Source of the DNA: a virus
Taxonomy: Duplodnaviria; Caudoviricetes
IMG/VR virus record: IMGVR_UViG_2513237354_000022
Span: 18,379 to 82,378 of that record
Length of the DNA stretch: 64,000 nt
Direction: 5' to 3' (one strand)
Part shown: positions 1 to 64,000 of the stretch, piece after piece
Layout: every line of letters begins with the position of its first letter
Numbering within the stretch: the stretch's first letter is position 1
Position numbers and translations under genes: made by a program
Notes under the pieces: generated by a model
The model's input: the letters and a program-made list of their open reading frames with translations, nothing else
The model's database searches: none
What the model was told of the DNA's origin: nothing

Positions 1-35
1 CTTTCACCTTCGCCGTGTTCGGTCTGTCGCCCATG

Positions 36-509
36 TCACGCCCTCACCGCAAACGTGTTTATCGCCGCAGAAAGCAGGCCGCGCAGCAGGCCGGAAAGCC
101 AGGGAAAGGTCACCGCCCCGCTGTCCGCTTCGCCCGAATACTGCAGACTGACCTTACCGGCTATTTCCATCGTGACGCCACGCGTCAGCGCGCCGTCCAG
201 TTCACCGTCCTGCGCCGCCAGTGCCAGACGGCACTGTGCCTGCACCAGCTGGCGGGGAATGACGTCCGGACACAGTTGCTCATCATCTACATATACGCCC
301 CGGCGTGGCCACGGCAGCGGCTGCTCAGGCTCTGAACGTACACCCAGCCAGTTCAGCCCGTTCAGGTAATCCATCGCCTGAAACAGCAGCGCCGGGCACT
401 GCTCCTCATCGGGCACATCATGCCCCCGTGAGGCAGCAAACGCCGTCAGGTCATCCACGCTGATGTAGCTGTTAAAATCCGGCGAGAGGGGATCGGTATC
501 AATATCCAT
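36..509 (-). CDS. Phage head-tail connector (DnaT-like ssDNA-binding domain type)
   Basis: Start reassigned to MDIDTDP (ATG 509, RBS GGAG) because the ORF-track N-terminus runs into the IS end; NSYISVDDL...QAMDYL...QPLPWPR...IPRQLVQAQCRLA motifs; follows the capsid gene. Confidence 0.7.
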   Translation of the reverse strand: MDIDTDPLSPDFNSYISVDDLTAFAASRGHDVPDEEQCPALLFQAMDYLNGLNWLGVRSEPEQPLPWPRRGVYVDDEQLCPDVIPRQLVQAQCRLALAAQDGELDGALTRGVTMEIAGKVSLQYSGEADSGAVTFPWLSGLLRGLLSAAINTFAVRA

Positions 510-523
510 ACCTGCACTCCATG

Positions 524-541
524 AAAAAAGGGGCCGGAGCC
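524..541 (-). terminator. Remnant of the capsid-gene Rho-independent terminator, split by the IS
   Basis: Rejoined empty site reads (minus strand) GAAGGGGC-TCCG-GCCCCTTTTTT; the other half lies at 1836-1850. Confidence 0.7.
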
Positions 542-1835
542 CTGACGAATCCCCACAAAAATGAGACAGACATAGCAAGATGTGATCTACTGATTCTTCC
601 ACAAATTCAATGGGATCACCGCTATGCCTGCCCGTAAAGTATGTCAGAATTTTTTTCAGGATGCTCTCGGTTCTTTCCACAAGTACCGGCAGAGCGCTCT
701 GGTTGATGCCACGGTTGCTTTAATCAAGGGGGCATCGCTGACGCTAACGCGTATCGGACGTTTTCTACCGGGACAGGCTCAGGTAAAAAACAAAATCAAA
801 CGAGTAGATCGCCTGCTGGGGAACGAGTCACTTCAGAAGGATATTCCGATGATTTTTAAAAGTATTATTTCAATGCTGACCAGCAAGCTATCGTTATGCG
901 TGATAGCCGTAGACTGGAGTGGTTATCCATCTCAGGAGTATCACGTTCTCAGGGCAAGCCTGATTTGCGACGGTCGCTCAATACCCCTGCTGAGCCACAT
1001 TGTGCCATCCAGCAAGCAGAACAGCAGTGAAATCCAAAAAGGTTTTCTGAATGCGCTGGCAGAAACGATAAAGCCGGAGACAAAAGTGATTGTTATTACG
1101 GACGCAGGATTCAGAAATGCCTGGTTCAGCCACATAAAATCGCTGGGCTGGGACTTCGTGGGGCGTATTCGCGGCAATACTCAACTCCAGCTGAACAATA
1201 ACGGCGAGGGCTGGCTCAGAACCGGGGAAATCATTGCTGGCGACAGGCCGGAATATCTTGGCGAAGGAACGTTGTCACAGTCCACGCCGTGTGACGGGCA
1301 TTTTTATATTCAAAAAACGAAACCGAAGGGACGAAAACATAAGCGTGCCCGCTGTCGTATCAGACGCTCAAAACAGGTTCGTTGTGGTCGTTCAGCAGCG
1401 AAAGAGCCGTGGCTTCTTTTCGTCAGTAGTGCTGAATTTAAGCCTCGCGAGATCATGAAGCTGTACAGTCGTCGAATGCAGATAGAGCAGAATTTCCGCG
1501 ATGAGAAAAGCGAACGCTTCGGGTTTGGGTTACGAGCCAGTTACAGCCGTTCCGCCGGAAGAATACAGGTGCTGAGTCTGCTGGCAACGCTGAGTACGAT
1601 AGTGCTGTGGCTACTGGGGTTCCACGCTGAAAACAAAGGATTGCATCTGCGATATCAGGCCAACAGCATCAAGTCTCGCCGGGTGATCTCATACCTGACG
1701 TTAGCGAAGAATATTTTACGGCATTCTCCGCTAATGCTCAGGCGAATATCCCTGAAGGACGTTCTTAACAATTTAACAAGGGTTTACCACAAAATGGTGC
1801 TGGTTTATTAGCGTCAATTTGTGGGGATCCCTCAG
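542..1835 (+). mobile_element. IS4-family insertion sequence (IS10 group)
   Basis: Terminal IRs CTGACGAATCCCCACAAA / rc CTGAGGGATCCCCACAAA resemble IS10 ends; flanking direct repeat GGCCGGAGCC at 532-541 and 1836-1845. Confidence 0.93.
624..1811 (+). CDS. IS4-family DDE transposase (IS10-like)
   Basis: 395 aa; IAVDWS, VITDAGF and YSRRMQIEQNFRDEKS motifs typical of IS10-group transposases. Confidence 0.93.
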   Translation: MPARKVCQNFFQDALGSFHKYRQSALVDATVALIKGASLTLTRIGRFLPGQAQVKNKIKRVDRLLGNESLQKDIPMIFKSIISMLTSKLSLCVIAVDWSGYPSQEYHVLRASLICDGRSIPLLSHIVPSSKQNSSEIQKGFLNALAETIKPETKVIVITDAGFRNAWFSHIKSLGWDFVGRIRGNTQLQLNNNGEGWLRTGEIIAGDRPEYLGEGTLSQSTPCDGHFYIQKTKPKGRKHKRARCRIRRSKQVRCGRSAAKEPWLLFVSSAEFKPREIMKLYSRRMQIEQNFRDEKSERFGFGLRASYSRSAGRIQVLSLLATLSTIVLWLLGFHAENKGLHLRYQANSIKSRRVISYLTLAKNILRHSPLMLRRISLKDVLNNLTRVYHKMVLVY

Positions 1836-1855
1836 GGCCGGAGCCCCTTCGATGA

Positions 1856-2809
1856 TTAGCTTGACGCCTGACCGCCAACGTTGATCAGCACGCCCGCAGT
1901 CGCCTTGTTCTCCTTAAAGTGCTTCGTCCAGTTCCCTTTGGTGCCGATTTTGGTGATGTCGGGATTTGCCCCTTTCGCCGTCGCCCAGCTATAGCCCAGC
2001 AAATCGATGTTCACCACGCCTTCCGCGCGATAACCGATGGCGAGGTTCTCCTGGTCGTTAATCGGATAGGAGCGGAAACCCGGTGCCTGCGACTCCGTGA
2101 TTTTTACCGCGTTGGGTACCAGACCCAGAATGGAATCTGCCGGGCAGCGGTCGGTGACCAGCACCGGCTTACCCAGCGTGCCCGGCTGACCGCCATAGAC
2201 CACCACGCCCGCCTCTTCGTAAAGCTTGTTGTCGATGGCCTGATCGACAATATCGAAGTAGGTCGCGGAGTGCATAACGAACAGCGAGACGCGGTTGAAC
2301 TTATCGCCGTACTTACGCAGGCCGCGGGTCAGCGTTTTTTTGCCGTCGGTGGCGATATCGGCACTCACCTGCATGTCGTTATTGTTGCCGATGGCGGCCA
2401 CCAGCGCCTTCACGGCATAGCTGATATAACCTTCAAGCGAAGCATCAGCGGCATCGGTGCCCACCACCTCAGAGAACTCGCTTACGTCACGGCCGCGGCG
2501 CTTGAAGGCTTCTTCGGTCGTGGTGTACGGGCCATACTTCCAGGGGGTTTTAACGCCGATCACTTCGCCGGCACCGATTTTCTGGCCTTCGATGGTTTTG
2601 GTGGATTCAACGTCGCGGAACTCAATCGAGCCGCCTACCTGATAAAAAGCGCGCTTTTTGAAATCACCTTCAATCAGTTCGTTATCGAGAATGATCGCAC
2701 CGTTCGATGAGGCGTTAAATACGTTGAGATTATCCTGGCGACGTTCCAGAAAGGCTGTCTGCGCCAGATCGTCGTAAATGATCATGTCGGCATTGGTTGT
2801 CGTTGACAT
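1856..2809 (-). CDS. Major capsid protein (prophage 1)
   Basis: 317 aa, directly downstream of the scaffold and followed by a terminator; sequence resembles enterobacterial prophage capsid proteins. Confidence 0.8.
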   Translation of the reverse strand: MSTTTNADMIIYDDLAQTAFLERRQDNLNVFNASSNGAIILDNELIEGDFKKRAFYQVGGSIEFRDVESTKTIEGQKIGAGEVIGVKTPWKYGPYTTTEEAFKRRGRDVSEFSEVVGTDAADASLEGYISYAVKALVAAIGNNNDMQVSADIATDGKKTLTRGLRKYGDKFNRVSLFVMHSATYFDIVDQAIDNKLYEEAGVVVYGGQPGTLGKPVLVTDRCPADSILGLVPNAVKITESQAPGFRSYPINDQENLAIGYRAEGVVNIDLLGYSWATAKGANPDITKIGTKGNWTKHFKENKATAGVLINVGGQASS

Positions 2810-2822
2810 GGTTTTTCAGTCC

Positions 2823-3605
2823 TTAGTCTTTAGGGAGGCGCAAAAAGGCCTGCTGGCCATGTTTGCGGATATAGTCGGCTTTCTGCTGTGACGACATGAC
2901 AGAACGCTTCAGAGCACCGCCCGCACCGGAACGGTGACCACCTGCCCCGGTGCCTTCGGCCTGCGGGAACAGATGGGGAGCTGTCTCTTTCAGGGATTCG
3001 GCCCACTCCAGCGGCGTAAGCGGGGTTTTGCCGTCTTTCCCCAGCACCGGATTACCCTCATCGTCCACCGCCACGGCCTCGCCGTCATCGTTCAGGGTGA
3101 AGGTGCCGCGTGCGCGCAGAATAATGTCGTCGGCCGCACCCGGCAGCGCACCGGTTTTCAGCGCAGCGCTGCGGATGGCATCGCCCAAGACGCGATCGCT
3201 GAACTTTCTGGTAAACGCTTCGGCCTTTTCCGCACGCTCGTTGGCGGCCTGGATCTGCTTTTCCACGTCGGCGCGCAGGCGCTCGGTGCGCTTGTTCAGC
3301 ACATCGTCAATTTTTCCTTCGGCAATCAGCTTTGCCTCTTCGTCGTCGGAAAAGCGCTGCAGAATGGTTTTAACGGCGTCCGGATCGATACCGTCAAAAC
3401 GCGCGAGGTTATCTTTTTGCTGCTTAATGGTTCCCAACAGTTCGCTGTTTTTGGTTTTCAGGCCGGTAACGACGCTGTTTACACGCGCATCAATGATCTG
3501 TTGAATTTCCGGCGTAATTTCTGGCTCACCACCTGATGGTGCGCCGCCGTCACCGTTCTCATCAGCTGCCGCGTAATATTTCAGGAACATATTTCTGAAA
3601 AGCAT
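2823..3605 (-). CDS. Head scaffolding protein
   Basis: Coiled-coil, charged protein with C-terminal G-x-G-A-G-G and KADYIRKHGQQAFLRLPK; lies between gp7 and capsid. Confidence 0.75.
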   Translation of the reverse strand: MLFRNMFLKYYAAADENGDGGAPSGGEPEITPEIQQIIDARVNSVVTGLKTKNSELLGTIKQQKDNLARFDGIDPDAVKTILQRFSDDEEAKLIAEGKIDDVLNKRTERLRADVEKQIQAANERAEKAEAFTRKFSDRVLGDAIRSAALKTGALPGAADDIILRARGTFTLNDDGEAVAVDDEGNPVLGKDGKTPLTPLEWAESLKETAPHLFPQAEGTGAGGHRSGAGGALKRSVMSSQQKADYIRKHGQQAFLRLPKD

Positions 3606-3646
3606 GTTTTCCCCTCGGGAATGGTCAGTTATCGGGCTTCGCCCAT

Positions 3647-3672
3647 AAAAAAGCCCCGGCTTAGCCAGGGCT
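3647..3672 (-). terminator. Probable Rho-independent terminator
   Basis: AGCCCTGGC-TAA-GCCGGGGCT followed by a T run on the minus strand. Confidence 0.5.
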
Positions 3673-3691
3673 GCTGTTCGTTATGAAGACG

Positions 3692-4803
3692 TCAGTCGAG
3701 ACCGGCGCGCTTAAACGCTGCGGCGTCCCGCTGGCGAAGCTCGTCCAGCGTCAGCCACCGGCCGTCTTCGGTATAAAAGAAAGTTTCAGTCCGCCGCTGC
3801 GAAGCAGTCTTCCACGCATTGGTCCGAGAATGTCATCCTGCCGGCTGGCACGCTGTCGAGCTATCCAGGCCGGATAGGTGACCGGCTTCGGTACCTCACC
3901 GCTGAGCGCGTCTTTTTCATCGCCGGTGAGGTCATCAGGTAGCAGGCCCATTTCCTGCCAGCTTCTGAATATCAGCGTGTAGGTGGAGCGGCAGTGAAAG
4001 TGCAGCCGCCCCGGTCCGTCTCCCCACGGTATACCGTGTTTTATGGGCTGATTATGCAGGGTGTAGGTCAGCGCATCACGGATCCGGCAAGGCGGCGAGG
4101 TTTTATTATCCAGGGTGGACAGCCACTGTTTGGCCTTGATCAGGTGATCGTTCGCCGTCGCCGTCTGCTCCCGCACGACTTCAGCTGCATGCGCCAGCGT
4201 GCTGTAACCGATGGCGGAGGCGTTGGCCCGGCTTTTATTCAGCGCGCCGTCCTGCCAGTTACGGGCCTTTGTGCCACGCACGTTTCTGACGGTCTGATCG
4301 GGCGCGTCACCCCTGCCCTGCCCGGTGCGTACCGTATTGACGATGCGCGCGAAGCGGTCGGCCTCAAGCTTATCGGTCCACTCCTTCAGCGCATAACCGT
4401 GAAAGGGTTCAGTCACGGCCCGCAAGTAGGCCTGCCCGGCATCGATTTTTTTCAGCAGCCCGCGCTGGCTCACCACCTCCGGCAGCAGGGACTTAATCAG
4501 GTCGAAGCCGAATCCGGTCTCATACTCCGTGAAATCTTTAAGCACCTGACCGAGCTCGCCGAAAAAGCGCGTCACCGCCTTACGGTTAATGTCCCTGACG
4601 GGAGCCAGCAGGCGGGACATTTTTTTAACGGAGAGGCTGCCTGCGGGTATATCTTCCAGCTCCACCAGCAGCCTAGCGGCCAGCTCTGCATCGTCAGCGC
4701 TGAGCGTGGCCACCAGCTTACTGACGACGCCCGCTTCATAGCGCGTCAGGTGAACCCGGTGTGCTATCTGCTCGTCACGCAGACGCTCATTTATCGTCGG
4801 CAT
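3692..4803 (-). pseudogene. SPP1 gp7/MuF-like minor head protein, frameshifted near the C-terminus
   Basis: WLSTLDNKTSPPCRIRD and PGRLHFHCRS motifs; the natural-looking ending FYTEDGRWLTLDELRQRDAAAFKRAGLD* (stop 3692) is in another frame after ~3780. Confidence 0.75.
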
Positions 4804-6199
4804 AATTCAGTCCGGTAAAGGTGGGAGCCTTGTCCTTGAGAGCCTGAATAACGTCATCCAGATCGGCAGCAGGGTTGATGATGTCAAGCTTCTGGAATAC
4901 CCGCACCAGATCGTCGTCGCGCATGGCGCCTGACTGCCAGGCACTGACAATGGCCGACACCATGCCGGAATCGGCCACGCGGGCGATAAACTCTTGATTC
5001 AGCGTGTAGCTCCAGCCGCCTGACGCATCACCGGCATAACGGGCGCACCAGTTCAGCGCCCGTGTGTAGGCCTCGGACACGTTAGCCACGCAGATGCTCA
5101 GTAAAGACGTTGCGGCACTCTGCTCACTGCTGGCCTGCGTGGTTGTTTTTACCGCTGAATTCTGCTCAATCAGCCTGGCACCCAGCGCAACCATATAGTC
5201 ACGCTTGCTGTCCATCGCCTCTTTAGCCAGCATATTGGGCTGTGCCTGAGCGTAAGCGAAAGTGCCATCTTTCGGCAGCATCAGCGGATTGCGGGAGCCG
5301 ACTTTAACACCTGACTTTTCCAGATGATCCCGCCATTCCGTGGTCAGGCCCGACATCCACGGCTGAACCTGCCCGCAGAACCACACGCTGTCTTCATAAT
5401 CAGCGCTGTTGCGGTAGTGGCCGAGGTTGATTTCGGCCAGGGCGGCCAGCGGCGGCTCGTCCAGCGTCGGATCGTTATTCTGCGCACCAATAAAGGCAAA
5501 TGGGATTTCATTCCACGGCTCAGCAGACGCAAACGCGCGCGGAATAATTTCCTCAGCAACGACATAAGGGCCGGTTTCTTCCGGGCCGGTGCGTTTCCAG
5601 ATGCGGCAGACGAACGTGCCGTTTTCCAGCGCCAGCTCACGATACTGCACGCGCAGCTTAAACCCGAACCCGTCAGGCTCTTCAGTGACCTCGCGCAGCA
5701 CCACCAGCACAAGGGATGTGCGCCCCTCAATAGTCTGTGTGCGCCAGTTGATGATGTCTTCAGCCCGGTAGCCCACGATAATTGGCCGGTTTTCTGCCGT
5801 GGCATAGTCCACATACAGTCCCTCGCGGCCCGCTTCAAGAATATTTTCCAGCACCACCTGCGACTGCTGATAAATGCTGGTTCCGGCCCCGTCCGCGTTA
5901 TTGAGCAGGCAGGCCAGCTTATCCGGCGCGTTAATCGTGGGCACCTTACGAAAGGCCATGCCCAGCATGCCGATTTTGGTATTGACCGAAATGGGATAGA
6001 AAACGGCGCGGTCCAGGTAATCCTCATTGCGCCGCCTGTTGCGTGCGGAAAGGTCGGTCGGATCCAGCCGGGGGAGATACGCATGCCCGGCACTCTTGAC
6101 CGCATCGGCCCCGCGACAGACTTCACGGATCATTTTCCACAGGGGCATCGCCGCCCTGTGCTCGGGGCGGACAAACGTAATGTCGTAGTTTTCGCTCAT
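4787..6199 (-). CDS. Portal protein (DUF4055 type)
   Basis: 470 aa between terL and gp7; YLDRAVFYP, YRAEDIINW and EIPFAFIG motifs. Confidence 0.85.
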   Translation of the reverse strand: MSENYDITFVRPEHRAAMPLWKMIREVCRGADAVKSAGHAYLPRLDPTDLSARNRRRNEDYLDRAVFYPISVNTKIGMLGMAFRKVPTINAPDKLACLLNNADGAGTSIYQQSQVVLENILEAGREGLYVDYATAENRPIIVGYRAEDIINWRTQTIEGRTSLVLVVLREVTEEPDGFGFKLRVQYRELALENGTFVCRIWKRTGPEETGPYVVAEEIIPRAFASAEPWNEIPFAFIGAQNNDPTLDEPPLAALAEINLGHYRNSADYEDSVWFCGQVQPWMSGLTTEWRDHLEKSGVKVGSRNPLMLPKDGTFAYAQAQPNMLAKEAMDSKRDYMVALGARLIEQNSAVKTTTQASSEQSAATSLLSICVANVSEAYTRALNWCARYAGDASGGWSYTLNQEFIARVADSGMVSAIVSAWQSGAMRDDDLVRVFQKLDIINPAADLDDVIQALKDKAPTFTGLNYADDK

Positions 6200-7515
6200 C
6201 AGAAAGTCGTATCCAGAGAGATGGAGAAGGCAGGTTTCACGATGGGGAACTGCTTCACAATGTAATAACCACCAGCGTCGTTGGGATGATCGTTGCCGGA
6301 TTTTTTATCCGGCTCACCGTTATCACCCCATACCTGCTGTTCCAGCGACTCGGTGTAAACCGGGCAACGTTTCACGTTAACCTTATAGCGACGTTCGCCA
6401 TTGCCGTTGCAGAGCATGGCGTTCATGGCATTAATGCGATCCTTAACCGGCGGGTTAGCCTCATCAACAATGACATGAAAACCTGCCTGTCTGAGCTGGG
6501 CGATATCAGTGGTGCTGGCGTTACTCGATTTCCGCGAGTCGCCTGATGCATCCGGGTAAATATAGATTTCACGCACCTTACGATAATCGTCGCCATCACA
6601 GAGCCAGAAACGCTCTTTAATTATGCGGATCATATCCGGTGTATCGTAAGCATTGATGATTTCACTCACTGCGCGCGGCAGACCCAAGCGAAGTACGTGG
6701 ACGATACCTGCCATTTTCCCCACGTTGAAATCCATACCAATATAAAGTGGTTCGCCCGGCTGCTCTTCTTCTTCGCAGTTATTCAGTCTGCGATCAAACT
6801 GATGATAAATCGTGCCGCTGGTCAGGTTGGTGAAAAGCCCGCGCAGATACGCCTTAATCAGCTCAGACGGGTACGATTCCATCAGCGAGGGGATATAGTC
6901 CGGAGGGAGGTTTTTCTCGTTATCAAACGTCGAAGCCTGCACCAGCCCGTACAGGGTTGTCAGCGAGGGCTTGTTGCGTACAGCTTTTACAAATTGCTGA
7001 TAAACGAATTTAAATCCTTCGGGTGTGGTCGTAACGTCAATGCCGTTCCGCAGGCCTGGTACTTTATAACGCATGCGGGCAATGATTTTTCGCCAGGCTA
7101 ATTCCGCTTTTTTCGCGGGCATAACATCCAGCTCATCAATAAGCGCATTACCGATTTTGAAACCCACGATCGTCTGTGGTTTTTCCATCGATCGGCAAAT
7201 CGTCGTGCCGCGGTACTGCCTGCCGACGTAGAAGTGCACCTCTTTATTACTTTCATTGATTTCAACGCGCATTCCCCAGTCAAAGGCAACCTCCTCAACC
7301 GTCGGATAAAAAATGTCGCGGATCTGTGGATAAGTGGGTGCAAAATATCCCTGATTGATGCGGGGGTGCTCCCACATTTCTTTACAGATACCACCACATC
7401 CCACCCACGTTTTACCGGAGCCAAATCCGGCAACGTATGCCCTGAACTTGTGAGGCATGGCAAGAAATCGCGCCTGAGGAATATTAAGTGTCGGTGAGAT
7501 CCCCATCATCGTCAT
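6199..7515 (-). CDS. Terminase large subunit (prophage 1)
   Basis: Walker A AGFGSGKT, Walker B LIDELD, nuclease IGMDFN...DHPNDA. Confidence 0.92.
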   Translation of the reverse strand: MTMMGISPTLNIPQARFLAMPHKFRAYVAGFGSGKTWVGCGGICKEMWEHPRINQGYFAPTYPQIRDIFYPTVEEVAFDWGMRVEINESNKEVHFYVGRQYRGTTICRSMEKPQTIVGFKIGNALIDELDVMPAKKAELAWRKIIARMRYKVPGLRNGIDVTTTPEGFKFVYQQFVKAVRNKPSLTTLYGLVQASTFDNEKNLPPDYIPSLMESYPSELIKAYLRGLFTNLTSGTIYHQFDRRLNNCEEEEQPGEPLYIGMDFNVGKMAGIVHVLRLGLPRAVSEIINAYDTPDMIRIIKERFWLCDGDDYRKVREIYIYPDASGDSRKSSNASTTDIAQLRQAGFHVIVDEANPPVKDRINAMNAMLCNGNGERRYKVNVKRCPVYTESLEQQVWGDNGEPDKKSGNDHPNDAGGYYIVKQFPIVKPAFSISLDTTF

Positions 7516-8725
7516 TCCTTACGCGGGCATCCACGACGTTAATATTAATGGCCACTGGTACCGGCTCGCTGTCCTCCGGTTCTGAAGACATTTCCCTGCG
7601 CAGTTTTTCAACTTCAAGCTGACGCCGCTCTATTTCAATCTGCTGCAGGCGCTGAGCATATTCGCTCTCAGCTAAATAACTGATCCTAATACCGCTACAC
7701 TTTAGCCAGCCCATGTTTCCCCCGGGGAATGGGCTGACGGTATTCATAAAGTGATGGACCTTTTTCAACAGTTGCCACATTGAACTGCACTGGTGATTTC
7801 GGGTTATTGTCTCATGAAGCGCCTGCCACAACCGTTCGACATGATTGACCCACGGCGAGTAAATCGGCTGGTAAATGACCCTGAACTTTGGGTTTGCTTT
7901 CAGCCAGCGCAACGTTTCACGGCTTTTGTGGATGATGTAGTTATCTACAATGAGCGTAATCGTTTTTGCACGCCGGTATGTCGCCTTCAGATGTTTTAAC
8001 AGTCTGATAAATAAGGATGAACCTTTACTGTTTCCACCAACGTAGCTGACTTTTCCCGTACCGCTGTGCAGCGCACCGGCAAGATAGTACTTTTCATTCT
8101 GGCCCGGAGTGACAACTCGTTTTTGCTGCCCGCGTAACTGCCAGTCAGCACCGATTTTCGGGTTGAGATGAATATCCACTTCATCTTCGTAAAACACGGG
8201 GTTTTCCGCACTACATTTCGCCAGTGCTTCATGGATAGCGACCATTTTTTCTTCTTTGTGTGGGTCACGGATACGCAGTGTCGGCGCGGCTCTCCGCCAT
8301 ACCAGGCCGGCAGCAGGTAACCATCGCCGGATGGTTGAAGCATGTAGCGGACAACCGGTGATATCACGGATTTTTATCGCCAGAAGTTCGGTGCTCCAGC
8401 GGGAACGCTGATAACCAAAATCGCCGGGAGAATGCTTAACAAGCTCACGCAGCAATGCGCAAATATGTTCGAACGGCCAGCGCCTCCCGCGTCCTGACGG
8501 TAATGACTTCAGGCCTTCAGCACCAGACAGAGTGAACCAGTTAATCCAGCGACCAATCGATGAGCGGGCACAGCAGAGTGTTCTGGCAACATGACTGACG
8601 GTGTCACCACGATGCAGCATCAGCATGGCGGTGAGCCGCCGGGCGTGGTTTTTGTCCTTTGTTTTATGGATAGTTTTCTGCATCAGGCGTCGTTCGGTTC
8701 TGGGTATTGGTGCTATGATCGACAT
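7484..8725 (-). CDS. IS630 transposase, frameshifted at its 3' end and fused to the terS C-terminus
   Basis: Identical to the 343-aa copy 2 up to SPFPGG; T3 instead of T4 near 7716 removes the stop. Confidence 0.85.
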   Translation of the reverse strand: MSIIAPIPRTERRLMQKTIHKTKDKNHARRLTAMLMLHRGDTVSHVARTLCCARSSIGRWINWFTLSGAEGLKSLPSGRGRRWPFEHICALLRELVKHSPGDFGYQRSRWSTELLAIKIRDITGCPLHASTIRRWLPAAGLVWRRAAPTLRIRDPHKEEKMVAIHEALAKCSAENPVFYEDEVDIHLNPKIGADWQLRGQQKRVVTPGQNEKYYLAGALHSGTGKVSYVGGNSKGSSLFIRLLKHLKATYRRAKTITLIVDNYIIHKSRETLRWLKANPKFRVIYQPIYSPWVNHVERLWQALHETITRNHQCSSMWQLLKKVHHFMNTVSPFPGGNMGWLKCSGIRISYLAESEYAQRLQQIEIERRQLEVEKLRREMSSEPEDSEPVPVAININVVDARVRNDDDGDLTDT

Positions 8726-8825
8726 TGCTCAGTCCGGCTGGTGATTTGGGATATTCAGCGATTGATCAGATCGCATAAACCGGACTGAGTTCCCTCTAAG
8801 TGATCTACTATTCCGAGCAGTTATT
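7675..8825 (-). mobile_element. IS630 insertion sequence, copy 1
   Basis: Duplicated TA at 7673-7674 and 8826-8827 within a CTAG target; IRs AATAACTG(A/C)TC; near-identical to 60642-61793. Confidence 0.95.
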
Positions 8826-9708
8826 TAGCCCGAGACGCTTCATAACTGCCTCAAACATCCGCTCTCTGTTGATTGTGGATATTTCCACACCGCCCTTGGT
8901 AATTTTCGTACCGGCATAAGCAAGTAGCCCAACTGAAGACAGCTTTGTTGAGTCCTGCATGACTGCGCGGCCTATACCTTCACCGTTGCACCGTGGACAT
9001 TCAGGATTAGGATCGTGCGTGTGGTCGTAGCCGTACCCACCTGCATCCCGAGGCTCTTTTCGTTTCCGCTCAAGTGCCTCATAGCACTTCTCTTCAAACT
9101 CAACGGCATCACGCACTGGTACTGATGGCCAAAGCCCCAACAGTACCGACATGCGCCACGACGATATTGCGAGATTTCGTTGGCATCGAAGGTGGCAAGC
9201 TGCCAGGCCTTTTCCAGCACCTCATCAGCCGACCCAAGCGTGCGCATAATTGAGGCTTTTTGCTGCTGCGCAATTGACTGCGCAACTGAAGTTTTCTGAA
9301 GCAACTGATAGCCAATTTGTTCTGCGCTTTTTTTACTGTAGCCAGCGCGTAAAGCAGCCTGCGTGGCATTGCTATCTTTGAGATATTCCGCAACGAAAAG
9401 GCGTTGCTGGTCAGTAAGTCCATTACCATGGATAAGCTTTTCTGCGCATTTATCTGTATGCGCAGTGCGCAGTCTTTTCTGCGCATTTTTTTGCGTACTT
9501 TGCGCAGATGGCTTTTTTACGTAGCGACGCGCTGATACATAATTAAGCCCCTGCGCCTCACACCAGTCTTTCGGGGAGATACCGGTTTTTGCATGTGCGG
9601 ACAGGAACCGTTGCTGAAGTTCGCCCCAGTCCGGTTTTGCCATTGATTAACTCTCCGTTGAAGAAGGGTAATTCAGAATGCCTGCACTTTTTTTTAAGGG
9701 CACCTGCC

Positions 9709-9882
9709 ATGTTTAAAGTTCTGATAATCAGCTGCTGCCTGCTTATCGCAGGTTGCAGTGCGCTTTCTCATCAACGGAACGATCATACTGAGTATGAAAA
9801 CTCCCCGCCTGAATGTACTTCTCATGGCGATGAGCTGGACTGCTGCTGGGAGGTTCCTGACAACCTGCCCCCGGTCAATTAA
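9709..9882 (+). CDS. Small Cys-rich lipoprotein (moron, antisense to late genes)
   Basis: MFKVLIISCCLLIAGC: basic N-terminus, hydrophobic core and LIAG-C lipobox; 57 aa. Confidence 0.6.
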   Translation: MFKVLIISCCLLIAGCSALSHQRNDHTEYENSPPECTSHGDELDCCWEVPDNLPPVN

Positions 9883-9993
9883 TCTGTGACGCACTGTGCG
9901 TTTAATTAATAACCAGTACAGAGCAACGCCCCGCGCCGGAAATTACACCGCCGGGGAAATATTAAAAATCGCAGGATCTGCTCATCGTTCCTG

Positions 9994-10293
9994 TCAGGAA
10001 TAACCAAGGAAACTGCTGCAGATATGCTGATACTCCGCGGGGCGGACGGTCACTGTACGGCCAGAGCGGTGAACAGCAGTGTAGGTGTAATAAGACGTGC
10101 CGTTATAAAACTTTGAAAGGGTCCAGCCGTTATCGGCGGCAATCTGATCAATCTCTGTAACATAGTGAGTACAAATACAGGCTAAAATACTGGTCCAAGG
10201 AGTGGGTCTTCGTGCAATGATCTCAATGAGGTGTGTGTAAGCCGCATAACGTATCAGCCATAATTTTTCCTTAGGCCCCTTCTTCGATATCAT
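9994..10293 (-). CDS. Hypothetical protein
   Basis: 99-aa ORF co-oriented with late genes; no family recognised. Confidence 0.45.
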   Translation of the reverse strand: MISKKGPKEKLWLIRYAAYTHLIEIIARRPTPWTSILACICTHYVTEIDQIAADNGWTLSKFYNGTSYYTYTAVHRSGRTVTVRPAEYQHICSSFLGYS

Positions 10294-10359
10294 GACATTT
10301 CCCTGGAAAGATGATAATTGCTCAACAGTATAGTTAACATGCGGAACTACACAATAAGT

Positions 10360-10977
10360 TCATGCGCGACGCCGGAAGGCATAACTGCCTATACCCTCTC
10401 TGCCAAGTTCAGTTTCTGCGGTGTTGTGCTCAGTACAGTCAAAGACCCGGCCGCCAAACCAGCGCAGCAGGCCGTCATGAGTCCAGTACCAGATATGCTC
10501 CGTCTTACGGAAATGGCGTGATTTCAGGATAGCATCTCCATCGGCAAAAATCGGCACCGACACGAATACCCACTTTTCAGCTTTTGCTACGGCAACGTCC
10601 GGGCGGTCAATGTGCTCCACCGCGTCCCACAGGGAAAGTGCCGGGTAGCGTTCGGCGTACAAATCAGCCCACAGACCTCGCTGTTTCAGCCAATCAACCC
10701 CGGCGGGATTCACGTCATAGCCGCGGGTATTGGGCCGGGCCTCAACGAACTGGCCGGCACCGATGCCGACATCCACCAGCGGTCCATCATAATGGCGCGC
10801 CACCAGCTGAATGCGGGCCTGCGTCAACGCATGCCCCATCGGCGTGTCGGCCATCTGCTGATAGCGGGAAAAATAGTGTTCGTCATACGGGCGGTTTTGC
10901 GGTACCGGAAAATACCCCATGCCCAGCGCGGGCAGCCAGACCAGCCCGTGTTTCAGTTCGTCAAAGAACGATTCCAT
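10360..10977 (-). CDS. Class I SAM-dependent methyltransferase (cassette copy 1)
   Basis: LVDVGIGAGQF motif I, GYDVN, SLWDAVEHI; homologous to 41802-42416. Confidence 0.85.
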   Translation of the reverse strand: MESFFDELKHGLVWLPALGMGYFPVPQNRPYDEHYFSRYQQMADTPMGHALTQARIQLVARHYDGPLVDVGIGAGQFVEARPNTRGYDVNPAGVDWLKQRGLWADLYAERYPALSLWDAVEHIDRPDVAVAKAEKWVFVSVPIFADGDAILKSRHFRKTEHIWYWTHDGLLRWFGGRVFDCTEHNTAETELGREGIGSYAFRRRA

Positions 10978-11824
10978 GCAGCCACTCGTGAAGTTTGTCG
11001 TCAAAATTGCTTATGCGCCGGTCACAGTCGTGATCTGCCCGCATGCAGCGGCAGTAGTTATCGGGCATCGCCCAGCGGGTGTGGGATAAATCCATTGCCG
11101 GATCCGTTACAATTTCCGGCGCGTTATGCCCGCCACGACCGCCCGCTACCACAAACAGCGGTGTCTGATACGCGATAGCCATAGGAACCGAAAACCCTAC
11201 CGGAGTGACCACGCAGGCGGCACGCACGTAAAGGCTGCACAGCTGCGTCAGCGTCAGCTCGCCGTGGTGAAGTTTTAAATCAGCCGCGGGTTCGTCGCCT
11301 ATTATCCATTCCATGCCGGGAACGGTATCGGCCACGCTTACCACGAAAAAGTGCTGGCGCAGCCGCTGTGCGGCGCGTACCAGATACTCAGGATTGGGAT
11401 TACGTGAAGCGCTGGCCCACTCTGTGCGCACGGTTGAAGGCCGGATGACCGCAACGGATCTGTCTGTCGGTATGGACGGGTGCAGATCGTTAAACTGCGG
11501 CAGGTCAAACTGCAGCGGGCCGTTCACGCCAAACTGACGCCGGAACGCCGGGATAATGCCGCCAGCAGACAAATCAGTCGGGCCGTATCCGATGCGCTTT
11601 CTGACGCCACCGCGTGGTACCGGATGGAAGACATAGCGCGACCGGAGTTCGTTTTTCTCCTGGGTGCGCAGGTGCGTACCGCTGCGGACGCATTTCACAT
11701 TGAGGCCGCGATACAGTTCCGGCCAGCAGGTCCGCACATATGCGCCGGGGAAGTGGCGCAGGAACGGGCGCTGGTAGATGGAATCACCCAAGCCCAGCAT
11801 TCCTTCAAAATAATACGTTGTCAC
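10961..11824 (-). CDS. GT-B glycosyltransferase, GT9 (heptosyltransferase)-like (cassette copy 1)
   Basis: N-terminal GLGDSIYQRPF and C-terminal LTLTQLCSLYVRAACVVTPVGFSVPMAIAYQTPLFVV follow the GT9 pattern; homologous to 42322-43263. Confidence 0.65.
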   Translation of the reverse strand: MTTYYFEGMLGLGDSIYQRPFLRHFPGAYVRTCWPELYRGLNVKCVRSGTHLRTQEKNELRSRYVFHPVPRGGVRKRIGYGPTDLSAGGIIPAFRRQFGVNGPLQFDLPQFNDLHPSIPTDRSVAVIRPSTVRTEWASASRNPNPEYLVRAAQRLRQHFFVVSVADTVPGMEWIIGDEPAADLKLHHGELTLTQLCSLYVRAACVVTPVGFSVPMAIAYQTPLFVVAGGRGGHNAPEIVTDPAMDLSHTRWAMPDNYCRCMRADHDCDRRISNFDDKLHEWLHGIVL

Positions 11825-12357
11825 AGCACGTCCTCAGGTCGGGCTCGCGGAAAACAGGTCAGCACCGTGTGGCGCGAGCAGTTGATGATGCTGACCGACT
11901 GAAGGCTGTCCGCCAGACGCTGAAACTCACCCTGCCAGCGCCGGGTGCTTTCGGCGTCAGGATTTTTAAGCCCGTCAGGGTGATCCCCATGCCAGTGCGT
12001 GCCGTATTCCAGCGAGCAGTCGTAGCCCAGCAGGATGATTCGCTCAGCGCCCAGATGGACAGCAAGTTGAATGGCACGCTGGCCGGAGTTGAAAGAGTCG
12101 CTGTCGGACGGCCGGAACAGATTAATGTCGTAGCGCAGATGCGCCCGCCCGCTGACCGTCCAGCGTTGCGCATCTGTAGCGAGTGCGGCGTGGTGCCTGT
12201 CCCACCAACTACAGTCGGCAGCAAAGAGATAATGGCATGCGGGGATCAACTGCCAGCTGGAGTTAACGGCGATAACGGGGTGAACTGAGTTTACGGCAAG
12301 ATCACAGTCAGAGCGCGTCAGCGATGGACCGCTGGCAATGCAGATTACAGAATTCAT
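11821..12357 (-). CDS. WaaZ/Maf(DUF115)/CstII-fold putative glycosyltransferase (cassette copy 1)
   Basis: CIASGPSL, VIAVNSS, FAAD, NSGQRAIQLA, IILLGYD, HWH and IINCS motifs; homologous to 43257-43808. Confidence 0.6.
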   Translation of the reverse strand: MNSVICIASGPSLTRSDCDLAVNSVHPVIAVNSSWQLIPACHYLFAADCSWWDRHHAALATDAQRWTVSGRAHLRYDINLFRPSDSDSFNSGQRAIQLAVHLGAERIILLGYDCSLEYGTHWHGDHPDGLKNPDAESTRRWQGEFQRLADSLQSVSIINCSRHTVLTCFPRARPEDVL

Positions 12358-12690
12358 TAAAGACGGTCCGTTGTGCCTGGGTTTAAACAAAATGCGCATA
12401 AATGAGATCTGTTATCATCTTCAATTCTGACCCGGGAGGCATTCAGTTTGGTTTCCCACACAAAAAAACACCGCCGCAGATTACTGCGCGCATTAGCAAA
12501 AAGCAGAAACTTTCTTTTACTTTCAGGAACAGAGCATTGCCCCGTCCGGCAGAAATACATTTCCACAACGTCGGATAACGTTCCTGTCATCATTCATGTT
12601 ATTGATTCTGATGATGCGGACGGTTAACGACTGAATTCAGGCGCGAGGCTGTCGCTATCGCAGGCGCGCCGTCAGTGCCTGCTTTAACAC

Positions 12691-12867
12691 TTACTGACTG
12701 GTTTCCTCATCGTGGCCGAGAATATCCGCCAGTGCGGTATCCACCGCCGAGTCAATCTGGGTATCAAGGTCAGCTTTAATCTGAGTTTTCAATGCAGTAG
12801 TGACTGCATCGGATTTCAGCGCATTTTTTACCAGTGTGTCAGTGACGATATCTTTTACTTCTGCCAT
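12691..12867 (-). CDS. Small acidic phage protein
   Basis: MAEVKDIVTDTLVKNALKSDAV with RBS GGAG; resembles small hypothetical genes near lysis modules of enterobacterial prophages. Confidence 0.55.
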   Translation of the reverse strand: MAEVKDIVTDTLVKNALKSDAVTTALKTQIKADLDTQIDSAVDTALADILGHDEETSQ

Positions 12868-12986
12868 TTCAGGCTCCTTTTGAGTTTTGCGGCTGAACAG
12901 CCAGTCTTTTATCCACATGGTTATAGCCTGTGGTCACGATTGATATTGTCGAGGAATGTATAAAACGCAGATGTAGCAGAGCCAAT

Positions 12987-13011
12987 AAAAAAAGCGGCAC
13001 ATGGCCGCTTT
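12987..13011 (-). terminator. Rho-independent terminator after the DUF2778/partner pair
   Basis: AAAGCGGC-CATGT-GCCGCTTT followed by TTTT on the minus strand. Confidence 0.7.
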
Positions 13012-13035
13012 AATACGAAGACGTTGGATTAGCTG

Positions 13036-13374
13036 TCAATTACTGATCTCACTTTTACTGACCTGATAAACGCTTACGCCTGTTAGAGAACACTCATCAG
13101 TTGAAGCATCATTTTTAGTGATAATCTCATAAGATTTCCCAGCCTTGTCATAGAAAACAAAGTGATAAACCTCCGTCCATACGCCCTGCTTCTTCTTTTC
13201 CGCAGCAAGTAAATGTACTTTTGTTTTCGACTCATCCAACTGACTTATATCAACCTCTTTTTGATTCTTGAGCCATACTTCGGCCATGTTTTTTGGCCAG
13301 GATGAACATCCTGGAGCTGCAGCCAGAACACTAAGCGGAAACAAAGTTACTAAAGCCAGTAAAATCTTCTTCAT
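13036..13374 (-). CDS. Exported protein, putative periplasmic immunity partner
   Basis: Sec signal MKKILLALVTLFPLSVLA; two Cys (GCSSWP...ECS); 4-nt overlap with the DUF2778 gene. Confidence 0.65.
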   Translation of the reverse strand: MKKILLALVTLFPLSVLAAAPGCSSWPKNMAEVWLKNQKEVDISQLDESKTKVHLLAAEKKKQGVWTEVYHFVFYDKAGKSYEIITKNDASTDECSLTGVSVYQVSKSEISN

Positions 13375-13736
13375 TCAATCACCTCCAGATTTCTGTCGCC
13401 GCTGCTCCAGACAGAATGACGAACATTTAAAGGCATAATAATGCAGCCATTAGAAGCTTCACCGGGATGCGCAGTGCTGTCACCATGAATTAAGAAGCCG
13501 GAACGGCCATACATTATGTTTGATGCGGCAGGCGTCAGACGCATTGAATAGGCTCCTGTGTGAGGATGTTTGAATGGCGCTCCTATTGTGTATTTTCCTC
13601 TCGGCAGAGGACCAATATCGGCTGTTCCCTGCATAGTTGGGGCGTTCTTTCCTGCTCCTACTCCCGCATAGCCATTACCAATCAATTTGTTATTACGAAA
13701 AAGTTTTCCTGAGCTTTGATGATAAATCCAGGTCAT
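13371..13736 (-). CDS. DUF2778 / Tlde1-like L,D-transpeptidase-fold protein
   Basis: GPLPRGKY and RSGFLIHGD...ASNGCI: the His-x(13)-Cys catalytic region; no signal peptide. Confidence 0.8.
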   Translation of the reverse strand: MTWIYHQSSGKLFRNNKLIGNGYAGVGAGKNAPTMQGTADIGPLPRGKYTIGAPFKHPHTGAYSMRLTPAASNIMYGRSGFLIHGDSTAHPGEASNGCIIMPLNVRHSVWSSGDRNLEVIE

Positions 13737-13845
13737 ATTCCTTATTCCTATAGGATCACATGCAACTCAGATTCTAGTTAGTTAAAAACCTAAAAAGAAA
13801 TTTTTCCGCACAATGTGTTTTCTGGACAGTATTAACTACATGCTC

Positions 13846-14313
13846 TCAATCTCGATTGGTGACAATCTGTCTTATATAGTCCTGAAGATAGCTTATTTTT
13901 TGTTGGTCGCTGATGATGCCTGCTCGGATATCAAGAATGTTTTGTCGAGAATCTGAAGAGAATTCGACGGCGGCTGCATAGCCCAGGCTGCGGGTTGCTG
14001 ACGCTGAGCCGGTACCGGACACGGGGCATTTTGCGTGGACGTACATGCGGCGAGTACCATCGGCAAGCTGACGGCTAAGAGCATCATTCTGAGATTCGGC
14101 AGCACTGAGCGCCTCCGTGTGGGTTTTATCGAGTGCGGCCAGTTTCTGCTGGCGCTCCTGAATGTCGGTAATGGTGTCGAACTGTTGCCTCGTAATCTGA
14201 TATGCAGCACGATAATCCTTTCGCCAGGCGACGGCTTTATCGTGATAGTGGTCAGCGGCCCAGCCCAGAGAGAGAACAGCGACTGCCAGTGCAGCAATAA
14301 GGTATTTATTCAT
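13846..14313 (-). CDS. Rz-like i-spanin
   Basis: N-terminal TM, coiled coil and RRMYVHAKCP motif of the lambda Rz family. Confidence 0.85.
   Translation of the reverse strand: MNKYLIAALAVAVLSLGWAADHYHDKAVAWRKDYRAAYQITRQQFDTITDIQERQQKLAALDKTHTEALSAAESQNDALSRQLADGTRRMYVHAKCPVSGTGSASATRSLGYAAAVEFSSDSRQNILDIRAGIISDQQKISYLQDYIRQIVTNRD
13893..14087 (-). CDS. Rz1-like o-spanin lipoprotein embedded in Rz
   Basis: MMLLAVSLPMVLAAC lipobox; Pro-rich; alternate frame inside Rz. Confidence 0.75.
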   Translation of the reverse strand: MMLLAVSLPMVLAACTSTQNAPCPVPAQRQQPAAWAMQPPSNSLQILDKTFLISEQASSATNKK

Positions 14314-14930
14314 ACCTTGAGCGCCACCAGCGCAACCTGATATCTGGCTTTCCGATCCTCAAGGCCATTGGCACCGCCATTAATAATCTTCGTGATCGCC
14401 TCAATATCACCACCATGCTTCAGGCAACCCTTTGAGGCGTAAAACCATGCAGCCGAACGGGCGGCATACTCATCCTGTTCCAGCAATTGCGGAATTAACA
14501 GCAAATCGGCACCCAGACCAGCACCACAATCCCGGTAATTGTCGTGGCCGGTGATCTGTATCAGGCCACGGCCACGATAATTCCAGCCGTCATTTGATCC
14601 CGGATAACCGTTACCCATTCGGTTTGCATAGACAATATTTGCTATTGCCTGCTGGTTAGCTGCGTGTTCAGTGGTGCGTCCGTATTTCTGAGCGCTTTCT
14701 GCGTCGAAATATTTCCCAAACGTAGCCAGCAAACCATCAGCCGAATAATTCAGATTCTCGACAATGCGGGTGAAACCACCGGACTCATGCCCTACCTGAG
14801 CGATAAACTTTGCCTGATCGTCAGCGGAGGTAATGCCAAACTCAGTCATTGCCGCATCAATTGGCTGAAACCAACGCGCAGCTAATTCGGCGCTGATATT
14901 AGCCGCCTTCTGAAACTGTGATTTATTCAT
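14310..14930 (-). CDS. Endolysin, glycoside hydrolase family 19
   Basis: AQVGHESGGF, ENLNY, YRGRGLIQITG, INGGANGLEDR. Confidence 0.92.
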   Translation of the reverse strand: MNKSQFQKAANISAELAARWFQPIDAAMTEFGITSADDQAKFIAQVGHESGGFTRIVENLNYSADGLLATFGKYFDAESAQKYGRTTEHAANQQAIANIVYANRMGNGYPGSNDGWNYRGRGLIQITGHDNYRDCGAGLGADLLLIPQLLEQDEYAARSAAWFYASKGCLKHGGDIEAITKIINGGANGLEDRKARYQVALVALKV

Positions 14931-15253
14931 TCGCTTTTCTCTGTGCTGATGCCGGTACGCTTGGTAAATAACGCCACGGCACTATCACGCATTCGGTCAG
15001 CGCCAATAAAACCAATCATGCCGCCAACGAATGCGCCGGAATTTGCAGGAAGGCCCAAATATTCCAGAATCGCTGATACTGCTAACGCTGCAATTCCGCA
15101 TACTAACGCCCCGGTAGCTGTATAGATTTTGGGCTTTCCAGCCCTGATATCCATTAATGCCGAAATCCCTAAAGCCGTCAGCCCGGCATAAACCGACGGC
15201 AGGTATACAGCCAACCATTTCATTGTTTGCTCAATTATTCCGTGTTTTTCCAT
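14927..15253 (-). CDS. Holin, lambda family
   Basis: Start MEKHGII (RBS GAGG); multiple TM segments; GFIGAD motif; overlaps the endolysin start. Confidence 0.85.
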   Translation of the reverse strand: MEKHGIIEQTMKWLAVYLPSVYAGLTALGISALMDIRAGKPKIYTATGALVCGIAALAVSAILEYLGLPANSGAFVGGMIGFIGADRMRDSAVALFTKRTGISTEKSE

Positions 15254-15437
15254 AGTCACCTCTGGAACGGGGCGCCGTGTGAGAATAAAAAATCCCCGAA
15301 TATCCAGGAGCGGCAAAGGGGAAAGGCGTTTCACTAAATTGACCTGTTAGCGGCCTTAATATGAGAAAGCCCCTGCGAGTGCAGAGGCCTTAAAAAAATA
15401 AAACCCCACCGAAGTGAGGTTTCTTAAATAGTGGGGC

Positions 15438-15610
15438 GGCTTTGTTGAATAATAGGTAATCATTCTGTTTTGTCTGCACTGTTTTGGTAGAAAACGCTGA
15501 TGCCAGACAGAACACCGTCATACGCAAGCATGTAACGCATTGATTTTATGTTATCTGAAACAACCGTTTTCATAGTACCACAGCATAAAATCCATTTATT
15601 CAACAAAGCC
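15438..15610 (-). mobile_element. 173-bp MITE with IS903-type ends, copy 1
   Basis: Terminal IRs GGCTTTGTTGAATAA / TTATTCAACAAAGCC; reverse complement of 61825-61997 with one mismatch seen; no transposase. Confidence 0.88.
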
Positions 15611-15641
15611 ACTCATCCCTTGTGAGAGCTAAAAGCGGCAT
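15611..15641 (-). pseudogene. 5' stub of a gene truncated by the MITE
   Basis: AGGAG RBS and ATG, then MPLLALTRDE, then the MITE end. Confidence 0.45.
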
Positions 15642-15678
15642 TGCTAATCTCCTATAAATGATACAGATGAAGGCGGTA

Positions 15679-16848
15679 TTAACCGATCTGCTTAACGTGC
15701 CAGAAAATTTTATCAGCGTAGAGCTCATAACCTTTACGCTGATCTTCCAGCCAGTCATGTTTGTTGTACACCGCCATTACCCCGCCAAGTTCGTGCCCCA
15801 ACATCTTTTCGGTGACATGGGGCAATATCCCTTCCTCTGACAGATTCGTTACCAGGGTGCGCCTGAAATCATGCGTACGCCATTCGGGAATATCGATTTT
15901 GCTTCTCAGTTTTCGCATGTACAGATTGCACGATGAGCGATCTATTGCTGTGTCCAGTTCCTGACCGGGAAACATAACCGGATTTTTCATTGCAAGCAGC
16001 CTTTCAACATAAGGTTGTATCTGTTCGAAAATGGGACGCCTGATGATGTTACCCATCTTCGAATGCTCTGCTGGCGTCGTCCAGATAAGATCATCCATGT
16101 TGAATTCAGCGGGGGTAGACAGCCGCAGTTCTGAAAGGCGGGCGCCCCAAAGCAACAACATCTGGTGAAGAATTTTATTAGAAGAAAAGACTTTATTATT
16201 TTCCAGCGCCAGCCAGATTTTCGCCAGTTCGTTATAGGTGAGAACGCGCTCGCCGGTATCAGGTTTTTTTCCGATATTTTTAACGCTCAGTTTAAGCACT
16301 TCACAGGAGGGAATAAGCTGGCGGCTGATGCACCAGTTCATGACTGATCGGAGTTGCAGAAGCAGTACCCTGGCTTTCTTCTTATTGGTCTGTTCCTGCT
16401 TATCGAAAAATTGCACCCAAAGCGACACAGGGATGTTTGCTACCGGCACATCCTTAAATTGTGTGTACATGGTGTTGTACACAACTGACTTGTACAGGAT
16501 GCGTGTGTTTTCCTTTAGCCCGGTAACGTACTTGTTCCACCACTCATCGAGGCAGTCTTGTAGCGTCAGTTCCCCGCTGCTGCCGACCAAATAAGTTTTG
16601 GGGTTAACCCCCTTCATGTACAATGCCCGCATTTCGCCGACCGCTACGCGAGCCTCTTTGAGAGACATAGCAGGATAGCGGCCAAGCGTGATGCGTACAG
16701 GCTTATTTTGCCAGCGGTAGCGATACTGAAAAGCGATGGTACCATTAGGCGTAATGCGCGCACTCAGGCCGTCAGCGTCGGTCACCTCTGCCGGGCCGCT
16801 GTAGGGCTTGCCGTTTATGCTGCGCAGTTTGGTATCGCTGAGGGCCAT
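15679..16848 (-). CDS. Tyrosine integrase (prophage 1)
   Basis: MALSDTKL arm-binding domain; RLSEL, HDFRRT, LGH...AVY catalytic residues. Confidence 0.93.
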   Translation of the reverse strand: MALSDTKLRSINGKPYSGPAEVTDADGLSARITPNGTIAFQYRYRWQNKPVRITLGRYPAMSLKEARVAVGEMRALYMKGVNPKTYLVGSSGELTLQDCLDEWWNKYVTGLKENTRILYKSVVYNTMYTQFKDVPVANIPVSLWVQFFDKQEQTNKKKARVLLLQLRSVMNWCISRQLIPSCEVLKLSVKNIGKKPDTGERVLTYNELAKIWLALENNKVFSSNKILHQMLLLWGARLSELRLSTPAEFNMDDLIWTTPAEHSKMGNIIRRPIFEQIQPYVERLLAMKNPVMFPGQELDTAIDRSSCNLYMRKLRSKIDIPEWRTHDFRRTLVTNLSEEGILPHVTEKMLGHELGGVMAVYNKHDWLEDQRKGYELYADKIFWHVKQIG

Positions 16849-17044
16849 CGTTATATTTCCTGTACACATCCGATAGCTGTCATTCTGTACTCAATGTGTA
16901 CGCAATGGCAAGTGAACGAAGTGATATTAAAGTGAAACACAGGCGGGCAAGTCGAAACAAAAAGGAACGTAAGACTTGAGAAAAACAGAGGGTTTGCGGT
17001 AGGATAGAAACACTCGCGAACTGTTCAAAACAGCACCGAACGAC

Positions 17045-17119
17045 GTCCTCTTAGTTAAATGGATATAACGAGCCCCTCCTAAGGGCTAGTTGCAGGTTCG
17101 ATTCCTGCAGGGGACGCCA
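17045..17119 (+). tRNA. argW: tRNA-Arg, anticodon CCT
   Basis: 75-nt cloverleaf GTCCTCTTAG...GGGGACGCCA; anticodon arm AGCCC-CT-CCT-AA-GGGCT; matches E. coli argW as recalled. Confidence 0.97.
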
Positions 17120-17279
17120 TTACACTGTTCGCCAGCATCCGCAGAAGTTCGTTAAATCCCCGCCAAATCAGCAATCACAGGTAATTACTGTTCGCTAACG
17201 TTCGCTTTAGATCGTTGACAGCCGCACTGTTTAGCGGGTAAAAAACGGGTAAAGCATTTTACCCACCGGAATTTTACCC
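17106..17279 (+). promoter_or_regulatory. attL with probable RDF sites, integrase promoter and arm-type sites
   Basis: GTTCG/GTTCG/GATCG at 17190, 17200 and 17210 (10-bp phasing); TTGACA at 17215; GGGTAAA and TTTACCC repeats before the int ATG. Confidence 0.65.
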
Positions 17280-18437
17280 ATGCTCACGGTCAAACCGATT
17301 GAAGCAGCAAAGCCAAAAGACAAGCCCTACCGCCTGCTTGATAGCAACGGGCTGTACCTTTACATACCTGCTTCCGGGAAAAAAGTGTGGCAGCTACGCT
17401 TTAAACTGGACGGTAAAGAGAAAATTTTAACCGTGGGTAAATATCCTCATGTGTCTTTGCAGGAGGCTCGCGACAAAGCCTGGCAGGCAAGAAAAGATGT
17501 GGCAGATGGTATAGATCCGGTAAGGACCAAAAAAAGGAGCGAGAAGGATAACTCATTCTCGGTGATCTATAAGGAATGGTACGCCCATAAGCGTCAGGTA
17601 TGGTCTGAAGGGTACGCGACTGAATTACAGCGGATGTTTGAAACTGATATTCTCCCGCTCATAGGGGCGATGGAGATGGACGAAATCGAGCCGATGGCTC
17701 TTTTGTCTGTTGTGAGGAGGATTGAAGAGCGTGGGGCCATGGAGAGAGCAAACAAGGCCCGGCGTCGTTGTGGTGAGGTTTTTCGTTACGCCATCGTAAC
17801 AGGAAGAGCAAAGTATAACCCCGCTCCCGATCTCGCTGATGCCATGAAGGGATACAGGAAGAAGAATTTCCCGTTCCTTCCGGCTGATCAGGTCCCGGCA
17901 TTCAACCAGGCCTTAGCGGGATATTCAGGCAGCATAGTTTCGAAGGTTGCAACGATGGTTTTGCAATACACAGCCCTGAGAACAAAAGAGCTAAGATCTA
18001 TGCGATGGTCTGACGTCGATTTCGCTACTGGGCTAATTACAATTGACGAATCAGTCATGAAAAGCCGTAAACCGCATATCGTCCCTATGTCGCGCCAAGT
18101 AACTGAACTTCTTAAGACATTAAAGCCGGTCACTGAACCAGTATCGCAGTTCGTATTTGCAGGAAGAAACGATAAAAGGAAGTCGATTAGTGAAAACGCC
18201 GTTCTGCTGGTCATTCGCCAAATCGGATATGAGGGACTGGCGAGCGGCCACGGCTTCCGCCATCAATTCAGCACCATTTTACACGAGCATGAATGGCCTT
18301 CTGAGGCGATAGAGCGCCAGCTTGCCCACACAGACAAGCACTCAGTTCGCGGGATCTATAACCACGCCCAATATCTGGATAAAAGGCGTGAGATGATGCA
18401 GTGGTGGGCTGACTGGGTAGACGGCAACGTCACATGA
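17280..18437 (+). CDS. intS: Tyrosine integrase, IntS (KplE1/CPS-53/Sf6) family
   Basis: MLTVKPIEAAKPKDKPYRLLDSNGLYL; RTKEL, HGFRH, QLAH...IYNHAQY; directly downstream of argW. Confidence 0.9.
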   Translation: MLTVKPIEAAKPKDKPYRLLDSNGLYLYIPASGKKVWQLRFKLDGKEKILTVGKYPHVSLQEARDKAWQARKDVADGIDPVRTKKRSEKDNSFSVIYKEWYAHKRQVWSEGYATELQRMFETDILPLIGAMEMDEIEPMALLSVVRRIEERGAMERANKARRRCGEVFRYAIVTGRAKYNPAPDLADAMKGYRKKNFPFLPADQVPAFNQALAGYSGSIVSKVATMVLQYTALRTKELRSMRWSDVDFATGLITIDESVMKSRKPHIVPMSRQVTELLKTLKPVTEPVSQFVFAGRNDKRKSISENAVLLVIRQIGYEGLASGHGFRHQFSTILHEHEWPSEAIERQLAHTDKHSVRGIYNHAQYLDKRREMMQWWADWVDGNVT

Positions 18438-18500
18438 TGTAAGAAAAGGGATGGCGATTTACCATATAAGACACAAATCTTGGACATCGCCATAATGAGA

Positions 18501-19091
18501 TTAAGCCGCTGGTGGCGTAGGCCAAGTGATATCCGGTGCGGTAGAGGTATCCACTGCTTTCACAGCTTTGGTGTAATTCATCCACTCAATCAGACTCACT
18601 TTATCTTCGTCACCGATAATCCCCAGCGCCAATTCTGTTTTCCAGTCGCTTGTCACCTCTGCGGCATTATCAAGTAATGCCTGCTTTTGCTGGTTCGCCG
18701 CTTCTACATCGGCAGCATGCTGGGCATCGGTATCAGTCACCCACTTTTTCCCGTCCCACTTTTGGTATGGGCCTGAAGGTGCAATGCTGGTGTAACCGGC
18801 CTTAATGGGGCCTATATAATCAACAGTAGAAACTGAGCCATCAGCGGTTGAATAAACCGTATCCCCCCGATGGTCTTCATTCTGCACCCATTCACCATTA
18901 CTAAAAACCGCAATCTTTCCTGTCACTTCTTCACCAGGGTCAATATCTGTGGAGTGACCGGGCATACTCACCCCGACATTTATATATTCGTCTGACCACC
19001 CCATATATTCCGAAGTTACCGGGTCGTAATAAAAACAACGGATCTCCCCCGGCTGTGTTGCCAGCCCCTTATCATCAAAAACAGGTTTCAT
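18501..19091 (-). CDS. Tail fibre assembly protein
   Basis: Tfa-like; ends W..YTKAVKAVDTSTAPDITWPTPP. Confidence 0.88.
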   Translation of the reverse strand: MKPVFDDKGLATQPGEIRCFYYDPVTSEYMGWSDEYINVGVSMPGHSTDIDPGEEVTGKIAVFSNGEWVQNEDHRGDTVYSTADGSVSTVDYIGPIKAGYTSIAPSGPYQKWDGKKWVTDTDAQHAADVEAANQQKQALLDNAAEVTSDWKTELALGIIGDEDKVSLIEWMNYTKAVKAVDTSTAPDITWPTPPAA

Positions 19092-19876
19092 TATTTTGCC
19101 CTTACCAGGAAGTTAAATGCGATGTTACGTGGACGGTTTTCTGATGCCGTAGGAACCTGCAATGAAGCATCAAATTTGATACCAAGGTTCCCTGTAATCG
19201 CTGTACTCTGAGCGGTTGTTGCACCGCGACCGCCGCCGTTGATCACCTGTGGTGCCATTGCGCCGCTATAGTTCACATTTGGCAACCAGCCAAACCCAGA
19301 ATCAGGCTGCTGCGATAGAGCAGAAGTGCCGGTAATATTCCGAATCGCATCTCCCTGCGCACTCAAAAGTGCACGCCCACTGTCAACACCACGCCCATCA
19401 TCCCAGATTCGAGGGAATTCACCGCGAGCCTCGGTCAGGGTCAGGCTGGGAATCACAAGCGCCAGTTTGGGGTATGTCGTCGCCGAGAATGTCGCACCAT
19501 TGAACTTCAAAAACACCATGTCGGCCCATTCAGTCATAACCGTATTAGGCATCGCTGAGGACGGCCAGAAGAATGGAATCCCGATTGCTGGAGCGCCAGC
19601 CCCTAAACGGAGGTTTGTGGTTAGTGCGTTCGTGAACTTGGTCACCAGCCCGTTAACGTCTGCATTATCCAGGGCGTCCGCCCCGGAGTTTGCAATAAAC
19701 TGCCCAATCAGCGCGCCAATGGTCGTCGCCTGGCGAATGGCTTTGTTTACCTGAGCGCTGGATGCTTTACCCGCAGTAAACCCGGACAGCAAAGCCGGAA
19801 GCGCCTCCCAGTCAGCCTGTGACATGACGTTAGCGTTAGGATCAAGCGCAAACGCTTTAAAGTTATTTGTTGCCAT
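19091..19876 (-). CDS. Short tail fibre protein with collar domain
   Basis: MATNNFKAF N-terminus; RGEFPRIWDDGRGVDSGRALLSAQGDAIRNITG; C-terminal ENRPRNIAFNFLVRAK. Confidence 0.85.
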   Translation of the reverse strand: MATNNFKAFALDPNANVMSQADWEALPALLSGFTAGKASSAQVNKAIRQATTIGALIGQFIANSGADALDNADVNGLVTKFTNALTTNLRLGAGAPAIGIPFFWPSSAMPNTVMTEWADMVFLKFNGATFSATTYPKLALVIPSLTLTEARGEFPRIWDDGRGVDSGRALLSAQGDAIRNITGTSALSQQPDSGFGWLPNVNYSGAMAPQVINGGGRGATTAQSTAITGNLGIKFDASLQVPTASENRPRNIAFNFLVRAK

Positions 19877-20556
19877 TAGAGTAAAGTCCCCCATGCTCCT
19901 ACATCGAACCCGGCGATGTATTCGTTATCCATATCAAAACCAAAGAATTTAGAACCCTCGGAAGGTGTTTCTACCGAAGGCGTTTCAACATCACCAGCCC
20001 ATACGCCAGCTGCTTTAACGGTCAGATAGCCCTGTTTGATAGCGGCGATCAGTTCGAGCGACACATCAGCAATATCAGTCTCGGGGAATACCCAGACCGA
20101 AATCGTCATGTCCTGGTTGTCGACGATCTGCATCTTCAGGCCAGAGCCAGCAGTTGCAGCGTCCAGAATGGGAGGCAGCGAGTCGTTCCGCCCGTCCCAG
20201 TTGTTGATAGCGATCTTCGCTTTCAGAATGATGCGGTAGGTATCATCGCTTAGCGACGTATAGCCCGAATCCGGGTCATACGGTCCCTGCCATACGCCCT
20301 GGTCATATCCAAGCCCTTCAGTATCCCAACTGAAATAAACGCCGGTGATCGGTTGGCTGACTATGCGACTTCGCCCAATCCAGAGTCCGAGCGTGTCGAG
20401 CTGCACACCGACCGCCGTATCGATATCGAAGGCTGTTACAAGCCCTGACATAGTGCTGGACACATCAATCAGCGGGCGGGTGCTCAGATCTATATGGTCA
20501 AAAAAGAGTGGCTTGGTAGCGTGGTAGTTAGTGATCAGTTCGGTGTATTTGCTCAT
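19876..20556 (-). CDS. Baseplate protein (DUF2612 type)
   Basis: AVGVQLDTLGLWIGRSR and LSDDTYRIILKAKI motifs; follows baseplate J. Confidence 0.8.
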   Translation of the reverse strand: MSKYTELITNYHATKPLFFDHIDLSTRPLIDVSSTMSGLVTAFDIDTAVGVQLDTLGLWIGRSRIVSQPITGVYFSWDTEGLGYDQGVWQGPYDPDSGYTSLSDDTYRIILKAKIAINNWDGRNDSLPPILDAATAGSGLKMQIVDNQDMTISVWVFPETDIADVSLELIAAIKQGYLTVKAAGVWAGDVETPSVETPSEGSKFFGFDMDNEYIAGFDVGAWGTLL

Positions 20557-21752
20557 GAGGTCACCGTGATACTGATATTCGCGGTGCTACAGGACGCAGA
20601 AGCATCATAGGCAATATCAATATTTGATGCCGATACGCTGCCAGACGACTTACCGATCAGCAGTTCGGTAATATCGTAATAGCGGGCATTCCCGCCGCTC
20701 ACGACGCCAAGGTTTGCCGGGGAATAAATGCGGCTCAGCAGAACGTCGTCGCCAATTGTCAGGCCATTTATATAATCGGCAACAGCCTGTTTGATCTGCT
20801 CGCCGATTTGAGAGGTATACCCGGTAAAAACTTTCAGGCTAATGGCTACGTAAATTGGCACATCGGTAGAGCGTGAAAAACTGATCACGTGAGGGTTACC
20901 GTAAGTATCCGGCACCGTAACAGAAGTTTTACCGTAAGTTGCGGTTCCCTGTCCTTTATTCCCCCTGATGGTCTGGGCTATTTCGGTAACATCTCCACCA
21001 TCGACGATAGCGGAAATCGAGTGCGGTGGCAGCCCGTTGCTGTCGGTTGCTCCTGTGTCGTTCTCGTACAGCTTGTGACGTGTCACGCCCGCAACATTAG
21101 CGATTGCACCGTCAACGCCTTCAAACGGTGTGATCGATGGTAGCGCGACGCTCTGGTCCTGCCGTATGCGCAGCTCTGCGTCGGTTTCGGCTGGTGAACC
21201 GACAGTAGCCGCAGCCGGGTTGGTTACCGACACCCAGCCGCGAGTCGGTGTGTTAATAGTGGTGATAGTCCCGGCCATCGCCGCAACCGAACCGCTATTC
21301 GCGCATGTGCCCGTCACCAGCACAGTACCATCAACGCCGATCGCTACACTCGCAGGAAAATTCCAGATAATGCCGTTTTTATCCCGGGCGGAGCCGTTCG
21401 TGATAGTCGTGCCCGCCGTACCGGTTAACAGAAGGTCAGCAGTAGAGTTTGTCGCTACTTTTCGCGTGATCCCGTTAATTTTCACATTGCTGCTAAGCGC
21501 TGCGGCCTGCGCTGTCGTCGGTGAAAACGAGTTATAGATCTCGATAGCGGTGTTGTTAGCGTCATGCACGGCAAGAGCCACCAGCGCGACCATTTGCCCG
21601 TCTTTGCTGTCTGGTTCGAGGTAGGCATCACTACCGTAAATCTGCCTGAAATAGCTGGTCAGTGTATCAAGGATTGTCTGGTAATCAGGCGCACTAATCC
21701 CCTGGGCGGTTACCGTTGCCGATAGCCCCAGCGTGTCGAGGTTCAAAGCCAT
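20553..21752 (-). CDS. Baseplate J/gp47-like protein
   Basis: 399 aa; ETDAELRIRQ and GVTRHKLYENDT motifs. Confidence 0.85.
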   Translation of the reverse strand: MALNLDTLGLSATVTAQGISAPDYQTILDTLTSYFRQIYGSDAYLEPDSKDGQMVALVALAVHDANNTAIEIYNSFSPTTAQAAALSSNVKINGITRKVATNSTADLLLTGTAGTTITNGSARDKNGIIWNFPASVAIGVDGTVLVTGTCANSGSVAAMAGTITTINTPTRGWVSVTNPAAATVGSPAETDAELRIRQDQSVALPSITPFEGVDGAIANVAGVTRHKLYENDTGATDSNGLPPHSISAIVDGGDVTEIAQTIRGNKGQGTATYGKTSVTVPDTYGNPHVISFSRSTDVPIYVAISLKVFTGYTSQIGEQIKQAVADYINGLTIGDDVLLSRIYSPANLGVVSGGNARYYDITELLIGKSSGSVSASNIDIAYDASASCSTANISITVTS

Positions 21753-22106
21753 TTATGCCTCGCTTGTTAAAGTCGTCTGGCCGTAGATTGTGTCAATGGA
21801 GGAAGTGAAGTTGACGCGGCGGCTGGTGCCGTCATAATTGGTATCGAAGGAAAGAATAGACAGAACGCCCGGCGTGTCCTGTATGCGTTCGCGTATAGCC
21901 AGGATGTAGACGTCTGATCGCTGTTTACCAAGCACCGACTGAACATACGGGGTGCCTTCAGTCAGGTCGAGAAACCACTGACCGCGCCACAGTTCGAAAC
22001 GGGTTTTCACGGCCTGGGCGACGCACTCCGGACTGTCGATAAGGAAAGTATCGTCACCCTGTCCGAAAGTGTAATCGCCGTCAGCATCTTCGCGACGGTA
22101 TCGCAT
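21753..22106 (-). CDS. Baseplate wedge protein (gp25/gp46-like)
   Basis: QAVKTRFELWRGQWFLD; position upstream of J. Confidence 0.75.
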   Translation of the reverse strand: MRYRREDADGDYTFGQGDDTFLIDSPECVAQAVKTRFELWRGQWFLDLTEGTPYVQSVLGKQRSDVYILAIRERIQDTPGVLSILSFDTNYDGTSRRVNFTSSIDTIYGQTTLTSEA

Positions 22107-22109
22107 AAA

Positions 22110-22247
22110 TCACCACCAGCGTATAGCGCTAATAACGCTTGATAGGCCGAATAAAAAGAACACGGCCCAGATGAGGAAGAATTTCCAGTTGGGTAGTTTT
22201 TCGCCCATGACTCGCAACTCCCGTATCAGTTTGCTAAAATCAATCAC
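22110..22247 (-). CDS. 45-aa single-TM membrane peptide
   Basis: GTG start with AAGGGAG RBS; MIDFSKLIRELRVMGEKLPNWKFFLIWAVFFLFGLSSVISAIRWW; below the ORF-track cutoff. Confidence 0.6.
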   Translation of the reverse strand: MIDFSKLIRELRVMGEKLPNWKFFLIWAVFFLFGLSSVISAIRWW

Positions 22248-22282
22248 ATATTCTCCCTTGCCATCCTCAAGGTGCAGAAAGT

Positions 22283-22317
22283 AAAAAGCCCCGAAGTGTT
22301 AGCGCACCCGGGGCTTT
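22283..22317 (-). terminator. Hairpin/terminator after the spike gene
   Basis: AAAAGCCCCG...CGGGGCTTTT inverted repeat. Confidence 0.55.
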
Positions 22318-22334
22318 TGTCTGTTTGGTAGTTT

Positions 22335-23075
22335 TTAATTAGGCGCGGCAGTATTACCACTGCCAGTCTGCACGCCGCCGTGAGTGTGCGTCGTCAGGCT
22401 CTTGCCGCCTGCTTTTACGTCATTCGTTACCGTCACCGGTCCGAGCATCGTCGCCGTACCTCCGCTTTCGCCCATTCCCTGAGACAGATTGCCGTTAATA
22501 GTTACGTTGCCGTTCAGCGTTATGGTTGGGGATGTAATTGTCGTTCCACCTTCAGCCGTAGCAGTAAGCTGGCCCGGCGTTTTAACGGTGATGTTATGTC
22601 CTGCTGCGACCTCTACGAACGCCGCACCATCATCGGTGCGCAGCTGCGCGGCGCTGGTACTGATACCGCTGATTTTCTGCGCTTGCGACTGCGGGCCAAC
22701 GATGGCGAACGCATCAGATAAATCATGCTGGCGCGGGTCGACGGTCTCCTGAACTCCGCCACTCTGCCACCAAAAATCGATGCAACGGTCGGCAAAGATC
22801 AGCAGGCATTCGTCGCCTTCCTTAACCGGAAAGGTCAGCGTGCAACCGCCGCCGCGCGGGAAGATGACCGGCACATCCACCAGCGGTTTTAATTCGGTGG
22901 AGCCATCGCCAACGACACCGCGAAGCGCCACCTCTACCGTGCAGGTAACAGAGTCAGGGTCGAACGACTGAATGATGCCGGGCATCGCTACGCGCATCTG
23001 GGTAGACACCGAATCAGCAATGGCCTGCGCGGTCTGCTGCTCGCCGCCGATCTGTGATTGAGTTGGAATTGGCAT
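22335..23075 (-). CDS. Baseplate spike / gpV-Gp138-like protein
   Basis: GDECLLIFADRCID, HDLSDA and C-terminal HTHGGV metal-binding tip. Confidence 0.85.
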   Translation of the reverse strand: MPIPTQSQIGGEQQTAQAIADSVSTQMRVAMPGIIQSFDPDSVTCTVEVALRGVVGDGSTELKPLVDVPVIFPRGGGCTLTFPVKEGDECLLIFADRCIDFWWQSGGVQETVDPRQHDLSDAFAIVGPQSQAQKISGISTSAAQLRTDDGAAFVEVAAGHNITVKTPGQLTATAEGGTTITSPTITLNGNVTINGNLSQGMGESGGTATMLGPVTVTNDVKAGGKSLTTHTHGGVQTGSGNTAAPN

Positions 23076-23088
23076 AAAAACCCCATAA

Positions 23089-23110
23089 AAAACCCGCTCG
23101 ACGGCGGGTT
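23089..23110 (-). terminator. Terminator after the tail-region morons
   Basis: AACCCGC-CGTCGA-GCGGGTTTTTT on the minus strand. Confidence 0.6.
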
Positions 23111-23546
23111 ATAATTTTGCTTCTGGATAACATCTACAGCGACCATCAGGACAACACTTTCCCTCTCCGGGATGACCACCTTTAGGCGGCTTACTCCACG
23201 AAAATGTTTTCCCATTATTTTTAGCGCATTCAGCACACTCGTCACCATCCTCGCAGGAGCGCCAAATATAACGTTTAATACCCAAGCGAGATTGCTTTAT
23301 CCTCTCTGCCTCGGAGTGACGACGGCTATTTTCGGCGAGGTGTTCAGCATAGCGCGAGTTATCCTTCTCAATTTCTTCTTTGCTTCGCCGCTTCCCATTT
23401 GCTGGCTTTGATTTTTGGTAAGCAACCCGTTTATTTCGATTGTATGATTTAATAATTGCGTCTTCATTTCTGCGTTTTTTAAATTTTAAATATTTAACAA
23501 ATGCAAAAACAATCACGAATAAAATAATAATATATGCAGGTTCCAT
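23109..23546 (-). CDS. AT-rich membrane-anchored protein with MuF/gp7-like Cys-rich C-terminus
   Basis: N-terminal TM followed by KKRR; C-terminus YIWRSCEDGD...GK.FSW..PP.GGHPG...CRC. Confidence 0.7.
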   Translation of the reverse strand: MEPAYIIILFVIVFAFVKYLKFKKRRNEDAIIKSYNRNKRVAYQKSKPANGKRRSKEEIEKDNSRYAEHLAENSRRHSEAERIKQSRLGIKRYIWRSCEDGDECAECAKNNGKTFSWSKPPKGGHPGEGKCCPDGRCRCYPEAKL

Positions 23547-23914
23547 TATTTAACCTTTACACAATCATAAGTTGCATATTGTCTTGGTGCATCCATGCTG
23601 GCTTGCAGCCACTGAGCATTGAGGATAGCTTTTCCGTTTCGCTTGATGTACTCAAGACCAACCCATCGCCCCGGTTGGTTTGTAGCCATACGCCAATCCA
23701 TTTTTATATTGTCGTAGTCTTCTTTTTGTTTCAGAAATGTCAATTTCTGATACTCGGGCTTTGCTCCATTTATGCGAGGAAAGCCGTCATTAGTACCACT
23801 CGTTGAGAAAGTGAAATCACCGCACTTCATATAGACTTTTCCTGCTGCATTTGCACCAGAAGCAGCTGTTAAGCAAATTAAGCCAGAAAATATTCCTGAG
23901 ATTATCCTTTTCAT
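23546..23914 (-). CDS. Exported hypothetical protein
   Basis: Signal peptide MKRIISGIFSGLICLTAASGANA; two mature Cys near the termini. Confidence 0.7.
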   Translation of the reverse strand: MKRIISGIFSGLICLTAASGANAAGKVYMKCGDFTFSTSGTNDGFPRINGAKPEYQKLTFLKQKEDYDNIKMDWRMATNQPGRWVGLEYIKRNGKAILNAQWLQASMDAPRQYATYDCVKVK

Positions 23915-24978
23915 TAGGCACCCGTTTTCATCAAAGTCGAATCATTAATCAGGGTAGAAGCCCCACGCGCAAAACACATCAAATCCATGTACCACGCCTG
24001 ACCTCTGGTGTCGCCAGTATAGTCGATAGCTTTGACGATATAAACGCCATCCGTCGCAATGCTGGCAGCCTGTGACGTCGTACCTGTCAGCACGCGGTTG
24101 CCGTTCTCTTCCGTCTCGGTGATGCGCCCCGGCGACTGTGCGATTTCGCTATTACCGAGCGCGGCGCGATACACCGAAGCCTGATCGAGCTGGATAAGGC
24201 CATTGATGCGGATGTTGGGATTTATCAGGCACCGCACGTTTACGCCGCCGCCCATCGTCTGTTGCGGCATACCGATCAGGCCAGTATCGGCATTCAACAC
24301 GATGGCTTCGTGAATATATTTATCCTCCGGCACCATCTGAACCTGACCATCCACCAGCTGCCATGTCGCTTTGCACTGCGCAGCAATATTATCCATCACG
24401 TTCCGGGTGGATGAGTAAATCGCGCGGCCACGAGGAAACACGGTATCAGGAAAGTCGCCAGTAATGCCCTGCGTCACGCCGAACGCGTTGAAATCCTGCA
24501 TCGTCGCCCGGTGCAGATCCGCAACGGTATAGCCAGCGGCAAGCGTGGTGATGGTGGTCGCATAAAGGAACGCTTCGTGATCACCAATAGCCTGAATCAA
24601 CACCCAGGAATCGGTAATGTTGTCCTTCCCGGTGACGGTGAAGCGAATATCACCGTCAAAAATCAGGCCGTAGTTCTGACCATTCACCTGCCCTATCTGG
24701 TCTGGTGAAATCTCCCGGGCGACACCAACCTGGCTCGCATCAACTTCCGGCGCTATACCGTCATATCCGGCAATGATGCGAATTTTGGCAAACTCCTGCC
24801 CCAGTATCTTGTTCGTGGTATCGGTCGAAAGGTTGTAAATTTTCACGTTTGCCACGCGCGGCCAGCGTGTATCTGCCCACTCAATCTGGAACGTGACCTT
24901 AAAATCTGACAGAGAAACACCCTGCCCGTTCTGGTCCAACAGCTGCAACTCAAAATGGCGCATCCAGTTAAGAGACAT
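23914..24978 (-). CDS. Baseplate hub protein
   Basis: 354 aa; MSLNWMR and KIYNLS motifs; position after Dit-like genes. Confidence 0.75.
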   Translation of the reverse strand: MSLNWMRHFELQLLDQNGQGVSLSDFKVTFQIEWADTRWPRVANVKIYNLSTDTTNKILGQEFAKIRIIAGYDGIAPEVDASQVGVAREISPDQIGQVNGQNYGLIFDGDIRFTVTGKDNITDSWVLIQAIGDHEAFLYATTITTLAAGYTVADLHRATMQDFNAFGVTQGITGDFPDTVFPRGRAIYSSTRNVMDNIAAQCKATWQLVDGQVQMVPEDKYIHEAIVLNADTGLIGMPQQTMGGGVNVRCLINPNIRINGLIQLDQASVYRAALGNSEIAQSPGRITETEENGNRVLTGTTSQAASIATDGVYIVKAIDYTGDTRGQAWYMDLMCFARGASTLINDSTLMKTGA

Positions 24979-24980
24979 TT

Positions 24981-25286
24981 CTACTCCTGTACGAAAATGA
25001 GGTGGCTGTATGTGCCGAGGTTGGTTTTGGTGGGCTCGTCTGGTGCGCCCTTATCTGTCGCCACCACCAGCGCGCCATCAATGCCAAGCTGTGGATATTG
25101 TCGTAATAGGTTCACACCGGTCAGCAGAGGTACGCCAGACAGAAGCGCAGCACCGCCGCTATCCATCACGTCCATAATCCAGCCAGCCGCGTCACGCCAG
25201 ATGATCCTGAGCGTGTATGTCGTATCGCCCAGCAAAACGCGGAACTGCTGATTGTCGGGAGAAAGCGGTATTTCGTTAAACTGCAT
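24981..25286 (-). CDS. Baseplate protein
   Basis: 101 aa, EIPL...GVPLLTGVNLL; conserved position between Dit-like and hub genes. Confidence 0.65.
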   Translation of the reverse strand: MQFNEIPLSPDNQQFRVLLGDTTYTLRIIWRDAAGWIMDVMDSGGAALLSGVPLLTGVNLLRQYPQLGIDGALVVATDKGAPDEPTKTNLGTYSHLIFVQE

Positions 25287-25287
25287 G

Positions 25288-25890
25288 TCATCCCCCGAAT
25301 GCTGATGTAACGGTTCCGCCCAACTGGCTCAGCAGCGATTCATTTGGCGGTGTCGTGGATTTCGTCCCGGAATTCTGCACCGCCGATGTGCTGACGCCAT
25401 CTTGCATATCTGATTTATCAGCAACGCTAACGCTCTGCGTTTGCGACATGATCACTTCACGCAGGGTAAGCGTGCAGTTAAGCACGTTCTCGCTGGTTTT
25501 ATCCGTTGTCACCTCGATGGCGCGTACCAGCATATTGCTGTACACCCTCTTTCCTGTCACCACATCGAACGGCACCCGAGAGGACTGGAGATCCAGCATT
25601 TGCTGATAGGTCTCTTTCGGGCTTAGTCCGGCACTGAGGCCGATTGAAGATGTATCAATGAAGTCCAGCAACGAACCGCCACCAGCGAAGCCGCATTCCA
25701 TTGTGACTTCGCTGGGGCGCTTATACGCATGATCGGCGATGAAGCCCGAAGCGCTATTCGTTGTTGGCTTCTCCACCGGGTGCTCAGTAATTTCGAGCGC
25801 ATCAGAATGCTTTTCGGAGACGACCACGCTGGGGATCAGCAGGCCAATTCGCCGGGATTGCTGGCGAAAAATCGCTGATAAAATATCCAT
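25288..25890 (-). CDS. Dit-like baseplate/tube initiator
   Basis: ITEHPVE, IADHAYKRP and VVTGKRVYSNML motifs. Confidence 0.7.
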   Translation of the reverse strand: MDILSAIFRQQSRRIGLLIPSVVVSEKHSDALEITEHPVEKPTTNSASGFIADHAYKRPSEVTMECGFAGGGSLLDFIDTSSIGLSAGLSPKETYQQMLDLQSSRVPFDVVTGKRVYSNMLVRAIEVTTDKTSENVLNCTLTLREVIMSQTQSVSVADKSDMQDGVSTSAVQNSGTKSTTPPNESLLSQLGGTVTSAFGG

Positions 25891-27971
25891 TATCTCGGTC
25901 CTGCGGGGAGTTGCTGGGTTAGCTGTGAGTTAACACCCTTCTGACGATCGACAGTCAAACGGGCAGCCTCGCGCGGATCGGAAACGCCGTGGATGTTAAT
26001 GTTCGTTTCCTGCTGAATAACCGGGGCGCTGGTGGGCATATTGCTCATCACTTTCGGAATGTAGTTGCGCGTTTCCTGCGGCATCAACCCCATGCCATAG
26101 CGCTGAACGTTACCAATCCCCCAGTTATATGAAGCCAGCGCCTTGCTAAGGTCGCCACCATTCTGCCGTAACAGCTGGCTGAGATACTTAGCGGCTGCCT
26201 GTGCTGACTTTTCCGGGTCGAATACATCGTTACCACGCAGGCCCATGTCGCGCGCCGTGCCATCCATAAACTGGAATAGCCCCTTTGCACCAGCGCCGGA
26301 CATAGCAAACTGGTTACCGCCTGACTCAGTGATCGCAACGCTTTTCAACAAGCCGGCAGGCAGCTGATAAAGAGACTCCAGCTTATTGAACATTGGCCCC
26401 ATCCAGTCGAGCAATACTTTGCCCTGGGCTGTCGCCTGAGGTCGCTTAACAGACTGCGCTCGCTGCTCTGGCTCCAGTCCCATCTCCTGAATTTTGCGCT
26501 GGATTTGCTCATCAGTGAAAAAGTCTTTGCCTGGGTTTTCCTTTCTCAGCGCCTCATATGCCTGCTGCCTTTCAGGTACTATATTGCTGCCTATACCGCC
26601 AATCGACGCCATTTCTTCGCTGGTGGTCGGCGTATTGTTGGCAGGAATGAACATAAGCAACCAGGGATTCTTGATTGCCAGCTGCGCGATCCCCTGCGCC
26701 AGCTTACCCAAACCACCAATAGAGCCGCCGATTGCCTTACCGAGCCCCATAAATCCGGCGACAAGTCGCCCGATACCCGTGAGCATGGAGACCAGCTTCG
26801 CACCGGCCAGAAAGCCAAACAGGATGGTGAGCGTATTTTTCCAGCCGCCCAGGTTGTCCTTGAGCTCCAGAAACTTATCGCGTAACCACTTGAACACCTT
26901 CTTAGCCTGCTCAATCTCTGGCTGCCACTTGGACCAGTCAATGAGGCTTTTCCCGCCCTCTTTCCACGTCTGGTAATCGTCATAGAGCAATCCGATCGCC
27001 AGAATCAACGTGGTGATCAGGCCGATAGGGGATTTCAGAAATGCAGCATTGAGCAGACGCCAGGCAATGAGGATTGCGCCAATAGTCATCAGGAATTTTT
27101 TGCTGCCATCGTCCAGCTTTTTCCACCAGTCAATGACCGAACCAGCCGCCTGTATCACCCGCCAGGCCATTCGCGTGAATGCGTTCGCAAGCCAGATCAC
27201 ACCTTTAATGACTTTGGTGAGCGTCTCTTCAATCTTAGGGAAGTTGTCGAGGATGCGCCGCCTCAGGCTGTCCAGCGAACCAGCCAGGCCACCAGCGAGG
27301 TTTGAGCCGATCTTGTCCCGCATGATGCCGAACAGCGACGTGAGCCCGCGCATGGACGTCATGAATTTGTTGGACTGAACAGCCGCTTTATCAGCGTTGA
27401 ACCCCGTCTTTTGCAGCATCGACTGGTAATCGGCGGTAAAGCTATTCATGCCGCGACGCATCGCCATCAGCGTGTTTTCATCGATGCCGAGCATCTGCGC
27501 GTATTGCTTCGCGCGGTAATACGGCATGTTGTTGAGCTTTTGCCCCACGCCAGTAAAGATGGCCGTAGTATCACGCATCTTTCCGCTAGCATCGCGGGTC
27601 TGGACGCCCAGGCGGTTCAGGAAACCTTCCGCGCCCGGATTGCTACGCATGAAACCAGCCAGCCCTTCGAGGGAGGACATAGCCGACTCGGCGCTGGCAC
27701 CGGTTTGCGATGCGGCATAGCCCAGTGCTTTGATGCCCTGGACACTGGCCCCCGTCCGTTGGGATGCCCAGTAAATTTTATCCAGCCCGTTCGCGATCTG
27801 GGTGGTAAACCCAACAATGCTCAGCGCTGCGCCTTCCACCACCGCACCGACCTTCAGAACATTCGCGGTAACGCCTTTCAGCACTGCTTCAAACTTATTA
27901 GCGCCAGCCTGATCGATATCGAACCCCAGCGAAACAAGGAAGTCTTTAATCGTATCTGCGTTACCGCTCAT
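25890..27971 (-). CDS. Tape measure protein with C-terminal lytic transglycosylase (SLT) domain
   Basis: 693 aa helical; VAITESGGN, GLFQFM, ASYNWG, ETRNYIPKV. Confidence 0.88.
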   Translation of the reverse strand: MSGNADTIKDFLVSLGFDIDQAGANKFEAVLKGVTANVLKVGAVVEGAALSIVGFTTQIANGLDKIYWASQRTGASVQGIKALGYAASQTGASAESAMSSLEGLAGFMRSNPGAEGFLNRLGVQTRDASGKMRDTTAIFTGVGQKLNNMPYYRAKQYAQMLGIDENTLMAMRRGMNSFTADYQSMLQKTGFNADKAAVQSNKFMTSMRGLTSLFGIMRDKIGSNLAGGLAGSLDSLRRRILDNFPKIEETLTKVIKGVIWLANAFTRMAWRVIQAAGSVIDWWKKLDDGSKKFLMTIGAILIAWRLLNAAFLKSPIGLITTLILAIGLLYDDYQTWKEGGKSLIDWSKWQPEIEQAKKVFKWLRDKFLELKDNLGGWKNTLTILFGFLAGAKLVSMLTGIGRLVAGFMGLGKAIGGSIGGLGKLAQGIAQLAIKNPWLLMFIPANNTPTTSEEMASIGGIGSNIVPERQQAYEALRKENPGKDFFTDEQIQRKIQEMGLEPEQRAQSVKRPQATAQGKVLLDWMGPMFNKLESLYQLPAGLLKSVAITESGGNQFAMSGAGAKGLFQFMDGTARDMGLRGNDVFDPEKSAQAAAKYLSQLLRQNGGDLSKALASYNWGIGNVQRYGMGLMPQETRNYIPKVMSNMPTSAPVIQQETNINIHGVSDPREAARLTVDRQKGVNSQLTQQLPAGPR

Positions 27972-28200
27972 TGGCCGCTCTCCATTTATCTACCCGGGCG
28001 TCGTTATCCTCGCGCATGTCGAGGTAGTCATTGAGAAGCGCGATGCGGCAAAGGTCTACCGCACCGCTGTTAAGGTCTTTCTGGTCAATATGGAAGGCAA
28101 GCGCCGGACGAAGAATAAAATCTTCACCGCCCGGCAGGCTGTTGAAGGTTATTCCGCTGGCGGGGTGGGCGTCTCGCTGGTAGGGAGTCCTTGCAAAAAA
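27961..28200 (-). other. -1 frameshift extension (gpGT-like) of the tail assembly chaperone
   Basis: Slippery T-TTT-TTG at 28200-28194; the -1 frame stays open to TAA at 27961 (…GEDFILRP…LLNDYLD…) with no obvious upstream ATG. Confidence 0.7.
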
Positions 28201-28574
28201 TTTCCCAGCGAGTCGGCGACCACCCGCGCCACCAGTTGCAGCATGGTAAGCAGGTCGATATCGTCAAACGCCATTTCGCCATGCTGGCAGACCGGCACCC
28301 AGCCTTTCATGTGCTCGCGTGAAACAACGGAAAGGCAGGGAAACAGGATAGCGTCCACGTCGCCATCGCTCAGATCGGACACAGCATTGGCAATTTTTGG
28401 CAGGATGGTAGCCATCGCGCCTTCGGTGTCTTTGCTGCTGATCTTCTCCTGAACGCTCCGGAAGTCAGAAACCATCCCGGCCAGCACCGGCAACAGCTTG
28501 CGGGACACCTTCAGCTGTTCGAAAACGCTGAGCTTTGCGGTGCAATATTTCACGCCTTTAATTTCGAATTCCAT
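28149..28574 (-). CDS. Tail assembly chaperone
   Basis: 141 aa between tube and tape measure. Confidence 0.8.
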   Translation of the reverse strand: MEFEIKGVKYCTAKLSVFEQLKVSRKLLPVLAGMVSDFRSVQEKISSKDTEGAMATILPKIANAVSDLSDGDVDAILFPCLSVVSREHMKGWVPVCQHGEMAFDDIDLLTMLQLVARVVADSLGNFLQGLPTSETPTPPAE

Positions 28575-28577
28575 GCG

Positions 28578-29018
28578 TTAAAACTCCCCGAGCAGCTGGT
28601 CAATCTTGCCGCAGTCGAATACCCAGGCGACGGTTCCGCCCTCTTTGGCATTATTGAAATCAGGCTGTTTCTGGAATGCACACGAACGCGCAGTAGAAAT
28701 ATCACCCGATGCCGTGTTGCGAATGACGATCACGTTATTGCCCCAGGTGGCAGAGGACTGGCTTTGCGCGTTATACGCCAGAGACAGCTTCTTGTTCACG
28801 GGGGAGGTTTTCAGCAGCGTTACCGTAATGGTGCCTGACTTATCGGCGTGCAGGCTGTGCATCACTTCGCCATCGGCACCGATGGTCATGGTGTTCTTGT
28901 TGCCGCCCATGGTCTGGGTGATACCTTCCTCAGAGTTCGCAGAACCCTGACCAAGATCGATAACGCCGGTCGGCCCGGTGAGCGACGCGGTTACATCGAG
29001 AAAAGAATAAGTTGCCAT
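28578..29018 (-). CDS. Tail tube protein (DUF3277 type)
   Basis: MATYSFLDV, MTIGADGE and GTITVTLLKTSP motifs. Confidence 0.85.
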   Translation of the reverse strand: MATYSFLDVTASLTGPTGVIDLGQGSANSEEGITQTMGGNKNTMTIGADGEVMHSLHADKSGTITVTLLKTSPVNKKLSLAYNAQSQSSATWGNNVIVIRNTASGDISTARSCAFQKQPDFNNAKEGGTVAWVFDCGKIDQLLGEF

Positions 29019-29028
29019 TTATCGCTCC

Positions 29029-30189
29029 TTAGCGAACCACGTTGATCTGCACATCGGCATAATGAACTGCGCCAGCCAGCTTACAGGCCACCTGAATTAA
29101 CGGTGCTTTGCGCGCTTCGCGGTCGGCCTGCGCCTGTTGCACCAGCGGCTGCGCATAGACGTAATAGCCTTTGGTCAGCGTATCGCCGGAATTCAGTTGT
29201 CCGATAGGGCCACCATTCCACACGCCAGCCGCTACCAGACCGTTCGTGACGGACTGATCCATGGACTGTTCAACGTTGGAAAGCAGACGGGTCACACCGG
29301 CATCAGTCTGCGGAATTTTGGTGGTGCTGGTGTAAAGCAGGTTATAGAGGTTGGTCTGAACGTAGTTCTGCAACCAGTCGAGCCCGTGGCGCTCGTCGAA
29401 GAAGTCACCGTTTGCCATGACACCCTGTTGCAGGATCGCCGTGTCGTTGGCGTAGTACACGAACACGTTCGCATTCTTCGCATCCACAGCCGCCGCCTGG
29501 CCTACCGTCAGCGTTTCGTAGGTTACGCTCGGTTCCTGTTTGAATTTCAGGGTAATGGTGGTATTGCTGCCGTTGAAATTGACAGTAAAAGCGCGACCGA
29601 AAGCAGAAACCGCCGCGTAAGGGCTGCTGGTGGAATACTGAATAAAGGTACGGGCATACTTGCCAGCCTTTAATTTCGATGCAACATCGGTCGTCGAAGT
29701 CGTGCTGATAATCTCAGCGTCACCAGAGGTCACACCAAAGATACGGCTAAGGCTTGACGCCTCGATAAGCTTGGCAACCTCAATCACGTCATCAGCATCA
29801 AGCACATCGCCACCTGCGACAACATCATCAGCGACAACCAGCCCATACCAGTTGGTATATTGCAGGCAGGCATTAACAGCTTGCACAATGGTTTCCACGC
29901 TTCCACCTTCGGAAGATGTCAGCGTCTTCGCCCAGCGGCCAACATAAACCTGCGTCGGCTTCGGCGACTGGCTGAAGAAAACCTGCGCCGCTTCATATTC
30001 CGGGCTGTCGACTCCGAAGTCCTCGCCAATGTCCTCAACGGACGCATAAAGGCGAACGCGCTCCTGCACCGGAATGACAGTGGAAGAACCGAGGATCAGC
30101 AGCGCGCCGAAGTTACGACCAGTAGCCGCTTTCGGCGAGATGATCACATCAACGTTTACAACGTTGGATACAGGTAAGCCCTGCGTCAT
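29029..30189 (-). CDS. Tail sheath protein (DUF3383 type)
   Basis: [40 protein letters not shown]. Confidence 0.88.
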
Positions 30190-30192
30190 AGT

Positions 30193-30741
30193 TTATTCTC
30201 CAAAAAAGGTGACTGGCGCTTCCACCAGCGATTTAATGCCGTACTCACGCACAACCTTCCGGCGCAGGCGCACCGTCATGTCGTAGCGGCGAACCCATTG
30301 CTGGTTGATAAGTTCGGGGAAAGGGGTCAGACCGGTATAGTCGCCCAGGGACAAACCAAGCGCGTTCAACTCAGCATTGTTTTGTGGGACAGATATGCCA
30401 TCGCGAAAGCGGGACGCATAAGACATACCAGCCGGGCCATAGAACGACGCCATGCACTCGAACGTTTCATGCCGCCAGAGCTGAGCGCCCTCGTCGGTCT
30501 GATTGGTGAATGCAGGACTGTTATCAATGGGCCACCCGGTAACGCCGAACGCGCACCAGTTCGTTTCAACGGGTAGCAGTGGCGGCTGATCTTTCTGCCA
30601 GCGCGGGCGAACCATCCCAGCAGGCAAGCCGGAAACGTTGCGCATCCACTGGCTTAACAGCCTGTCGAGCGCTTCGTCATAATCCGGGTCGCCGCTGGTG
30701 GGTGTCAGCCAGCCGCGCTCTGTGCTGGTGTTATTGCTCAA
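30193..30741 (-). CDS. Neck/tail terminator protein
   Basis: Probable TTG start (LSNNTSTERGW) overlapping the adaptor stop; position before the sheath. Confidence 0.7.
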   Translation of the reverse strand: MSNNTSTERGWLTPTSGDPDYDEALDRLLSQWMRNVSGLPAGMVRPRWQKDQPPLLPVETNWCAFGVTGWPIDNSPAFTNQTDEGAQLWRHETFECMASFYGPAGMSYASRFRDGISVPQNNAELNALGLSLGDYTGLTPFPELINQQWVRRYDMTVRLRRKVVREYGIKSLVEAPVTFFGE

Positions 30742-31120
30742 CGGGAGTTCCCCCATCAAACGGCAGTAATTCACAATGTGCCTGGACAAAGCCAGCACCG
30801 TAAGCCGTGTACGGGTCGACGAATGTCACACGATAATCACGGTTCTGATACGTCACGATATCGGCATCACGGCCAGTCTGCCCCTGCGTGAGTCGCTCAG
30901 TCGTCACTATTAAAATCGCCCCGCTTATAACCTGCCCGGCCTGCATGCGGCGGTTTTCCAGAGAGCGGTCAACGGTAACAACCCCGGCAAACTGCGTTTT
31001 AACTTCGCTGTCACTGCCGATCCCGTCATCGTCTACCGTTTGCGCGCGACGCGTTACCCACAGATTGAAGTCGCAAAAATCGGGGTCAAAAAGCACGTCT
31101 GTTACATCAAGATTCGGCAT
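30731..31120 (-). CDS. Head-tail adaptor/closure protein
   Basis: 129 aa; position and [12 protein letters not shown] start. Confidence 0.7.
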   Translation of the reverse strand: MPNLDVTDVLFDPDFCDFNLWVTRRAQTVDDDGIGSDSEVKTQFAGVVTVDRSLENRRMQAGQVISGAILIVTTERLTQGQTGRDADIVTYQNRDYRVTFVDPYTAYGAGFVQAHCELLPFDGGTPVEQ

Positions 31121-31661
31121 CTTTATCCCTCACTACATGGGTTATCGCGGCGAGATATTTGCCAGTATCGTAAAGAGGCTTAGCCAAAGCGGTGCCAGGA
31201 GATTCACCGGCAGCCCTTCTCGCAAGTTCCGCCTTCGCACCTTTACGGCCACGGCGCGCACGAGCTTCAACAGTGCTATCCGCAAGCGGAGTAAAATCGG
31301 CAGCTTTGATGTAATTTTTCACACCTCTTGCTGCCAATGTGCCAGCACGATTGAGCGCTCTTTCCGCACCCGCCGCATTACCATCAAGCGCAGCCTGCGC
31401 CGCTGCTTTGAGCTGCGGCACCGTCTGTTCCTCTACGGATTTAACGCCGGGGAGCAGGTGCGGGCGTGGGGGTATGTTTTGCGCTGGTGATCCGTATTCG
31501 TTGACGTAACCGATCCCGGCATTACCAAACGGAACATCCTCACGCTCGCTGTCTTCTTCAGGAATGCCGACCAGCACATCCTTTTTGGTTAGCGACCTGA
31601 GCGCATCCAGAATGGCCTGAGCGTTATCCACCCTCGTTGTTACACCGCTTTTGAAACTCAT
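31107..31661 (-). CDS. Neck protein (HK97 gp10-like)
   Basis: VLVGIP, YVNEYGS, IPPRP, KPLYDTG motifs. Confidence 0.75.
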
Positions 31662-32065
31662 AGCTGGCGACCGCCCGCGCCGAACATCGTGATCAACTGA
31701 TAAAATTCAGCGCCATATCGGGTGTTATTCCAGAAGCCTGCGTCAGGGTTTAGCGTCGCGCTGGTGTCATAGCTGACGCTTACCTTGTCAACGGACTTAG
31801 AGGATTGAACACCATTGGTGGAACCGCCCGGGCCGCCAACCAGCATTGCCCGGCTATCTGCCGCCCATAGCGTCATGTAGTGAGCCACGAACAACTCGGC
31901 AAAGTACGGAAACAACTTTTTGCCGGTGACGTTTTCGCTCAGCAGTTCATCGGCAAGATTCAGACGGAACTCGATTTGGACGTCGGGATATTTTGCCGGG
32001 TCAGCAAACTGCGGGAAGTCGCGCCGAAAATCACTTACTGTTGGCAGGCTTTGATTCTTTGGCAT
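31658..32065 (-). CDS. Head-tail connector (DUF4054 type)
   Basis: [20 protein letters not shown]-like and TRYGAEF motifs. Confidence 0.75.
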
Positions 32066-32426
32066 CTTTCGCCCCATTACCGCCAGTCTGGGCGGCAGCA
32101 ATCTGCGCTTGCAGGCTGTCGTTCTGCTCTTGCAGCTTGAGCAGCGCTTCTTTCAGATCGGCAATCAGCTGATCTTTATCGACAATCTGCTTATCTTTGT
32201 CGGCAATCTGCGCTTGCAGACTGTCGATAATGGGTTGCAGATCATCGGTGTCGCTAATCACGCTTTCGGAAAGCTCAGAGTGCGCCTGGGTAAACCAGTG
32301 CGACGCGACCTCTTCCGGCACGTTATGACGTCCCCGGCCAAACTCCTGTTTCGACTGATCGCCGAGCGTCAGCGTAAACGGGGTGTGGACATGGATGGTA
32401 ACCAGCTTTTCTTTCGCCATTTTCAT
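32031..32426 (-). CDS. Phage coiled-coil protein (STY1053-like)
   Basis: [14 protein letters not shown] followed by coiled coil; downstream of capsid. Confidence 0.6.
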
Positions 32427-32461
32427 TTTCCTTCTGGCCCCTTTCGGGGCCGTTCTGGTTA

Positions 32462-33403
32462 TCAGATACCGTCCACGTAGGACAGGGTTTCTTTGTACAC
32501 GGGCTCAACCGCACCGAGCTTGCCGTAGTAGGTCGCAATCTGGTACAGACCGCGATACTGGACAGGCACGCTCTGCAACGGCACCAGCGGATAACGCACG
32601 TATTTCTTGTCGTTGGTGTAAGCGACCATTCGGTCTTTACCGCCAACCCCGCGCGCTTTCAGCCATTTGACCGCTTTGATTTCCAGCGGAACGCCATTCT
32701 GGTGGAAAGCGATAGTGTTCACGGCCAGATAGGTCAGCAGTGACTGGTTACCCGCTTCGGAAACCTTACGGCTCGCCAGCAGTGAATACTGCTCTGGTGG
32801 AATGCGCAGATCAGAAGGCACGACGGAATAGCCGGATGCGACCCAGGCATTCGAAAGAATGCTGTTCACGCTATCGAGGATCTCGTCGTTAGTGGAGTTC
32901 GCCCAGGTCTTCGGCGCGTTGTTCAGCGTCACACCGACGAGGTTTGCCAGACCTTTCAGGCCTAGCGCGTCATCACCGATGTAAACCTGCTCGTCGTTAT
33001 CCATCTGCCATTTGAGCTGCATACCGTCGTACTTCTGGGTATCAATCGGGCGACCTACCTGCTGAGCTGCTGCCAGCTCTACAACGGTCCAGCCCAGTTC
33101 CATGCCCCAGAGGTTCAGCGGATTACCGTCTTTACCGATATCAACATTCACGCCTGCGATTGCAGTGGAATCTTTGCCTACCCAGTTTTTACCGTTCGGA
33201 TTTGCGCCAGTACCCGCAGCGCCAAAGCTGGTGTTAGTCCAGCTGGAAATGTCATCTGCGATAGAGACGTCTTCACGCAGCTGGATATCTCGGGTCCAGG
33301 TGTAACCCACCAGCGGCAGGTTCAGCGTCTGGTCGAGTCGCTCCAGCTCCCCGATGAGAAAGGCACCAGAGCCATCAACGGTTGCCTGATCAAAAGTAAT
33401 CAT
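32462..33403 (-). CDS. Major capsid protein (DUF2184 type)
   Basis: 313 aa; FLIGELERLD and DEQVYIGD motifs. Confidence 0.85.
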   Translation of the reverse strand: MITFDQATVDGSGAFLIGELERLDQTLNLPLVGYTWTRDIQLREDVSIADDISSWTNTSFGAAGTGANPNGKNWVGKDSTAIAGVNVDIGKDGNPLNLWGMELGWTVVELAAAQQVGRPIDTQKYDGMQLKWQMDNDEQVYIGDDALGLKGLANLVGVTLNNAPKTWANSTNDEILDSVNSILSNAWVASGYSVVPSDLRIPPEQYSLLASRKVSEAGNQSLLTYLAVNTIAFHQNGVPLEIKAVKWLKARGVGGKDRMVAYTNDKKYVRYPLVPLQSVPVQYRGLYQIATYYGKLGAVEPVYKETLSYVDGI

Positions 33404-33414
33404 TCGTCTGTTCC

Positions 33415-33918
33415 TTAAATCTTCCAGGAGATTTCTGCATTGCCGTTAGCGTCACCGGCCCCTGTGAATTCGGCGTTGGTCAGCGCCACGTTTTTGCCAC
33501 TGACGGACGTGGACATAAAGCCGCCCAGCGGCACGTCAATGGTTGAATCGAGCGAAACAACCACGTAGACAGGCGCGCCTTTTTTGATGGTACTGGCATC
33601 GAAGCCAGATCCGAGGTTAACGGTCATGTAGCCACGTTTCATGGCGTCGCCCGGGAAGTTCTTATCCGTTCCCACCTGGCGAACCATGTCGGGCTGCGAT
33701 GTGGTCGGATACGGACGAACGTAGATACCCTTCACCTTGTCGGCGGTGTCACCGTCCGCCAGCGGCACGAAAAAGCCGTCAGCGTCGTATTTGCCAGCCA
33801 GACCGTAAGCAGCGAAGGCGTTAGCGGATTTAAGGATCACCGGTTCGACGGTTAAGTCCTGCGGGCGAGAGATAGCCCCGGCAATGCCAACAGGCATCCG
33901 GTACAAATATGCAGTCAT
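33415..33918 (-). CDS. Head decoration/cement protein
   Basis: 167 aa beta-rich protein between protease and capsid. Confidence 0.65.
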   Translation of the reverse strand: MTAYLYRMPVGIAGAISRPQDLTVEPVILKSANAFAAYGLAGKYDADGFFVPLADGDTADKVKGIYVRPYPTTSQPDMVRQVGTDKNFPGDAMKRGYMTVNLGSGFDASTIKKGAPVYVVVSLDSTIDVPLGGFMSTSVSGKNVALTNAEFTGAGDANGNAEISWKI

Positions 33919-33922
33919 TGGA

Positions 33923-35155
33923 TTATCCTTTGCGGTTAGACCAGAAGTCGGCGTTTTGTTTGTTCAGGGAAGCAATGCTGGTCATGCCCATATTTGGGCG
34001 TTGTGCATCGCCCGTGGTGCTGCGGGTGTTTCGCCCTTTGGCAATCTCAGACACAGCGTTAAATGCCATATCGACCGATTGCTTAGGCAATTTGCGGATA
34101 TCAGCATCACCGACAACCTGGCGAACCAGTGTTTTGTCAGCGGCAGCCAGCACATCACGTTTGAACGCGGTCGGTTTCACCTTACGGCTCAGATCGATAC
34201 CCGGGACGATAACTTCGGCACGATAGGCAGAGTCACCGGTAATCGTGGTTTCCTCTTCGTCGTCCTCGCCGTCGCCGGTCGGATCTTTTTTATCTTTATC
34301 GTCAGGCTTATTGTCGTTATCGCCCGTCGCATTTCCTTCCAGCTTAGCCAGCAGGGCTTTAAGCAAGGTTTTGATATCGTCCTCGCCGTCGCCGGTTGGC
34401 TCTCCGCCCATTTCCGGCTTTTTGTCCGGCAACGGTTGTTGCGGTGAAAGGTTAATGTTGAGGTTAACGCCGCTCGGCAGCTCCCCTTCATCGCCCGTTA
34501 CCGCCGCTGGCGCAGAGTCCAGCAATTCGTTCATGGTGTCCGAGTCACCCGTTTTGATGGCCGTACGCATGCGGGTCCACCAGCTTTTCTTTTGATTTGC
34601 CATTGTGTCTCTGTCTCCAATTGCACAACGATTTCCGGCTCTGCCTTTGGGGACAAGAGCCACATGGTTTCCGGTAATATCGACCTGCTCGGCTTTACCT
34701 GGCTCGGTCTGATCGTATTCCGCGTCATAGCCGCACGACACTTCGCGCAGACCATCTTCGATTAGCTGAATCGCGCTTTCGTCTTTGACGATAAGGTCAG
34801 CCAGCATCAAATCAGACTGATCACCAGTCCCGCGCCGCACATTCTGAAGATGCCCGACAGCAAGCTCTTTCCAGTTCTCGGGATTTACCAGCCGCACATT
34901 CCCGTTTTCATCTTCAGGATGCAGGATCGTGATGCTCATCCCTTCGAATGAGGCGAGCGTGGCCGGATGGAATACCTGCTCAGGAGAGCGCGTTACGACT
35001 ATCTCACCGAGCTTGTCGGGTTTGAGGTTTGGCAGATCGGCAGCGCCGTAGAGCTGCTTACCCGTTCGACCTATCGGCACATCTCTGCACAGCAGCGAGC
35101 CGTCAGCCAGCTGATAGCGGGTTTCCCCCAGCCGGGTATAGAAAAAATATTTCAT
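33923..35155 (-). CDS. Prohead protease/scaffold (DUF2213 type)
   Basis: VPIGRTG, EVSCGYDA, GNHVALVPKGRAG. Confidence 0.88.
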   Translation of the reverse strand: MKYFFYTRLGETRYQLADGSLLCRDVPIGRTGKQLYGAADLPNLKPDKLGEIVVTRSPEQVFHPATLASFEGMSITILHPEDENGNVRLVNPENWKELAVGHLQNVRRGTGDQSDLMLADLIVKDESAIQLIEDGLREVSCGYDAEYDQTEPGKAEQVDITGNHVALVPKGRAGNRCAIGDRDTMANQKKSWWTRMRTAIKTGDSDTMNELLDSAPAAVTGDEGELPSGVNLNINLSPQQPLPDKKPEMGGEPTGDGEDDIKTLLKALLAKLEGNATGDNDNKPDDKDKKDPTGDGEDDEEETTITGDSAYRAEVIVPGIDLSRKVKPTAFKRDVLAAADKTLVRQVVGDADIRKLPKQSVDMAFNAVSEIAKGRNTRSTTGDAQRPNMGMTSIASLNKQNADFWSNRKG

Positions 35156-35169
35156 GGATTACCTGCAAT

Positions 35170-35943
35170 TCAGGCGAGATAAGAATGAGGGTTTGGGAAG
35201 ACGATCTCTTTGTAACATCGGCAGTTCGGTAGCTCGCCAGCGTGACCGGTCATGCCGTCAAGCGTTGGAGGTCGGCCCCATTCGACAAACTTACCTTCCA
35301 TCTCCCGATGAGAATGCCGGACGTCGCCATCTTCGGCTGTACGCCAGATATAACCATTCGAGCCGATTGACAGCGCACGCGCCTGATCCAGCGCGCCGGT
35401 TGCGCGTCCAAGCTCGGTACGGGCGATAAGGTTCGCTCGTGAGCGTGACACGTCACCGGACGCAGCTATCTCTTTCGCGAATGGCTCAGCGCGGCCACCA
35501 GTCACAAGGGCCTTGATGGCCTTGTTCTGAATGTCATACACCCGATCGGCGGCCTCAAGAGGCAGCGATTTGATGTACTTAATTTGCTCGGCGACGATGG
35601 ATTTCATCACCTGGCCTACCGGGGCGCGGTCAACCATGTTGCGCAGCTCTGCGCTGATGTTCCGGCTGTGCTGACGCCACTGCTTTTCATTCTGGCGCGC
35701 TATGTCTGCGGTGAAGTTCTCAGCTACCTTAGTCGCCCAGGGGGTGATGATTTCGCTGTAGCGTTCCAGCGCATCCATTATTTCGGTGACGCTATCGTTT
35801 GAACCATCGTAGCGCCCATTTACGATATCCCCGACCGCCCGCGCTATCTGCCGTAGGCTCGTTCGATATCGGATCTCCGCCTGGCGACTCTGGCGGTTTG
35901 TCGCCAAGTTCGCCGATGCCTGGCGGCGCTTCGTCTTCGGCAT
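35170..35943 (-). CDS. Minor head protein (SPP1 gp7/MuF-like)
   Basis: LIARTE, YIWRTAEDGDVRHSH, HAGELPNCRC; true start may be TTG near 35907. Confidence 0.85.
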   Translation of the reverse strand: MPKTKRRQASANLATNRQSRQAEIRYRTSLRQIARAVGDIVNGRYDGSNDSVTEIMDALERYSEIITPWATKVAENFTADIARQNEKQWRQHSRNISAELRNMVDRAPVGQVMKSIVAEQIKYIKSLPLEAADRVYDIQNKAIKALVTGGRAEPFAKEIAASGDVSRSRANLIARTELGRATGALDQARALSIGSNGYIWRTAEDGDVRHSHREMEGKFVEWGRPPTLDGMTGHAGELPNCRCYKEIVFPNPHSYLA

Positions 35944-37261
35944 TCTCTATGTCCTCGTCGGTAATGGATGCCCCGATGCCGGTGACGTCAGAGTTTTCGC
36001 GCAGGTCGGTCATCGCCGCCTTACGCGTCATCAATCCGTCGCCCAGCGCGGTACTGATCGCGTTGGTGGTGTTTACGGCCACCGTTGAGCGGTCAACGTC
36101 AGACATTTGCCATAGCGGGTTAAACTCAAACGTGAAATCGTCCGGCAGCGGCTTACCGAGTTCCGAGCGGTGCATAATATCCAGTATCCGGCGCATCGGC
36201 AGCCGTAAGCGGCGCTCCTGCAATGAGCTCACCCGGTCGTAATAGTTGGCGAGGTCTGCATCACCAGTAGAGAAGCCTTTCGGGGATTGACCGAACAGGC
36301 GTACCAGCGGGATACCAACGGCACCGCTGATCTGCTCAGCGAACTGCGAAAGAATGTCATCCAGACCACTGAAGCTGTACTGGTGGGTTTCGAAGGTATC
36401 CTTGGCATCCATCAGCGTCATGCCTTCATTGCTCTGAAACTGGCGGATCAGATCAATGTTTTTCAGCAACGCCTCGAATGCCTGGCCACCCAGCGCAATA
36501 AGCTCACGGAGTTTTTCCACTTTGTAGGTCCGCAGATGCGCTTTGTAGACCAGCTGCGCCGCGCCGACAGTAGCGCTGTCGAACGCAGTGAGCCGATCCC
36601 AGATACGCTCTACAACCGACATTCCCCATTCGTTTTCGGTCATCTTCTGCTGGAATGGCAGCGTCACCCCGTCGAAGCGAATCAGGCGGCTGTGATGGAT
36701 GCGCCAGGCCGGAATGCCCGTTGCGGTGGTCACCACGTCGTAAAACTCAGGCTTACCGAGATCTGGCCCCATCTCTTTGATGCGGCGGGTCAGGACCGGG
36801 TTAATCATCCAGCGGTCGAGCGGGAGAATACCCTTAAATTTGCCCTCGCCAATGGTTTCGAGCCGCAGCGGAGTCATTGGTGCCTGCCCCTCAATCATGA
36901 TGAATCCGACCGCGCCGCCGTAGAGACGCGACCATTTCAGCACGTCGTTCAGCGCATCCCAGATCTGCAATTCATCCAGCTGCGCTTCGAGGGTGCCACG
37001 GTCTTTTGCGTCAATCTCCGAAGTGATTCGGATGCCTTTGCGGGTCATGTCGTCCGGGATAGCGTCGACCGCTTCGCCGATAACCCACGAACCGCGATAT
37101 GACCATTCCACCAGCATGCGGTTGCGGCTGGTGAAGTTCGCCCGGTAGGTCGATGCTGAATGCTGGTTAGGCGTCTGCATCCCCACGCGGGCGACAAAGT
37201 TTTCGTAGCCATCAGCGGTGGCCTGCGCCGTTCGCTGAGAGGCTTGCTTGTTTCGTGCCAT
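35792..37261 (-). CDS. Portal protein (DUF1073 type)
   Basis: RIHHSRLIRF, IPLVRLFGQSPKG, DLANYYD. Confidence 0.88.
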   Translation of the reverse strand: MARNKQASQRTAQATADGYENFVARVGMQTPNQHSASTYRANFTSRNRMLVEWSYRGSWVIGEAVDAIPDDMTRKGIRITSEIDAKDRGTLEAQLDELQIWDALNDVLKWSRLYGGAVGFIMIEGQAPMTPLRLETIGEGKFKGILPLDRWMINPVLTRRIKEMGPDLGKPEFYDVVTTATGIPAWRIHHSRLIRFDGVTLPFQQKMTENEWGMSVVERIWDRLTAFDSATVGAAQLVYKAHLRTYKVEKLRELIALGGQAFEALLKNIDLIRQFQSNEGMTLMDAKDTFETHQYSFSGLDDILSQFAEQISGAVGIPLVRLFGQSPKGFSTGDADLANYYDRVSSLQERRLRLPMRRILDIMHRSELGKPLPDDFTFEFNPLWQMSDVDRSTVAVNTTNAISTALGDGLMTRKAAMTDLRENSDVTGIGASITDEDIENAEDEAPPGIGELGDKPPESPGGDPISNEPTADSAGGRGYRKWALRWFKR

Positions 37262-38889
37262 CAGGCCTGTCTCCCTAGCAGCTCCCAGATGTTCAGGGCT
37301 GAATTCATTGGCGCGTAGCTGATCATCACCGAGTCAGCGAGGTTCGGCGACTTGGTGCCATCAGGCTGTTTATCAACAACGATTTTCCCCACGCCGTTAA
37401 TGGAGTAGGTCGGCTGCGAAAGCTCGATGATGAGCTTGTCTTTGCTCGCCATGGCGCTGCTGATTGAGATGATTTCGTCCGGGTTGTAGGCCATGCCCTC
37501 AACCACGGCGCGATAGGTGTTCTGGAAAAGCTTGCGTAGCCGCCACCAGCTCTGGGCCTTGGCGTTAGCGAAGAAGTCCTTGTTCAGGCGCGCGGCCTGT
37601 CCGTTGTCCCCTCGCACGGCTTCGTCGTCCGGATCAAATACCGCGCCGCTACCGCGAAACGGTGTAGCGAGTATTGATGGTCGGCGCGCAGCGTTACGCA
37701 GTTCGTTAATAGCGCGCGCATCGCCGCGAACACCAGCACCAAGGCCGTCCTCGTCGAATCGAAACTCTTCGAGGTTGTCCTGTTCGCAGAAGCCGAAGAC
37801 CTTCTCAACGGACTGGTAAATGTCGCTGCCCACGCCGGACCATTCCCGCACGTTCTCCAGCAGGAAGCCGTGACGGGTCGAAAAGGCGTTTTTGTCCCGG
37901 CCTTCGTCGGCGACGTCCATCGCGCCCAGTCGTTTGCCCGTTGGCTGAATACCCAGTTTGATATGCGCGTCGACGGCAGCCTGTACCCAGTCGGACGGGA
38001 TCAGGACACCTTCCGCTGATGCGCTGTAGTTCAGGTCAAGTTCCTGCGCCACCACCACCGGATTGTCGATTTTCTCGCATTCCCTGCGATACCACTCTTC
38101 ATCCTTGCGCGGGTCGTTTCGCCAGTGGAATGTGAATACCGGTATTTTCCCGCCGTGACGCTTCTGTGCGAACGGGTTCGCCATGCCGTTAACCGAACTC
38201 AGGTCGATACGGCAGCGGGTGGTTTGCGACAGCGCCGCGTCGATCAGCAGAGGACGCTGGAGGAATGCAGCCTCATCCACCAGGTAGAGCGTGGTACGGT
38301 CACCACGGCCGATATTGTCGCCAGCCTCGCCTTTGATGACCGCGCCAGTATCTGGAAACTCAACGCGCATGTACGGCGCGTGCTTCTTCTCGTCCCACGA
38401 ACCGCGAAACTCAACGGGCAGCGTTTCCACGAACTTGCGCGCCTTCCAGAACAGCGCCTTCGGGTCACCGGTGCTGTCGACGTATTCCTCTTTACGGGAG
38501 CCGAAGCCGATAACCATTTCTTTGTTGAACAAGCAGAGCGAGCAGGCCAGCCCGATCGCCGTCCAGCTGAGCCCCATTTCGCGGCTCTTTTCGGTGATGC
38601 CGTTCTCCAGCTTTTCGCGCCGCTCCATGATCCAGTGAATCCACTCTTCCTGTTTCGGGAACAGCAGAAAAGGGATGGTGACCGGCAGGCCATAATCGAT
38701 GTTACGTGGGTCTGTCGTCATGCCCCAGTCGATAATGAACTGGGCCGGGTTGGTGCGGTAAAACTGCTTAAGAGCTGGCAGCATTTCGGGGTTCTGGCGA
38801 ATGCGCTGTAAGCGCTCCATCCGCCATTCAAAAACCATCTGGTAATCAGGGTTCCTGAAATCGAATTCAAACGGGAGAGGCATGATCAC
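37261..38889 (-). CDS. Terminase large subunit (prophage 2)
   Basis: [10 protein letters not shown] Walker A variant, [22 protein letters not shown]. Confidence 0.9.
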
Positions 38890-39359
38890 CCCATCATCTT
38901 GCGGTAAATCTCTGCGGCCTGATCTGCGGTGAGGTTGGTCGTCTCGGTCTTTATCGGGCCGCCATCCTTGCCAGTGCTCTCAACCTTCAGCTTATTGGTG
39001 TAAGCGTCGCCGACCTCTTTCGCGGCCTGCTCGATAAGCTGCGCCGTCAGGGAGAAGTTTTTCATCCCCTCGGTTTTGGTTGCCATGCGGTCAAGCACGC
39101 GGAGGCGATAGGATTTGTTCGCGATCGGAATGTCGCTGGTTTCGGTCAGGAATCGTTCGCGCGTCGCGTGGAACATCGCGATCCACTTTTTGGCGAGCGT
39201 CTTACCGCTGGCCTTCGTGGGGTCGTGAGATTCAGCCTGCTGGCGGGTGATCTTGATCCCGAATTCTTTTTGGACAGCCTCGACCACCTGCGATGGCGTG
39301 TCATAGCACGCAAGCGACTGAATGATGAAGGCTTTCACATCAGGTTTTAATGCAGCCAT
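38886..39359 (-). CDS. Terminase small subunit (DUF2280 type)
   Basis: [25 protein letters not shown]; [11 protein letters not shown]. Confidence 0.85.
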
Positions 39360-39390
39360 AAATCACCATTCGTCTTATACAGTCCAGTAT

Positions 39391-40011
39391 TTAAGCCAGT
39401 CGCAGCATGCACGTCCCGCACGCTCTGGCAATATCGAGATGAGCAACCTCCGCTGGCTGATTCGCCGCATCAATCATTTCCTGCACGTCCCGGCTCGCAC
39501 CGTAACGGCGAACCACGCCTACAAACTCTTCAACATCGTGGCCGCGCAGCTTCAGCTTTGGCTGCCCTTCCTGCGTGAACTTCGGCGCGCCAAATTCATC
39601 TGTCGCCTGGCAGATGTGGTAAAGCTCGTGCTCTATCAGCGCGCAGAATTCCAGATCGGAACATTGCGAACAGTAATCGGCGGCCAACGTGATGATGAAC
39701 TGCGGCGCCCTGCCGAACCATTCATACATCTGCTGCTCCATCCGCGCTTTCTGCCATCCCCCAGCCCGCATTGCCACTTCTTCCGCCTGCCCCAGCACGG
39801 AACGCCCTTTCTTCTCGAAAGTGTTCGACGCCCAGAGAAAGCACAGATCCGCTTCAAGCAAATGCTGGTGGTCAGGGTTGTAGAGGTCGCCCTCATCGCT
39901 CAGGATGTGCTGATTCAGCCACTCGCCAACGTCATTGGCGGGCATTATGCTGATGTACGGCTTCGGGTCAGGTGGCATCGTAAAATGCGCTGGTGGATGT
40001 GGTCTGTTCAT
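39391..40011 (-). CDS. Putative phage metallopeptidase
   Basis: LIEHELYH (HExxH) and GHDVEEF. Confidence 0.8.
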   Translation of the reverse strand: MNRPHPPAHFTMPPDPKPYISIMPANDVGEWLNQHILSDEGDLYNPDHQHLLEADLCFLWASNTFEKKGRSVLGQAEEVAMRAGGWQKARMEQQMYEWFGRAPQFIITLAADYCSQCSDLEFCALIEHELYHICQATDEFGAPKFTQEGQPKLKLRGHDVEEFVGVVRRYGASRDVQEMIDAANQPAEVAHLDIARACGTCMLRLA

Positions 40012-40065
40012 GAATAATTCCAGTGCTCCATTATCGAAGCCCCTCAGTGAAGGGCTTCTGTAATG

Positions 40066-40251
40066 TCAGTCCCGGACGAACGTAACCTTTGTGGTTATCA
40101 TTCGCCGTACAAGGCGCGTCGCTTCGCGTTGCATTTCATCAATTACTTTTGGCGTCAGCGGCTGATGCGCATATTTGCGCTCAATCTCTGCAAAAATCCC
40201 GTTCAGCGCCTCGCTGTCTGGTGGGATAACTTCAACGTTTAATCGTGCCAT
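40066..40251 (-). CDS. Small hypothetical phage protein
   Basis: MARLNVEVIPPD, 61 aa, follows the spanins and precedes a hairpin at ~40037-40059. Confidence 0.55.
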   Translation of the reverse strand: MARLNVEVIPPDSEALNGIFAEIERKYAHQPLTPKVIDEMQREATRLVRRMITTKVTFVRD

Positions 40252-40510
40252 CGGTTTGTCCTGCCCTGTTGTTCTCGAATGTCCTGATATCAGCCTTATC
40301 CCTGTTGCACTGCGCCAGCGCTGACAGCAGCGCAACATTCAGGTTAAGGCTTGCTCCCCACGTAAACGGGTCGGGTAAATCTGGCTGGGGTGTTTCATCC
40401 GTCAGGCTGGCTGGTAACGGAACTACCGGAACCGGCACGTAGACCGTCCGCGTAGTCGTGCAGCCGCTTAACTGCGCCAGAAGGCACAACACGAACAGCA
40501 CAATCATCAT
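40232..40510 (-). CDS. o-spanin lipoprotein (Rz1-like)
   Basis: MMIVLFVLCLLAQLSGC lipobox; Pro-rich; CNRDKADIR. Confidence 0.8.
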   Translation of the reverse strand: MMIVLFVLCLLAQLSGCTTTRTVYVPVPVVPLPASLTDETPQPDLPDPFTWGASLNLNVALLSALAQCNRDKADIRTFENNRAGQTDGTIKR

Positions 40511-40787
40511 CCGCAACAGCAGCCTTGATATCGTTCTCGGCTCTCTGTGACTCCAGTGCGATCTGCTGCTTGGCATGTTGATTTGTCTCCAGAATGATGT
40601 TCGTTATTGCTACGGTGCGCAGGACATTCGCGGTGATGGTCTCAGAGGAATCAGCGCGCTGTTCTGCATCGTCAGCGCGACGCTGTTCCTCCAGAAACTT
40701 TCCATGGTAGTGATCCGCTGACCAGACAAGACCGCCTGCAATACAGGCGATAAACGTCACAATGAGCACCCAATAACTCATTTTCAT
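40395..40787 (-). CDS. i-spanin (Rz-like)
   Basis: N-terminal TM plus coiled coil, overlapping the o-spanin. Confidence 0.8.
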   Translation of the reverse strand: MKMSYWVLIVTFIACIAGGLVWSADHYHGKFLEEQRRADDAEQRADSSETITANVLRTVAITNIILETNQHAKQQIALESQRAENDIKAAVADDDCAVRVVPSGAVKRLHDYADGLRAGSGSSVTSQPDG

Positions 40788-41398
40788 ACCAGCAGCGCCG
40801 CCCGCGCTTTGTTGTAGCGGATCTTGCGGTCATCAATGCCATTCAGGCCGCCGTTAATGATGCGCGTAACACGAGTAATATCGGCACCGTAGGCCATGCA
40901 ACCTTTGGATGTGAAGAACCAGGCGGCAGAGCGTGCTGCCTGAAGTTCCTGTTCGAGCTGTTCAGGTGAAGTAACGAGGTCTAACTTCAGCGCCGCCCCG
41001 CAGGTGCGATAATTGTCGAGGCCAGTGATTTGAATTAACCCTCTGCCGCGATATTTCCAGCCGTCGCATGGCGCTTTGTTACCCAGGCGGTTGCTATACA
41101 CCAGATTGGCGATGGCATCCTGGCGGGCTGCGTGTTCGGTTGTTCTGCCAAGCGCATCAGCCTGCTGCTGTGTGATCCTCTTTCCGAAGGTCGCCACCAG
41201 CGCAGATGGTGTGTAGTTCAAATTTTCTACTACAGCGCTAAAGCCGTCTGACTCATGACCTACCTGAGCGATGAACATGGCCTGATCCGCTGGCGCTGTA
41301 ATGCCGAATTCTTTCATCGCCGCATCCACTGGCTGAAACCAGCGCGCAGCTAACCCGGCGCTGATACCAGCCGCCATTTGAAATTGAGATTGATTCAT
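40784..41398 (-). CDS. Endolysin, glycoside hydrolase family 19
   Basis: AQVGHES, YRGRGLIQITG, INGGLNG; homologous to 14310-14930. Confidence 0.92.
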   Translation of the reverse strand: MNQSQFQMAAGISAGLAARWFQPVDAAMKEFGITAPADQAMFIAQVGHESDGFSAVVENLNYTPSALVATFGKRITQQQADALGRTTEHAARQDAIANLVYSNRLGNKAPCDGWKYRGRGLIQITGLDNYRTCGAALKLDLVTSPEQLEQELQAARSAAWFFTSKGCMAYGADITRVTRIINGGLNGIDDRKIRYNKARAALLV

Positions 41399-41727
41399 TT
41401 ATTTTCCTCAGTGCTGCCGACTCCGGCACGTCTGGCAACGATAGCGAGCGCCATGTCACGAAGTCTGTCCGCCCCAACAAACCCGACGAGCGCACCAACG
41501 AATGCCCCTGAATTAGCAGGCAACCCTAGGTATTCCAGCAATGCGGAAACAGCCAGCGCGAATATGCCGCAGATTAGCGCGCCAGTGGCGGTGTAGAGTT
41601 TCGGCTTCCCTGCGCGTATGTCGATAAGCGCTGAGATGCCCAGAGCGCATAACCCGGCGTAAACTGACGGCAGATATAGCGCGATCCATTTCATTGTTTG
41701 TTCGAAAATCCCGTGAGTGCTATTCAT
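41395..41727 (-). CDS. Holin, lambda family
   Basis: Multi-TM, GFVGAD; closely similar to 14927-15253. Confidence 0.87.
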   Translation of the reverse strand: MNSTHGIFEQTMKWIALYLPSVYAGLCALGISALIDIRAGKPKLYTATGALICGIFALAVSALLEYLGLPANSGAFVGALVGFVGADRLRDMALAIVARRAGVGSTEENK

Positions 41728-41801
41728 AGGTTCACCTCGCCTGTTTGCGGGTGCTGTGTGCGAAACTGGAATAAACCCAAATGCAATGGGCTAAGAGGGT
41801 A

Positions 41802-42416
41802 CTAAACGCGGCGGAAAGCGTACGAAGCGACGCCCTTACGCCCTAACTGGCATTCGATGGTGTTCTGTTCGGCGCATTCGAAGCCCTGCTCAGCAAACCA
41901 ACCCTTAATACCGTCGTCAGTGAAATACCAGATGTGCTCGTTCTTCCTGAAATGGTGCGAGCGAAGAATGTCTCCGGCATCGGTAAAAATGGGGATCGAC
42001 ACGAACACGTATTCACTGGCCTGCTGTACCGCCAGCTCCGGCTCGTCGATGTGCTCCAGTACATCCCACATCGTCAGCGCGCGCCACTGACTGGCGTAGA
42101 GGTCAGCGAATGCGCCCCGCTCGTTCAGCCAGGCAACGCCAGCAGGATTAACGTCAAACCCAAACGTTCCCGCTCGGGAAGAAACGAACTGACCGGCACC
42201 GATACCAACGTCCAGAACCGGTCCATGATAGTGACGTTCCACCAGCTCAATTCTGGACTGCGTTAATGCGCGCCCGGTTTCGGTATCAGCCAGCAGCTGA
42301 TATTTCGCAAAATACTGCTCGTCATACGGGCGAGATGCCGGAACCGAATAACGACCGATGCCCAGCTCCGGGAGGAATACCAACCCGCTGTTCAGTTCCT
42401 GATAAAACGACTTCAT
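41802..42416 (-). CDS. Class I SAM-dependent methyltransferase (cassette copy 2)
   Basis: VLDVGIGAGQF, GFDVN, TMWDVLEHI. Confidence 0.85.
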   Translation of the reverse strand: MKSFYQELNSGLVFLPELGIGRYSVPASRPYDEQYFAKYQLLADTETGRALTQSRIELVERHYHGPVLDVGIGAGQFVSSRAGTFGFDVNPAGVAWLNERGAFADLYASQWRALTMWDVLEHIDEPELAVQQASEYVFVSIPIFTDAGDILRSHHFRKNEHIWYFTDDGIKGWFAEQGFECAEQNTIECQLGRKGVASYAFRRV

Positions 42417-43263
42417 TCAGCCAGGCCTCGAATTTTGAATCAAAGTTGGAGATGCGTTTGTCACAATGGTGATCCCACGCTTCGCAGCGACAATAATTGT
42501 CCGGTATTGCCCAGCCAACGCGGGATAAATCCATCGCCGGATCGGTGACTATCTCGGGAGCGTTATGCCCGCCGCGCCCACCAGCGACAACGTAAATAGG
42601 TGTTTTGTACGCAATGGCAGCGGGCAGCGCCCAGCCGACAGGCGAAACCACGACAGCTGCATGCTCTACCAGGCGCATCAGCTCTTTGATATTGAGCTCG
42701 CCAGCGTGCATTTTCAGATCTGCTTCTGGTTCTTCACCCACCAGCCACTCTTCCCCGTCCTGCAAATCAGCAACGCTAATCACGCAGAAATGTTTCCGCA
42801 GGATTCTCGATGCGCGCAGGAGGTAATCGGGGTCAGGGTTTCGGGAGTCGCTACGCCATTCAGAACGAACCGTTGCCGGACGAATAACGGCGATCGGCTT
42901 TTGGTGCGTAAACTGCGCCGGTCCAAAGGATGGCAAATCAAGCGCTGCTGGCGTTACACCGAACTGACGGCGCATCGCATCGAATATTGAACCGCGCCGC
43001 AGATCATCCGGACCGTAAAATATTCGCTTCGTCTGGCGTGGTGATGGCGGCGGATAAAACTTTGCGGAGCTGCGGAACTCATTTTTTCGCTGCGTCCTTA
43101 GCGCGGTATCACTTCGGACAGCTTTTACTGGCAGGTCTTCGTAAAGCTCCGGCCATGCCGTCTTGATGAATGTCCCCGCAGGCAGCTGTTTGACGAAAGC
43201 GCGCTGGTAAATGGTGTCTCCCATTCCCAGCATGCCATCGATGTAAATAGGAGGATTCAGCAT
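42322..43263 (-). CDS. GT9-like glycosyltransferase (cassette copy 2)
   Basis: GMGDTIYQRAF; LNIKELMRLVEHAAVVVSPVGWALPAAIAYKTPIYVV; shared C-terminal Cys/His motif CRC...H.CD.RI. Confidence 0.65.
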   Translation of the reverse strand: MLNPPIYIDGMLGMGDTIYQRAFVKQLPAGTFIKTAWPELYEDLPVKAVRSDTALRTQRKNEFRSSAKFYPPPSPRQTKRIFYGPDDLRRGSIFDAMRRQFGVTPAALDLPSFGPAQFTHQKPIAVIRPATVRSEWRSDSRNPDPDYLLRASRILRKHFCVISVADLQDGEEWLVGEEPEADLKMHAGELNIKELMRLVEHAAVVVSPVGWALPAAIAYKTPIYVVAGGRGGHNAPEIVTDPAMDLSRVGWAIPDNYCRCEAWDHHCDKRISNFDSKFEAWLNEVVLSGTEQRVGIPPGAGHRSLFGSGISPV

Positions 43264-43808
43264 GTAACCTCGCTGATCGCCGCTTCAAGAGGTAGACGAC
43301 GAAAGCAATTAAGCGCCGTCTGGCGGCTGCTATTGATGATTTGGACGCTTCCACGCAGCTGCGCCGCAACCCGGGCAAACTCGCCATGCCAGCGCTTTAC
43401 GTTCGCCGCTGTCGGGTTATCGAGAACTGTATGATCGCCGTGCCAGTGGCTGCCGTTCGAGATTGAGCAATCGAAGCCCAGCAGAATGATGCGCTTTGCG
43501 CCCAGCCATTGAGCGAACAGGATCGCTCTCTGTCCCGAATTGAATGTGCCGCTAGTATCTGTCGGGAAGAGGTTCACGCCGTATCGGGTGTGTGCTCTCC
43601 GGTTACATGACCAGCGTTCGGGGCCATCAGGCAGCGCGGGAATGTTCACATCCCACCAGCGCAGATCGCCAGCGTAAATGTGGGTGCATTCCAGTATGGT
43701 TCGCCATGATGAATTAACCGCTATCACAGGAAACCCTGAGCGCGCAGCTATTTGACAGTCAGCGGGAGTAAGGGACGGACCAGAAGCGCAGATGATCGCC
43801 GTGTGCAT
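43257..43808 (-). CDS. WaaZ/Maf(DUF115)/CstII-fold putative glycosyltransferase (cassette copy 2)
   Basis: ICASGPSL, VIAVNSS, YAGD, NSGQRA, IILLGFD, HWH, IINSS. Confidence 0.6.
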   Translation of the reverse strand: MHTAIICASGPSLTPADCQIAARSGFPVIAVNSSWRTILECTHIYAGDLRWWDVNIPALPDGPERWSCNRRAHTRYGVNLFPTDTSGTFNSGQRAILFAQWLGAKRIILLGFDCSISNGSHWHGDHTVLDNPTAANVKRWHGEFARVAAQLRGSVQIINSSRQTALNCFRRLPLEAAISEVTC

Positions 43809-43838
43809 ACGTTATTCACCCGGTGGCATTGAGCCAAT

Positions 43839-43868
43839 AAAAAAGCCCCTGCATTTCTGCAAGGGCTT
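43839..43868 (-). terminator. Late-leader terminator (tR'-like)
   Basis: AAGCCCTTGCA-GAAA-TGCAGGGGCTTTTTT on the minus strand. Confidence 0.75.
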
Positions 43869-43948
43869 AAATGTGGTTCCCACCGCTCCGCGCAAGGCAT
43901 CTCCGCTGGTGGGTAAGCTCTTTCGCCTTTGACGTCCGAGCATATCTG

Positions 43949-43977
43949 AATTATGCAGTTTCAAAACTCGCTTTCAA
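43949..43977 (-). promoter_or_regulatory. Putative late promoter (pR'-like)
   Basis: TTGAAA-N17-ATAATT overlapping the end of the Q-like gene. Confidence 0.5.
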
Positions 43978-44634
43978 GTCTTTTTCGCAAGTTTTTGCAT
44001 TTTCGAAGCCTAATTCATCTTTTAACGTGAAGAAGACAGCAGAGTTGAACAATTCAATACACCAGCGCACACGGTCAATACATTGCTTTTCGGTCAGAAA
44101 CGGCGCGTAGTAATACTGCATCCATCGTGCCATGCCATTGATGGTTTTCCGCCACGTGTAATAGTCCTTCCCTATCTCATACACGGGATTCCCCGGCTTG
44201 AAGGACTTCAGGATGATAGCCTCCATGAATGCAGCTTCCTCCTGGTCTCCGGCATTGCCGATCAGGTCAGAAAGCGATTTCTTCGGCCAGATGATGGCTT
44301 TCGCCTGCTCAAACAACGCATCGCCGGTATAGCCAATTTTACGCAGACCAGACAGCACGGTAGCGATCCGCTCCTGCTGCTCGCCAGTCCAGCCGGTTAA
44401 TATCATTGACCACATACCACCGCCACCAGAAAGGTGCTCTGTCCCGCTGCCCCCGTACATGCCACCCCAGTGGTTCAGCAACGAACGAACCCAACGGCTT
44501 TGCGATGGTGTCAGTCGGCGATATTTCCCCAGGTAAGATCTGCGTGGAGCTGCTGCCAGCGTCACCCAGGCGTTTTGCGGGTTGGTACGCTCAACAGACG
44601 CTTTCTGGTAATTGTTAATGTCGTTGCGTGTCAT
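43951..44634 (-). CDS. Late antitermination protein Q-like
   Basis: Position after rusA and before a promoter, terminator and lysis genes; LTPSQSRWVRSLLNHWG...RVRWCIELF. Confidence 0.7.
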   Translation of the reverse strand: MTRNDINNYQKASVERTNPQNAWVTLAAAPRRSYLGKYRRLTPSQSRWVRSLLNHWGGMYGGSGTEHLSGGGGMWSMILTGWTGEQQERIATVLSGLRKIGYTGDALFEQAKAIIWPKKSLSDLIGNAGDQEEAAFMEAIILKSFKPGNPVYEIGKDYYTWRKTINGMARWMQYYYAPFLTEKQCIDRVRWCIELFNSAVFFTLKDELGFENAKTCEKDLKASFETA

Positions 44635-44990
44635 TCTGCATTCTCCTGGATAATGATCTGGCCTGTCTCTCCCCATCGTTTCGTTACCCTGCCGTCCCAT
44701 ATCCGACAGTCATCATCGAATATCGCATCCAGTAACGCTTTCTCCAGATTGTCCTTATCCGGCTTAGTCTGGTGAGGCTGTCCGTCATGCTGCTGACGCT
44801 TCTTCTTACTCCAGCTTTTCGGCATGGGCAGAACGAATGTTATGTGGTAACCGGATTCCGGGAGGGTTATACCAAGACGGCGCACCTGAGCTTTAAAGAA
44901 CCAGTAGGCGGAGGTTTCTGGCCTGCTGCGCCAGCGATCGCTTCGGGTCATGCGAGGCTTGGCGACAGGAGTGATATCGTAAATTTTCAT
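44631..44990 (-). CDS. rusA: RusA-family Holliday junction resolvase
   Basis: KPDKDNLEKALLDAIFDDD motif. Confidence 0.85.
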   Translation of the reverse strand: MKIYDITPVAKPRMTRSDRWRSRPETSAYWFFKAQVRRLGITLPESGYHITFVLPMPKSWSKKKRQQHDGQPHQTKPDKDNLEKALLDAIFDDDCRIWDGRVTKRWGETGQIIIQENAE

Positions 44991-45280
44991 GCTGGCACCA
45001 CCAGCCCAAGGCGGGCTATCTGGATAACGGTCAGAACGATAGCGCGGTCCATAAGCTGGCGACGTTCGTCGCGCGATAGTTTGCTCCCGTTGTCGATGCT
45101 GTCGTGGCAGCAAACGCAGATCGCCGCTGTGGCGCAATCATCAGCTTTCAGGCCCATACCTTTTGACTCGTTTCGATGTGCAACTTGGGTTCCCCAAGAT
45201 CCACACAGAACACAGCATTCAATTTGTCCAACGGCTGCAAGCCACTTTTTACTGCGATAGGTTTTTTGTTTAAGCATCAT
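44987..45280 (-). CDS. DUF1364/YbcO-like Zn-binding nuclease-family protein
   Basis: CVLCG...VAHRN..KGMGLK.DD...C..CHD.ID. Confidence 0.75.
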   Translation of the reverse strand: MMLKQKTYRSKKWLAAVGQIECCVLCGSWGTQVAHRNESKGMGLKADDCATAAICVCCHDSIDNGSKLSRDERRQLMDRAIVLTVIQIARLGLVVPA

Positions 45281-45857
45281 GCACCTCATACTTAAACGAA
45301 TAACCATGGCTACTGGCGTAGATACCGTTGCAACAGCGAGGAATAGATCCTGACGGGATGCAGAGCTCTCTTGCTGCTTCTGCTGCGCTACCAAATCTGG
45401 TTATTACGCCGCTATGCAAGCATGTAGCTACAACCGATTTAGAGCTATGGTGCTTATCACCCAGCTTTCCTTTATGTCCGCCTCTGGATTTTTTACCCAA
45501 GGAATCGAACGAGTGCTGGATATTCTCCTGGCAAGTAACCCATTCAAGGTTTTCCAGCCGATTGTCATCGCGAATACCGTTTAAGTGATTTACCTGCTCA
45601 CCCTCAGCGGGTTCACGCATAAAAACTGATGCGATCAAACGATGCAGTTTTACCCGCTTTGATACTCCATCTTTCAACAGGCTAATGGCTACATAACCAG
45701 TATTGCCGTCCCTGTATGGTTTAAGAACACGCCCCTTTCGAAACTGCCCGCGACAATCCACCCTGTCCAGAGAGCGCACCATCCCCGATGGGCATGCCTG
45801 ATAGAGACCTTCAAATCCCGGTACGTCTTTCCATAATTCACGCTCAAACATGATCAT
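45270..45857 (-). CDS. NUMOD4-HNH homing endonuclease
   Basis: WKDVPGFEGLYQ (NUMOD4); LHRLIA...VNHLNG.RDDNRLENLEW (HNH); C-terminal FGSAAEAARE. Confidence 0.88.
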   Translation of the reverse strand: MIMFERELWKDVPGFEGLYQACPSGMVRSLDRVDCRGQFRKGRVLKPYRDGNTGYVAISLLKDGVSKRVKLHRLIASVFMREPAEGEQVNHLNGIRDDNRLENLEWVTCQENIQHSFDSLGKKSRGGHKGKLGDKHHSSKSVVATCLHSGVITRFGSAAEAARELCIPSGSIPRCCNGIYASSHGYSFKYEVHDA

Positions 45858-46275
45858 GTCCTTTTGCGTGGTATTCAGAATTGACTGGAATACGCAGCTT
45901 AATGCCGCGTTCGGCACACCACACCTCGATGCGGCGCAGATAGAAGGTCATCTCTTCTGTGTCGAGCAGCTTTGTCGACTGAACCCACTTTTGCACACCA
46001 AAGACAGTTACTTGTTTCGCTGGGCAGAACATGCTTTTGAAGAATTCGTGAAGCTCTTCGTCGGTATGCGTTTGCGATGAATGCTTGCTTGCAGCTGTGG
46101 CCACATCATCGTTCCACATCCACATGAGGGAGTTCTGGGAAAGAGTGCGCTTATCGCGCCATGGTTTGATGATCAGGCGGTAACAATCGCCTGATTCCAG
46201 CATTGGTCCGATCTGCTGACCGATAGCGGCAAAGTTGGATTTATGGAGGCGAATGCCATCTTTTTGAATGTTCAC
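45844..46275 (-). CDS. NinB/YbcN-family protein
   Basis: IRLHKSNF, KRTLSQNSLMWMW, STKLLDTEEM. Confidence 0.8.
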   Translation of the reverse strand: MNIQKDGIRLHKSNFAAIGQQIGPMLESGDCYRLIIKPWRDKRTLSQNSLMWMWNDDVATAASKHSSQTHTDEELHEFFKSMFCPAKQVTVFGVQKWVQSTKLLDTEEMTFYLRRIEVWCAERGIKLRIPVNSEYHAKGHDHV

Positions 46276-46511
46276 GCGTCACCCCCGAAGAGGGTAAGCG
46301 ACAGATACGACAAATCGCTGACGTCGGATAACGTCAGGCGGTCGTGTTTATGCTGATGGTGCAGCGCCATGGTGTTCTCCGTGGCGCAGATGGTCGTCAG
46401 TTTCTCAGGCTGACGCAGATATTATGGCTGGGCATGCAGGCAAAAGCAATTTGGCAGCAAAGAAAAAAGCCTCCGAAGAGGCTCGTATGTTATTGATTAT
46501 ATTGTGACATG

Positions 46512-46850
46512 TCACATCGCTAATTTGGTTTCGTGCCAGCCGCGCGTAACCCAGCATTGCGAATCACCGTCGCAAGGACACGACTCAACCGGCAGCGCAT
46601 CGCCACATTTCCCGCAGCGGTTCGCGCTGATGGCTTTGATGCGTCCGCGCACCCGGGCATCATCCTGGCGGATCAGCATCGCAACGTATTCGCTCATTTC
46701 ATACGGCGCTCGCCCCGGGCGGCGTGATGCGCAATTGCGCTCCAGCATCTCCAGTTCCTGCGTATCAAGTATGAGCTCAAATTTACGCCCACCAGCAGCG
46801 GCTTGCCGGGCGCGCTGGGCGGCTTTTCGTTCGGCAGCAGATTTAGCCAT
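46512..46850 (-). CDS. Conserved prophage hypothetical protein
   Basis: MAKSAAERKAAQRARQ; C-terminal CGKCG...CPC...CW. Confidence 0.7.
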   Translation of the reverse strand: MAKSAAERKAAQRARQAAAGGRKFELILDTQELEMLERNCASRRPGRAPYEMSEYVAMLIRQDDARVRGRIKAISANRCGKCGDALPVESCPCDGDSQCWVTRGWHETKLAM

Positions 46851-47713
46851 TGTCTGCCCCTTCGCCTGGTAGCGACTCAAGACCGCGATTCAGTTCGCGC
46901 TGCATACCACCTAAGATACGGCGCATACGGCTGATTTCCTCATTTTCAGTCAGCCGTGTAACGGCGCGCTCAAGAGCATTCGATATGCATATATCGCGGG
47001 GCGTTAGGATCAACGCCAAGCAGCGTGGCTAGATCCCGTTGGGCATCTGTCAGCCGTTCTTCTTCCCGACGGCGTTGCTCTTCCCTGCGCTTTTGTTCCT
47101 CCAGGCTTTCCTGGCGAACAGTTCTAGCGCGCTCCTCAGCAAATTTGATCTCACTTTCCAGCCTGTCTTTGGCTTTAAATGCCTGCGCGACTAAGTGGGC
47201 AACTTCTTCGCCGTGCTTTTTGGACAGGTTTTGTTCAACGTACCAGGCTCCGAACGATCTGCTTTTTATCTGCGTGCGCTCAACTTCCCGCGTCATTCCG
47301 TCCATCAGCAGTTTTATCCACGCATCACGCGGAAGATTGTCGAGTTGGCGCATGGTTGGGCCCTTCAGGGTGTGCCAGCCTGACTCTTTACGAACCATCA
47401 GGCCGCATCCGTCTGGGATATCTGACTTTTTCAAAAGTCCATCTGGCACTGCGAATACCACTCCACCAGCATATTTAAAATATTTGGTGTATTTCCCTGC
47501 GGTCACGTCTGCGCGGAAGTCGCTCATGCTCACTTTTACTTCGTAAACGATCGGGCAAAATTTGCTATAGCTATGAGCGATAGAGTAAACATCAGGACGG
47601 CACGTCCCGGATGGACCTAACTGCATATCCTCCCAGCAGATCCGCGCGGTATTCCTACGTAAATGTTCGGCGAGATCATGGGCAAGGTCGTTGTGTTTCC
47701 ATGTTTTGCTCAT
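46843..47713 (-). pseudogene. MmcB-like PD-(D/E)XK nuclease, frameshifted near 46985
   Basis: RPDV...YEVKVSMSDFRAD...KY motif; the C-terminal tail NALERAVTRL...EGADNG* is in another frame and ends overlapping the next ATG. Confidence 0.65.
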
Positions 47714-48417
47714 AATGCGCCTCCCCTCACTGCAAGGAACGTCCCCATCGCTTTATCGACAAGTTTGGTATTGTGGTATTTGCTGATAGCCCACGTGATA
47801 GCGAACAAAATCCAGCGAAAATGGCTGGTATATGTTTTAAAGGTCAGTCCGTCGCAGACATCCCATGCACTCCAGCATTCGGGCCAGTCAGCCTCATAGA
47901 CCGCTTGATACGCTTCCCAGTCGTTGCTGAATTCAGAACGACATAATTCGCGAACAACCTCACGAACTTTAGCTTTGTCACTGTCTGGAGTATCGTCTTC
48001 GTCATCCCAGTCTTCGTCTTCGGACTCTTCTGCCTCCGAATCATCCAGGTACTCACTCAAAGATTCTTTAAGGCTCCGGCAAAAAGCATCATGATCGTAC
48101 TCTTTTGCCAGCAGCTCGCGCGCTGAGCAGCCAGCGCCAGCTTCCAGCTTTTCGGACCAGTAACCGGTGTTAATACCGTCTTGCCACGGTCCAAAAAAGT
48201 CGAACATGTCCGCGATGCGGGAGAATGTCCAGGTCCCCATGTCGCCGGTCACGGTAAGATAGCCCGGCCAGGTGATCACGTCGAAGTAATAACAGGATGT
48301 GCCTGGTTGTTTCATGCGCAAGTGGCGATAGAGGCCATCATCACGAATTATCTCAAGACGATGAAAGGCTGTATCAACCAGAAAACGGCTGGATGTATCG
48401 AATTGGCAGCGTTTCAT
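47710..48417 (-). CDS. Conserved prophage hypothetical protein
   Basis: 235 aa, HRLEIIRDDGLYRHL...ITWPGYL.VTGDMG; translationally coupled to neighbours. Confidence 0.7.
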   Translation of the reverse strand: MKRCQFDTSSRFLVDTAFHRLEIIRDDGLYRHLRMKQPGTSCYYFDVITWPGYLTVTGDMGTWTFSRIADMFDFFGPWQDGINTGYWSEKLEAGAGCSARELLAKEYDHDAFCRSLKESLSEYLDDSEAEESEDEDWDDEDDTPDSDKAKVREVVRELCRSEFSNDWEAYQAVYEADWPECWSAWDVCDGLTFKTYTSHFRWILFAITWAISKYHNTKLVDKAMGTFLAVRGGAL

Positions 48418-48581
48418 TGTGCAGCTCCCTGACGAAGTTTTGTGGCTAATGTGTCAGCACGAACACGCTGAACATCCAGCTGCGTCGCCAGCTCACGCAC
48501 CAGCGCGGCAGACTCAGCACAATGCAGGTCTTTCGCCAGCGCATGCCCGGCAGCTACGAGTTCTTTGGTTTTATTGATCAT
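48414..48581 (-). CDS. Small Ead/Ea22-like protein
   Basis: MINKTKELVAAGHALAK…, 55 aa, overlapping start and stop with neighbours. Confidence 0.5.
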   Translation of the reverse strand: MINKTKELVAAGHALAKDLHCAESAALVRELATQLDVQRVRADTLATKLRQGAAQ

Positions 48582-48868
48582 GCTGCGTTCTCCTGATGAA
48601 TGATTACCAGATCCAGCTTTTGAGCCAGAGCGTGTTCCGCTTTTGCGCCTGCTGAGTTCTGCCAGCCGGAAAGCAGGAAAATGCCGTCAGCGCAGCGGAG
48701 CATCGCGAGACAAACATCCATGTACTCTGGCTGGCTCAGGCCATCGGGAAGCGTCGCGGGGTTTAACACCACATGACCTTCTGACGACAGACGCATCGCC
48801 TCGAAATGGAACGCAGGACGGTTATATTTCGGGATGCCGGTCATTGGCCCAGCAATGTAGATTTTCAT
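48578..48868 (-). CDS. DUF4406 (nucleoside deoxyribosyltransferase-like fold) protein
   Basis: IYIAGPMTG, LNPA, GWQNSAGAKAE. Confidence 0.8.
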   Translation of the reverse strand: MKIYIAGPMTGIPKYNRPAFHFEAMRLSSEGHVVLNPATLPDGLSQPEYMDVCLAMLRCADGIFLLSGWQNSAGAKAEHALAQKLDLVIIHQENAA

Positions 48869-50265
48869 CAGAAGTCCCTCTTCTTGTTGGGTCTGGCATC
48901 ATTCGCGCGACGCTTCTGCTCAGCAGCGGCCTGGTCGCAGTCGTAGATCGCGCCGTTGCGCTGGTCGCAGTAAACAACGCCGGTCGGGCCGTGGCGGTTC
49001 AGCCGCAGGAGTAACTCGGTTTCGCCCTGGTTTGCGTTCTCGTCGTAAGCGCCTTCGCGGTAGATGCCGATCCAGTAATCGCAATCCTGCTCAATCTGCC
49101 CGGTATCGCGGGAATCGCTCGGCATAGGGCGTTTGTTGGTGCGCTTCTCCAGATCGCGGTTCAGCTGCGTAAGCAGCACCACGATGCAGTTCAGCTCCTT
49201 CGCCAGGTTCTTCAGCCCCTTCGTGATAATCCCGTAGGCAAGGTCGTTGCGGTCAGCCTTGTCTGCGGTCATCAGGGTCAGGTAGTCCACCAGCACCATG
49301 CCGACAGCGCCGCGTTCGCGTTTGATGCGACGTGACTCTGCAACGATGTGCGCCAGCGTGATCCCGGGCGTGTCGTCGACGTACAGGTTTCCGGTTTGGG
49401 CCAGACGTCCACCAGCGGCAAAAGCCATTGCCACTTTCGCGTCGTCATACCGATCGGCATAAAACACGTCGGTATTTACGCGGCTGACCTGCCCGATCAT
49501 GCGCTCCACGATCTGCTTATCCGGCATCTCAAGGCTGAACATCAGCGCCGGGAGCTGCTCAACTTCGGCACAGTTGACGGCCAGCTGGCTGTAAAGCGTG
49601 GTTTTCCCCATCTTAGGGCGTGCGCCGATCACCATCAGAGCGCCCTTAACGAGCCCCTTGGGCTGCAAAAGGTCGTCAAGTGACTGGATGCCTGTCGATA
49701 GCCCGCGCGTCGCGTCTGAGTCGTTCCAGCGCGCTTCTACCTCATCAACCCAGTCGCTCATGACTTCGGTGAATTCGCGAAGCCCCCGGCGATTACCGGT
49801 TTTCGCGTAGTCAGCGATATCGGTGAACAGGGTCTGAATAGCGTCAAACTTCTGGCTGGTGGTCATCCCGTTGCGGGAATACAGCAGCTCGGTAGCGCTG
49901 GTCAGCTTGTCGATGCCGTAGCGCTCCATGGCTTTCTCACGCACCAGCATGGCGTAGTGAACGATGTTCGCTGCGCTGGGGGTGTTTTTGGATATTTCGG
50001 CCATGTAGGCAAAGCCGCCAGCCTGTTCGCCAAGACCTTTGGACTCCAGCGACTCAATCAGGGTGATCAGGTCGATAGGCTTCTGGTTGGCTACCAGCTC
50101 CCGCATCTCGGCGAAAATCACCTGGTGGGGGCGGATGTAGAACGATTCAGGCTTGAGCATCGACATGGCGGTCTGGCAGCGATCGCTACCGCTATCCAGC
50201 ATCATGCCACCCAGCACGCTTTGTTCCGCTTCGATGTTCTGCGGGATCATGTTCATGTCGGTCAT
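48868..50265 (-). CDS. Replicative DNA helicase, DnaB-like (phage)
   Basis: GARPKMGKT, VDYLTLM, QLNR, DSRDTGQIEQDCD, NRHGPTG. Confidence 0.93.
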   Translation of the reverse strand: MTDMNMIPQNIEAEQSVLGGMMLDSGSDRCQTAMSMLKPESFYIRPHQVIFAEMRELVANQKPIDLITLIESLESKGLGEQAGGFAYMAEISKNTPSAANIVHYAMLVREKAMERYGIDKLTSATELLYSRNGMTTSQKFDAIQTLFTDIADYAKTGNRRGLREFTEVMSDWVDEVEARWNDSDATRGLSTGIQSLDDLLQPKGLVKGALMVIGARPKMGKTTLYSQLAVNCAEVEQLPALMFSLEMPDKQIVERMIGQVSRVNTDVFYADRYDDAKVAMAFAAGGRLAQTGNLYVDDTPGITLAHIVAESRRIKRERGAVGMVLVDYLTLMTADKADRNDLAYGIITKGLKNLAKELNCIVVLLTQLNRDLEKRTNKRPMPSDSRDTGQIEQDCDYWIGIYREGAYDENANQGETELLLRLNRHGPTGVVYCDQRNGAIYDCDQAAAEQKRRANDARPNKKRDF

Positions 50266-51149
50266 AGCGCCTTCTCCCTGGTTTTCAGCAGGGTGTCAGA
50301 GCGCAGCAGATAATCGAAACTGGCGCGCCAGCCCCGGTCGTTCTCCCCGAAATAAAATTTTGGCGCTCGCTCGGCGAACGCGGCGAAGTAATTCTCCACA
50401 GCCTCGACGGTTGGCTCTTTCAGTTCGGTCAGCAGGCGTTTGATAGCACGGCGACGTTTGTCGTTTAGTGCCTCTGCCTGAGGAAGGCGGTCTCCCAGGG
50501 TGGTGTTGTATGCAGACAGCACTGCCTGGTAGTCGATCGGGGTTTTCTTTGAGACAGGTTTTTCTTCCTGCCCGACACACTCCCCCTCTGGGGGTTGGGG
50601 GGTATTAGTATTTATTGTATTTATATGTCTTTGGTGTTCCCCTGAATTGAGGGATTCTTCTTCCCCTGATTTAGGGGATTTTCCCTCACTTTGAGGGATA
50701 CCCTGATTTGAGGGATTATCCCCTGAATTGAGGGATTCTTCTTCCTCGTCATTTATCCCCTGTTTTGAGGGATTTTCTGTATCGCAGCTTTCACCAGCTG
50801 GTAGTAACCATTCGGCGGTGTTTTTGTTCGGTCCAATGCTACGGCCAACCTGAGTAAGCAGGTTCATTCCGACGAGCTGGACTCGCGCTTCGCTGACGCG
50901 CTTCTCTGGCAAGCGTGCTATCTGAGCTATCTGGGAATTGGCGATTCTGTCCATGGGCTTATTCCACCCATAGGTCAGGCGCAGAACAGCAAGCAAGACT
51001 TTGAATTGTCGCTTCGTCAGGTCAGCGCCTGCGTATTCTTCCAGAAGCATATTTGCCAGGCGCGTATAACCATCATCAAGATCTGCCACCCGACGCTCCA
51101 CGACCGTAAGAGTCGGTCTGATTGGTATGACTGTTGCGAGATTACCCAC
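50262..51149 (-). CDS. Replication initiator, lambda O-like
   Basis: GYTRLAN...LRLTYGWNK N-terminal domain; internal iterons; GWRASFDYL. Confidence 0.9.
   Translation of the reverse strand: MGNLATVIPIRPTLTVVERRVADLDDGYTRLANMLLEEYAGADLTKRQFKVLLAVLRLTYGWNKPMDRIANSQIAQIARLPEKRVSEARVQLVGMNLLTQVGRSIGPNKNTAEWLLPAGESCDTENPSKQGINDEEEESLNSGDNPSNQGIPQSEGKSPKSGEEESLNSGEHQRHINTINTNTPQPPEGECVGQEEKPVSKKTPIDYQAVLSAYNTTLGDRLPQAEALNDKRRRAIKRLLTELKEPTVEAVENYFAAFAERAPKFYFGENDRGWRASFDYLLRSDTLLKTREKAL
50638..50775. repeat. Replication origin iterons
   Basis: Six imperfect CCCT(G/C)ANTTGAGGGAT units; CCCCTGAATTGAGGGATTCTTCTTCC occurs twice. Confidence 0.85.
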
Positions 51150-51288
51150 GGTTTTCCTCCTTGCGTTTCAACTCCTCCAGAATGGCGCGCATCCGCTCCG
51201 CCACTGCCGGATTAACCGAACGCACGAAGCGATCGCGGGTATTGTTTTTGTGTACTGCGGTCTGGTAATAGCGGTTATTTTTTGCCAT
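51142..51288 (-). CDS. DUF2740-like small protein
   Basis: MAKNNRYYQTAVHKN…, 48 aa, RBS GGAGG; overlaps the O start. Confidence 0.65.
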   Translation of the reverse strand: MAKNNRYYQTAVHKNNTRDRFVRSVNPAVAERMRAILEELKRKEENRG

Positions 51289-51361
51289 TATTCCTCCTGC
51301 AATTACTGCCGTATTTGCACCTGAAGGCCGCATGTGTTCGAGCACTGCGGCTTTCGCCTTT

Positions 51362-51615
51362 TCAGAACAGGCCCGGCTGGGCGTTCCGTTTAACTCTTCG
51401 CTTATCCAGCCTGTCAGCGGGTAACTGCTGCATCTCCGCCCATAGCTTTGCGTGCCGTAAAACATCATCAAAAATCTTCCCCTTTCTGCTTGCCTGGCTC
51501 ATGCGCTTGTACATGTCGATAGCCTGGAATGCCCCCCCTGAGCCACTCCCAGAGAGAAACCGAGCTTCAACAGTTCTTCACGCACATGCTTTTCGATAAA
51601 TTCGATATGGTTCAT
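51362..51615 (-). pseudogene. Conserved prophage hypothetical gene with a frameshift in a G7 run
   Basis: MNHIEFIEKHV…AQGG|AFQAIDMYKRMSQASRKG…QPGLF*; 254 bp, one base short of an open frame. Confidence 0.7.
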
Positions 51616-51618
51616 GGC

Positions 51619-51939
51619 TTAATCCCACCCCAGCGGCCCCGGCCTGGCCCGTTCCGCTTTCAGCCCGATATCGGCGAGCGTTTCGACTGAGGCCAAATAT
51701 TCACGCGATACCAGCACCGCCTCCGGTGGCGCGGCCTGAATACCCAGGAAGGCCAACTCTTTTGCCATGGTGCTGAAATGCCCCTCAGCTTTGCGCCTGC
51801 TGGCGGTAGACTCGCTAATGCCCATATGTTCGGCGTATGACTTCTGGCCCACTGATGCAAGCCGGTTGAGCAGGACGCTTTCGATCTCAACCGGATTGAT
51901 AACTGGTGGGTCTAACTTTCGTGCGATTGCGTTCTCCAT
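51619..51939 (-). CDS. CII-like transcriptional activator
   Basis: IESVLLNRLASVGQKSYAEHMGISESTASRRK HTH; position after cro. Confidence 0.8.
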   Translation of the reverse strand: MENAIARKLDPPVINPVEIESVLLNRLASVGQKSYAEHMGISESTASRRKAEGHFSTMAKELAFLGIQAAPPEAVLVSREYLASVETLADIGLKAERARPGPLGWD

Positions 51940-51976
51940 TGGTGATAATCCCTATGGTGAATGGATAAGCCGCCAA

Positions 51977-52204
51977 TCAGGCGGCAGTGCCAGTGTGTGA
52001 AAACAAGTCCGGGTACAACTCTTCACGAGTTAACCCAGTAGCAGATGTAAATTTGGATATTTTCCGCACAGGCAAGTGACCACCTCTGCGCTTAAGCATG
52101 TTGATCGCCTGCGGAGTCACTCCAACTTTTTCAGCCAGAGTTTTCTGACACCCGCCAACAGCAGCAATAGCTTTATCTAGTGGGGTCAGTGATTTGTTGA
52201 TCAT
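51977..52204 (-). CDS. Cro-like (YdaS-type) HTH regulator
   Basis: GCQKTLAEKVGVTPQAIN HTH; LYPDLF end; divergent from the repressor. Confidence 0.85.
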   Translation of the reverse strand: MINKSLTPLDKAIAAVGGCQKTLAEKVGVTPQAINMLKRRGGHLPVRKISKFTSATGLTREELYPDLFSHTGTAA

Positions 52205-52225
52205 GTTGCCTCCGGATAAACATAA

Positions 52226-52275
52226 ATCAACATAATGTTGATCAACACCAGAAGATAAATCAACACCATGATGAT
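52226..52275. promoter_or_regulatory. OR-like operators
   Basis: 17-bp palindrome ATCAACATAATGTTGAT (52226) and ATCAACACCATGATGAT (52259). Confidence 0.7.
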
Positions 52276-52324
52276 AGATAAAAATTAACTTTTTGTTTAT
52301 TTTGCGGTTGCGTGGGGAGGGAAA

Positions 52325-53038
52325 ATGAAAACCATTAGCGAAAGAATCAAACACATACTCGTTACTGAGGGGCTAAAACAAAAAGAATTAGCCCTTGCGT
52401 TAAACGCATCTCCTCAAACGGTAAATAATTGGATTAAGCGTGATTCAATCAGTCGCGAGGCTGCCCAGCAGCTTCATGAAAAGTACGGTTATTCAATAGA
52501 TTGGCTTCTCACTGGTAGCGGAGATGCAAAGCAGCTAAAAAGAAATGATGGGTTGCCGCCGCTTTCTGAATGGGGGACGGTAGACACTTGGGATCGAAAC
52601 ACTCCACTACCGAAAGATGAGGTTGAAGTGCCGTTCTTGAAGGATATCGAATTTGCTTGTGGAGATGGGCGCGTCACAGATGAAGATTACAACGGCTTTA
52701 AGCTCCGCTTCTCCAAAGCAACTCTACGGCGCGTAGGTGCCAGCACTGACGGTTCTGGCGTTCTATGCTTCCCGGCTTCTGGCGACAGCATGGAACCAGT
52801 TATTCCTGATGGTGCAACTGTAGCAGTTGATACCGGCAATAAACGGATCGTTGACGGTGAGTTATACGCCATTAATCAAGGTGATCTAAAGCGTATCAAG
52901 CAGCTCTATCGCAAGCCTGGTGGTAAAGTGTTAATTCGCAGCATCAATCGCGAATATGATGATGAAGAAGCCAACGAAAACGATGTAGAAATCATTGGCT
53001 TTGTTTTCTGGTATTCTGTCTTACGTTACCGACGATAG
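52325..53038 (+). CDS. CI-like repressor (HTH plus S24 peptidase)
   Basis: LKQKELALALNASPQTVNNWIKR; ACG; SGDSMEP; LKRIK. Confidence 0.93.
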   Translation: MKTISERIKHILVTEGLKQKELALALNASPQTVNNWIKRDSISREAAQQLHEKYGYSIDWLLTGSGDAKQLKRNDGLPPLSEWGTVDTWDRNTPLPKDEVEVPFLKDIEFACGDGRVTDEDYNGFKLRFSKATLRRVGASTDGSGVLCFPASGDSMEPVIPDGATVAVDTGNKRIVDGELYAINQGDLKRIKQLYRKPGGKVLIRSINREYDDEEANENDVEIIGFVFWYSVLRYRR

Positions 53039-53066
53039 ATGTAGTCCGGCCATCGCGCCGGATTTT

Positions 53067-53264
53067 TCATACTCCCTTCCTGACAATCACCGCCGCATCC
53101 CGGTAAACTCCCTTACCGATCACATTCCCAGTTTCACGCCTTACCCGCTCAAGTTCTTCGACCAGATTAACTCTGTTGATAGGAACCCCGAACGCAATGA
53201 GGTTAATCACAGCCAAACCGATTGCGCCCGATAGCAGAGAAGCACGCTCCTCATCAAACTCCAT
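53067..53264 (-). CDS. Small hypothetical protein convergent with cI
   Basis: 65 aa with RBS GGAG. Confidence 0.55.
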   Translation of the reverse strand: MEFDEERASLLSGAIGLAVINLIAFGVPINRVNLVEELERVRRETGNVIGKGVYRDAAVIVRKGV

Positions 53265-53328
53265 AGCCGTCTCCTGTTGTTTTTTTCAGCATAACACGAG
53301 CTTGCAAAGTAATTAAATCAACACAAAA

Positions 53329-53400
53329 ATCAACACAATGATGTTTTTAATGAAAAATAAATCCACATTGAGTTGATTTAATAATCCACATGATGTTTAA
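53329..53400. promoter_or_regulatory. OL-like operators
   Basis: ATCAACACAATGATGTT (53329), ATCCACATTGAGTTGAT (53361), ATCCACATGATGTTTAA (53384). Confidence 0.6.
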
Positions 53401-53478
53401 TTCACTCATCCAAACAACGCACACAAATGCGCAGATGGTCCAAAACTCCGCTGGCCGGCGATAAGGCACGAGGATGAG

Positions 53479-53679
53479 ATGACAACTAACCACGCAGTAC
53501 CAAACAACGGTCGTGCAGTCGTAATGCGAAACAACCGCACCGGCGCAGCATGGCAGGTTTCCTACGACTACCGCGACGGCACCTACTGGCACGAACCGCA
53601 GGGCAGCCTGCGCAACATTCGCCGCCCCTATGCCTCACGCACCATCGAACCAAATCTTGTGCCTGCGGGGACTCACTGA
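53479..53679 (+). CDS. Early-left hypothetical protein
   Basis: 66 aa, first gene after the OL region; RBS GAGG. Confidence 0.6.
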   Translation: MTTNHAVPNNGRAVVMRNNRTGAAWQVSYDYRDGTYWHEPQGSLRNIRRPYASRTIEPNLVPAGTH

Positions 53680-53870
53680 TGGGGACTCTCTACGCATTAG
53701 TTCTAACGATCACCATGGCTAACGGTGATTTTCAGGATGCTGTTCTCGGCATCTACGGAAGCCAGAAGCTTTGTGAAGCGGCAGCGAGTGAGCAAACCAG
53801 CGTCACTAACTGTTATCCAGTCGAAACAATTATTCACTCAGACGATCAGTCTGGTGTCGCTAATTTTTAA
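53679..53870 (+). CDS. DUF1482/YebW-like small protein
   Basis: MGTLYALVLT...QDAVLGIY....C...A; TGATG overlap. Confidence 0.6.
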   Translation: MGTLYALVLTITMANGDFQDAVLGIYGSQKLCEAAASEQTSVTNCYPVETIIHSDDQSGVANF

Positions 53871-53881
53871 AGGAGCTAAGA

Positions 53882-54472
53882 ATGGGTTGCGATATTCATA
53901 TGATGGTTGAGGTTAAGCGCTCAATTAATGATGAAGAAAAATGGGTTAATTACGATCACTTCCTTATGAACCCATGGCATGGGGATGATGATGGCGATCA
54001 GGAATTTGATCGCATTGATTTGGAAAGCTCCCGTAATTATGCAGCGTTTTCTCAGCTCTGCGGCGTTCGTTCCTATGCTGGCAATACGCCGATGATTTCA
54101 GAACCTCGCGGCATTCCTGAGGATGCCTGTGACTACAGCAAAAAAGTGTCTGAAGAATGGGGCTGTGATGGTCACTCTCATAGCTTTGTTAGCCTTGCTG
54201 AAATTCGTGAATTCAGAAGCAAATTAGTCCCAATGCCATTCAAAGGAATGATTTCCGAAAAGCAGGCGGCGGATCTTGATAAAGGTATTAAACCAGACTC
54301 ATGGTGTGGATGGACAAGCGCTCCGGGATATGTTCATAGGGAGTGGGAAGATACTGTTGATGCTCTAAAAAATATCAATGAAGCCTTAGAAGCTCGCGCG
54401 CTGGAATTGTGGTGGCTGGAGAAAAACATTATTCCTGAAAATATTCGAATAGTTTTTTTCTTCGATAATTAA
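53882..54472 (+). CDS. Phage hypothetical protein
   Basis: MGCDIH…RNY..FS.LCGVR…RIVFFFDN, a recurrent phage protein pattern. Confidence 0.7.
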   Translation: MGCDIHMMVEVKRSINDEEKWVNYDHFLMNPWHGDDDGDQEFDRIDLESSRNYAAFSQLCGVRSYAGNTPMISEPRGIPEDACDYSKKVSEEWGCDGHSHSFVSLAEIREFRSKLVPMPFKGMISEKQAADLDKGIKPDSWCGWTSAPGYVHREWEDTVDALKNINEALEARALELWWLEKNIIPENIRIVFFFDN

Positions 54473-54555
54473 TAAACCCTTTAATTAGTCACTTATTAAA
54501 TACAGGTAGCCATTACGGTGCCGGGATTCTTACAACCTTTTTCAGAGGAAACGAC

Positions 54556-54723
54556 ATGCAGGCAAATACCAAACAGCAGCAGGCGAAAAACCTTATCGCT
54601 CTGCTGTGCCTGATGTACCACCTGGAGCCAGCTGATCTGGAAGAGATTGCCCACCAGCTCGCGCACTTCGATGCAGTTTGTGATTACAGAACACAGGGGA
54701 TTAACAATGCTGCGTGTCATTGA
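54556..54723 (+). CDS. Small hypothetical protein
   Basis: 55 aa with GAGG RBS, overlapping the exonuclease start. Confidence 0.5.
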   Translation: MQANTKQQQAKNLIALLCLMYHLEPADLEEIAHQLAHFDAVCDYRTQGINNAACH

Positions 54724-55378
54724 TACCGAAACGACTGGGCTGGAAGGCGGCCCGGAAACCGTGGTGGAAATTGCCAGTGTCGATATCGTCGACGGTGTGA
54801 TCTGCAACCCAATGAGCGACCTCGTTAAGCCAGGCGTGCCGATCGGTTTTGAGGCCATGGCTATTCACCATATCACCGAAGATATGGTGGAAGGCGCGCC
54901 GCTGCTCAGTGAAGTAATTGGCCGCTATATGGGCGCCGACGCCTACGTCGCCCACAACGCAAAGTTCGATAAAGCCAAGCTCCCTGCGATGAACGCTCCG
55001 TGGATCTGCACTGCCAAGCTGGCGCGCTCACTCCTGCCTGAGCACAAGAGCCACAGTAACCAGTACCTGCGCTACAGCCTCGGGCTGAAACCGGAAGTAC
55101 CGGGAGGGCTTTACGCTCACCGCGCGCTGTATGACTGCTACGTCACCGCCGAATTGCTGCTCTACATGGGACGCCTGGCGAAATGGACGATGGGCGAAAT
55201 GCGCGCCATCTCCAACAATCCTTCCCTGCTTAATGCGCTCCGCTTCGGCAAGCATAAAGGCGTCGCGTTCTCCGAGCTGGCAAAGACAGAACCGGGTTAC
55301 CTGCGCTGGCTCGTCGCCAACAGTGACGATGAAGACGTGCTGTTTACGGCTAACCACTGGCTGAACGGGGGCAAATGA
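54707..55378 (+). CDS. 3'-5' exonuclease, ExoX/DnaQ family
   Basis: IDTETTG, VAHNAKFD, AHRALYD; C-terminal FGKHKG. Confidence 0.88.
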   Translation: MLRVIDTETTGLEGGPETVVEIASVDIVDGVICNPMSDLVKPGVPIGFEAMAIHHITEDMVEGAPLLSEVIGRYMGADAYVAHNAKFDKAKLPAMNAPWICTAKLARSLLPEHKSHSNQYLRYSLGLKPEVPGGLYAHRALYDCYVTAELLLYMGRLAKWTMGEMRAISNNPSLLNALRFGKHKGVAFSELAKTEPGYLRWLVANSDDEDVLFTANHWLNGGK

Positions 55379-56046
55379 TGGGTACTCCAGTGCTGATCCT
55401 CGGTGACTCTGGCGCGGGCAAATCCTACAGCCTGCGCAACTTCAATCCGGACGATGTGATGCTGCTCCAGTGCATCCCCAAAATGCTGCCATTCAAGTCT
55501 GCGGGCTGGAAACTTCACGGCAAGCTGCTGCCAGACGGAAGCAAACAGCGCGGTAACGTTCTGCGCTCGGATAACTGGGAAACGGTGCTGGACACCATCT
55601 ATCGCATGGTGCAGTCGAAAACGCGCCGCGTCCTGATCATCGACGATTTCCAGGTGGTCATGCAGCACGAAAACATGAACCGCGCGTACCAGACCGGCTA
55701 TGCCAAGTTCACCGAAATGGCAGATCACATCTGGAGAATCATCATGGCGGCCACCGAGCTGCCGGACGACTTCCGCGTTTATTTCCTGGCTCACACCGAA
55801 GAGACCGAAGGGAAAATCCGCATGAAGACCACCGGGAAGATGCTCAACGAAAAGCTGACGCCAGAGGGCTATTTCTCCATCGTGCTGCGCGCCATCAAGA
55901 AGGACGGCAAACACGTTTTTCTCATCAAAGGCGATGACAACGACACCGCCAAAGCGCCGCCTGACCTGTTCCCTGATCAGACGGAAATGGATAACGACCT
56001 CCACGCTGTAGACGTGGCTATCACCGAATTTATGACCGAATTGTAA
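55375..56046 (+). CDS. AAA ATPase, Sak4-like recombinase
   Basis: GDSGAGKS Walker A, LIIDD Walker B, FLAH. Confidence 0.75.
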   Translation: MMGTPVLILGDSGAGKSYSLRNFNPDDVMLLQCIPKMLPFKSAGWKLHGKLLPDGSKQRGNVLRSDNWETVLDTIYRMVQSKTRRVLIIDDFQVVMQHENMNRAYQTGYAKFTEMADHIWRIIMAATELPDDFRVYFLAHTEETEGKIRMKTTGKMLNEKLTPEGYFSIVLRAIKKDGKHVFLIKGDDNDTAKAPPDLFPDQTEMDNDLHAVDVAITEFMTEL

Positions 56047-56062
56047 CTTTGAGGATTTAACG

Positions 56063-56794
56063 ATGAACCAACCAATGTCTTTTATGTGGAACAACGAAAC
56101 GGCTGAGATGGCGAAGAAAGCTGGCGCAACTGGCGGGATCAGCGAAACCGGCGCTTACGAGGGCGAAATCGTTTCTGCGGTGTACACCTTCGGGAAAGAT
56201 GGCAGCCAGTCCCAGGCGCTCGAACTTAGCCTGGATTCGAACGGGCTTAAGGCGAATTTCCTGCGCATTAACTTCCTCGGCAAAGACGGTCAGCAGACTT
56301 TCGGCATGGGGCTGGTATCAGCGCTGATGTGGGTCGCCCAGGTCAAACAGGCGCAACCACAGCAGGTACAGGGTCAAAACGGCCTTGAATGGCACTGCCC
56401 GGCGCTGGTTGGCAAAAAGGTGGGCCTGTTCCTCCAGAAGGTGCTGTACACCAAAAACGACGGCGGCGACGGCTACAAGTTCGAAGTGCGCCACGTTTTC
56501 CAGCCGGGAACGCGTAAGACCTACGCCGAGCACGCTGAGAACGCACCAGCGGAAGCGATCGCCGCGCTTGAACTGTCGATGAAGGATAAGGACGAACGTA
56601 TCCACGGCGGCGCGCAGTTCTCTGGTCCGCGCAATGCCCAACATGGCGGTAACCCTTATGCAAATCAGACTGGCGGCGCACCACAGTCTCGCTTGCAGCA
56701 GAACAGCGGTCAGCCACCGGTAGACTTTGACGACGATATCCCGTTTGCTCCGATCGGTCTTCCGTTCCCTTCTCACTCTATCTATGCGCTATGA
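56063..56794 (+). CDS. Single-stranded DNA-binding-like protein
   Basis: G/Q-rich linker and DFDDDIPF acidic motif; follows the Sak4-like gene. Confidence 0.7.
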   Translation: MNQPMSFMWNNETAEMAKKAGATGGISETGAYEGEIVSAVYTFGKDGSQSQALELSLDSNGLKANFLRINFLGKDGQQTFGMGLVSALMWVAQVKQAQPQQVQGQNGLEWHCPALVGKKVGLFLQKVLYTKNDGGDGYKFEVRHVFQPGTRKTYAEHAENAPAEAIAALELSMKDKDERIHGGAQFSGPRNAQHGGNPYANQTGGAPQSRLQQNSGQPPVDFDDDIPFAPIGLPFPSHSIYAL

Positions 56795-56876
56795 CACACG
56801 CACAGGACGAAATCAGGGTTGGCGCGGCGCGCCTTCCCTGGCTGAAGAACTTAACGAAAAGCAGGTGGCAGCATGA
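56791..56876 (+). pseudogene. Internally deleted small gene (DUF1317-like)
   Basis: MTHAQDEIRVG joins LAEELNEKQVAA* out of frame. Confidence 0.4.
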
Positions 56877-57778
56877 ATTACGGATTTGTAAGTGTTTGCG
56901 TTGAGCAAAGCAATGAAGCGGTTAAGCTGCCATCCGCACACAATCCAGCATCACGAATTTGGCAGCGCCCATTCCTTAAATGGGCTGGCGGCAAATATTC
57001 GCTGCTGCCGGAACTGGATCGTCTGATCCCCGCAGGGAAACGCCTTATTGAGCCTTTTGTGGGCGGCGGCTCGGTGTTCCTTAATTCAGACAAGCACGAA
57101 CGCTTCCTTCTAGCTGACGTCAACGCTGACCTGATTAACCTGTATCAGATGTTGGCGGTGGTCCCAGATTCGGTGATCTATGAGGCAATGAAGGCATTCA
57201 GGCATCTGAATGATGCCGAAAACTACACGGTAATTCGTGAAGCATTCAACGCGCAGCGGCTGGATGCGGTCGAGCGCGCAGCGGCATTCCTTTACCTCAA
57301 CCGGCACTGCTTCAACGGCCTGATCCGTTACAACCTGGACGGTTTTTTTAACGTCGGCTTTGGGAAATATAAAGCGCCATATTTCCCGGAAGAAGAGATT
57401 AAGGCATTTAAGCGGAAGGCTCACGCATGCGTATTCATGAATGCAGGCTTCAGGCGCACGCTCGCGCTGGCCGGTGATAGTGACGTCGTTTACTGCGATC
57501 CGCCTTATGAACCGCTTCCCGGCACCGCTGGTTTCACTAACTACGCGGCTGGTGGGTTCTCATGGGATAGCCAGATAGAGCTTGCGGAAAGCTGTGTGGC
57601 AGCCCACCAGCGGGGGGCAAAAGTGGTAATCAGCAATTCTACCGCACCGCGAGTAATTGAACTTTACGAACAGCACGGCTTCACTCTGCACCGCGTCAGT
57701 GCTCGCCGGGCTATATCCAGCAAAGGCAGCACCCGCGAAACAGCGAGTGATGTCGTAGCCACTTTGGGAGTGAAGTGA
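56873..57778 (+). CDS. dam: Dam-family DNA adenine methyltransferase (phage-encoded)
   Basis: FLKWAGGK, EPFVGGGSV, YLNRHCFNGL, YCDPPY. Confidence 0.9.
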   Translation: MNYGFVSVCVEQSNEAVKLPSAHNPASRIWQRPFLKWAGGKYSLLPELDRLIPAGKRLIEPFVGGGSVFLNSDKHERFLLADVNADLINLYQMLAVVPDSVIYEAMKAFRHLNDAENYTVIREAFNAQRLDAVERAAAFLYLNRHCFNGLIRYNLDGFFNVGFGKYKAPYFPEEEIKAFKRKAHACVFMNAGFRRTLALAGDSDVVYCDPPYEPLPGTAGFTNYAAGGFSWDSQIELAESCVAAHQRGAKVVISNSTAPRVIELYEQHGFTLHRVSARRAISSKGSTRETASDVVATLGVK

Positions 57779-58020
57779 TGATGAAGCTGATTAATCGCAG
57801 TAAGAAATCACCTATTGGTCGCCGCGCTTGCGAAGCGGCGCTGGCAGCGCACCACGCGAAATTCGGCGATTACGGCAGGCAGAAGCACCAGACGAATTAC
57901 ACCGTCGAAGTGGATGGAATGAAGGTCACTGTCGAGGTGGTTAACCGGGCCACCAGCTATGTCGCAACCGCAATGATCGGCGTTCGTAAACTTCGCAACC
58001 TGCCAGCGCAGGCGCACTAA
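57775..58020 (+). CDS. DUF4060-like small protein
   Basis: 81 aa; ATGA overlap with dam. Confidence 0.6.
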   Translation: MMMKLINRSKKSPIGRRACEAALAAHHAKFGDYGRQKHQTNYTVEVDGMKVTVEVVNRATSYVATAMIGVRKLRNLPAQAH

Positions 58021-58082
58021 AAAATCAGGCAAATTGATCAGGAAAAAATGACAGGTTCGATTCCCTGTTCGGAGATAAAACC

Positions 58083-58283
58083 ATGGCACACAATATGACC
58101 CCAGATTCACTCGTTGATTTGAAATTCATCATGGCAGATACTGGCTTCGGGAAAACCTTCATTTATGACCGAGTGAAGGATGGCACCCTGGCTAAACCGG
58201 AGAAGATTCATGGACGTTCGCGCTGGCGCTATAGCGACCACTGCGAATTCAAGAATCGCCTCCTGTCCCGCTCCGATGGGTAA
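58083..58283 (+). CDS. torI: Recombination directionality factor / TorR inhibitor TorI (AlpA-like)
   Basis: 66 aa; PDSLVDLKFIMADTGFGKTFIYDR…IHGR.RW.Y.DHCEFKN matches recalled E. coli KplE1 TorI. Confidence 0.9.
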   Translation: MAHNMTPDSLVDLKFIMADTGFGKTFIYDRVKDGTLAKPEKIHGRSRWRYSDHCEFKNRLLSRSDG

Positions 58284-58365
58284 AAACGCGGGTAAAAAAT
58301 TTAACGAATCTGGAAAAGCCATTTTATATCAATCCCCTGCATATTAACTTCGAAGTATGCAGGGG
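58276..58365. other. attR region of prophage 2
   Basis: Two GGGTAAAA arm-like sites; inverted repeat CCCCTGCATA/TATGCAGGGG; TGCAGGGG shared with the argW 3' end. Confidence 0.6.
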
Positions 58366-58555
58366 GCAATACCCTTTCATTTCATCACGCTTCAACACAC
58401 TTCACCTCCTCCCTTAAAACCAGCAAAATCAGGGCTTGACGCCTTGAACATGGTTTCAGTTCATTTCATGACATTACATGATTCTGATGGTATCGTTGAT
58501 GGTACTCACGGTTCGATAAGCAGATACCATCAACTGACAACAAAGATTACCCTCC

Positions 58556-59845
58556 ATGGCACTAAATGAGCTATCACCTAAGAAAGTTGAAAACTCTAAA
58601 CCCAAAGAAACAGACTACAAACTGACGGATGGGGGCAGCCTGTATCTTTTAGTTAAAAAGAACGGGACCAAGGCATGGCGAATGAACTACAGATTTAACG
58701 GCAAACAAGCTACGCTGGCTTTGGGCGTTTTCCCAGACGTTTCGCTGGCACTTGCCCGTAAGCGCAGAGATGAAGCAAGGCAACTTTTAGCCGACGGTGT
58801 TGACCCCAGAGTATCTAAAAAAGCAGCGCCAACAGAACCCACCTCGGCTACATTCCAGACAATCGCTTTAGAGTGGCATAAAGGCTCTATAGGCCATCCC
58901 TCATGGAAAGAGATTACCCGCATTAAAATTTTAAGAGAAATGGAAAATCATATTTTCCCATTTATCGGAAATAAACCCATCGATTCATTAAAAACAAGTG
59001 ATCTGTTGCCATTATTGGTGAGGATGAGTGATCAGGGAATTGGAGCGACAACAGGAAGAGTGAAAACTACTCTTGCAAGTGTTTTCCGGTACGCTATTCA
59101 GCGTGGAATTGTTGAATACAACCCTACCCATGATCTAAGAGGAGCAATTGCCAGCCCCAAAATAAAGCATCGCCCTGCACTTCCGTTAGAACGATTACCC
59201 GAATTAATATCAAAAATTGATAGCTATACAGGGAGACCGTTAACTAAGTTGGCAGTATTATTTTCCCTTCATACTTTTGTTCGCTCCAGTGAATTGAGAC
59301 ACGCAAGATGGGAGGAAATTAATTTTAAAACTGCAATGTGGACTATTCCTGCTCAAAGAAAAAGAATTGAGGGAGTAAAATATTCAGAACGCGGGGCAAA
59401 AATGGGTAGTATTCATTATGTTCCATTATCTAATGAAGCTATTGATGTTCTCGAAGCCATTAAAAAAATAAGTGGTGAGTATGAGCTTATTTTCCCCGGA
59501 GATAGTAACCCTTACAAGCCGATGAGTGAGAACACAGTTAATAAGTCATTGAGGATTATGGGGTACGACACGCAGGCGGACATTTGCCTTCACGGATTTA
59601 GAGCAATGGCGTGCTCAGCCCTGACAGAATCAGGGTTATGGTCTAGGGATGCAGTGGAACGGCAAATGAGCCATCAAGAACGAAATGAAGTGCGAGCGGC
59701 TTATGTTCACCTGGCACAACACATGCAAGAACGCCGGAGAATGATGCAATGGTGGTCACATTATATAATCAGCAATTGTGAAAGTTATATTGCACCCTAT
59801 GAAATTAGTGAAAAACCATTGGAAATGCTTAAGGTGGTCAAATAA
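58556..59845 (+). CDS. P4-type tyrosine integrase
   Basis: DGGSLYL, LGVFPDVSL, RSSELR, HGFRAMA, SHQERNEVRAAY. Confidence 0.93.
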   Translation: MALNELSPKKVENSKPKETDYKLTDGGSLYLLVKKNGTKAWRMNYRFNGKQATLALGVFPDVSLALARKRRDEARQLLADGVDPRVSKKAAPTEPTSATFQTIALEWHKGSIGHPSWKEITRIKILREMENHIFPFIGNKPIDSLKTSDLLPLLVRMSDQGIGATTGRVKTTLASVFRYAIQRGIVEYNPTHDLRGAIASPKIKHRPALPLERLPELISKIDSYTGRPLTKLAVLFSLHTFVRSSELRHARWEEINFKTAMWTIPAQRKRIEGVKYSERGAKMGSIHYVPLSNEAIDVLEAIKKISGEYELIFPGDSNPYKPMSENTVNKSLRIMGYDTQADICLHGFRAMACSALTESGLWSRDAVERQMSHQERNEVRAAYVHLAQHMQERRRMMQWWSHYIISNCESYIAPYEISEKPLEMLKVVK

Positions 59846-60641
59846 TGAGTAAGCATAACGAAAAAATATTTGGAAACGTAATGGGTTAGCTCCATTAGAA
59901 TATTGCTCTATACCAAGAGCGGCAAAAATACTTGATTGTGAGATTGAGGATATATTCCATTGGTGTTACACAGGTAAAATAAGTCTGTGTATCAATTTTC
60001 AAATGCTTTATTATTTCTACACTCCTTTTTTAAAATCAGATGGAAATGTATTCGAACAAGTGCAATCATTAAACAGTGAATTAACCACCTCAGGAGATAA
60101 TAAATCCTATATTTATTCCGACGAATTTAAATCAGGCAAGTTTCACATTCCAGACAGTTTTCATTTTGTTGAAACTGATGAATACCATTTAGTACAAGCA
60201 TATTTAAGAGGGATTTGGCCTGTAGATAGCAATATTCTATCTGCAATAAACACAGGATTCATTGCTCCTATTGAACTTTGCCTATTTAGCGAGGAGCACC
60301 CTGAATTTAAACCAGATGGAGATAGGTTTCAGCTTATATCTCCAATTTTGATAAACAATCAATTTCCAGGAAAGTTAAAAAACGAGGCTGAATTTGATAT
60401 AAAATATTTACAATATCTTTCTGATAACGCACCTGACATAAATGATAAAAACTATCAACTGCAAATCACTGGTTACTATATCGAATATATAAATAAACAT
60501 GCTTTATCCGGTACGCACATGCCAGTAATAAGCAAGGATAAAGATGCAAGAACATTAACCTCATATCAAACAACTGAAACACCGAAAGTCAGGACTACCG
60601 CAAAACAATCAACCTACATAGCATCCCTGATGAATGCTCTA

Positions 60642-61793
60642 AATAACTGATCCTAATACCGCTACACTTTAGCCAGCCCATGTTTTCCCCCGGGGAATGG
60701 GCTGACGGTATTCATAAAGTGATGGACCTTTTTCAACAGTTGCCACATTGAACTGCACTGGTGATTTCGGGTTATTGTCTCATGAAGCGCCTGCCACAAC
60801 CGTTCGACATGATTGACCCACGGCGAGTAAATCGGCTGGTAAATGACCCTGAACTTTGGGTTTGCTTTCAGCCAGCGCAACGTTTCACGGCTTTTGTGGA
60901 TGATGTAGTTATCTACAATGAGCGTAATCGTTTTTGCACGCCGGTATGTCGCCTTCAGATGTTTTAACAGTCTGATAAATAAGGATGAACCTTTACTGTT
61001 TCCACCAACGTAGCTGACTTTTCCCGTACCGCTGTGCAGCGCACCGGCAAGATAGTACTTTTCATTCTGGCCCGGAGTGACAACTCGTTTTTGCTGCCCG
61101 CGTAACTGCCAGTCAGCACCGATTTTCGGGTTGAGATGAATATCCACTTCATCTTCGTAAAACACGGGGTTTTCCGCACTACATTTCGCCAGTGCTTCAT
61201 GGATAGCGACCATTTTTTCTTCTTTGTGTGGGTCACGGATACGCAGTGTCGGCGCGGCTCTCCGCCATACCAGGCCGGCAGCAGGTAACCATCGCCGGAT
61301 GGTTGAAGCATGTAGCGGACAACCGGTGATATCACGGATTTTTATCGCCAGAAGTTCGGTGCTCCAGCGGGAACGCTGATAACCAAAATCGCCGGGAGAA
61401 TGCTTAACAAGCTCACGCAGCAATGCGCAAATATGTTCGAACGGCCAGCGCCTCCCGCGTCCTGACGGTAATGACTTCAGGCCTTCAGCACCAGACAGAG
61501 TGAACCAGTTAATCCAGCGACCAATCGATGAGCGGGCACAGCAGAGTGTTCTGGCAACATGACTGACGGTGTCACCACGATGCAGCATCAGCATGGCGGT
61601 GAGCCGCCGGGCGTGGTTTTTGTCCTTTGTTTTATGGATAGTTTTCTGCATCAGGCGTCGTTCGGTTCTGGGTATTGGTGCTATGATCGACATTGCTCAG
61701 TCCGGCTGGTGATTTGGGATATTCAGCGATTGATCAGATCGCATAAACCGGACTGAGTTCCCTCTAAGGGATCTACTATTCCGAGCAGTTATT
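60642..61793 (-). mobile_element. IS630 insertion sequence, copy 2
   Basis: TA duplication at 60640-60641 and 61794-61795 in CTAG; same IRs as copy 1. Confidence 0.95.
60662..61693 (-). CDS. IS630 transposase (intact)
   Basis: 343 aa; YEDEVD, IVDNY, NHVERLW. Confidence 0.95.
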   Translation of the reverse strand: MSIIAPIPRTERRLMQKTIHKTKDKNHARRLTAMLMLHRGDTVSHVARTLCCARSSIGRWINWFTLSGAEGLKSLPSGRGRRWPFEHICALLRELVKHSPGDFGYQRSRWSTELLAIKIRDITGCPLHASTIRRWLPAAGLVWRRAAPTLRIRDPHKEEKMVAIHEALAKCSAENPVFYEDEVDIHLNPKIGADWQLRGQQKRVVTPGQNEKYYLAGALHSGTGKVSYVGGNSKGSSLFIRLLKHLKATYRRAKTITLIVDNYIIHKSRETLRWLKANPKFRVIYQPIYSPWVNHVERLWQALHETITRNHQCSSMWQLLKKVHHFMNTVSPFPGGKHGLAKV

Positions 61794-61824
61794 TAGTACT
61801 AAGACTATCCTATCTGTTTGCAAA

Positions 61825-61997
61825 GGCTTTGTTGAATAAATGGATTTTATGCTGTGGTACTATGAAAACGGTTGTTTCAGATAACATAAAATCAATGCAT
61901 TACATGCTTGCGTATGACGGTGTTCTGTCTGGCATCAGCGTTTTCTACCAAAACAGTGCAGACAAAACAGAATGATTACCTATTATTCAACAAAGCC
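61825..61997 (+). mobile_element. 173-bp MITE with IS903-type ends, copy 2
   Basis: GGCTTTGTTGAATAAAT…TTATTCAACAAAGCC; no target duplication. Confidence 0.88.
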
Positions 61998-63106
61998 TCC
62001 TGGTGGCTCATTTGTCTTTCCACAGCATCTCTCGACCATAATCCCGATTCGATTAAGGCACTACATGCCATAGTCCTGAAACCATGCCCGCAGACTTCTA
62101 CTTTCATATCGTAGGCCATTGTCCTGAGTGCTTTGTTGACCGTGTTTTCACTTATAGGTTTGTCGTCCCCAATAAAACTGATGAACATAAGTTCTTTGTC
62201 ACCACTGATCGAGTGAAGCTCTTCCAGGAGTGCTTTAGCTTGTGTACTTAGTGGAACCAGATGTGGGGTTTTCATCTTTGCCCCTCTTGCAGAATATTTT
62301 ACCCCTTTCAAAGGTTGTCGCTCTCCAGGGATAGTCCACAATGAATTTTTGAGATCGACTTCTGACCAGCGAGCAAATCGCAGTTCACTCGAACGGACAA
62401 AGGTCAGGAGTGTTAACTGCACTGCAATTTGGGTAATGCCTCTTCCTTTATATGCTTCCAAACGATTCATAAGCTCTGGCAATCGTTCCAGAGAACGGGC
62501 AGGGCGATGAACACTTTTAGTGGAAACAACAGCACCAGCGAGGTCGTTTGCAGGATTCTGTTCAATTAAAGCATTGTGAACGGCATACCTCATTACCGCC
62601 GTAATGCGCTGTTGTAAGCGGGAAGCCAGTTCATTGTGTCCTGAAGCTTCTGCTTTTTTCAAAGGAACCAATAAATCACGAGTTTTTAGCTCGCTGATAT
62701 TACGTTTTCCGATGACAGGGAACACATGGGAAACAAGGCTGTTCAAAACAGTTGTTCTATGACTGTCTGACCAGGTTCTGTTACTGGTATGCCATTGTCG
62801 TGCAACTTGCTCAAATGTTAGCAAGCCCTTGCTCTCAATCTTTTGCGCTTTTCGCTTCTCACTTGGGTCTACATGGTTTGCGACAAGCTGACGGGCTTCG
62901 TCTCTTCGTCGTCTGGCTTCAGACAATGAAACCTCAGGATAGACTCCCAGCGCGAGAATTTTCTGTTTACCAGCGAAGCGATACTGAAAACGCCAGTACT
63001 TGGAACCACTTGTGGTAATCAACAGGTGCATACCATTACCGTCGGTCATCTTGACAGGTTTATCAGAAGGCTTTGTATTTCTTACTTTTAACTCTGTGAG
63101 CGCCAT
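61998..63106 (-). pseudogene. P4-type integrase truncated at the C-terminus by the MITE
   Basis: Ends at RQMSHQE; the RN.VRAAY segment with the catalytic Tyr is replaced by MITE sequence. Confidence 0.88.
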
Positions 63107-63286
63107 ACTAAAAACCCTCAGATGATGGTATCTGCAATATCGAACTTAACATACCAACATATGTACCAACTAAACAGAGTGGATTTTGAAATATGACGGT
63201 GTACGTTAACGGGCTACAAACGGAAGGTAAGTGTTTGAAGTTGAAGAGTTGACTAGACTTTAAAATACTTAGGTGGGCTAACATTT

Positions 63287-64000
63287 GTAAGCGTCACATT
63301 TAAACCGTCTGTGCAGCGGGCTCCGGTTCCGGGAAAATAGTGTCCATCATTTTTTAATGGACACTATCGCGTGAAACACCGGACATGGCTCCTTGAGGCG
63401 CTTCGCCTCCATTTTGATGAAAAGCTGCCGCGTATTGAGGCCGGGCGCAGGCTGGGTATCCCCAAAACCACGGCCTGCGATCTCTTTGTTCGCTTCAGGA
63501 AGGCCGGTCTCTCCTGGCCTTTGCCGCCACGAATCAACGCCAAAATTCTGGATAAGCGCCTTTACCAACAGGCATCCCGAAAATCGTCCGTTCTTCCCGT
63601 CGTCCCTGCTCCCTGTGAAATCCCTGTCGCCCGCAAACGACCACGACGCCCCAACTTCCCCCGCGACTTCAAAATCGCCATGGTGGAGCAGTCGATGCAG
63701 CCCGGCGTCAGCGTGGCACAGCTTGCCCGCGAAAATAACATTAACGATAATCTCCTGTTCAACTGGCGGCGACTTTATCAGCAGGGGCTGCTGGCTGCGC
63801 GGACAGATGCGCCGGTCATGTTGCCCGTGACGCTCGCTGCTGAATCAGGCCCCGGACAGCCTCATCCACCGTCCGTTCAGAGCGACGATGCCCCCTGCTG
63901 TGAGCTGGTTCTGCCCGCCGGCACGCTTCGTATCAGCGGAAAGCTGACGCCAGAGCTGCTTCAGATGCTTATCCGGGAAATGCAGGGGAGTTCGCGGTGA
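63287..64000 (+). mobile_element. IS66-family element, left part (ISCro1-like)
   Basis: Begins GTAAGCGTC; carries tnpA; runs off the window. Confidence 0.85.
63371..64000 (+). CDS. tnpA: IS66 accessory protein TnpA
   Basis: RRPNFPRDFKIAMVEQSMQPGVSVAQLARENNINDNLLFNWR HTH. Confidence 0.85.
   Translation: MKHRTWLLEALRLHFDEKLPRIEAGRRLGIPKTTACDLFVRFRKAGLSWPLPPRINAKILDKRLYQQASRKSSVLPVVPAPCEIPVARKRPRRPNFPRDFKIAMVEQSMQPGVSVAQLARENNINDNLLFNWRRLYQQGLLAARTDAPVMLPVTLAAESGPGQPHPPSVQSDDAPCCELVLPAGTLRISGKLTPELLQMLIREMQGSSR

Follow-up and report, generated by a model that had tools for sequence, protein, structure and literature searches.

Two sugar-transferase-like genes and a methyltransferase gene form a late cassette in phages of Gram-negative bacteria that may glycosylate virion proteins

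The DNA analysed here (the window) is a stretch of 64,000 nucleotides, positions 18,379 to 82,378 of the IMG/VR provirus record IMGVR_UViG_2513237354_000022 (Duplodnaviria; Caudoviricetes). Two late minus-strand sugar-transferase-like genes and a methyltransferase gene overlap one another at 10360-12357 (copy 1, prophage 1), and the trio is repeated in the same order at 41802-43808 (copy 2, prophage 2); both spans agree with those of a preliminary description made from the sequence. The features are listed in Table 1. In copy 1, genes 1 and 2 overlap by 4 nt (GTGA) and genes 2 and 3 by 17 nt; in copy 2, genes 2 and 3 overlap by 95 nt and the final ~20 residues of the gene 2 model are of low confidence. 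The longest reading frame of copy 1 gene 1 begins at 12399, and the 178-residue start used here is the ATG that matches the homologues. An alternative TTG start for copy 1 gene 3 lies at 11004.

Table 1. Cassette genes and neighbouring features in the window.
Feature	Position	Strand	Details
Gene 1, copy 1: minimal Maf/CstII/WaaZ-like (MptE-like, DUF115) transferase	11821..12357	-	178 aa; phrog_4603, E 2.7e-57
Gene 2, copy 1: GT9-fold TibC-like glycosyltransferase	10961..11824	-	287 aa; phrog_6804, E 2.7e-97
Gene 3, copy 1: class I SAM-dependent methyltransferase	10360..10977	-	205 aa; phrog_6564, E 5.5e-82; Methyltransf_23
Gene 1, copy 2	43257..43808	-	183 aa; PF01973; AF2 model
Gene 2, copy 2	42322..43263	-	313 aa; AF2 model
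Gene 3, copy 2	41802..42416	-	204 aa; Methyltransf_23, E 9.6e-11; phrog_6564
Q-like antiterminator, upstream of copy 2	44700..43951	-	phrog_753
Late promoter-like site between Q and copy 2 gene 1	43977..43950	-	from sequence
Strong terminator-like hairpin between Q and copy 2 gene 1	43868..43843	-	from sequence
Holin, endolysin and Rz-like spanin, directly 3' of copy 2	40395..41727	-	
Late promoter-like site and terminator of prophage 1, followed by holin, endolysin and Rz, all 5' of copy 1	13846..15476	-	promoter-like site and terminator at 15476..15400
DUF826 / phrog_311 small protein, directly 5' of copy 1	12691..12918	-	

The copies, judged earlier to be roughly half identical, share 55% (gene 1), 59% (gene 2) and 61% (gene 3) of their residues. 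At synonymous sites the divergence has reached or nearly reached saturation, and the copies are therefore not the product of a recent duplication. Comparison of copy 1 with close relatives gave dN/dS values of 0.22, 0.12 and 0.09 for genes 1, 2 and 3 (overall range 0.06-0.22), and all three genes are under purifying selection. The genes are real: besides showing this selection, they fall into the phage protein families phrog_4603, phrog_6804 and phrog_6564, respectively. All six proteins are soluble and free of signal peptides, as had been noted, and no membrane segment was found in them: no 19-residue window reached 1.6 on the Kyte-Doolittle scale, at which the holin and lipoprotein controls exceeded 2.1.

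The TerS, TerL, portal and capsid-region proteins of prophage 1 had no BLASTP match at E<0.01 in prophage 2, in line with the unrelated head modules first reported; the holins (75%) and endolysins (66%) are related. Although the Q/early region of prophage 1 is gone and its TerS and TerL genes are separated by a DDE_3-type transposase gene, copy 1 is still intact in this decayed element, as was originally remarked. Ahead of copy 2, the promoter-like site and the terminator-like hairpin, which ends only 35 nt from the start of gene 1, are arranged much as in lambda pR'-tR'. The position of these sites directly after Q, together with the solubility of the proteins, suggests that the trio is a single late-expressed cytoplasmic unit; the search for promoter-like sites turned up no further one. 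Lysogenic conversion from a promoter of the cassette's own was considered and rejected; no promoter-like site was found between the terminator and copy 2 gene 1. The DUF826 / phrog_311 small protein also adjoins the cassette in several related loci.

The copy 2 product of gene 1 scored 34.8 bits against PF01973 (cut-off, 34.6) and the copy 1 product 26.8 bits, below the cut-off; a precomputed match to this family is present in most gene 1 homologues. The AF2 model of the copy 2 protein (pLDDT 89) found its best fold match in the flagellin glycosyltransferase Maf (PDB 5mu5; Z 14.7, 173 of 183 residues aligned), over Maf residues 272-514 only, and also matched CstI, a sialyltransferase of family GT42 (Z 10.4), so that a sialyltransferase-like core fold is present and the glycosyltransferase fold claimed earlier for this gene stands. 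Against WaaZ profiles, hhalign returned a probability of 70% (E 3.9e-5, 85 columns), and the two families have in common, in their consensus lines, the order of motifs that had been called WaaZ-like: SGP[ST] ... AVN[GS]S ... D.R[FW] ... AIQ.A..L...RII..G.D. A pterin or thiamin pyrophosphokinase was rejected as the identity of gene 1. The pterin enzyme, named in the preliminary description as the result that would tell against a transferase, reached only Z 9.3 (HPPK) and thiamin pyrophosphokinase Z 8, both well short of the 14.7 of Maf; the SGPS at the N-terminus and the A-I-Q...R-I-I-L-G-x-D motif agree with WaaZ. Both pyrophosphokinase folds belong to the same superfamily as the Maf/CstI-type fold.

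On the copy 2 AF2 model (pLDDT 92.8), the gene 2 protein is a GT-B fold with GT9 topology and a four-stranded N-lobe. Its fold matches were TibC (Z 18.5), the GT9 structure 3tov (17.8), WaaF (17.3) and WaaC (15.9), with other GT-B proteins at 11 or below, and the GT9-like reading first proposed is thus upheld at the level of the fold. The TibC superposition (rmsd 3.0 A over 257 aligned residues; Foldseek E 1.5e-10) spans TibC residues 92-395 only. TibC and the LPS heptosyltransferases differ by only about one Z unit, too little for the fold to discriminate between a protein and a lipid acceptor. By sequence, no similarity to TibC was detectable; neither the two copies nor eight homologues scored above the gathering score of PF01075 (CAZy GT9; best E 0.069, Eowyn), and hhalign against the E. 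coli GT9s gave 48.7% probability. Near the N-terminus runs a G-x-G-D motif (G15-D16 invariant in 40 sequences, G10-D11 in 14 distant ones). The G12-D13 pair, invariant in the E. coli GT9s, is a candidate counterpart of this G-D after the first strand, as judged from the sequences; the position of WaaC D261 is occupied by P-V-G. Directly before the last helix, a CxC-x4-H-x-C (Cys3His) knuckle occurs family-wide and is a candidate metal site.

Gene 3, described from the outset as a SAM methyltransferase, is on its sequence a class I enzyme of this kind, with a match to Methyltransf_23. The cassette genes are listed among 'viral defense proteins', from annotation only, in one publication (PMC10449497), which was the sole mention of them found in the literature; no functional study of or experiment on any cassette member was found. 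An anti-restriction DNA methylase, as that listing would have it, was rejected for gene 3, which matches no DNA methylase family. Solved structures searched with single sequences and with profiles gave nothing usable for the cassette proteins, NCBIfam named none of them, E. coli complete genomes had no DNA match at the megablast level, and a protein atlas search returned only the family's own viral clusters. The original designation as a new system has to be narrowed: the genes are already represented in PHROG families and in the cultured phages D3, PAJU2, Eowyn and Mulvp2.

Phage sequences with the trio number well above one thousand, and it extends across many Gram-negative classes. Co-occurrence, for which a survey had been called for, is near-absolute: the three genes stand together in 80 of 81 viral loci, with their order kept, between Q or lysis genes and terminase, and their location is in every case a late or morphogenetic operon. 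A D3-like order (MCP, small ORF, gene 1, adaptor, head closure, sometimes KilA, genes 2 and 3, tail completion) was found in 66 of 80 D3-like loci, and another order (head closure, then genes 1, 2 and 3) in 10 of these D3-like loci. Prophages of Bordetella, Alcanivorax, Methylophaga and Cellvibrio have MCP, genes 1 to 3 and adaptor; genes 2 and 3 follow the neck genes in a T4-like cyanophage and lie between connector and tail genes in an uncultured phage. The homologues in cultured phages are orf6.5/orf7, orf12 and orf13 of D3, ORF010-012 of PAJU2, gp005-003 of Klebsiella phage Eowyn, and genes 58-59 with the unannotated gene 1 of Enterobacter phage Mulvp2. These four phages have the same three families at 40-57% identity and in the same order, within head-neck-tail modules, whereas the window copies adjoin Q or lysis genes. 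The PAJU2 homologue of gene 1 (48% identical) was deposited as a 'structural protein'.

Natural fusions of genes 1 and 2 were found in at least 13 clusters; gene 2 also occurs in tandem with itself and fused to LicD, to a methyltransferase and to a canonical GT9 domain. The gene 1-gene 2 fusions and the gene 2 tandems and fusions suggest a functional linkage. A distant gene 2-gene 3 fusion in a Phycisphaeraceae genome has a GT25-domain protein as its neighbour and a giant RHS-repeat protein downstream, in a context that does not seem phage-like.

Gene 1 is free-standing in both window prophages; in D3-type phages it lies apart from genes 2 and 3 and is apparently made by frameshifting. In 66 of 77 D3-like loci it overlaps an upstream frame containing the -1 slippery sequence CCCAAAG, and 65 of those 66 have no ATG ahead of the gene 1 catalytic motif, whereas 74 of 75 enterobacterial loci have the ATG and no slippery site. 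The slip site falls at residue 51-54 of a small post-capsid protein, whose zero-frame tail beyond it is Ser/Ala/Pro-rich. From its reading frames, D3-type gene 1 appears to be expressed, through a -1 frameshift, as a fusion with the N-terminal domain of the small protein encoded just after the capsid.

From the folds, motifs, purifying selection, co-occurrence and late or morphogenetic placement described above, we infer a donor for each transferase, an order of steps, the methylation of a sugar and an acceptor. The trio would be a cytoplasmic glycan-building unit, made late and decorating a protein of the phage particle. The gene 2 product, acting like the protein O-heptosyltransferase TibC, would attach a sugar, most plausibly the heptose of host ADP-heptose, to a protein or to a growing glycan; the gene 1 product would add a CMP-activated ulosonic acid, most plausibly Kdo in these hosts; and the gene 3 product would O-methylate the result. 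That the cassette glycosylates virion proteins with a small methylated glycan is given about an even chance here. A more specific version, in which many phages of Gram-negative bacteria, D3 included, use the portable cassette to cover one of their particle proteins in a short methylated glycan made from LPS-core precursors of the host (heptose, Kdo), and in which the -1 frameshift of D3-type phages brings gene 1 to the small head-region protein whose Ser-rich alternative tail may be the acceptor, is put forward tentatively and is doubtful as a whole.

The preliminary description had allowed for both a virion protein and LPS as the acceptor; the evidence leans to a virion protein, without settling the choice. 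For a virion protein speak the best fold matches of the two transferase models, each of which is a protein glycosyltransferase (TibC and Maf), the putative late expression signals, the predicted solubility of the proteins and their position among head, neck and tail genes, together with the frameshift overlap of D3-type gene 1, the label of the PAJU2 homologue and the dN/dS values of 0.06-0.22. Against it, the cassette moves between unrelated head modules, a host acceptor would be simpler than one specific virion protein, and no Ser/Thr-rich tail stood out on the structural proteins of the window's two prophages. A rival possibility is that, while the phage grows lytically, the cassette acts at the cytoplasmic face of the inner membrane and modifies the inner core of LPS or some other envelope glycolipid, adding heptose or Kdo and a methyl group and, for example, keeping progeny off cell debris or vesicles. 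The closest named relatives by profile are LPS-core enzymes (WaaZ, which has PF01973 in common with gene 1, at 70%; the E. coli GT9s at 49%, by hhalign), WaaF and WaaC score close to TibC as folds, and a conserved host acceptor would fit both the unrelated heads and the many Gram-negative classes. Expression confined to the late phase, from a position past the post-Q terminator or among head genes, would however leave scant time for new LPS to reach the outer membrane and replace its pool; a lipid acceptor is hard to square with the apparent joining of gene 1 to a small protein of the head region; and the gene 2 N-lobe is pared down to four strands, a feature of TibC but not of WaaC or WaaF. 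We know of no LPS-conversion phage with such genes inside its head-completion cluster. LPS modification is held to be unlikely, with a minor but appreciable chance.

A late action on a host protein or small molecule, by host-factor glycosylation or nucleotide-sugar consumption in the service of takeover or counter-defence, is given a small chance. Its support is the 'viral defense proteins' annotation (PMC10449497) and the non-phage-like setting of the Phycisphaeraceae fusion. The cassette genes are late and embedded in morphogenesis operons, and their strict co-inheritance and tandem glycosyltransferase fusions point to glycan building rather than to a single blocking modification. Counter-defence genes are usually early. 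Very improbable, in our estimate, is a hypermodification in which sugars are attached to phage DNA ahead of its packaging. All phages share DNA as an acceptor, and late DNA modification exists (Mu mom). Phage glycosyltransferases that place Kdo and mono- or di-heptose on 5-hydroxymethylcytosine, some of them encoded near structural genes, have also been reported (bioRxiv 10.1101/2023.12.21.572611). Such a pathway requires a C5-cytosine methyltransferase and a 5mYOX/TET enzyme, or a thymidylate-synthase-like enzyme, whereas no C5-methyltransferase or thymidylate-synthase homologue was found in the 82-kb provirus record, D3, PAJU2, Mulvp2 or BUCT-ZZ01, and gene 3 has no DNA methylase family among its matches. 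PF00145 (C5-cytosine DNA methyltransferase) was absent from the provirus record and five complete phage genomes, with positive controls; PF12851 (5mYOX/TET) matched neither the phages nor the control genomes. The jumbo phage Eowyn is the only one of these genomes with a ThyA homologue, which is far from the cassette.

Were virion glycosylation by the cassette true, temperate phages of Enterobacteriaceae, Pseudomonas, Bordetella and other hosts would commonly carry a sugar coat. This would matter for phage therapy (through immune clearance and stability), for the way phages adsorb to LPS and for the origin of protein glycosyltransferases such as TibC and Maf. The documented examples of particle glycosylation by phage enzymes are so far those of mycobacteriophages, in which it affects antibody recognition. 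The function is directly testable, because the cultured phages D3 and PAJU2, with the standard host PAO1, carry the genes.

Among known systems, virion O-glycosylation of mycobacteriophages, in which phage glycosyltransferases decorate capsid and tail proteins, offers a precedent (Freeman et al., 2023, Cell Host Microbe, cited in PMC12582341 and PMC11256854). The hosts of those phages differ from those of the cassette phages. The mycobacteriophage enzymes reportedly belong to other families than those of the cassette, and theirs is, to our knowledge, the only documented case of the proposed mechanism. Phage DNA glycosylation clusters also combine Kdo/heptose glycosyltransferases with a methyltransferase (bioRxiv 10.1101/2023.12.21.572611), but they depend on two enzymes, a C5-cytosine DNA methyltransferase and a 5mYOX dioxygenase, of which the first was absent from the provirus record and the five complete phage genomes searched.

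The relation to bacterial enzymes is closer. The bacterial autotransporter heptosyltransferases TibC and Aah (BAHT; PDB 4rap, 4rb4; PMC4358343) and the gene 2 protein have in common a GT9-type GT-B fold and a four-stranded N-lobe (described for TibC in PMC4358343). Candidate parallels are a Cys cluster of metal-binding type that precedes the C-terminal helix and an Asp close to where the catalytic domain starts. D16 of gene 2 is the candidate equivalent of the conserved G-D Asp of WaaC (D13) and TibC (D110). The iron finger of TibC has four Cys across ~30 residues of the C-lobe, whereas gene 2 has the short CxC-x4-H-x-C at a comparable place; the N-terminal beta-barrel of TibC (residues 1-97) has no counterpart in gene 2, which begins at the catalytic domain. 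TibC and Aah genes adjoin their autotransporter substrate, whereas the neighbours of the cassette are Q, lysis, terminase or head genes and include no autotransporter. Maf and gene 1 both match PF01973 (MptE-like), the window copies of gene 1 with borderline scores; Maf has 632 residues with flanking N- and C-terminal domains, and gene 1 (178-183 aa) is the ~180-residue core only. With E. coli WaaZ, a Kdo III transferase, gene 1 has both PF01973 and the motif order in common, and with the GT9 LPS heptosyltransferases WaaC, WaaF and WaaQ gene 2 has a candidate G-D motif after the first strand in common; unlike the waa genes, the cassette is phage-borne, late and outside any waa cluster.

The trio occurs twice in the window, once in each of the two tandem prophages within the 82-kb IMG/VR provirus record, part of which is the window. 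The preliminary description had placed three overlapping genes at 10360-12357 and their recurrence, in the same order and roughly half identical, at 41802-43808; coordinates and order were borne out. The copy 1 overlaps are 4 nt (GTGA) between gene 1 and gene 2 and 17 nt between gene 2 and gene 3. Protein identity between the copies was 55% (gene 1), 59% (gene 2) and 61% (gene 3), and synonymous sites were saturated or nearly so; the copies were thus brought by two different phages, and a recent duplication is excluded. Values of dN/dS against close relatives from viral contigs were 0.06-0.22 for each trio gene in both lineages. As also described before, no hydrophobic segment or signal peptide was found in any of the six proteins, all three copy 1 genes are full length despite the decay of prophage 1, and the head modules are unrelated, with no BLASTP similarity between their proteins. 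The holins are 75% and the endolysins 66% identical. The trio is real and beyond chance. In copy 2, but not in copy 1, gene 2 is extended at the C-terminus by about 26 residues (low-confidence in the model), and this extension shares 95 nt (42322-42416) with the beginning of gene 3.

Positions of the trio genes and neighbouring features in the window
Feature	Position	Strand	Remark
Transposase gene, DDE_3-type (IS630-like)	7484-8725	minus	prophage 1, splits TerS from TerL
Small ORF	9589-9882	plus	opposite strand, between copy 1 and TerS
Gene 3, copy 1	10977..10360	minus	
Gene 2, copy 1	11824..10961	minus	
Gene 1, copy 1	12357..11821	minus	
Terminator-like hairpin	13011..12991	minus	after the Tlde1 pair
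Tlde1-type gene pair	13036-13736	minus	between Rz and copy 1
Phage integrase gene	15679-16869	minus	flanks prophage junction
Phage integrase gene	17280-18437	plus	flanks prophage junction
Trio, copy 2	43808..41802	minus	gene order identical to copy 1
Strong terminator-like hairpin	43868..43843	minus	directly upstream of copy 2 gene 1
Promoter-like site	43977..43950	minus	directly upstream of copy 2 gene 1
Q-like antiterminator	44700..43951	minus	upstream of copy 2

The earlier fold and family assignments (Maf/WaaZ-like, GT9-like and SAM methyltransferase) held. Gene 1 matched PF01973 (MptE-like/DUF115) weakly and phrog_4603 strongly. An AlphaFold model of its product, built from 36 homologues (pLDDT 89), had its best match in the central domain of Maf, a flagellin glycosyltransferase (Z 14.7, 173 of 183 residues aligned), followed by SteA (10.8), the sialyltransferase CstI (10.4) and archaeal HPPK (9.3). 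The argument from WaaZ motifs was reasonable, since PF01973 is also present in E. coli WaaZ (Kdo III transferase in NCBI naming), the motif order is common to gene 1 and the WaaZ family consensus lines, and a profile-profile comparison covering the C-terminal 85 columns gave a probability of 70%; the argument was not strong. The homologue in the cultured phage PAJU2 (ORF010, 4447-5016, 48% identical) bears the depositors' label 'structural protein' and the RefSeq name alpha-2,3-sialyltransferase.

Gene 2 had no Pfam or NCBIfam match. Its predicted model (pLDDT 92.8) clearly has the GT9 fold, with Z-scores of 18.5 for TibC, 17.8 for a Veillonella GT9, 17.3 for WaaF and 15.9 for WaaC, and at most 11 for all other GT-B enzymes. 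TibC was also far in front in Foldseek (E 1.5e-10 vs 3e-6). The N-lobe of the model is four-stranded, as in TibC (PMC4358343); a CxC-x4-H-x-C cluster, kept even in members of 29-35% identity, lies just ahead of the last helix, at a place comparable to that of the TibC iron finger, and an invariant G-x-G-D motif after the first strand parallels G12-D13 of the E. coli GT9 enzymes. The N-terminal beta-barrel of TibC is absent. The family is compact (869 clusters in a search of 1.8 billion representatives). Gene 3 encodes a class I SAM methyltransferase (Methyltransf_23, phrog_6564) of a mostly viral family.

Copy 2 is flanked by the Q-like antiterminator on one side and by holin-endolysin-Rz genes on the other. 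No further promoter-like site was found between the promoter-like site and gene 1 and, because the layout of this site and the hairpin is that of lambda pR'-tR', expression of copy 2 is probably late and Q-dependent. Copy 1 follows the lysis genes, the Tlde1-type pair and a DUF826 gene, and precedes the small terminase gene. In prophage 1 an integrase gene abuts the late promoter region, so that the promoter-like site and holin come directly after the integrase; Q and the early genes are therefore gone. The TerS match of this prophage ends at profile position 184 of 261. The Tlde1-type pair, which resembles a moron of the toxin-immunity type, encodes first a 121-aa protein (Tlde1 domain, L,D-transpeptidase fold) and then one of 112 aa whose signal peptide is of the lipoprotein type. 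Ten identical bases, TTTTATTGGC, come after the hairpin upstream of each cassette region and may mark a common boundary of a mobile block. The small ORF beside copy 1 matched no family; within it, an internal Met precedes a lipobox-like LIAGC.

IMG/VR was scanned twice, with more than 560 loci each time. In the enterobacterial set, 80 of 81 loci had the complete trio in the same order, and the remaining one is truncated by a contig end. The trio lay either between Q and the lysis genes or between the lysis genes and the terminase, together with terminase and portal genes of at least three different types. In the D3-like Pseudomonas set, genes for head completion lie interspersed with those of the trio: 66 of 80 loci read MCP, small ORF, gene 1, adaptor, head closure, (KilA), gene 2, gene 3, tail completion, and 10 read head closure, gene 1, gene 2, gene 3. 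The order MCP, gene 1, gene 2, gene 3, adaptor was found in prophages of Bordetella, Castellaniella, Alcanivorax, Methylophaga and Cellvibrio, and more distant matches in genomes of Alphaproteobacteria, Gemmatimonadota and Planctomycetota. The Klebsiella jumbo phage Eowyn carries all three genes. Gene 2 and gene 3 are the core and gene 1 a frequent third member, since the pair occurs without gene 1 in a T4-like cyanophage (after neck genes) and in an uncultured phage (between connector and tail genes). A functional link between the genes is given by natural fusions: gene 1-gene 2 fusions form at least 13 clusters, gene 2 tandems exist, and gene 2 is also fused to LicD, another methyltransferase or a canonical GT9 domain, the last of which is split by an intein containing a LAGLIDADG endonuclease. 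The LicD, methyltransferase and GT9 fusions and the tandem copies are represented by proteins P0247, P0291, P0312, P0263, P0296 and P0373. In a Bradyrhizobium locus (L121, 9850-12870) gene 2-gene 3 lies upstream of a 1007-aa collagen-repeat protein.

In phage D3 the gene 1 frame (5762-6409) is open from 5762; it takes in an N-terminal ASGPSL motif ahead of the annotated start, where an ATG is lacking, and orf7 is annotated too short. The frame overlaps orf6.5, in whose own frame the heptamer CCCAAAG, a -1 slippery site, occurs at 5837, suggesting that orf6.5 and orf7 form a -1 frameshift fusion. The heptamer was present in the overlapping frame at 66 of 77 D3-like loci, 65 of them without ATG. 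At PAJU2-type loci (gene 1 after the head-closure gene) and at 74 of 75 enterobacterial loci, the type of the window included, ATG was present and the slippery site absent. Cellvibrio and Methylophaga prophages have other heptamers at the equivalent place (AAAAAAC, AAAGGGC). In all cases the slip is located at residue 51-54 of the small protein; past it the zero-frame tail is Ser/Ala/Pro-rich, and the protein belongs to PHROGs without known function. The N-terminal domain would then be common to two products, of which one ends in a Ser-rich tail and the other in the enzyme. The frameshift would tie gene 1 to a head-region protein in such phages; it does not extend to the window, where gene 1 is free-standing.

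Donors and acceptor of the trio enzymes we infer. Glycosylation of a virion protein fits best, because of the late expression and cytoplasmic location, the constant residence of the trio in morphogenetic operons, the best structural matches of gene 1 and gene 2 (Maf and TibC, both of which glycosylate proteins), the putative frameshift tether in D3-type phages and the depositors' label on the PAJU2 homologue. LPS modification stays in play as a rival because of two observations against this reading: the cassette moves between unrelated head modules, and by sequence it is closest to LPS-core enzymes. Another, less likely candidate target is a host protein or metabolite; one distant gene 2-gene 3 fusion adjoins an RHS-repeat gene in a bacterial chromosome (a Phycisphaeraceae genome, L127, 2922-12852, where a GT25-domain protein precedes the fusion and the giant RHS-repeat protein follows it).

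DNA modification was checked as well, since phages are reported to encode enzymes that attach Kdo and heptose to 5hmC (bioRxiv 10.1101/2023.12.21.572611). The required C5-methyltransferase or thymidylate-synthase-type enzymes are absent from the provirus record and from four of the five complete cassette-bearing phage genomes; a TET search gave no match, but its controls gave none either and it was uninformative. No functional study of the trio was found in the literature, and a Pseudomonas prophage survey (PMC10449497) lists the genes by annotation only. With virion-protein glycosylation as the favoured reading, the cassette would represent a widespread and uncharacterised variant of phage-encoded glycosylation.

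Follow-up and report, generated by a model that had tools for sequence, protein, structure and literature searches.

To our knowledge, the only viruses for which glycosylation of particle proteins has been demonstrated are a few mycobacteriophages and algal viruses. In the mycobacteriophages, the glycosyltransferase genes for virion O-glycosylation reportedly reside in late or structural operons, and the enzymes are said to use host nucleotide sugars. According to PMC10877033, which cites Freeman et al. (2023, Cell Host Microbe), these enzymes modify capsids and tail tubes. A second point of reference is TibC, a cytoplasmic protein O-heptosyltransferase with a four-stranded N-lobe and an iron finger inserted in its C-lobe (PMC4358343). 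Here, we describe a trio of overlapping phage genes, coding for two sugar-transferase-like proteins and one methyltransferase, which most likely adds a small methylated sugar chain to a protein of the phage particle.

The window, a 64,000-nt stretch of viral DNA, contains a near-intact prophage of the Enterobacter type in which this trio comes directly past the late-gene switch. On the minus strand, on which all features given here lie, the late antiterminator gene Q is followed by a promoter, a terminator hairpin, the three overlapping genes, holin, endolysin, and Rz/Rz1, in agreement with the gene order given by the initial annotation. Q (43951-44700) matched PHROG 753 ('anti-termination protein Q-like', E 1.3e-56), and a Pfam search with this protein returned no match. 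A pR'-like sigma-70 promoter (43950-43977; TTGAAA-16-CATAAT, 10/12 matches) overlaps the Q stop codon, and a tR'-like intrinsic terminator (43833-43868) consists of an 11-bp stem (43868-43843) with 6 G-C pairs and a subsequent T-run. The 114-nt leader folds with -45.9 kcal/mol (z = -3.2). The scans yielded promoters (2 found vs 2.3 expected) and terminators (3 vs 3.5) in numbers not above chance; the two signals are credible because of their position, their strength, and their near-identity with those of phage Omnitron. Gene 1 (43257-43808, 183 aa), gene 2 (42322-43263, 313 aa), and gene 3 (41802-42416, 204 aa) overlap by 7 nt and 95 nt, respectively. The first start codon follows the terminator stem at a distance of only 35 nt, and the trio thus represents the first genes past tR'. 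The 74-nt gap between gene 3 and the holin gene (41395-41727; PF05106, E 1e-15; PHROG 126), the first lysis gene, contains no predicted terminator. The genes for a GH19 endolysin (40784-41398), Rz (40395-40787), and Rz1 (40232-40576) follow (PHROG 181, 214, and 456; PF23793). A scan for sigma-70-like promoters inside the cassette found none, and, reasoning from lambda, transcription of the cassette is probably Q-dependent. Equating this position with the slot of stx, as was done initially, is justified by established lambdoid biology, in that the cargo is placed directly downstream of tR'.

Comparison with the Citrobacter phage Omnitron, a close relative, delimits this cargo. Promoter, leader, and terminator of both phages differ by 2 mismatches over about 175 nt, one of them in the -35 hexamer, and the Q regions share about 91% nucleotide identity. 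In the alignment, homology stops at the end of the terminator T-run, from where on the cargo differs and the trio is absent from Omnitron. The trio thus constitutes exchangeable cargo placed past tR'. The Q-holin slot, which the initial annotation had singled out, is indeed occupied by the trio here, but these genes use at least three late positions, and the slot is not specific to them. As implied by the label 'copy 2' given to the cassette, the window contains another copy, located in the neighboring prophage (10360-12399) between endolysin/Rz (13846-14930) and terS (8972-9643), with 55%, 59%, and 61% amino acid identity to genes 1, 2, and 3, respectively. This lysis-to-terminase slot is also used in phage phiNP. 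The third late position, past the capsid gene or amid head-tail connector genes, was found in phages D3 and PAJU2 and in Bordetella, Cellvibrio, and Methylophaga prophages, where the trio follows the TerL, portal, ClpP, and capsid (PF05065) genes. In PAJU2, gp10-gp12 are situated between the head-closure and tail-terminator genes; in D3, orf7 lies directly past the capsid gene and orf12 and orf13 amid connector genes. These are true homologs, with 44-48% identity for the glycosyltransferases and 35-48% for the Maf-like proteins.

The three genes are inherited together. Of 80 IMG/VR viral loci, 79 had the intact trio with its gene order preserved; the trio has more than 580 relatives in IMG/VR and spans several proteobacterial classes, with hosts that are almost all diderm bacteria. 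The Maf-like protein alone comprises about 2,700 clusters at 50% identity. Moreover, five loci encode the Maf-like and glycosyltransferase domains in a single ORF, and in another, one 801-aa ORF contains all three domains. Fused proteins of 501-504 aa are present; no fused glycosyltransferase form above 548 aa emerged from a search, a negative result of little weight. In one further protein, a Maf core is joined to a sugar O-methyltransferase of the TylF type. The constant gene order and the natural two- and three-domain fusions support the action of the trio in one pathway.

Gene 1 encodes a stand-alone Maf/CstII-like (MptE-like, DUF115) core. It passed the PF01973 cut-off marginally (34.8 vs 34.6 bits), most of its homologs carry PF01973, and it matched PHROG 4603 (E 5.5e-49) and is 37% identical to PmgO of phage P1. 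The predicted structure (pLDDT 90) aligned with the catalytic domain of the flagellin nonulosonic-acid glycosyltransferase Maf (5mu5, residues 272-514; Z 14.8, rmsd 3.4, 171 of 183 residues), with the next-best fold match at Z 10.5; CstI and CstII (GT42) belong to the same comparison. Maf possesses N- and C-terminal flagellin-binding domains, which are missing from gene 1. The motifs SGPSL, NSG, and HWHGxH are invariant in the family. For the initial description of gene 1 as WaaZ-like, the link to Escherichia coli K-12 WaaZ is one weak match in hhalign (E 2.8e-4 at a probability of 41%), which extends over 81 columns and includes the region RAI..LGA.RIILLG.D. Judging from the model, gene 1 is better described as a Maf/CstII-like core.

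Gene 2 adopts a predicted GT9 fold (TibC/WaaF/WaaC-like; PHROG 6804, E 2.2e-111; model pLDDT 92). Its best structural match was TibC/Aah (BAHT; PDB 4rap, 4rb4) at Z 18.3, followed by the GT9 protein of unknown function 3tov (17.8), the lipopolysaccharide (LPS) enzyme WaaF (1psw, 17.1), and WaaC (15.0-15.7), whereas GT-B folds outside GT9 scored about Z 10. The model upholds the earlier GT9-like call. TibC, 3tov, and WaaF fall within 1.2 Z units, a tie, and hence the fold alone cannot tell a protein acceptor from an LPS acceptor. At the sequence level, gene 2 had no match in Pfam, the GT9 family PF01075 was reached by 1 of 47 family members (E 0.11), and comparisons of the family profile with WaaF (E 1.6) and by hhalign with WaaU (probability 0.6%) were negative. 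G13, G15, and D16 are invariant and located past the first strand of the model, and they are candidates for the N-terminal Gly-Asp motif that holds the catalytic base in GT9 enzymes (WaaC Asp13, TibC Asp110). Superposition with TibC (rmsd 3.0 over 258 residues, sequence identity about 15%) begins at TibC residue 91, and gene 2 lacks the N-terminal beta-barrel of TibC (residues 1-97), starting at the catalytic domain. According to DSSP, the N-lobe of the model has only the strands 6-9, 31-35, 46-50, and 77-80 and is thus four-stranded, as in TibC (PMC4358343). The invariant residues C258, C260, H265, and C267 form a metal-site-like Cys3His cluster just ahead of the C-terminal helix. It lies in the same lobe as the iron finger of TibC and may correspond to it, but the cluster extends over about 10 residues and is much shorter than the TibC finger, which comprises four cysteines (C339/342/358/370) over about 30. 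The last ~25 residues of gene 2 are a disordered extension encoded in the overlap with gene 3.

Gene 3 is a class I SAM-dependent methyltransferase of a phage-dominated family (ESM Atlas), as already proposed by the initial annotation (PF13489 Methyltransf_23, 42.1 bits vs a cut-off of 27; PHROG 6564, E 4e-80). In its glycine-rich SAM motif DVGIGAGQF, D69, G71, G73, G75, and F77 are invariant and I72 is nearly so. Sequence and family-profile searches of the three trio proteins against the PDB returned nothing significant, and NCBIfam contained no model matching any of them.

We propose that the trio is Q-dependent late cargo encoding a three-step cytoplasmic glycan pathway with a virion protein as the likeliest acceptor, and put the probability of this reading at about one half. 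In this scheme, a CMP-activated ulosonic acid, most likely CMP-Kdo, would serve as donor for the Maf/CstII-like enzyme and ADP-heptose as heptose donor for the GT9/TibC-like enzyme, and the sugar would finally be capped by SAM-dependent methylation through the methyltransferase. The acceptor would most likely be a co-produced virion component, the capsid in the first place and then tail or decoration proteins, and progeny particles would leave the cell bearing a small methylated O-glycan. Candidate acceptors encoded in the window are the major head protein (32462-33403), a PHROG 563 protein (33415-33918), and the sheath protein (29029-30189). Each of the proposed donors is SAM or a precursor of the host LPS core, and this would account for the lack of sugar-activation genes in the cassette. 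A NeuB-type ulosonic acid synthase was absent from three of five other host genomes carrying the trio (the window record itself is an 82-kb provirus), and CMP-Kdo rather than pseudaminic or sialic acid is therefore the probable donor. A protein acceptor is supported by the top fold matches, since both TibC and Maf O-glycosylate proteins, with the lead of TibC being within the tie margin; the four-stranded N-lobe and the Cys3His cluster of gene 2 also speak for it. Judging from late-operon positions, co-inheritance, and fusions, a virion protein modified late is more probable than seroconversion. This was also the preference of the initial annotation, to which the scan for internal promoters and the proximity of the trio to capsid, connector, and packaging genes elsewhere lend weight; the abundant expression upon induction, the heptose and Kdo, and the virion target that it envisaged are inferences. 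In the literature, as far as searched, no glycan is reported on D3, PAJU2, or P1 virions, and no study of the function of the trio genes came up in searches on the phages and proteins concerned (PmgO, PAJU2, Eowyn), on heptosyltransferase, and on virion glycosylation.

As a candidate acceptor, we considered a Ser-rich ORF between the capsid and Maf-like genes of D3-like phages. It was rejected, as the Ser/Ala/Pro tail of this small ORF is merely an alternative frame of the conserved Maf N-terminus, near CIASGPSLT. For D3-like phages, a -1 frameshift is predicted.

The cassette is exchanged among phages whose head modules are unrelated, which is hard to reconcile with a virion acceptor recognized by its sequence and leaves room for other targets. 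One of these is the host envelope, with Kdo, heptose, and methyl being attached to a lipid-linked glycan such as the LPS core, whether for lysogenic conversion or to mask the receptor on debris at lysis. It agrees with the LPS heptosyltransferases WaaF and WaaC nearly matching TibC, with the weak WaaZ similarity of gene 1, with hosts that are almost exclusively LPS-bearing bacteria, and with the compatibility of the cassette with unrelated virion modules. However, the trio follows tR', no separate promoter is predicted for it, and it therefore should be silent in lysogens; LPS produced in the minutes before lysis would contribute little to the outer membrane. Moreover, the trio is embedded in the head-tail block of D3, PAJU2, and other HK97-like phages, and the known seroconversion genes of D3 are elsewhere in its genome. 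Altogether, an envelope target appears unlikely.

Much the same holds for a host protein or a soluble product as the target, such as a host defense disarmed by modification late in infection or a glycoconjugate released at lysis. Portability across unrelated phages would be expected in this case, and a Phycisphaeraceae genome encodes a three-domain fusion outside any phage, beside an RHS-repeat protein. P1 pmgO is dispensable for plaque formation (PMC10695390), which fits this explanation and counts against a virion role. Yet the trio is found repeatedly right past the capsid gene or amid connector genes, and the Maf-like ORF010 of PAJU2 was labeled 'structural protein' by the depositors, one of only four ORFs so named, so that we consider a target of this kind rather improbable.

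Glycosylation of phage DNA before packaging, allowing it to escape restriction, would involve the sole target common to all phages irrespective of their structural modules, and terminase and portal genes often adjoin the trio in the IMG/VR loci. Phage GT-B enzymes that attach heptose and Kdo to 5hmC DNA have been described (bioRxiv 10.1101/2023.12.21.572611). Against this stand the assignment of gene 3 to Methyltransf_23 rather than to the DNA methyltransferases and the fold comparison of gene 2, whose best listed matches are GT9 enzymes and do not include T4 beta-glucosyltransferase. Among the larger early genes of the prophage, a Dam-type methylase was the only DNA-modifying enzyme found, with no cytosine-C5 methyltransferase, TET-like dioxygenase, or hydroxymethylase, and we know of no report of hypermodified P1 or D3 DNA. 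We regard DNA as a quite improbable target. It is similarly improbable that gene 1 stands outside the pathway, be it as a kinase or as a structural or nucleotide-binding protein associated with the virion, leaving genes 2 and 3 to act on the sugar: HPPK and thiamine pyrophosphokinases have a similar fold (Z 7-9, with 9.4 for pyrophosphokinases) and gene 1 may therefore not be a glycosyltransferase, one homolog is fused to Ig-like Big_1 and Big_13 domains, PAJU2 ORF010 carries the structural label, and P1 and phiNP have the Maf-like gene without a GT9-like partner, but Maf scores well above the kinases (Z 14.8 vs 9.4), the invariant motifs appear to point to catalysis, and fusions join Maf-like cores with the GT9-like enzyme or with a sugar O-methyltransferase.

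Decoration of virions by the trio, if true, would mean that the surface chemistry of phages infecting Gram-negative hosts has a widespread component that has gone unnoticed, with relevance to phage therapy (clearance and antigenicity), adsorption, and phage-host conflict, and it would provide compact cytoplasmic enzymes for protein O-glycosylation. A coat of methylated Kdo and heptose would make the particle surface resemble the host inner core and may affect particle stability, sticking to debris, and recognition by host defenses or animal immunity. That many Gram-negative phages, including the long-studied D3 and PAJU2, coat a virion protein with methylated Kdo/heptose from diverted LPS-core precursors is a tentative extension, possible in our eyes but less likely than not. 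With the cultured phages D3 and PAJU2 and an inducible-looking prophage, the idea is directly testable.

Among the relatives of the trio, PAJU2 displays the same order of the three genes, and P1 has the Maf-like gene only (PmgO). The PAJU2 and D3 genes are inside the head-tail module and pmgO is in a P1 late operon, none of them in the Q-holin slot. With stx and other morons of the Q-pR'-tR'-S region, the trio shares its position in the window and presumed Q-dependent expression, but it encodes a biosynthetic enzyme set instead of a toxin and also occurs in other late slots. Compared with the mycobacteriophage system, the trio involves other enzyme families and Gram-negative hosts and adds a Maf-like enzyme and a methyltransferase. 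In both cases, phage glycosyltransferases are encoded in late or structural operons, and the trio most likely belongs with the known phenomenon of phage-encoded virion glycosylation.

The initial annotation had placed the second trio copy between Q and the holin gene of prophage 2, and this gene order was confirmed by coordinates, profile matches and a promoter and terminator scan. All relevant genes lie on the minus strand. Downstream of the RusA and HNH endonuclease genes, Q (43951-44700; PHROG 753 "anti-termination protein Q-like", E 1.3e-56) is followed by a putative promoter, TTGAAA-16-CATAAT (43977..43950; 10 of 12 matches), overlapping its stop codon, a 114-nt leader with a fold of -45.9 kcal/mol (z = -3.2 versus shuffles), and an 11-bp terminator hairpin with six G-C pairs and a T-run (43868..43843). 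The region's promoter-like and terminator-like sites are not more numerous than in shuffled sequence; this promoter and terminator are credible because of their position, strength and conservation in comparison with Citrobacter phage Omnitron. The trio starts 35 nt 3' of the terminator and consists of gene 1 (43257-43808, 183 aa), gene 2 (42322-43263, 313 aa) and gene 3 (41802-42416, 204 aa), the ORFs overlapping by 7 and 95 nt. A 74-nt gap, in which no terminator was predicted, separates it from genes for holin, GH19 endolysin, Rz and Rz1. Prophage 2 looks complete in its gene content, including a CI-type repressor, replication protein O, DnaB and a Dam-type methylase as well as large terminase, portal, Mu-F-like head protein, protease, major head protein, sheath, tape measure, baseplate and fibre.

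The trio is not confined to the Q-holin slot; comparison with other phages indicates several positions for it, all of them late. IMG/VR holds at least 584 relatives, and among the 80 closest loci, which were inspected, 79 carry the complete trio in the same order, the other one being cut by a contig end. Besides the order Q, trio, holin, the trio is found between lysis genes and terminase/portal, as in copy 1 of the window (10360-12399; Rz to terS) and Citrobacter phage phiNP, and, in more distant phages, within the structural module. The window's two copies are diverged and occupy different late slots in two prophages flanking one tRNA-Arg gene. PAJU2 gp10-12 lie between head-closure and tail-terminator genes, D3 carries orf7 after the capsid gene and orf12/13 amid connector genes, and prophages of Bordetella, Methylophaga and Cellvibrio show the order TerL, portal, ClpP protease, HK97-type capsid, trio, connector genes. 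P1 possesses only the Maf-like gene pmgO, located in a late operon and not needed for plaque formation (PMC10695390).

In four HK97-like phages (D3, locus L001, 5691-6409; L111, 9020-9843; L102, 9099-9889; L103, about 9180-9500), the conserved Maf-like N-terminus around CIASGPSLT lacks a start codon and is read in the -1 frame relative to a small ORF 3' of the capsid gene, and three of these loci contain in-frame slippery heptamers (CCCAAAG, AAAGGGC, AAAAAAC). A predicted programmed -1 frameshift would join a small head-proximal domain to the Maf-like enzyme. A Ser-rich small ORF in D3-like phages, considered as acceptor, was rejected as an overlapping-frame artefact. The two prophages also share a 300-nt direct repeat, 100% identical, with one copy in a 413-aa ORF in the terS-terL interval of prophage 1 (7716-8015) and the other in a 343-aa ORF (60684-60983) towards the distal end of prophage 2. 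A 176-nt inverted repeat, 99% complementary (15435-15610 and 61825-62000), had been annotated as an IS903-type MITE. In relatives, the PHROG 513 "transposase" (39391-40011) and the PHROG 546 protein (38886-39359) always occur as a pair immediately upstream of the large terminase gene; they probably belong to the packaging module and not to a mobile element.

Since sequence and profile searches of the PDB gave no significant match for the trio proteins, alignments built from database homologues and predicted structures were used to identify them. The gene 1 model (pLDDT 90) best matched Maf, a flagellin glycosyltransferase (5mu5), with 171 of 183 residues aligned to its catalytic domain at Z 14.8. 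Next came SteA and CstI, a sialyltransferase, each at Z 10.5, and the archaeal pyrophosphokinase MptE at Z 9.4. The Pfam PF01973 match of gene 1 is barely above the cut-off. For its earlier label, WaaZ-like, support was weak (hhalign probability 41%, E 2.8e-4). Gene 3 is a class I SAM methyltransferase (Methyltransf_23 match) from a phage-dominated family.

According to its model (pLDDT 92), gene 2 belongs to the GT9 fold group, matching the protein O-heptosyltransferase TibC (Z 18.3), a GT9 protein of Veillonella (17.8) and the LPS heptosyltransferases WaaF (17.1) and WaaC (15.0-15.7), with other GT-B enzymes at about 10. TibC, the Veillonella protein and WaaF are tied in Z, and this fold therefore cannot tell a protein from an LPS acceptor. 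Two features may tilt gene 2 towards TibC. Its modeled N-lobe has only four strands, as has that of TibC (PMC4358343), and a C258-x-C260-x4-H265-x-C267 cluster, invariant in the family alignment and directly before the C-terminal helix in the model, lies in the same lobe into which the TibC iron finger is inserted (PMC4358343). However, gene 2 lacks the N-terminal beta-barrel of TibC, and the Pfam GT9 profile did not match it, so that it is GT9-like and not a BAHT member. Its ORF enters the methyltransferase gene for 95 nt (42322-42416) and thereby gains a C-terminal tail of about 20-25 aa. This tail, disordered in the model, is present in close relatives and absent from most homologues (285-290 aa).

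Gene fusions are consistent with the three genes forming one pathway. Maf-like and glycosyltransferase parts share a single ORF in 5 of 25 genomic loci, proteins of 501-504 aa also combine the two, and one 801-aa ORF unites all three domains. The latter (L117, 9194-11599, in a Phycisphaeraceae genome) lies outside any phage and neighbors genes for a 770-aa protein with GT25 and a 2406-aa RHS-repeat protein. A fusion of the Maf core to a TylF-type sugar O-methyltransferase, again located among head-tail connector genes but in a different phage lineage, points to a methylated sugar as product. A single contig (L089, 2029-3699) encodes a Maf-like core joined to the Ig-like domains Big_1 and Big_13; the gene lies between holin and lysozyme and adjoins a GT2 gene. 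In L022-L028 and other IMG/VR loci, the Maf-like gene can be 67-73% identical to that of the window and the glycosyltransferase and methyltransferase genes 82-96%; such unequal identities inside one cassette suggest recombination within the trio.

No sugar-activation genes were found in the cassette or the whole 82-kb provirus record, nor was a NeuB-type synthase in that record. A NeuB-family ulosonic-acid synthase is absent from three of five trio-carrying host genomes (Pantoea dispersa, P. ananatis and Citrobacter youngae), and in these three hosts CMP-Kdo is the only CMP-activated ulosonic acid. Nearly all trio hosts are diderm bacteria, which fits ADP-heptose and CMP-Kdo as donors. These data lend indirect support to heptose and Kdo, the sugars suggested in the initial annotation.

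We consider late, virion-directed modification the best reading of the trio, with a probability of about one half. The preference of the initial annotation for virion modification over seroconversion gains from the late slots and the repeated vicinity of capsid and connector genes, and its overall interpretation is partly supported. The top fold match of both transferases is a protein O-glycosylating enzyme, with LPS enzymes tied in the case of gene 2. Mycobacteriophages provide a precedent for phage-encoded virion glycosylation (Freeman 2023, as cited in PMC10877033). In the original GenBank record of PAJU2, only the capsid protein, the major tail protein, a 692-aa tail protein and the Maf-like ORF010 are termed "structural protein" without "putative", a pattern suggesting, as a lead, that ORF010 was detected experimentally in virions. 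Against a virion acceptor, the cassette moves between unrelated head modules, and no glycan on D3, PAJU2 or P1 virions is reported in the literature searched. DNA is a less likely target: the known heptose and Kdo modifications of DNA require hydroxymethylase, TET-type or cytosine methyltransferase enzymes (bioRxiv 10.1101/2023.12.21.572611), none of which was found among the larger early genes of the prophage. LPS conversion, to which the WaaF score nearly equal to that of TibC would lend some weight at the expense of a virion acceptor, is unlikely in view of where the trio lies, downstream of tR' in this prophage and within structural modules elsewhere. Virion-directed modification would give a role to a widespread trio with none assigned; phage-encoded virion glycosylation is already known as a kind, and the proposal is directly testable.

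Omnitron is about 91% identical to the window's Q region at the nucleotide level. In direct alignment, only two positions differ from the end of Q through promoter, leader and terminator hairpin, and divergence is complete from the end of the T-run on. Omnitron lacks the trio and carries a short stretch and a second terminator, followed by lysis genes. The stretch (L086, about 5850-6000) resembles a tRNA 3' end (GGTTCGAATCC ... CCA) ahead of that terminator; Stx phages carry tRNA genes after tR'. By this comparison, the trio is swappable cargo set exactly after tR'. The lambdoid stx slot behaves in the same way, with cargo exchanged directly behind tR'.
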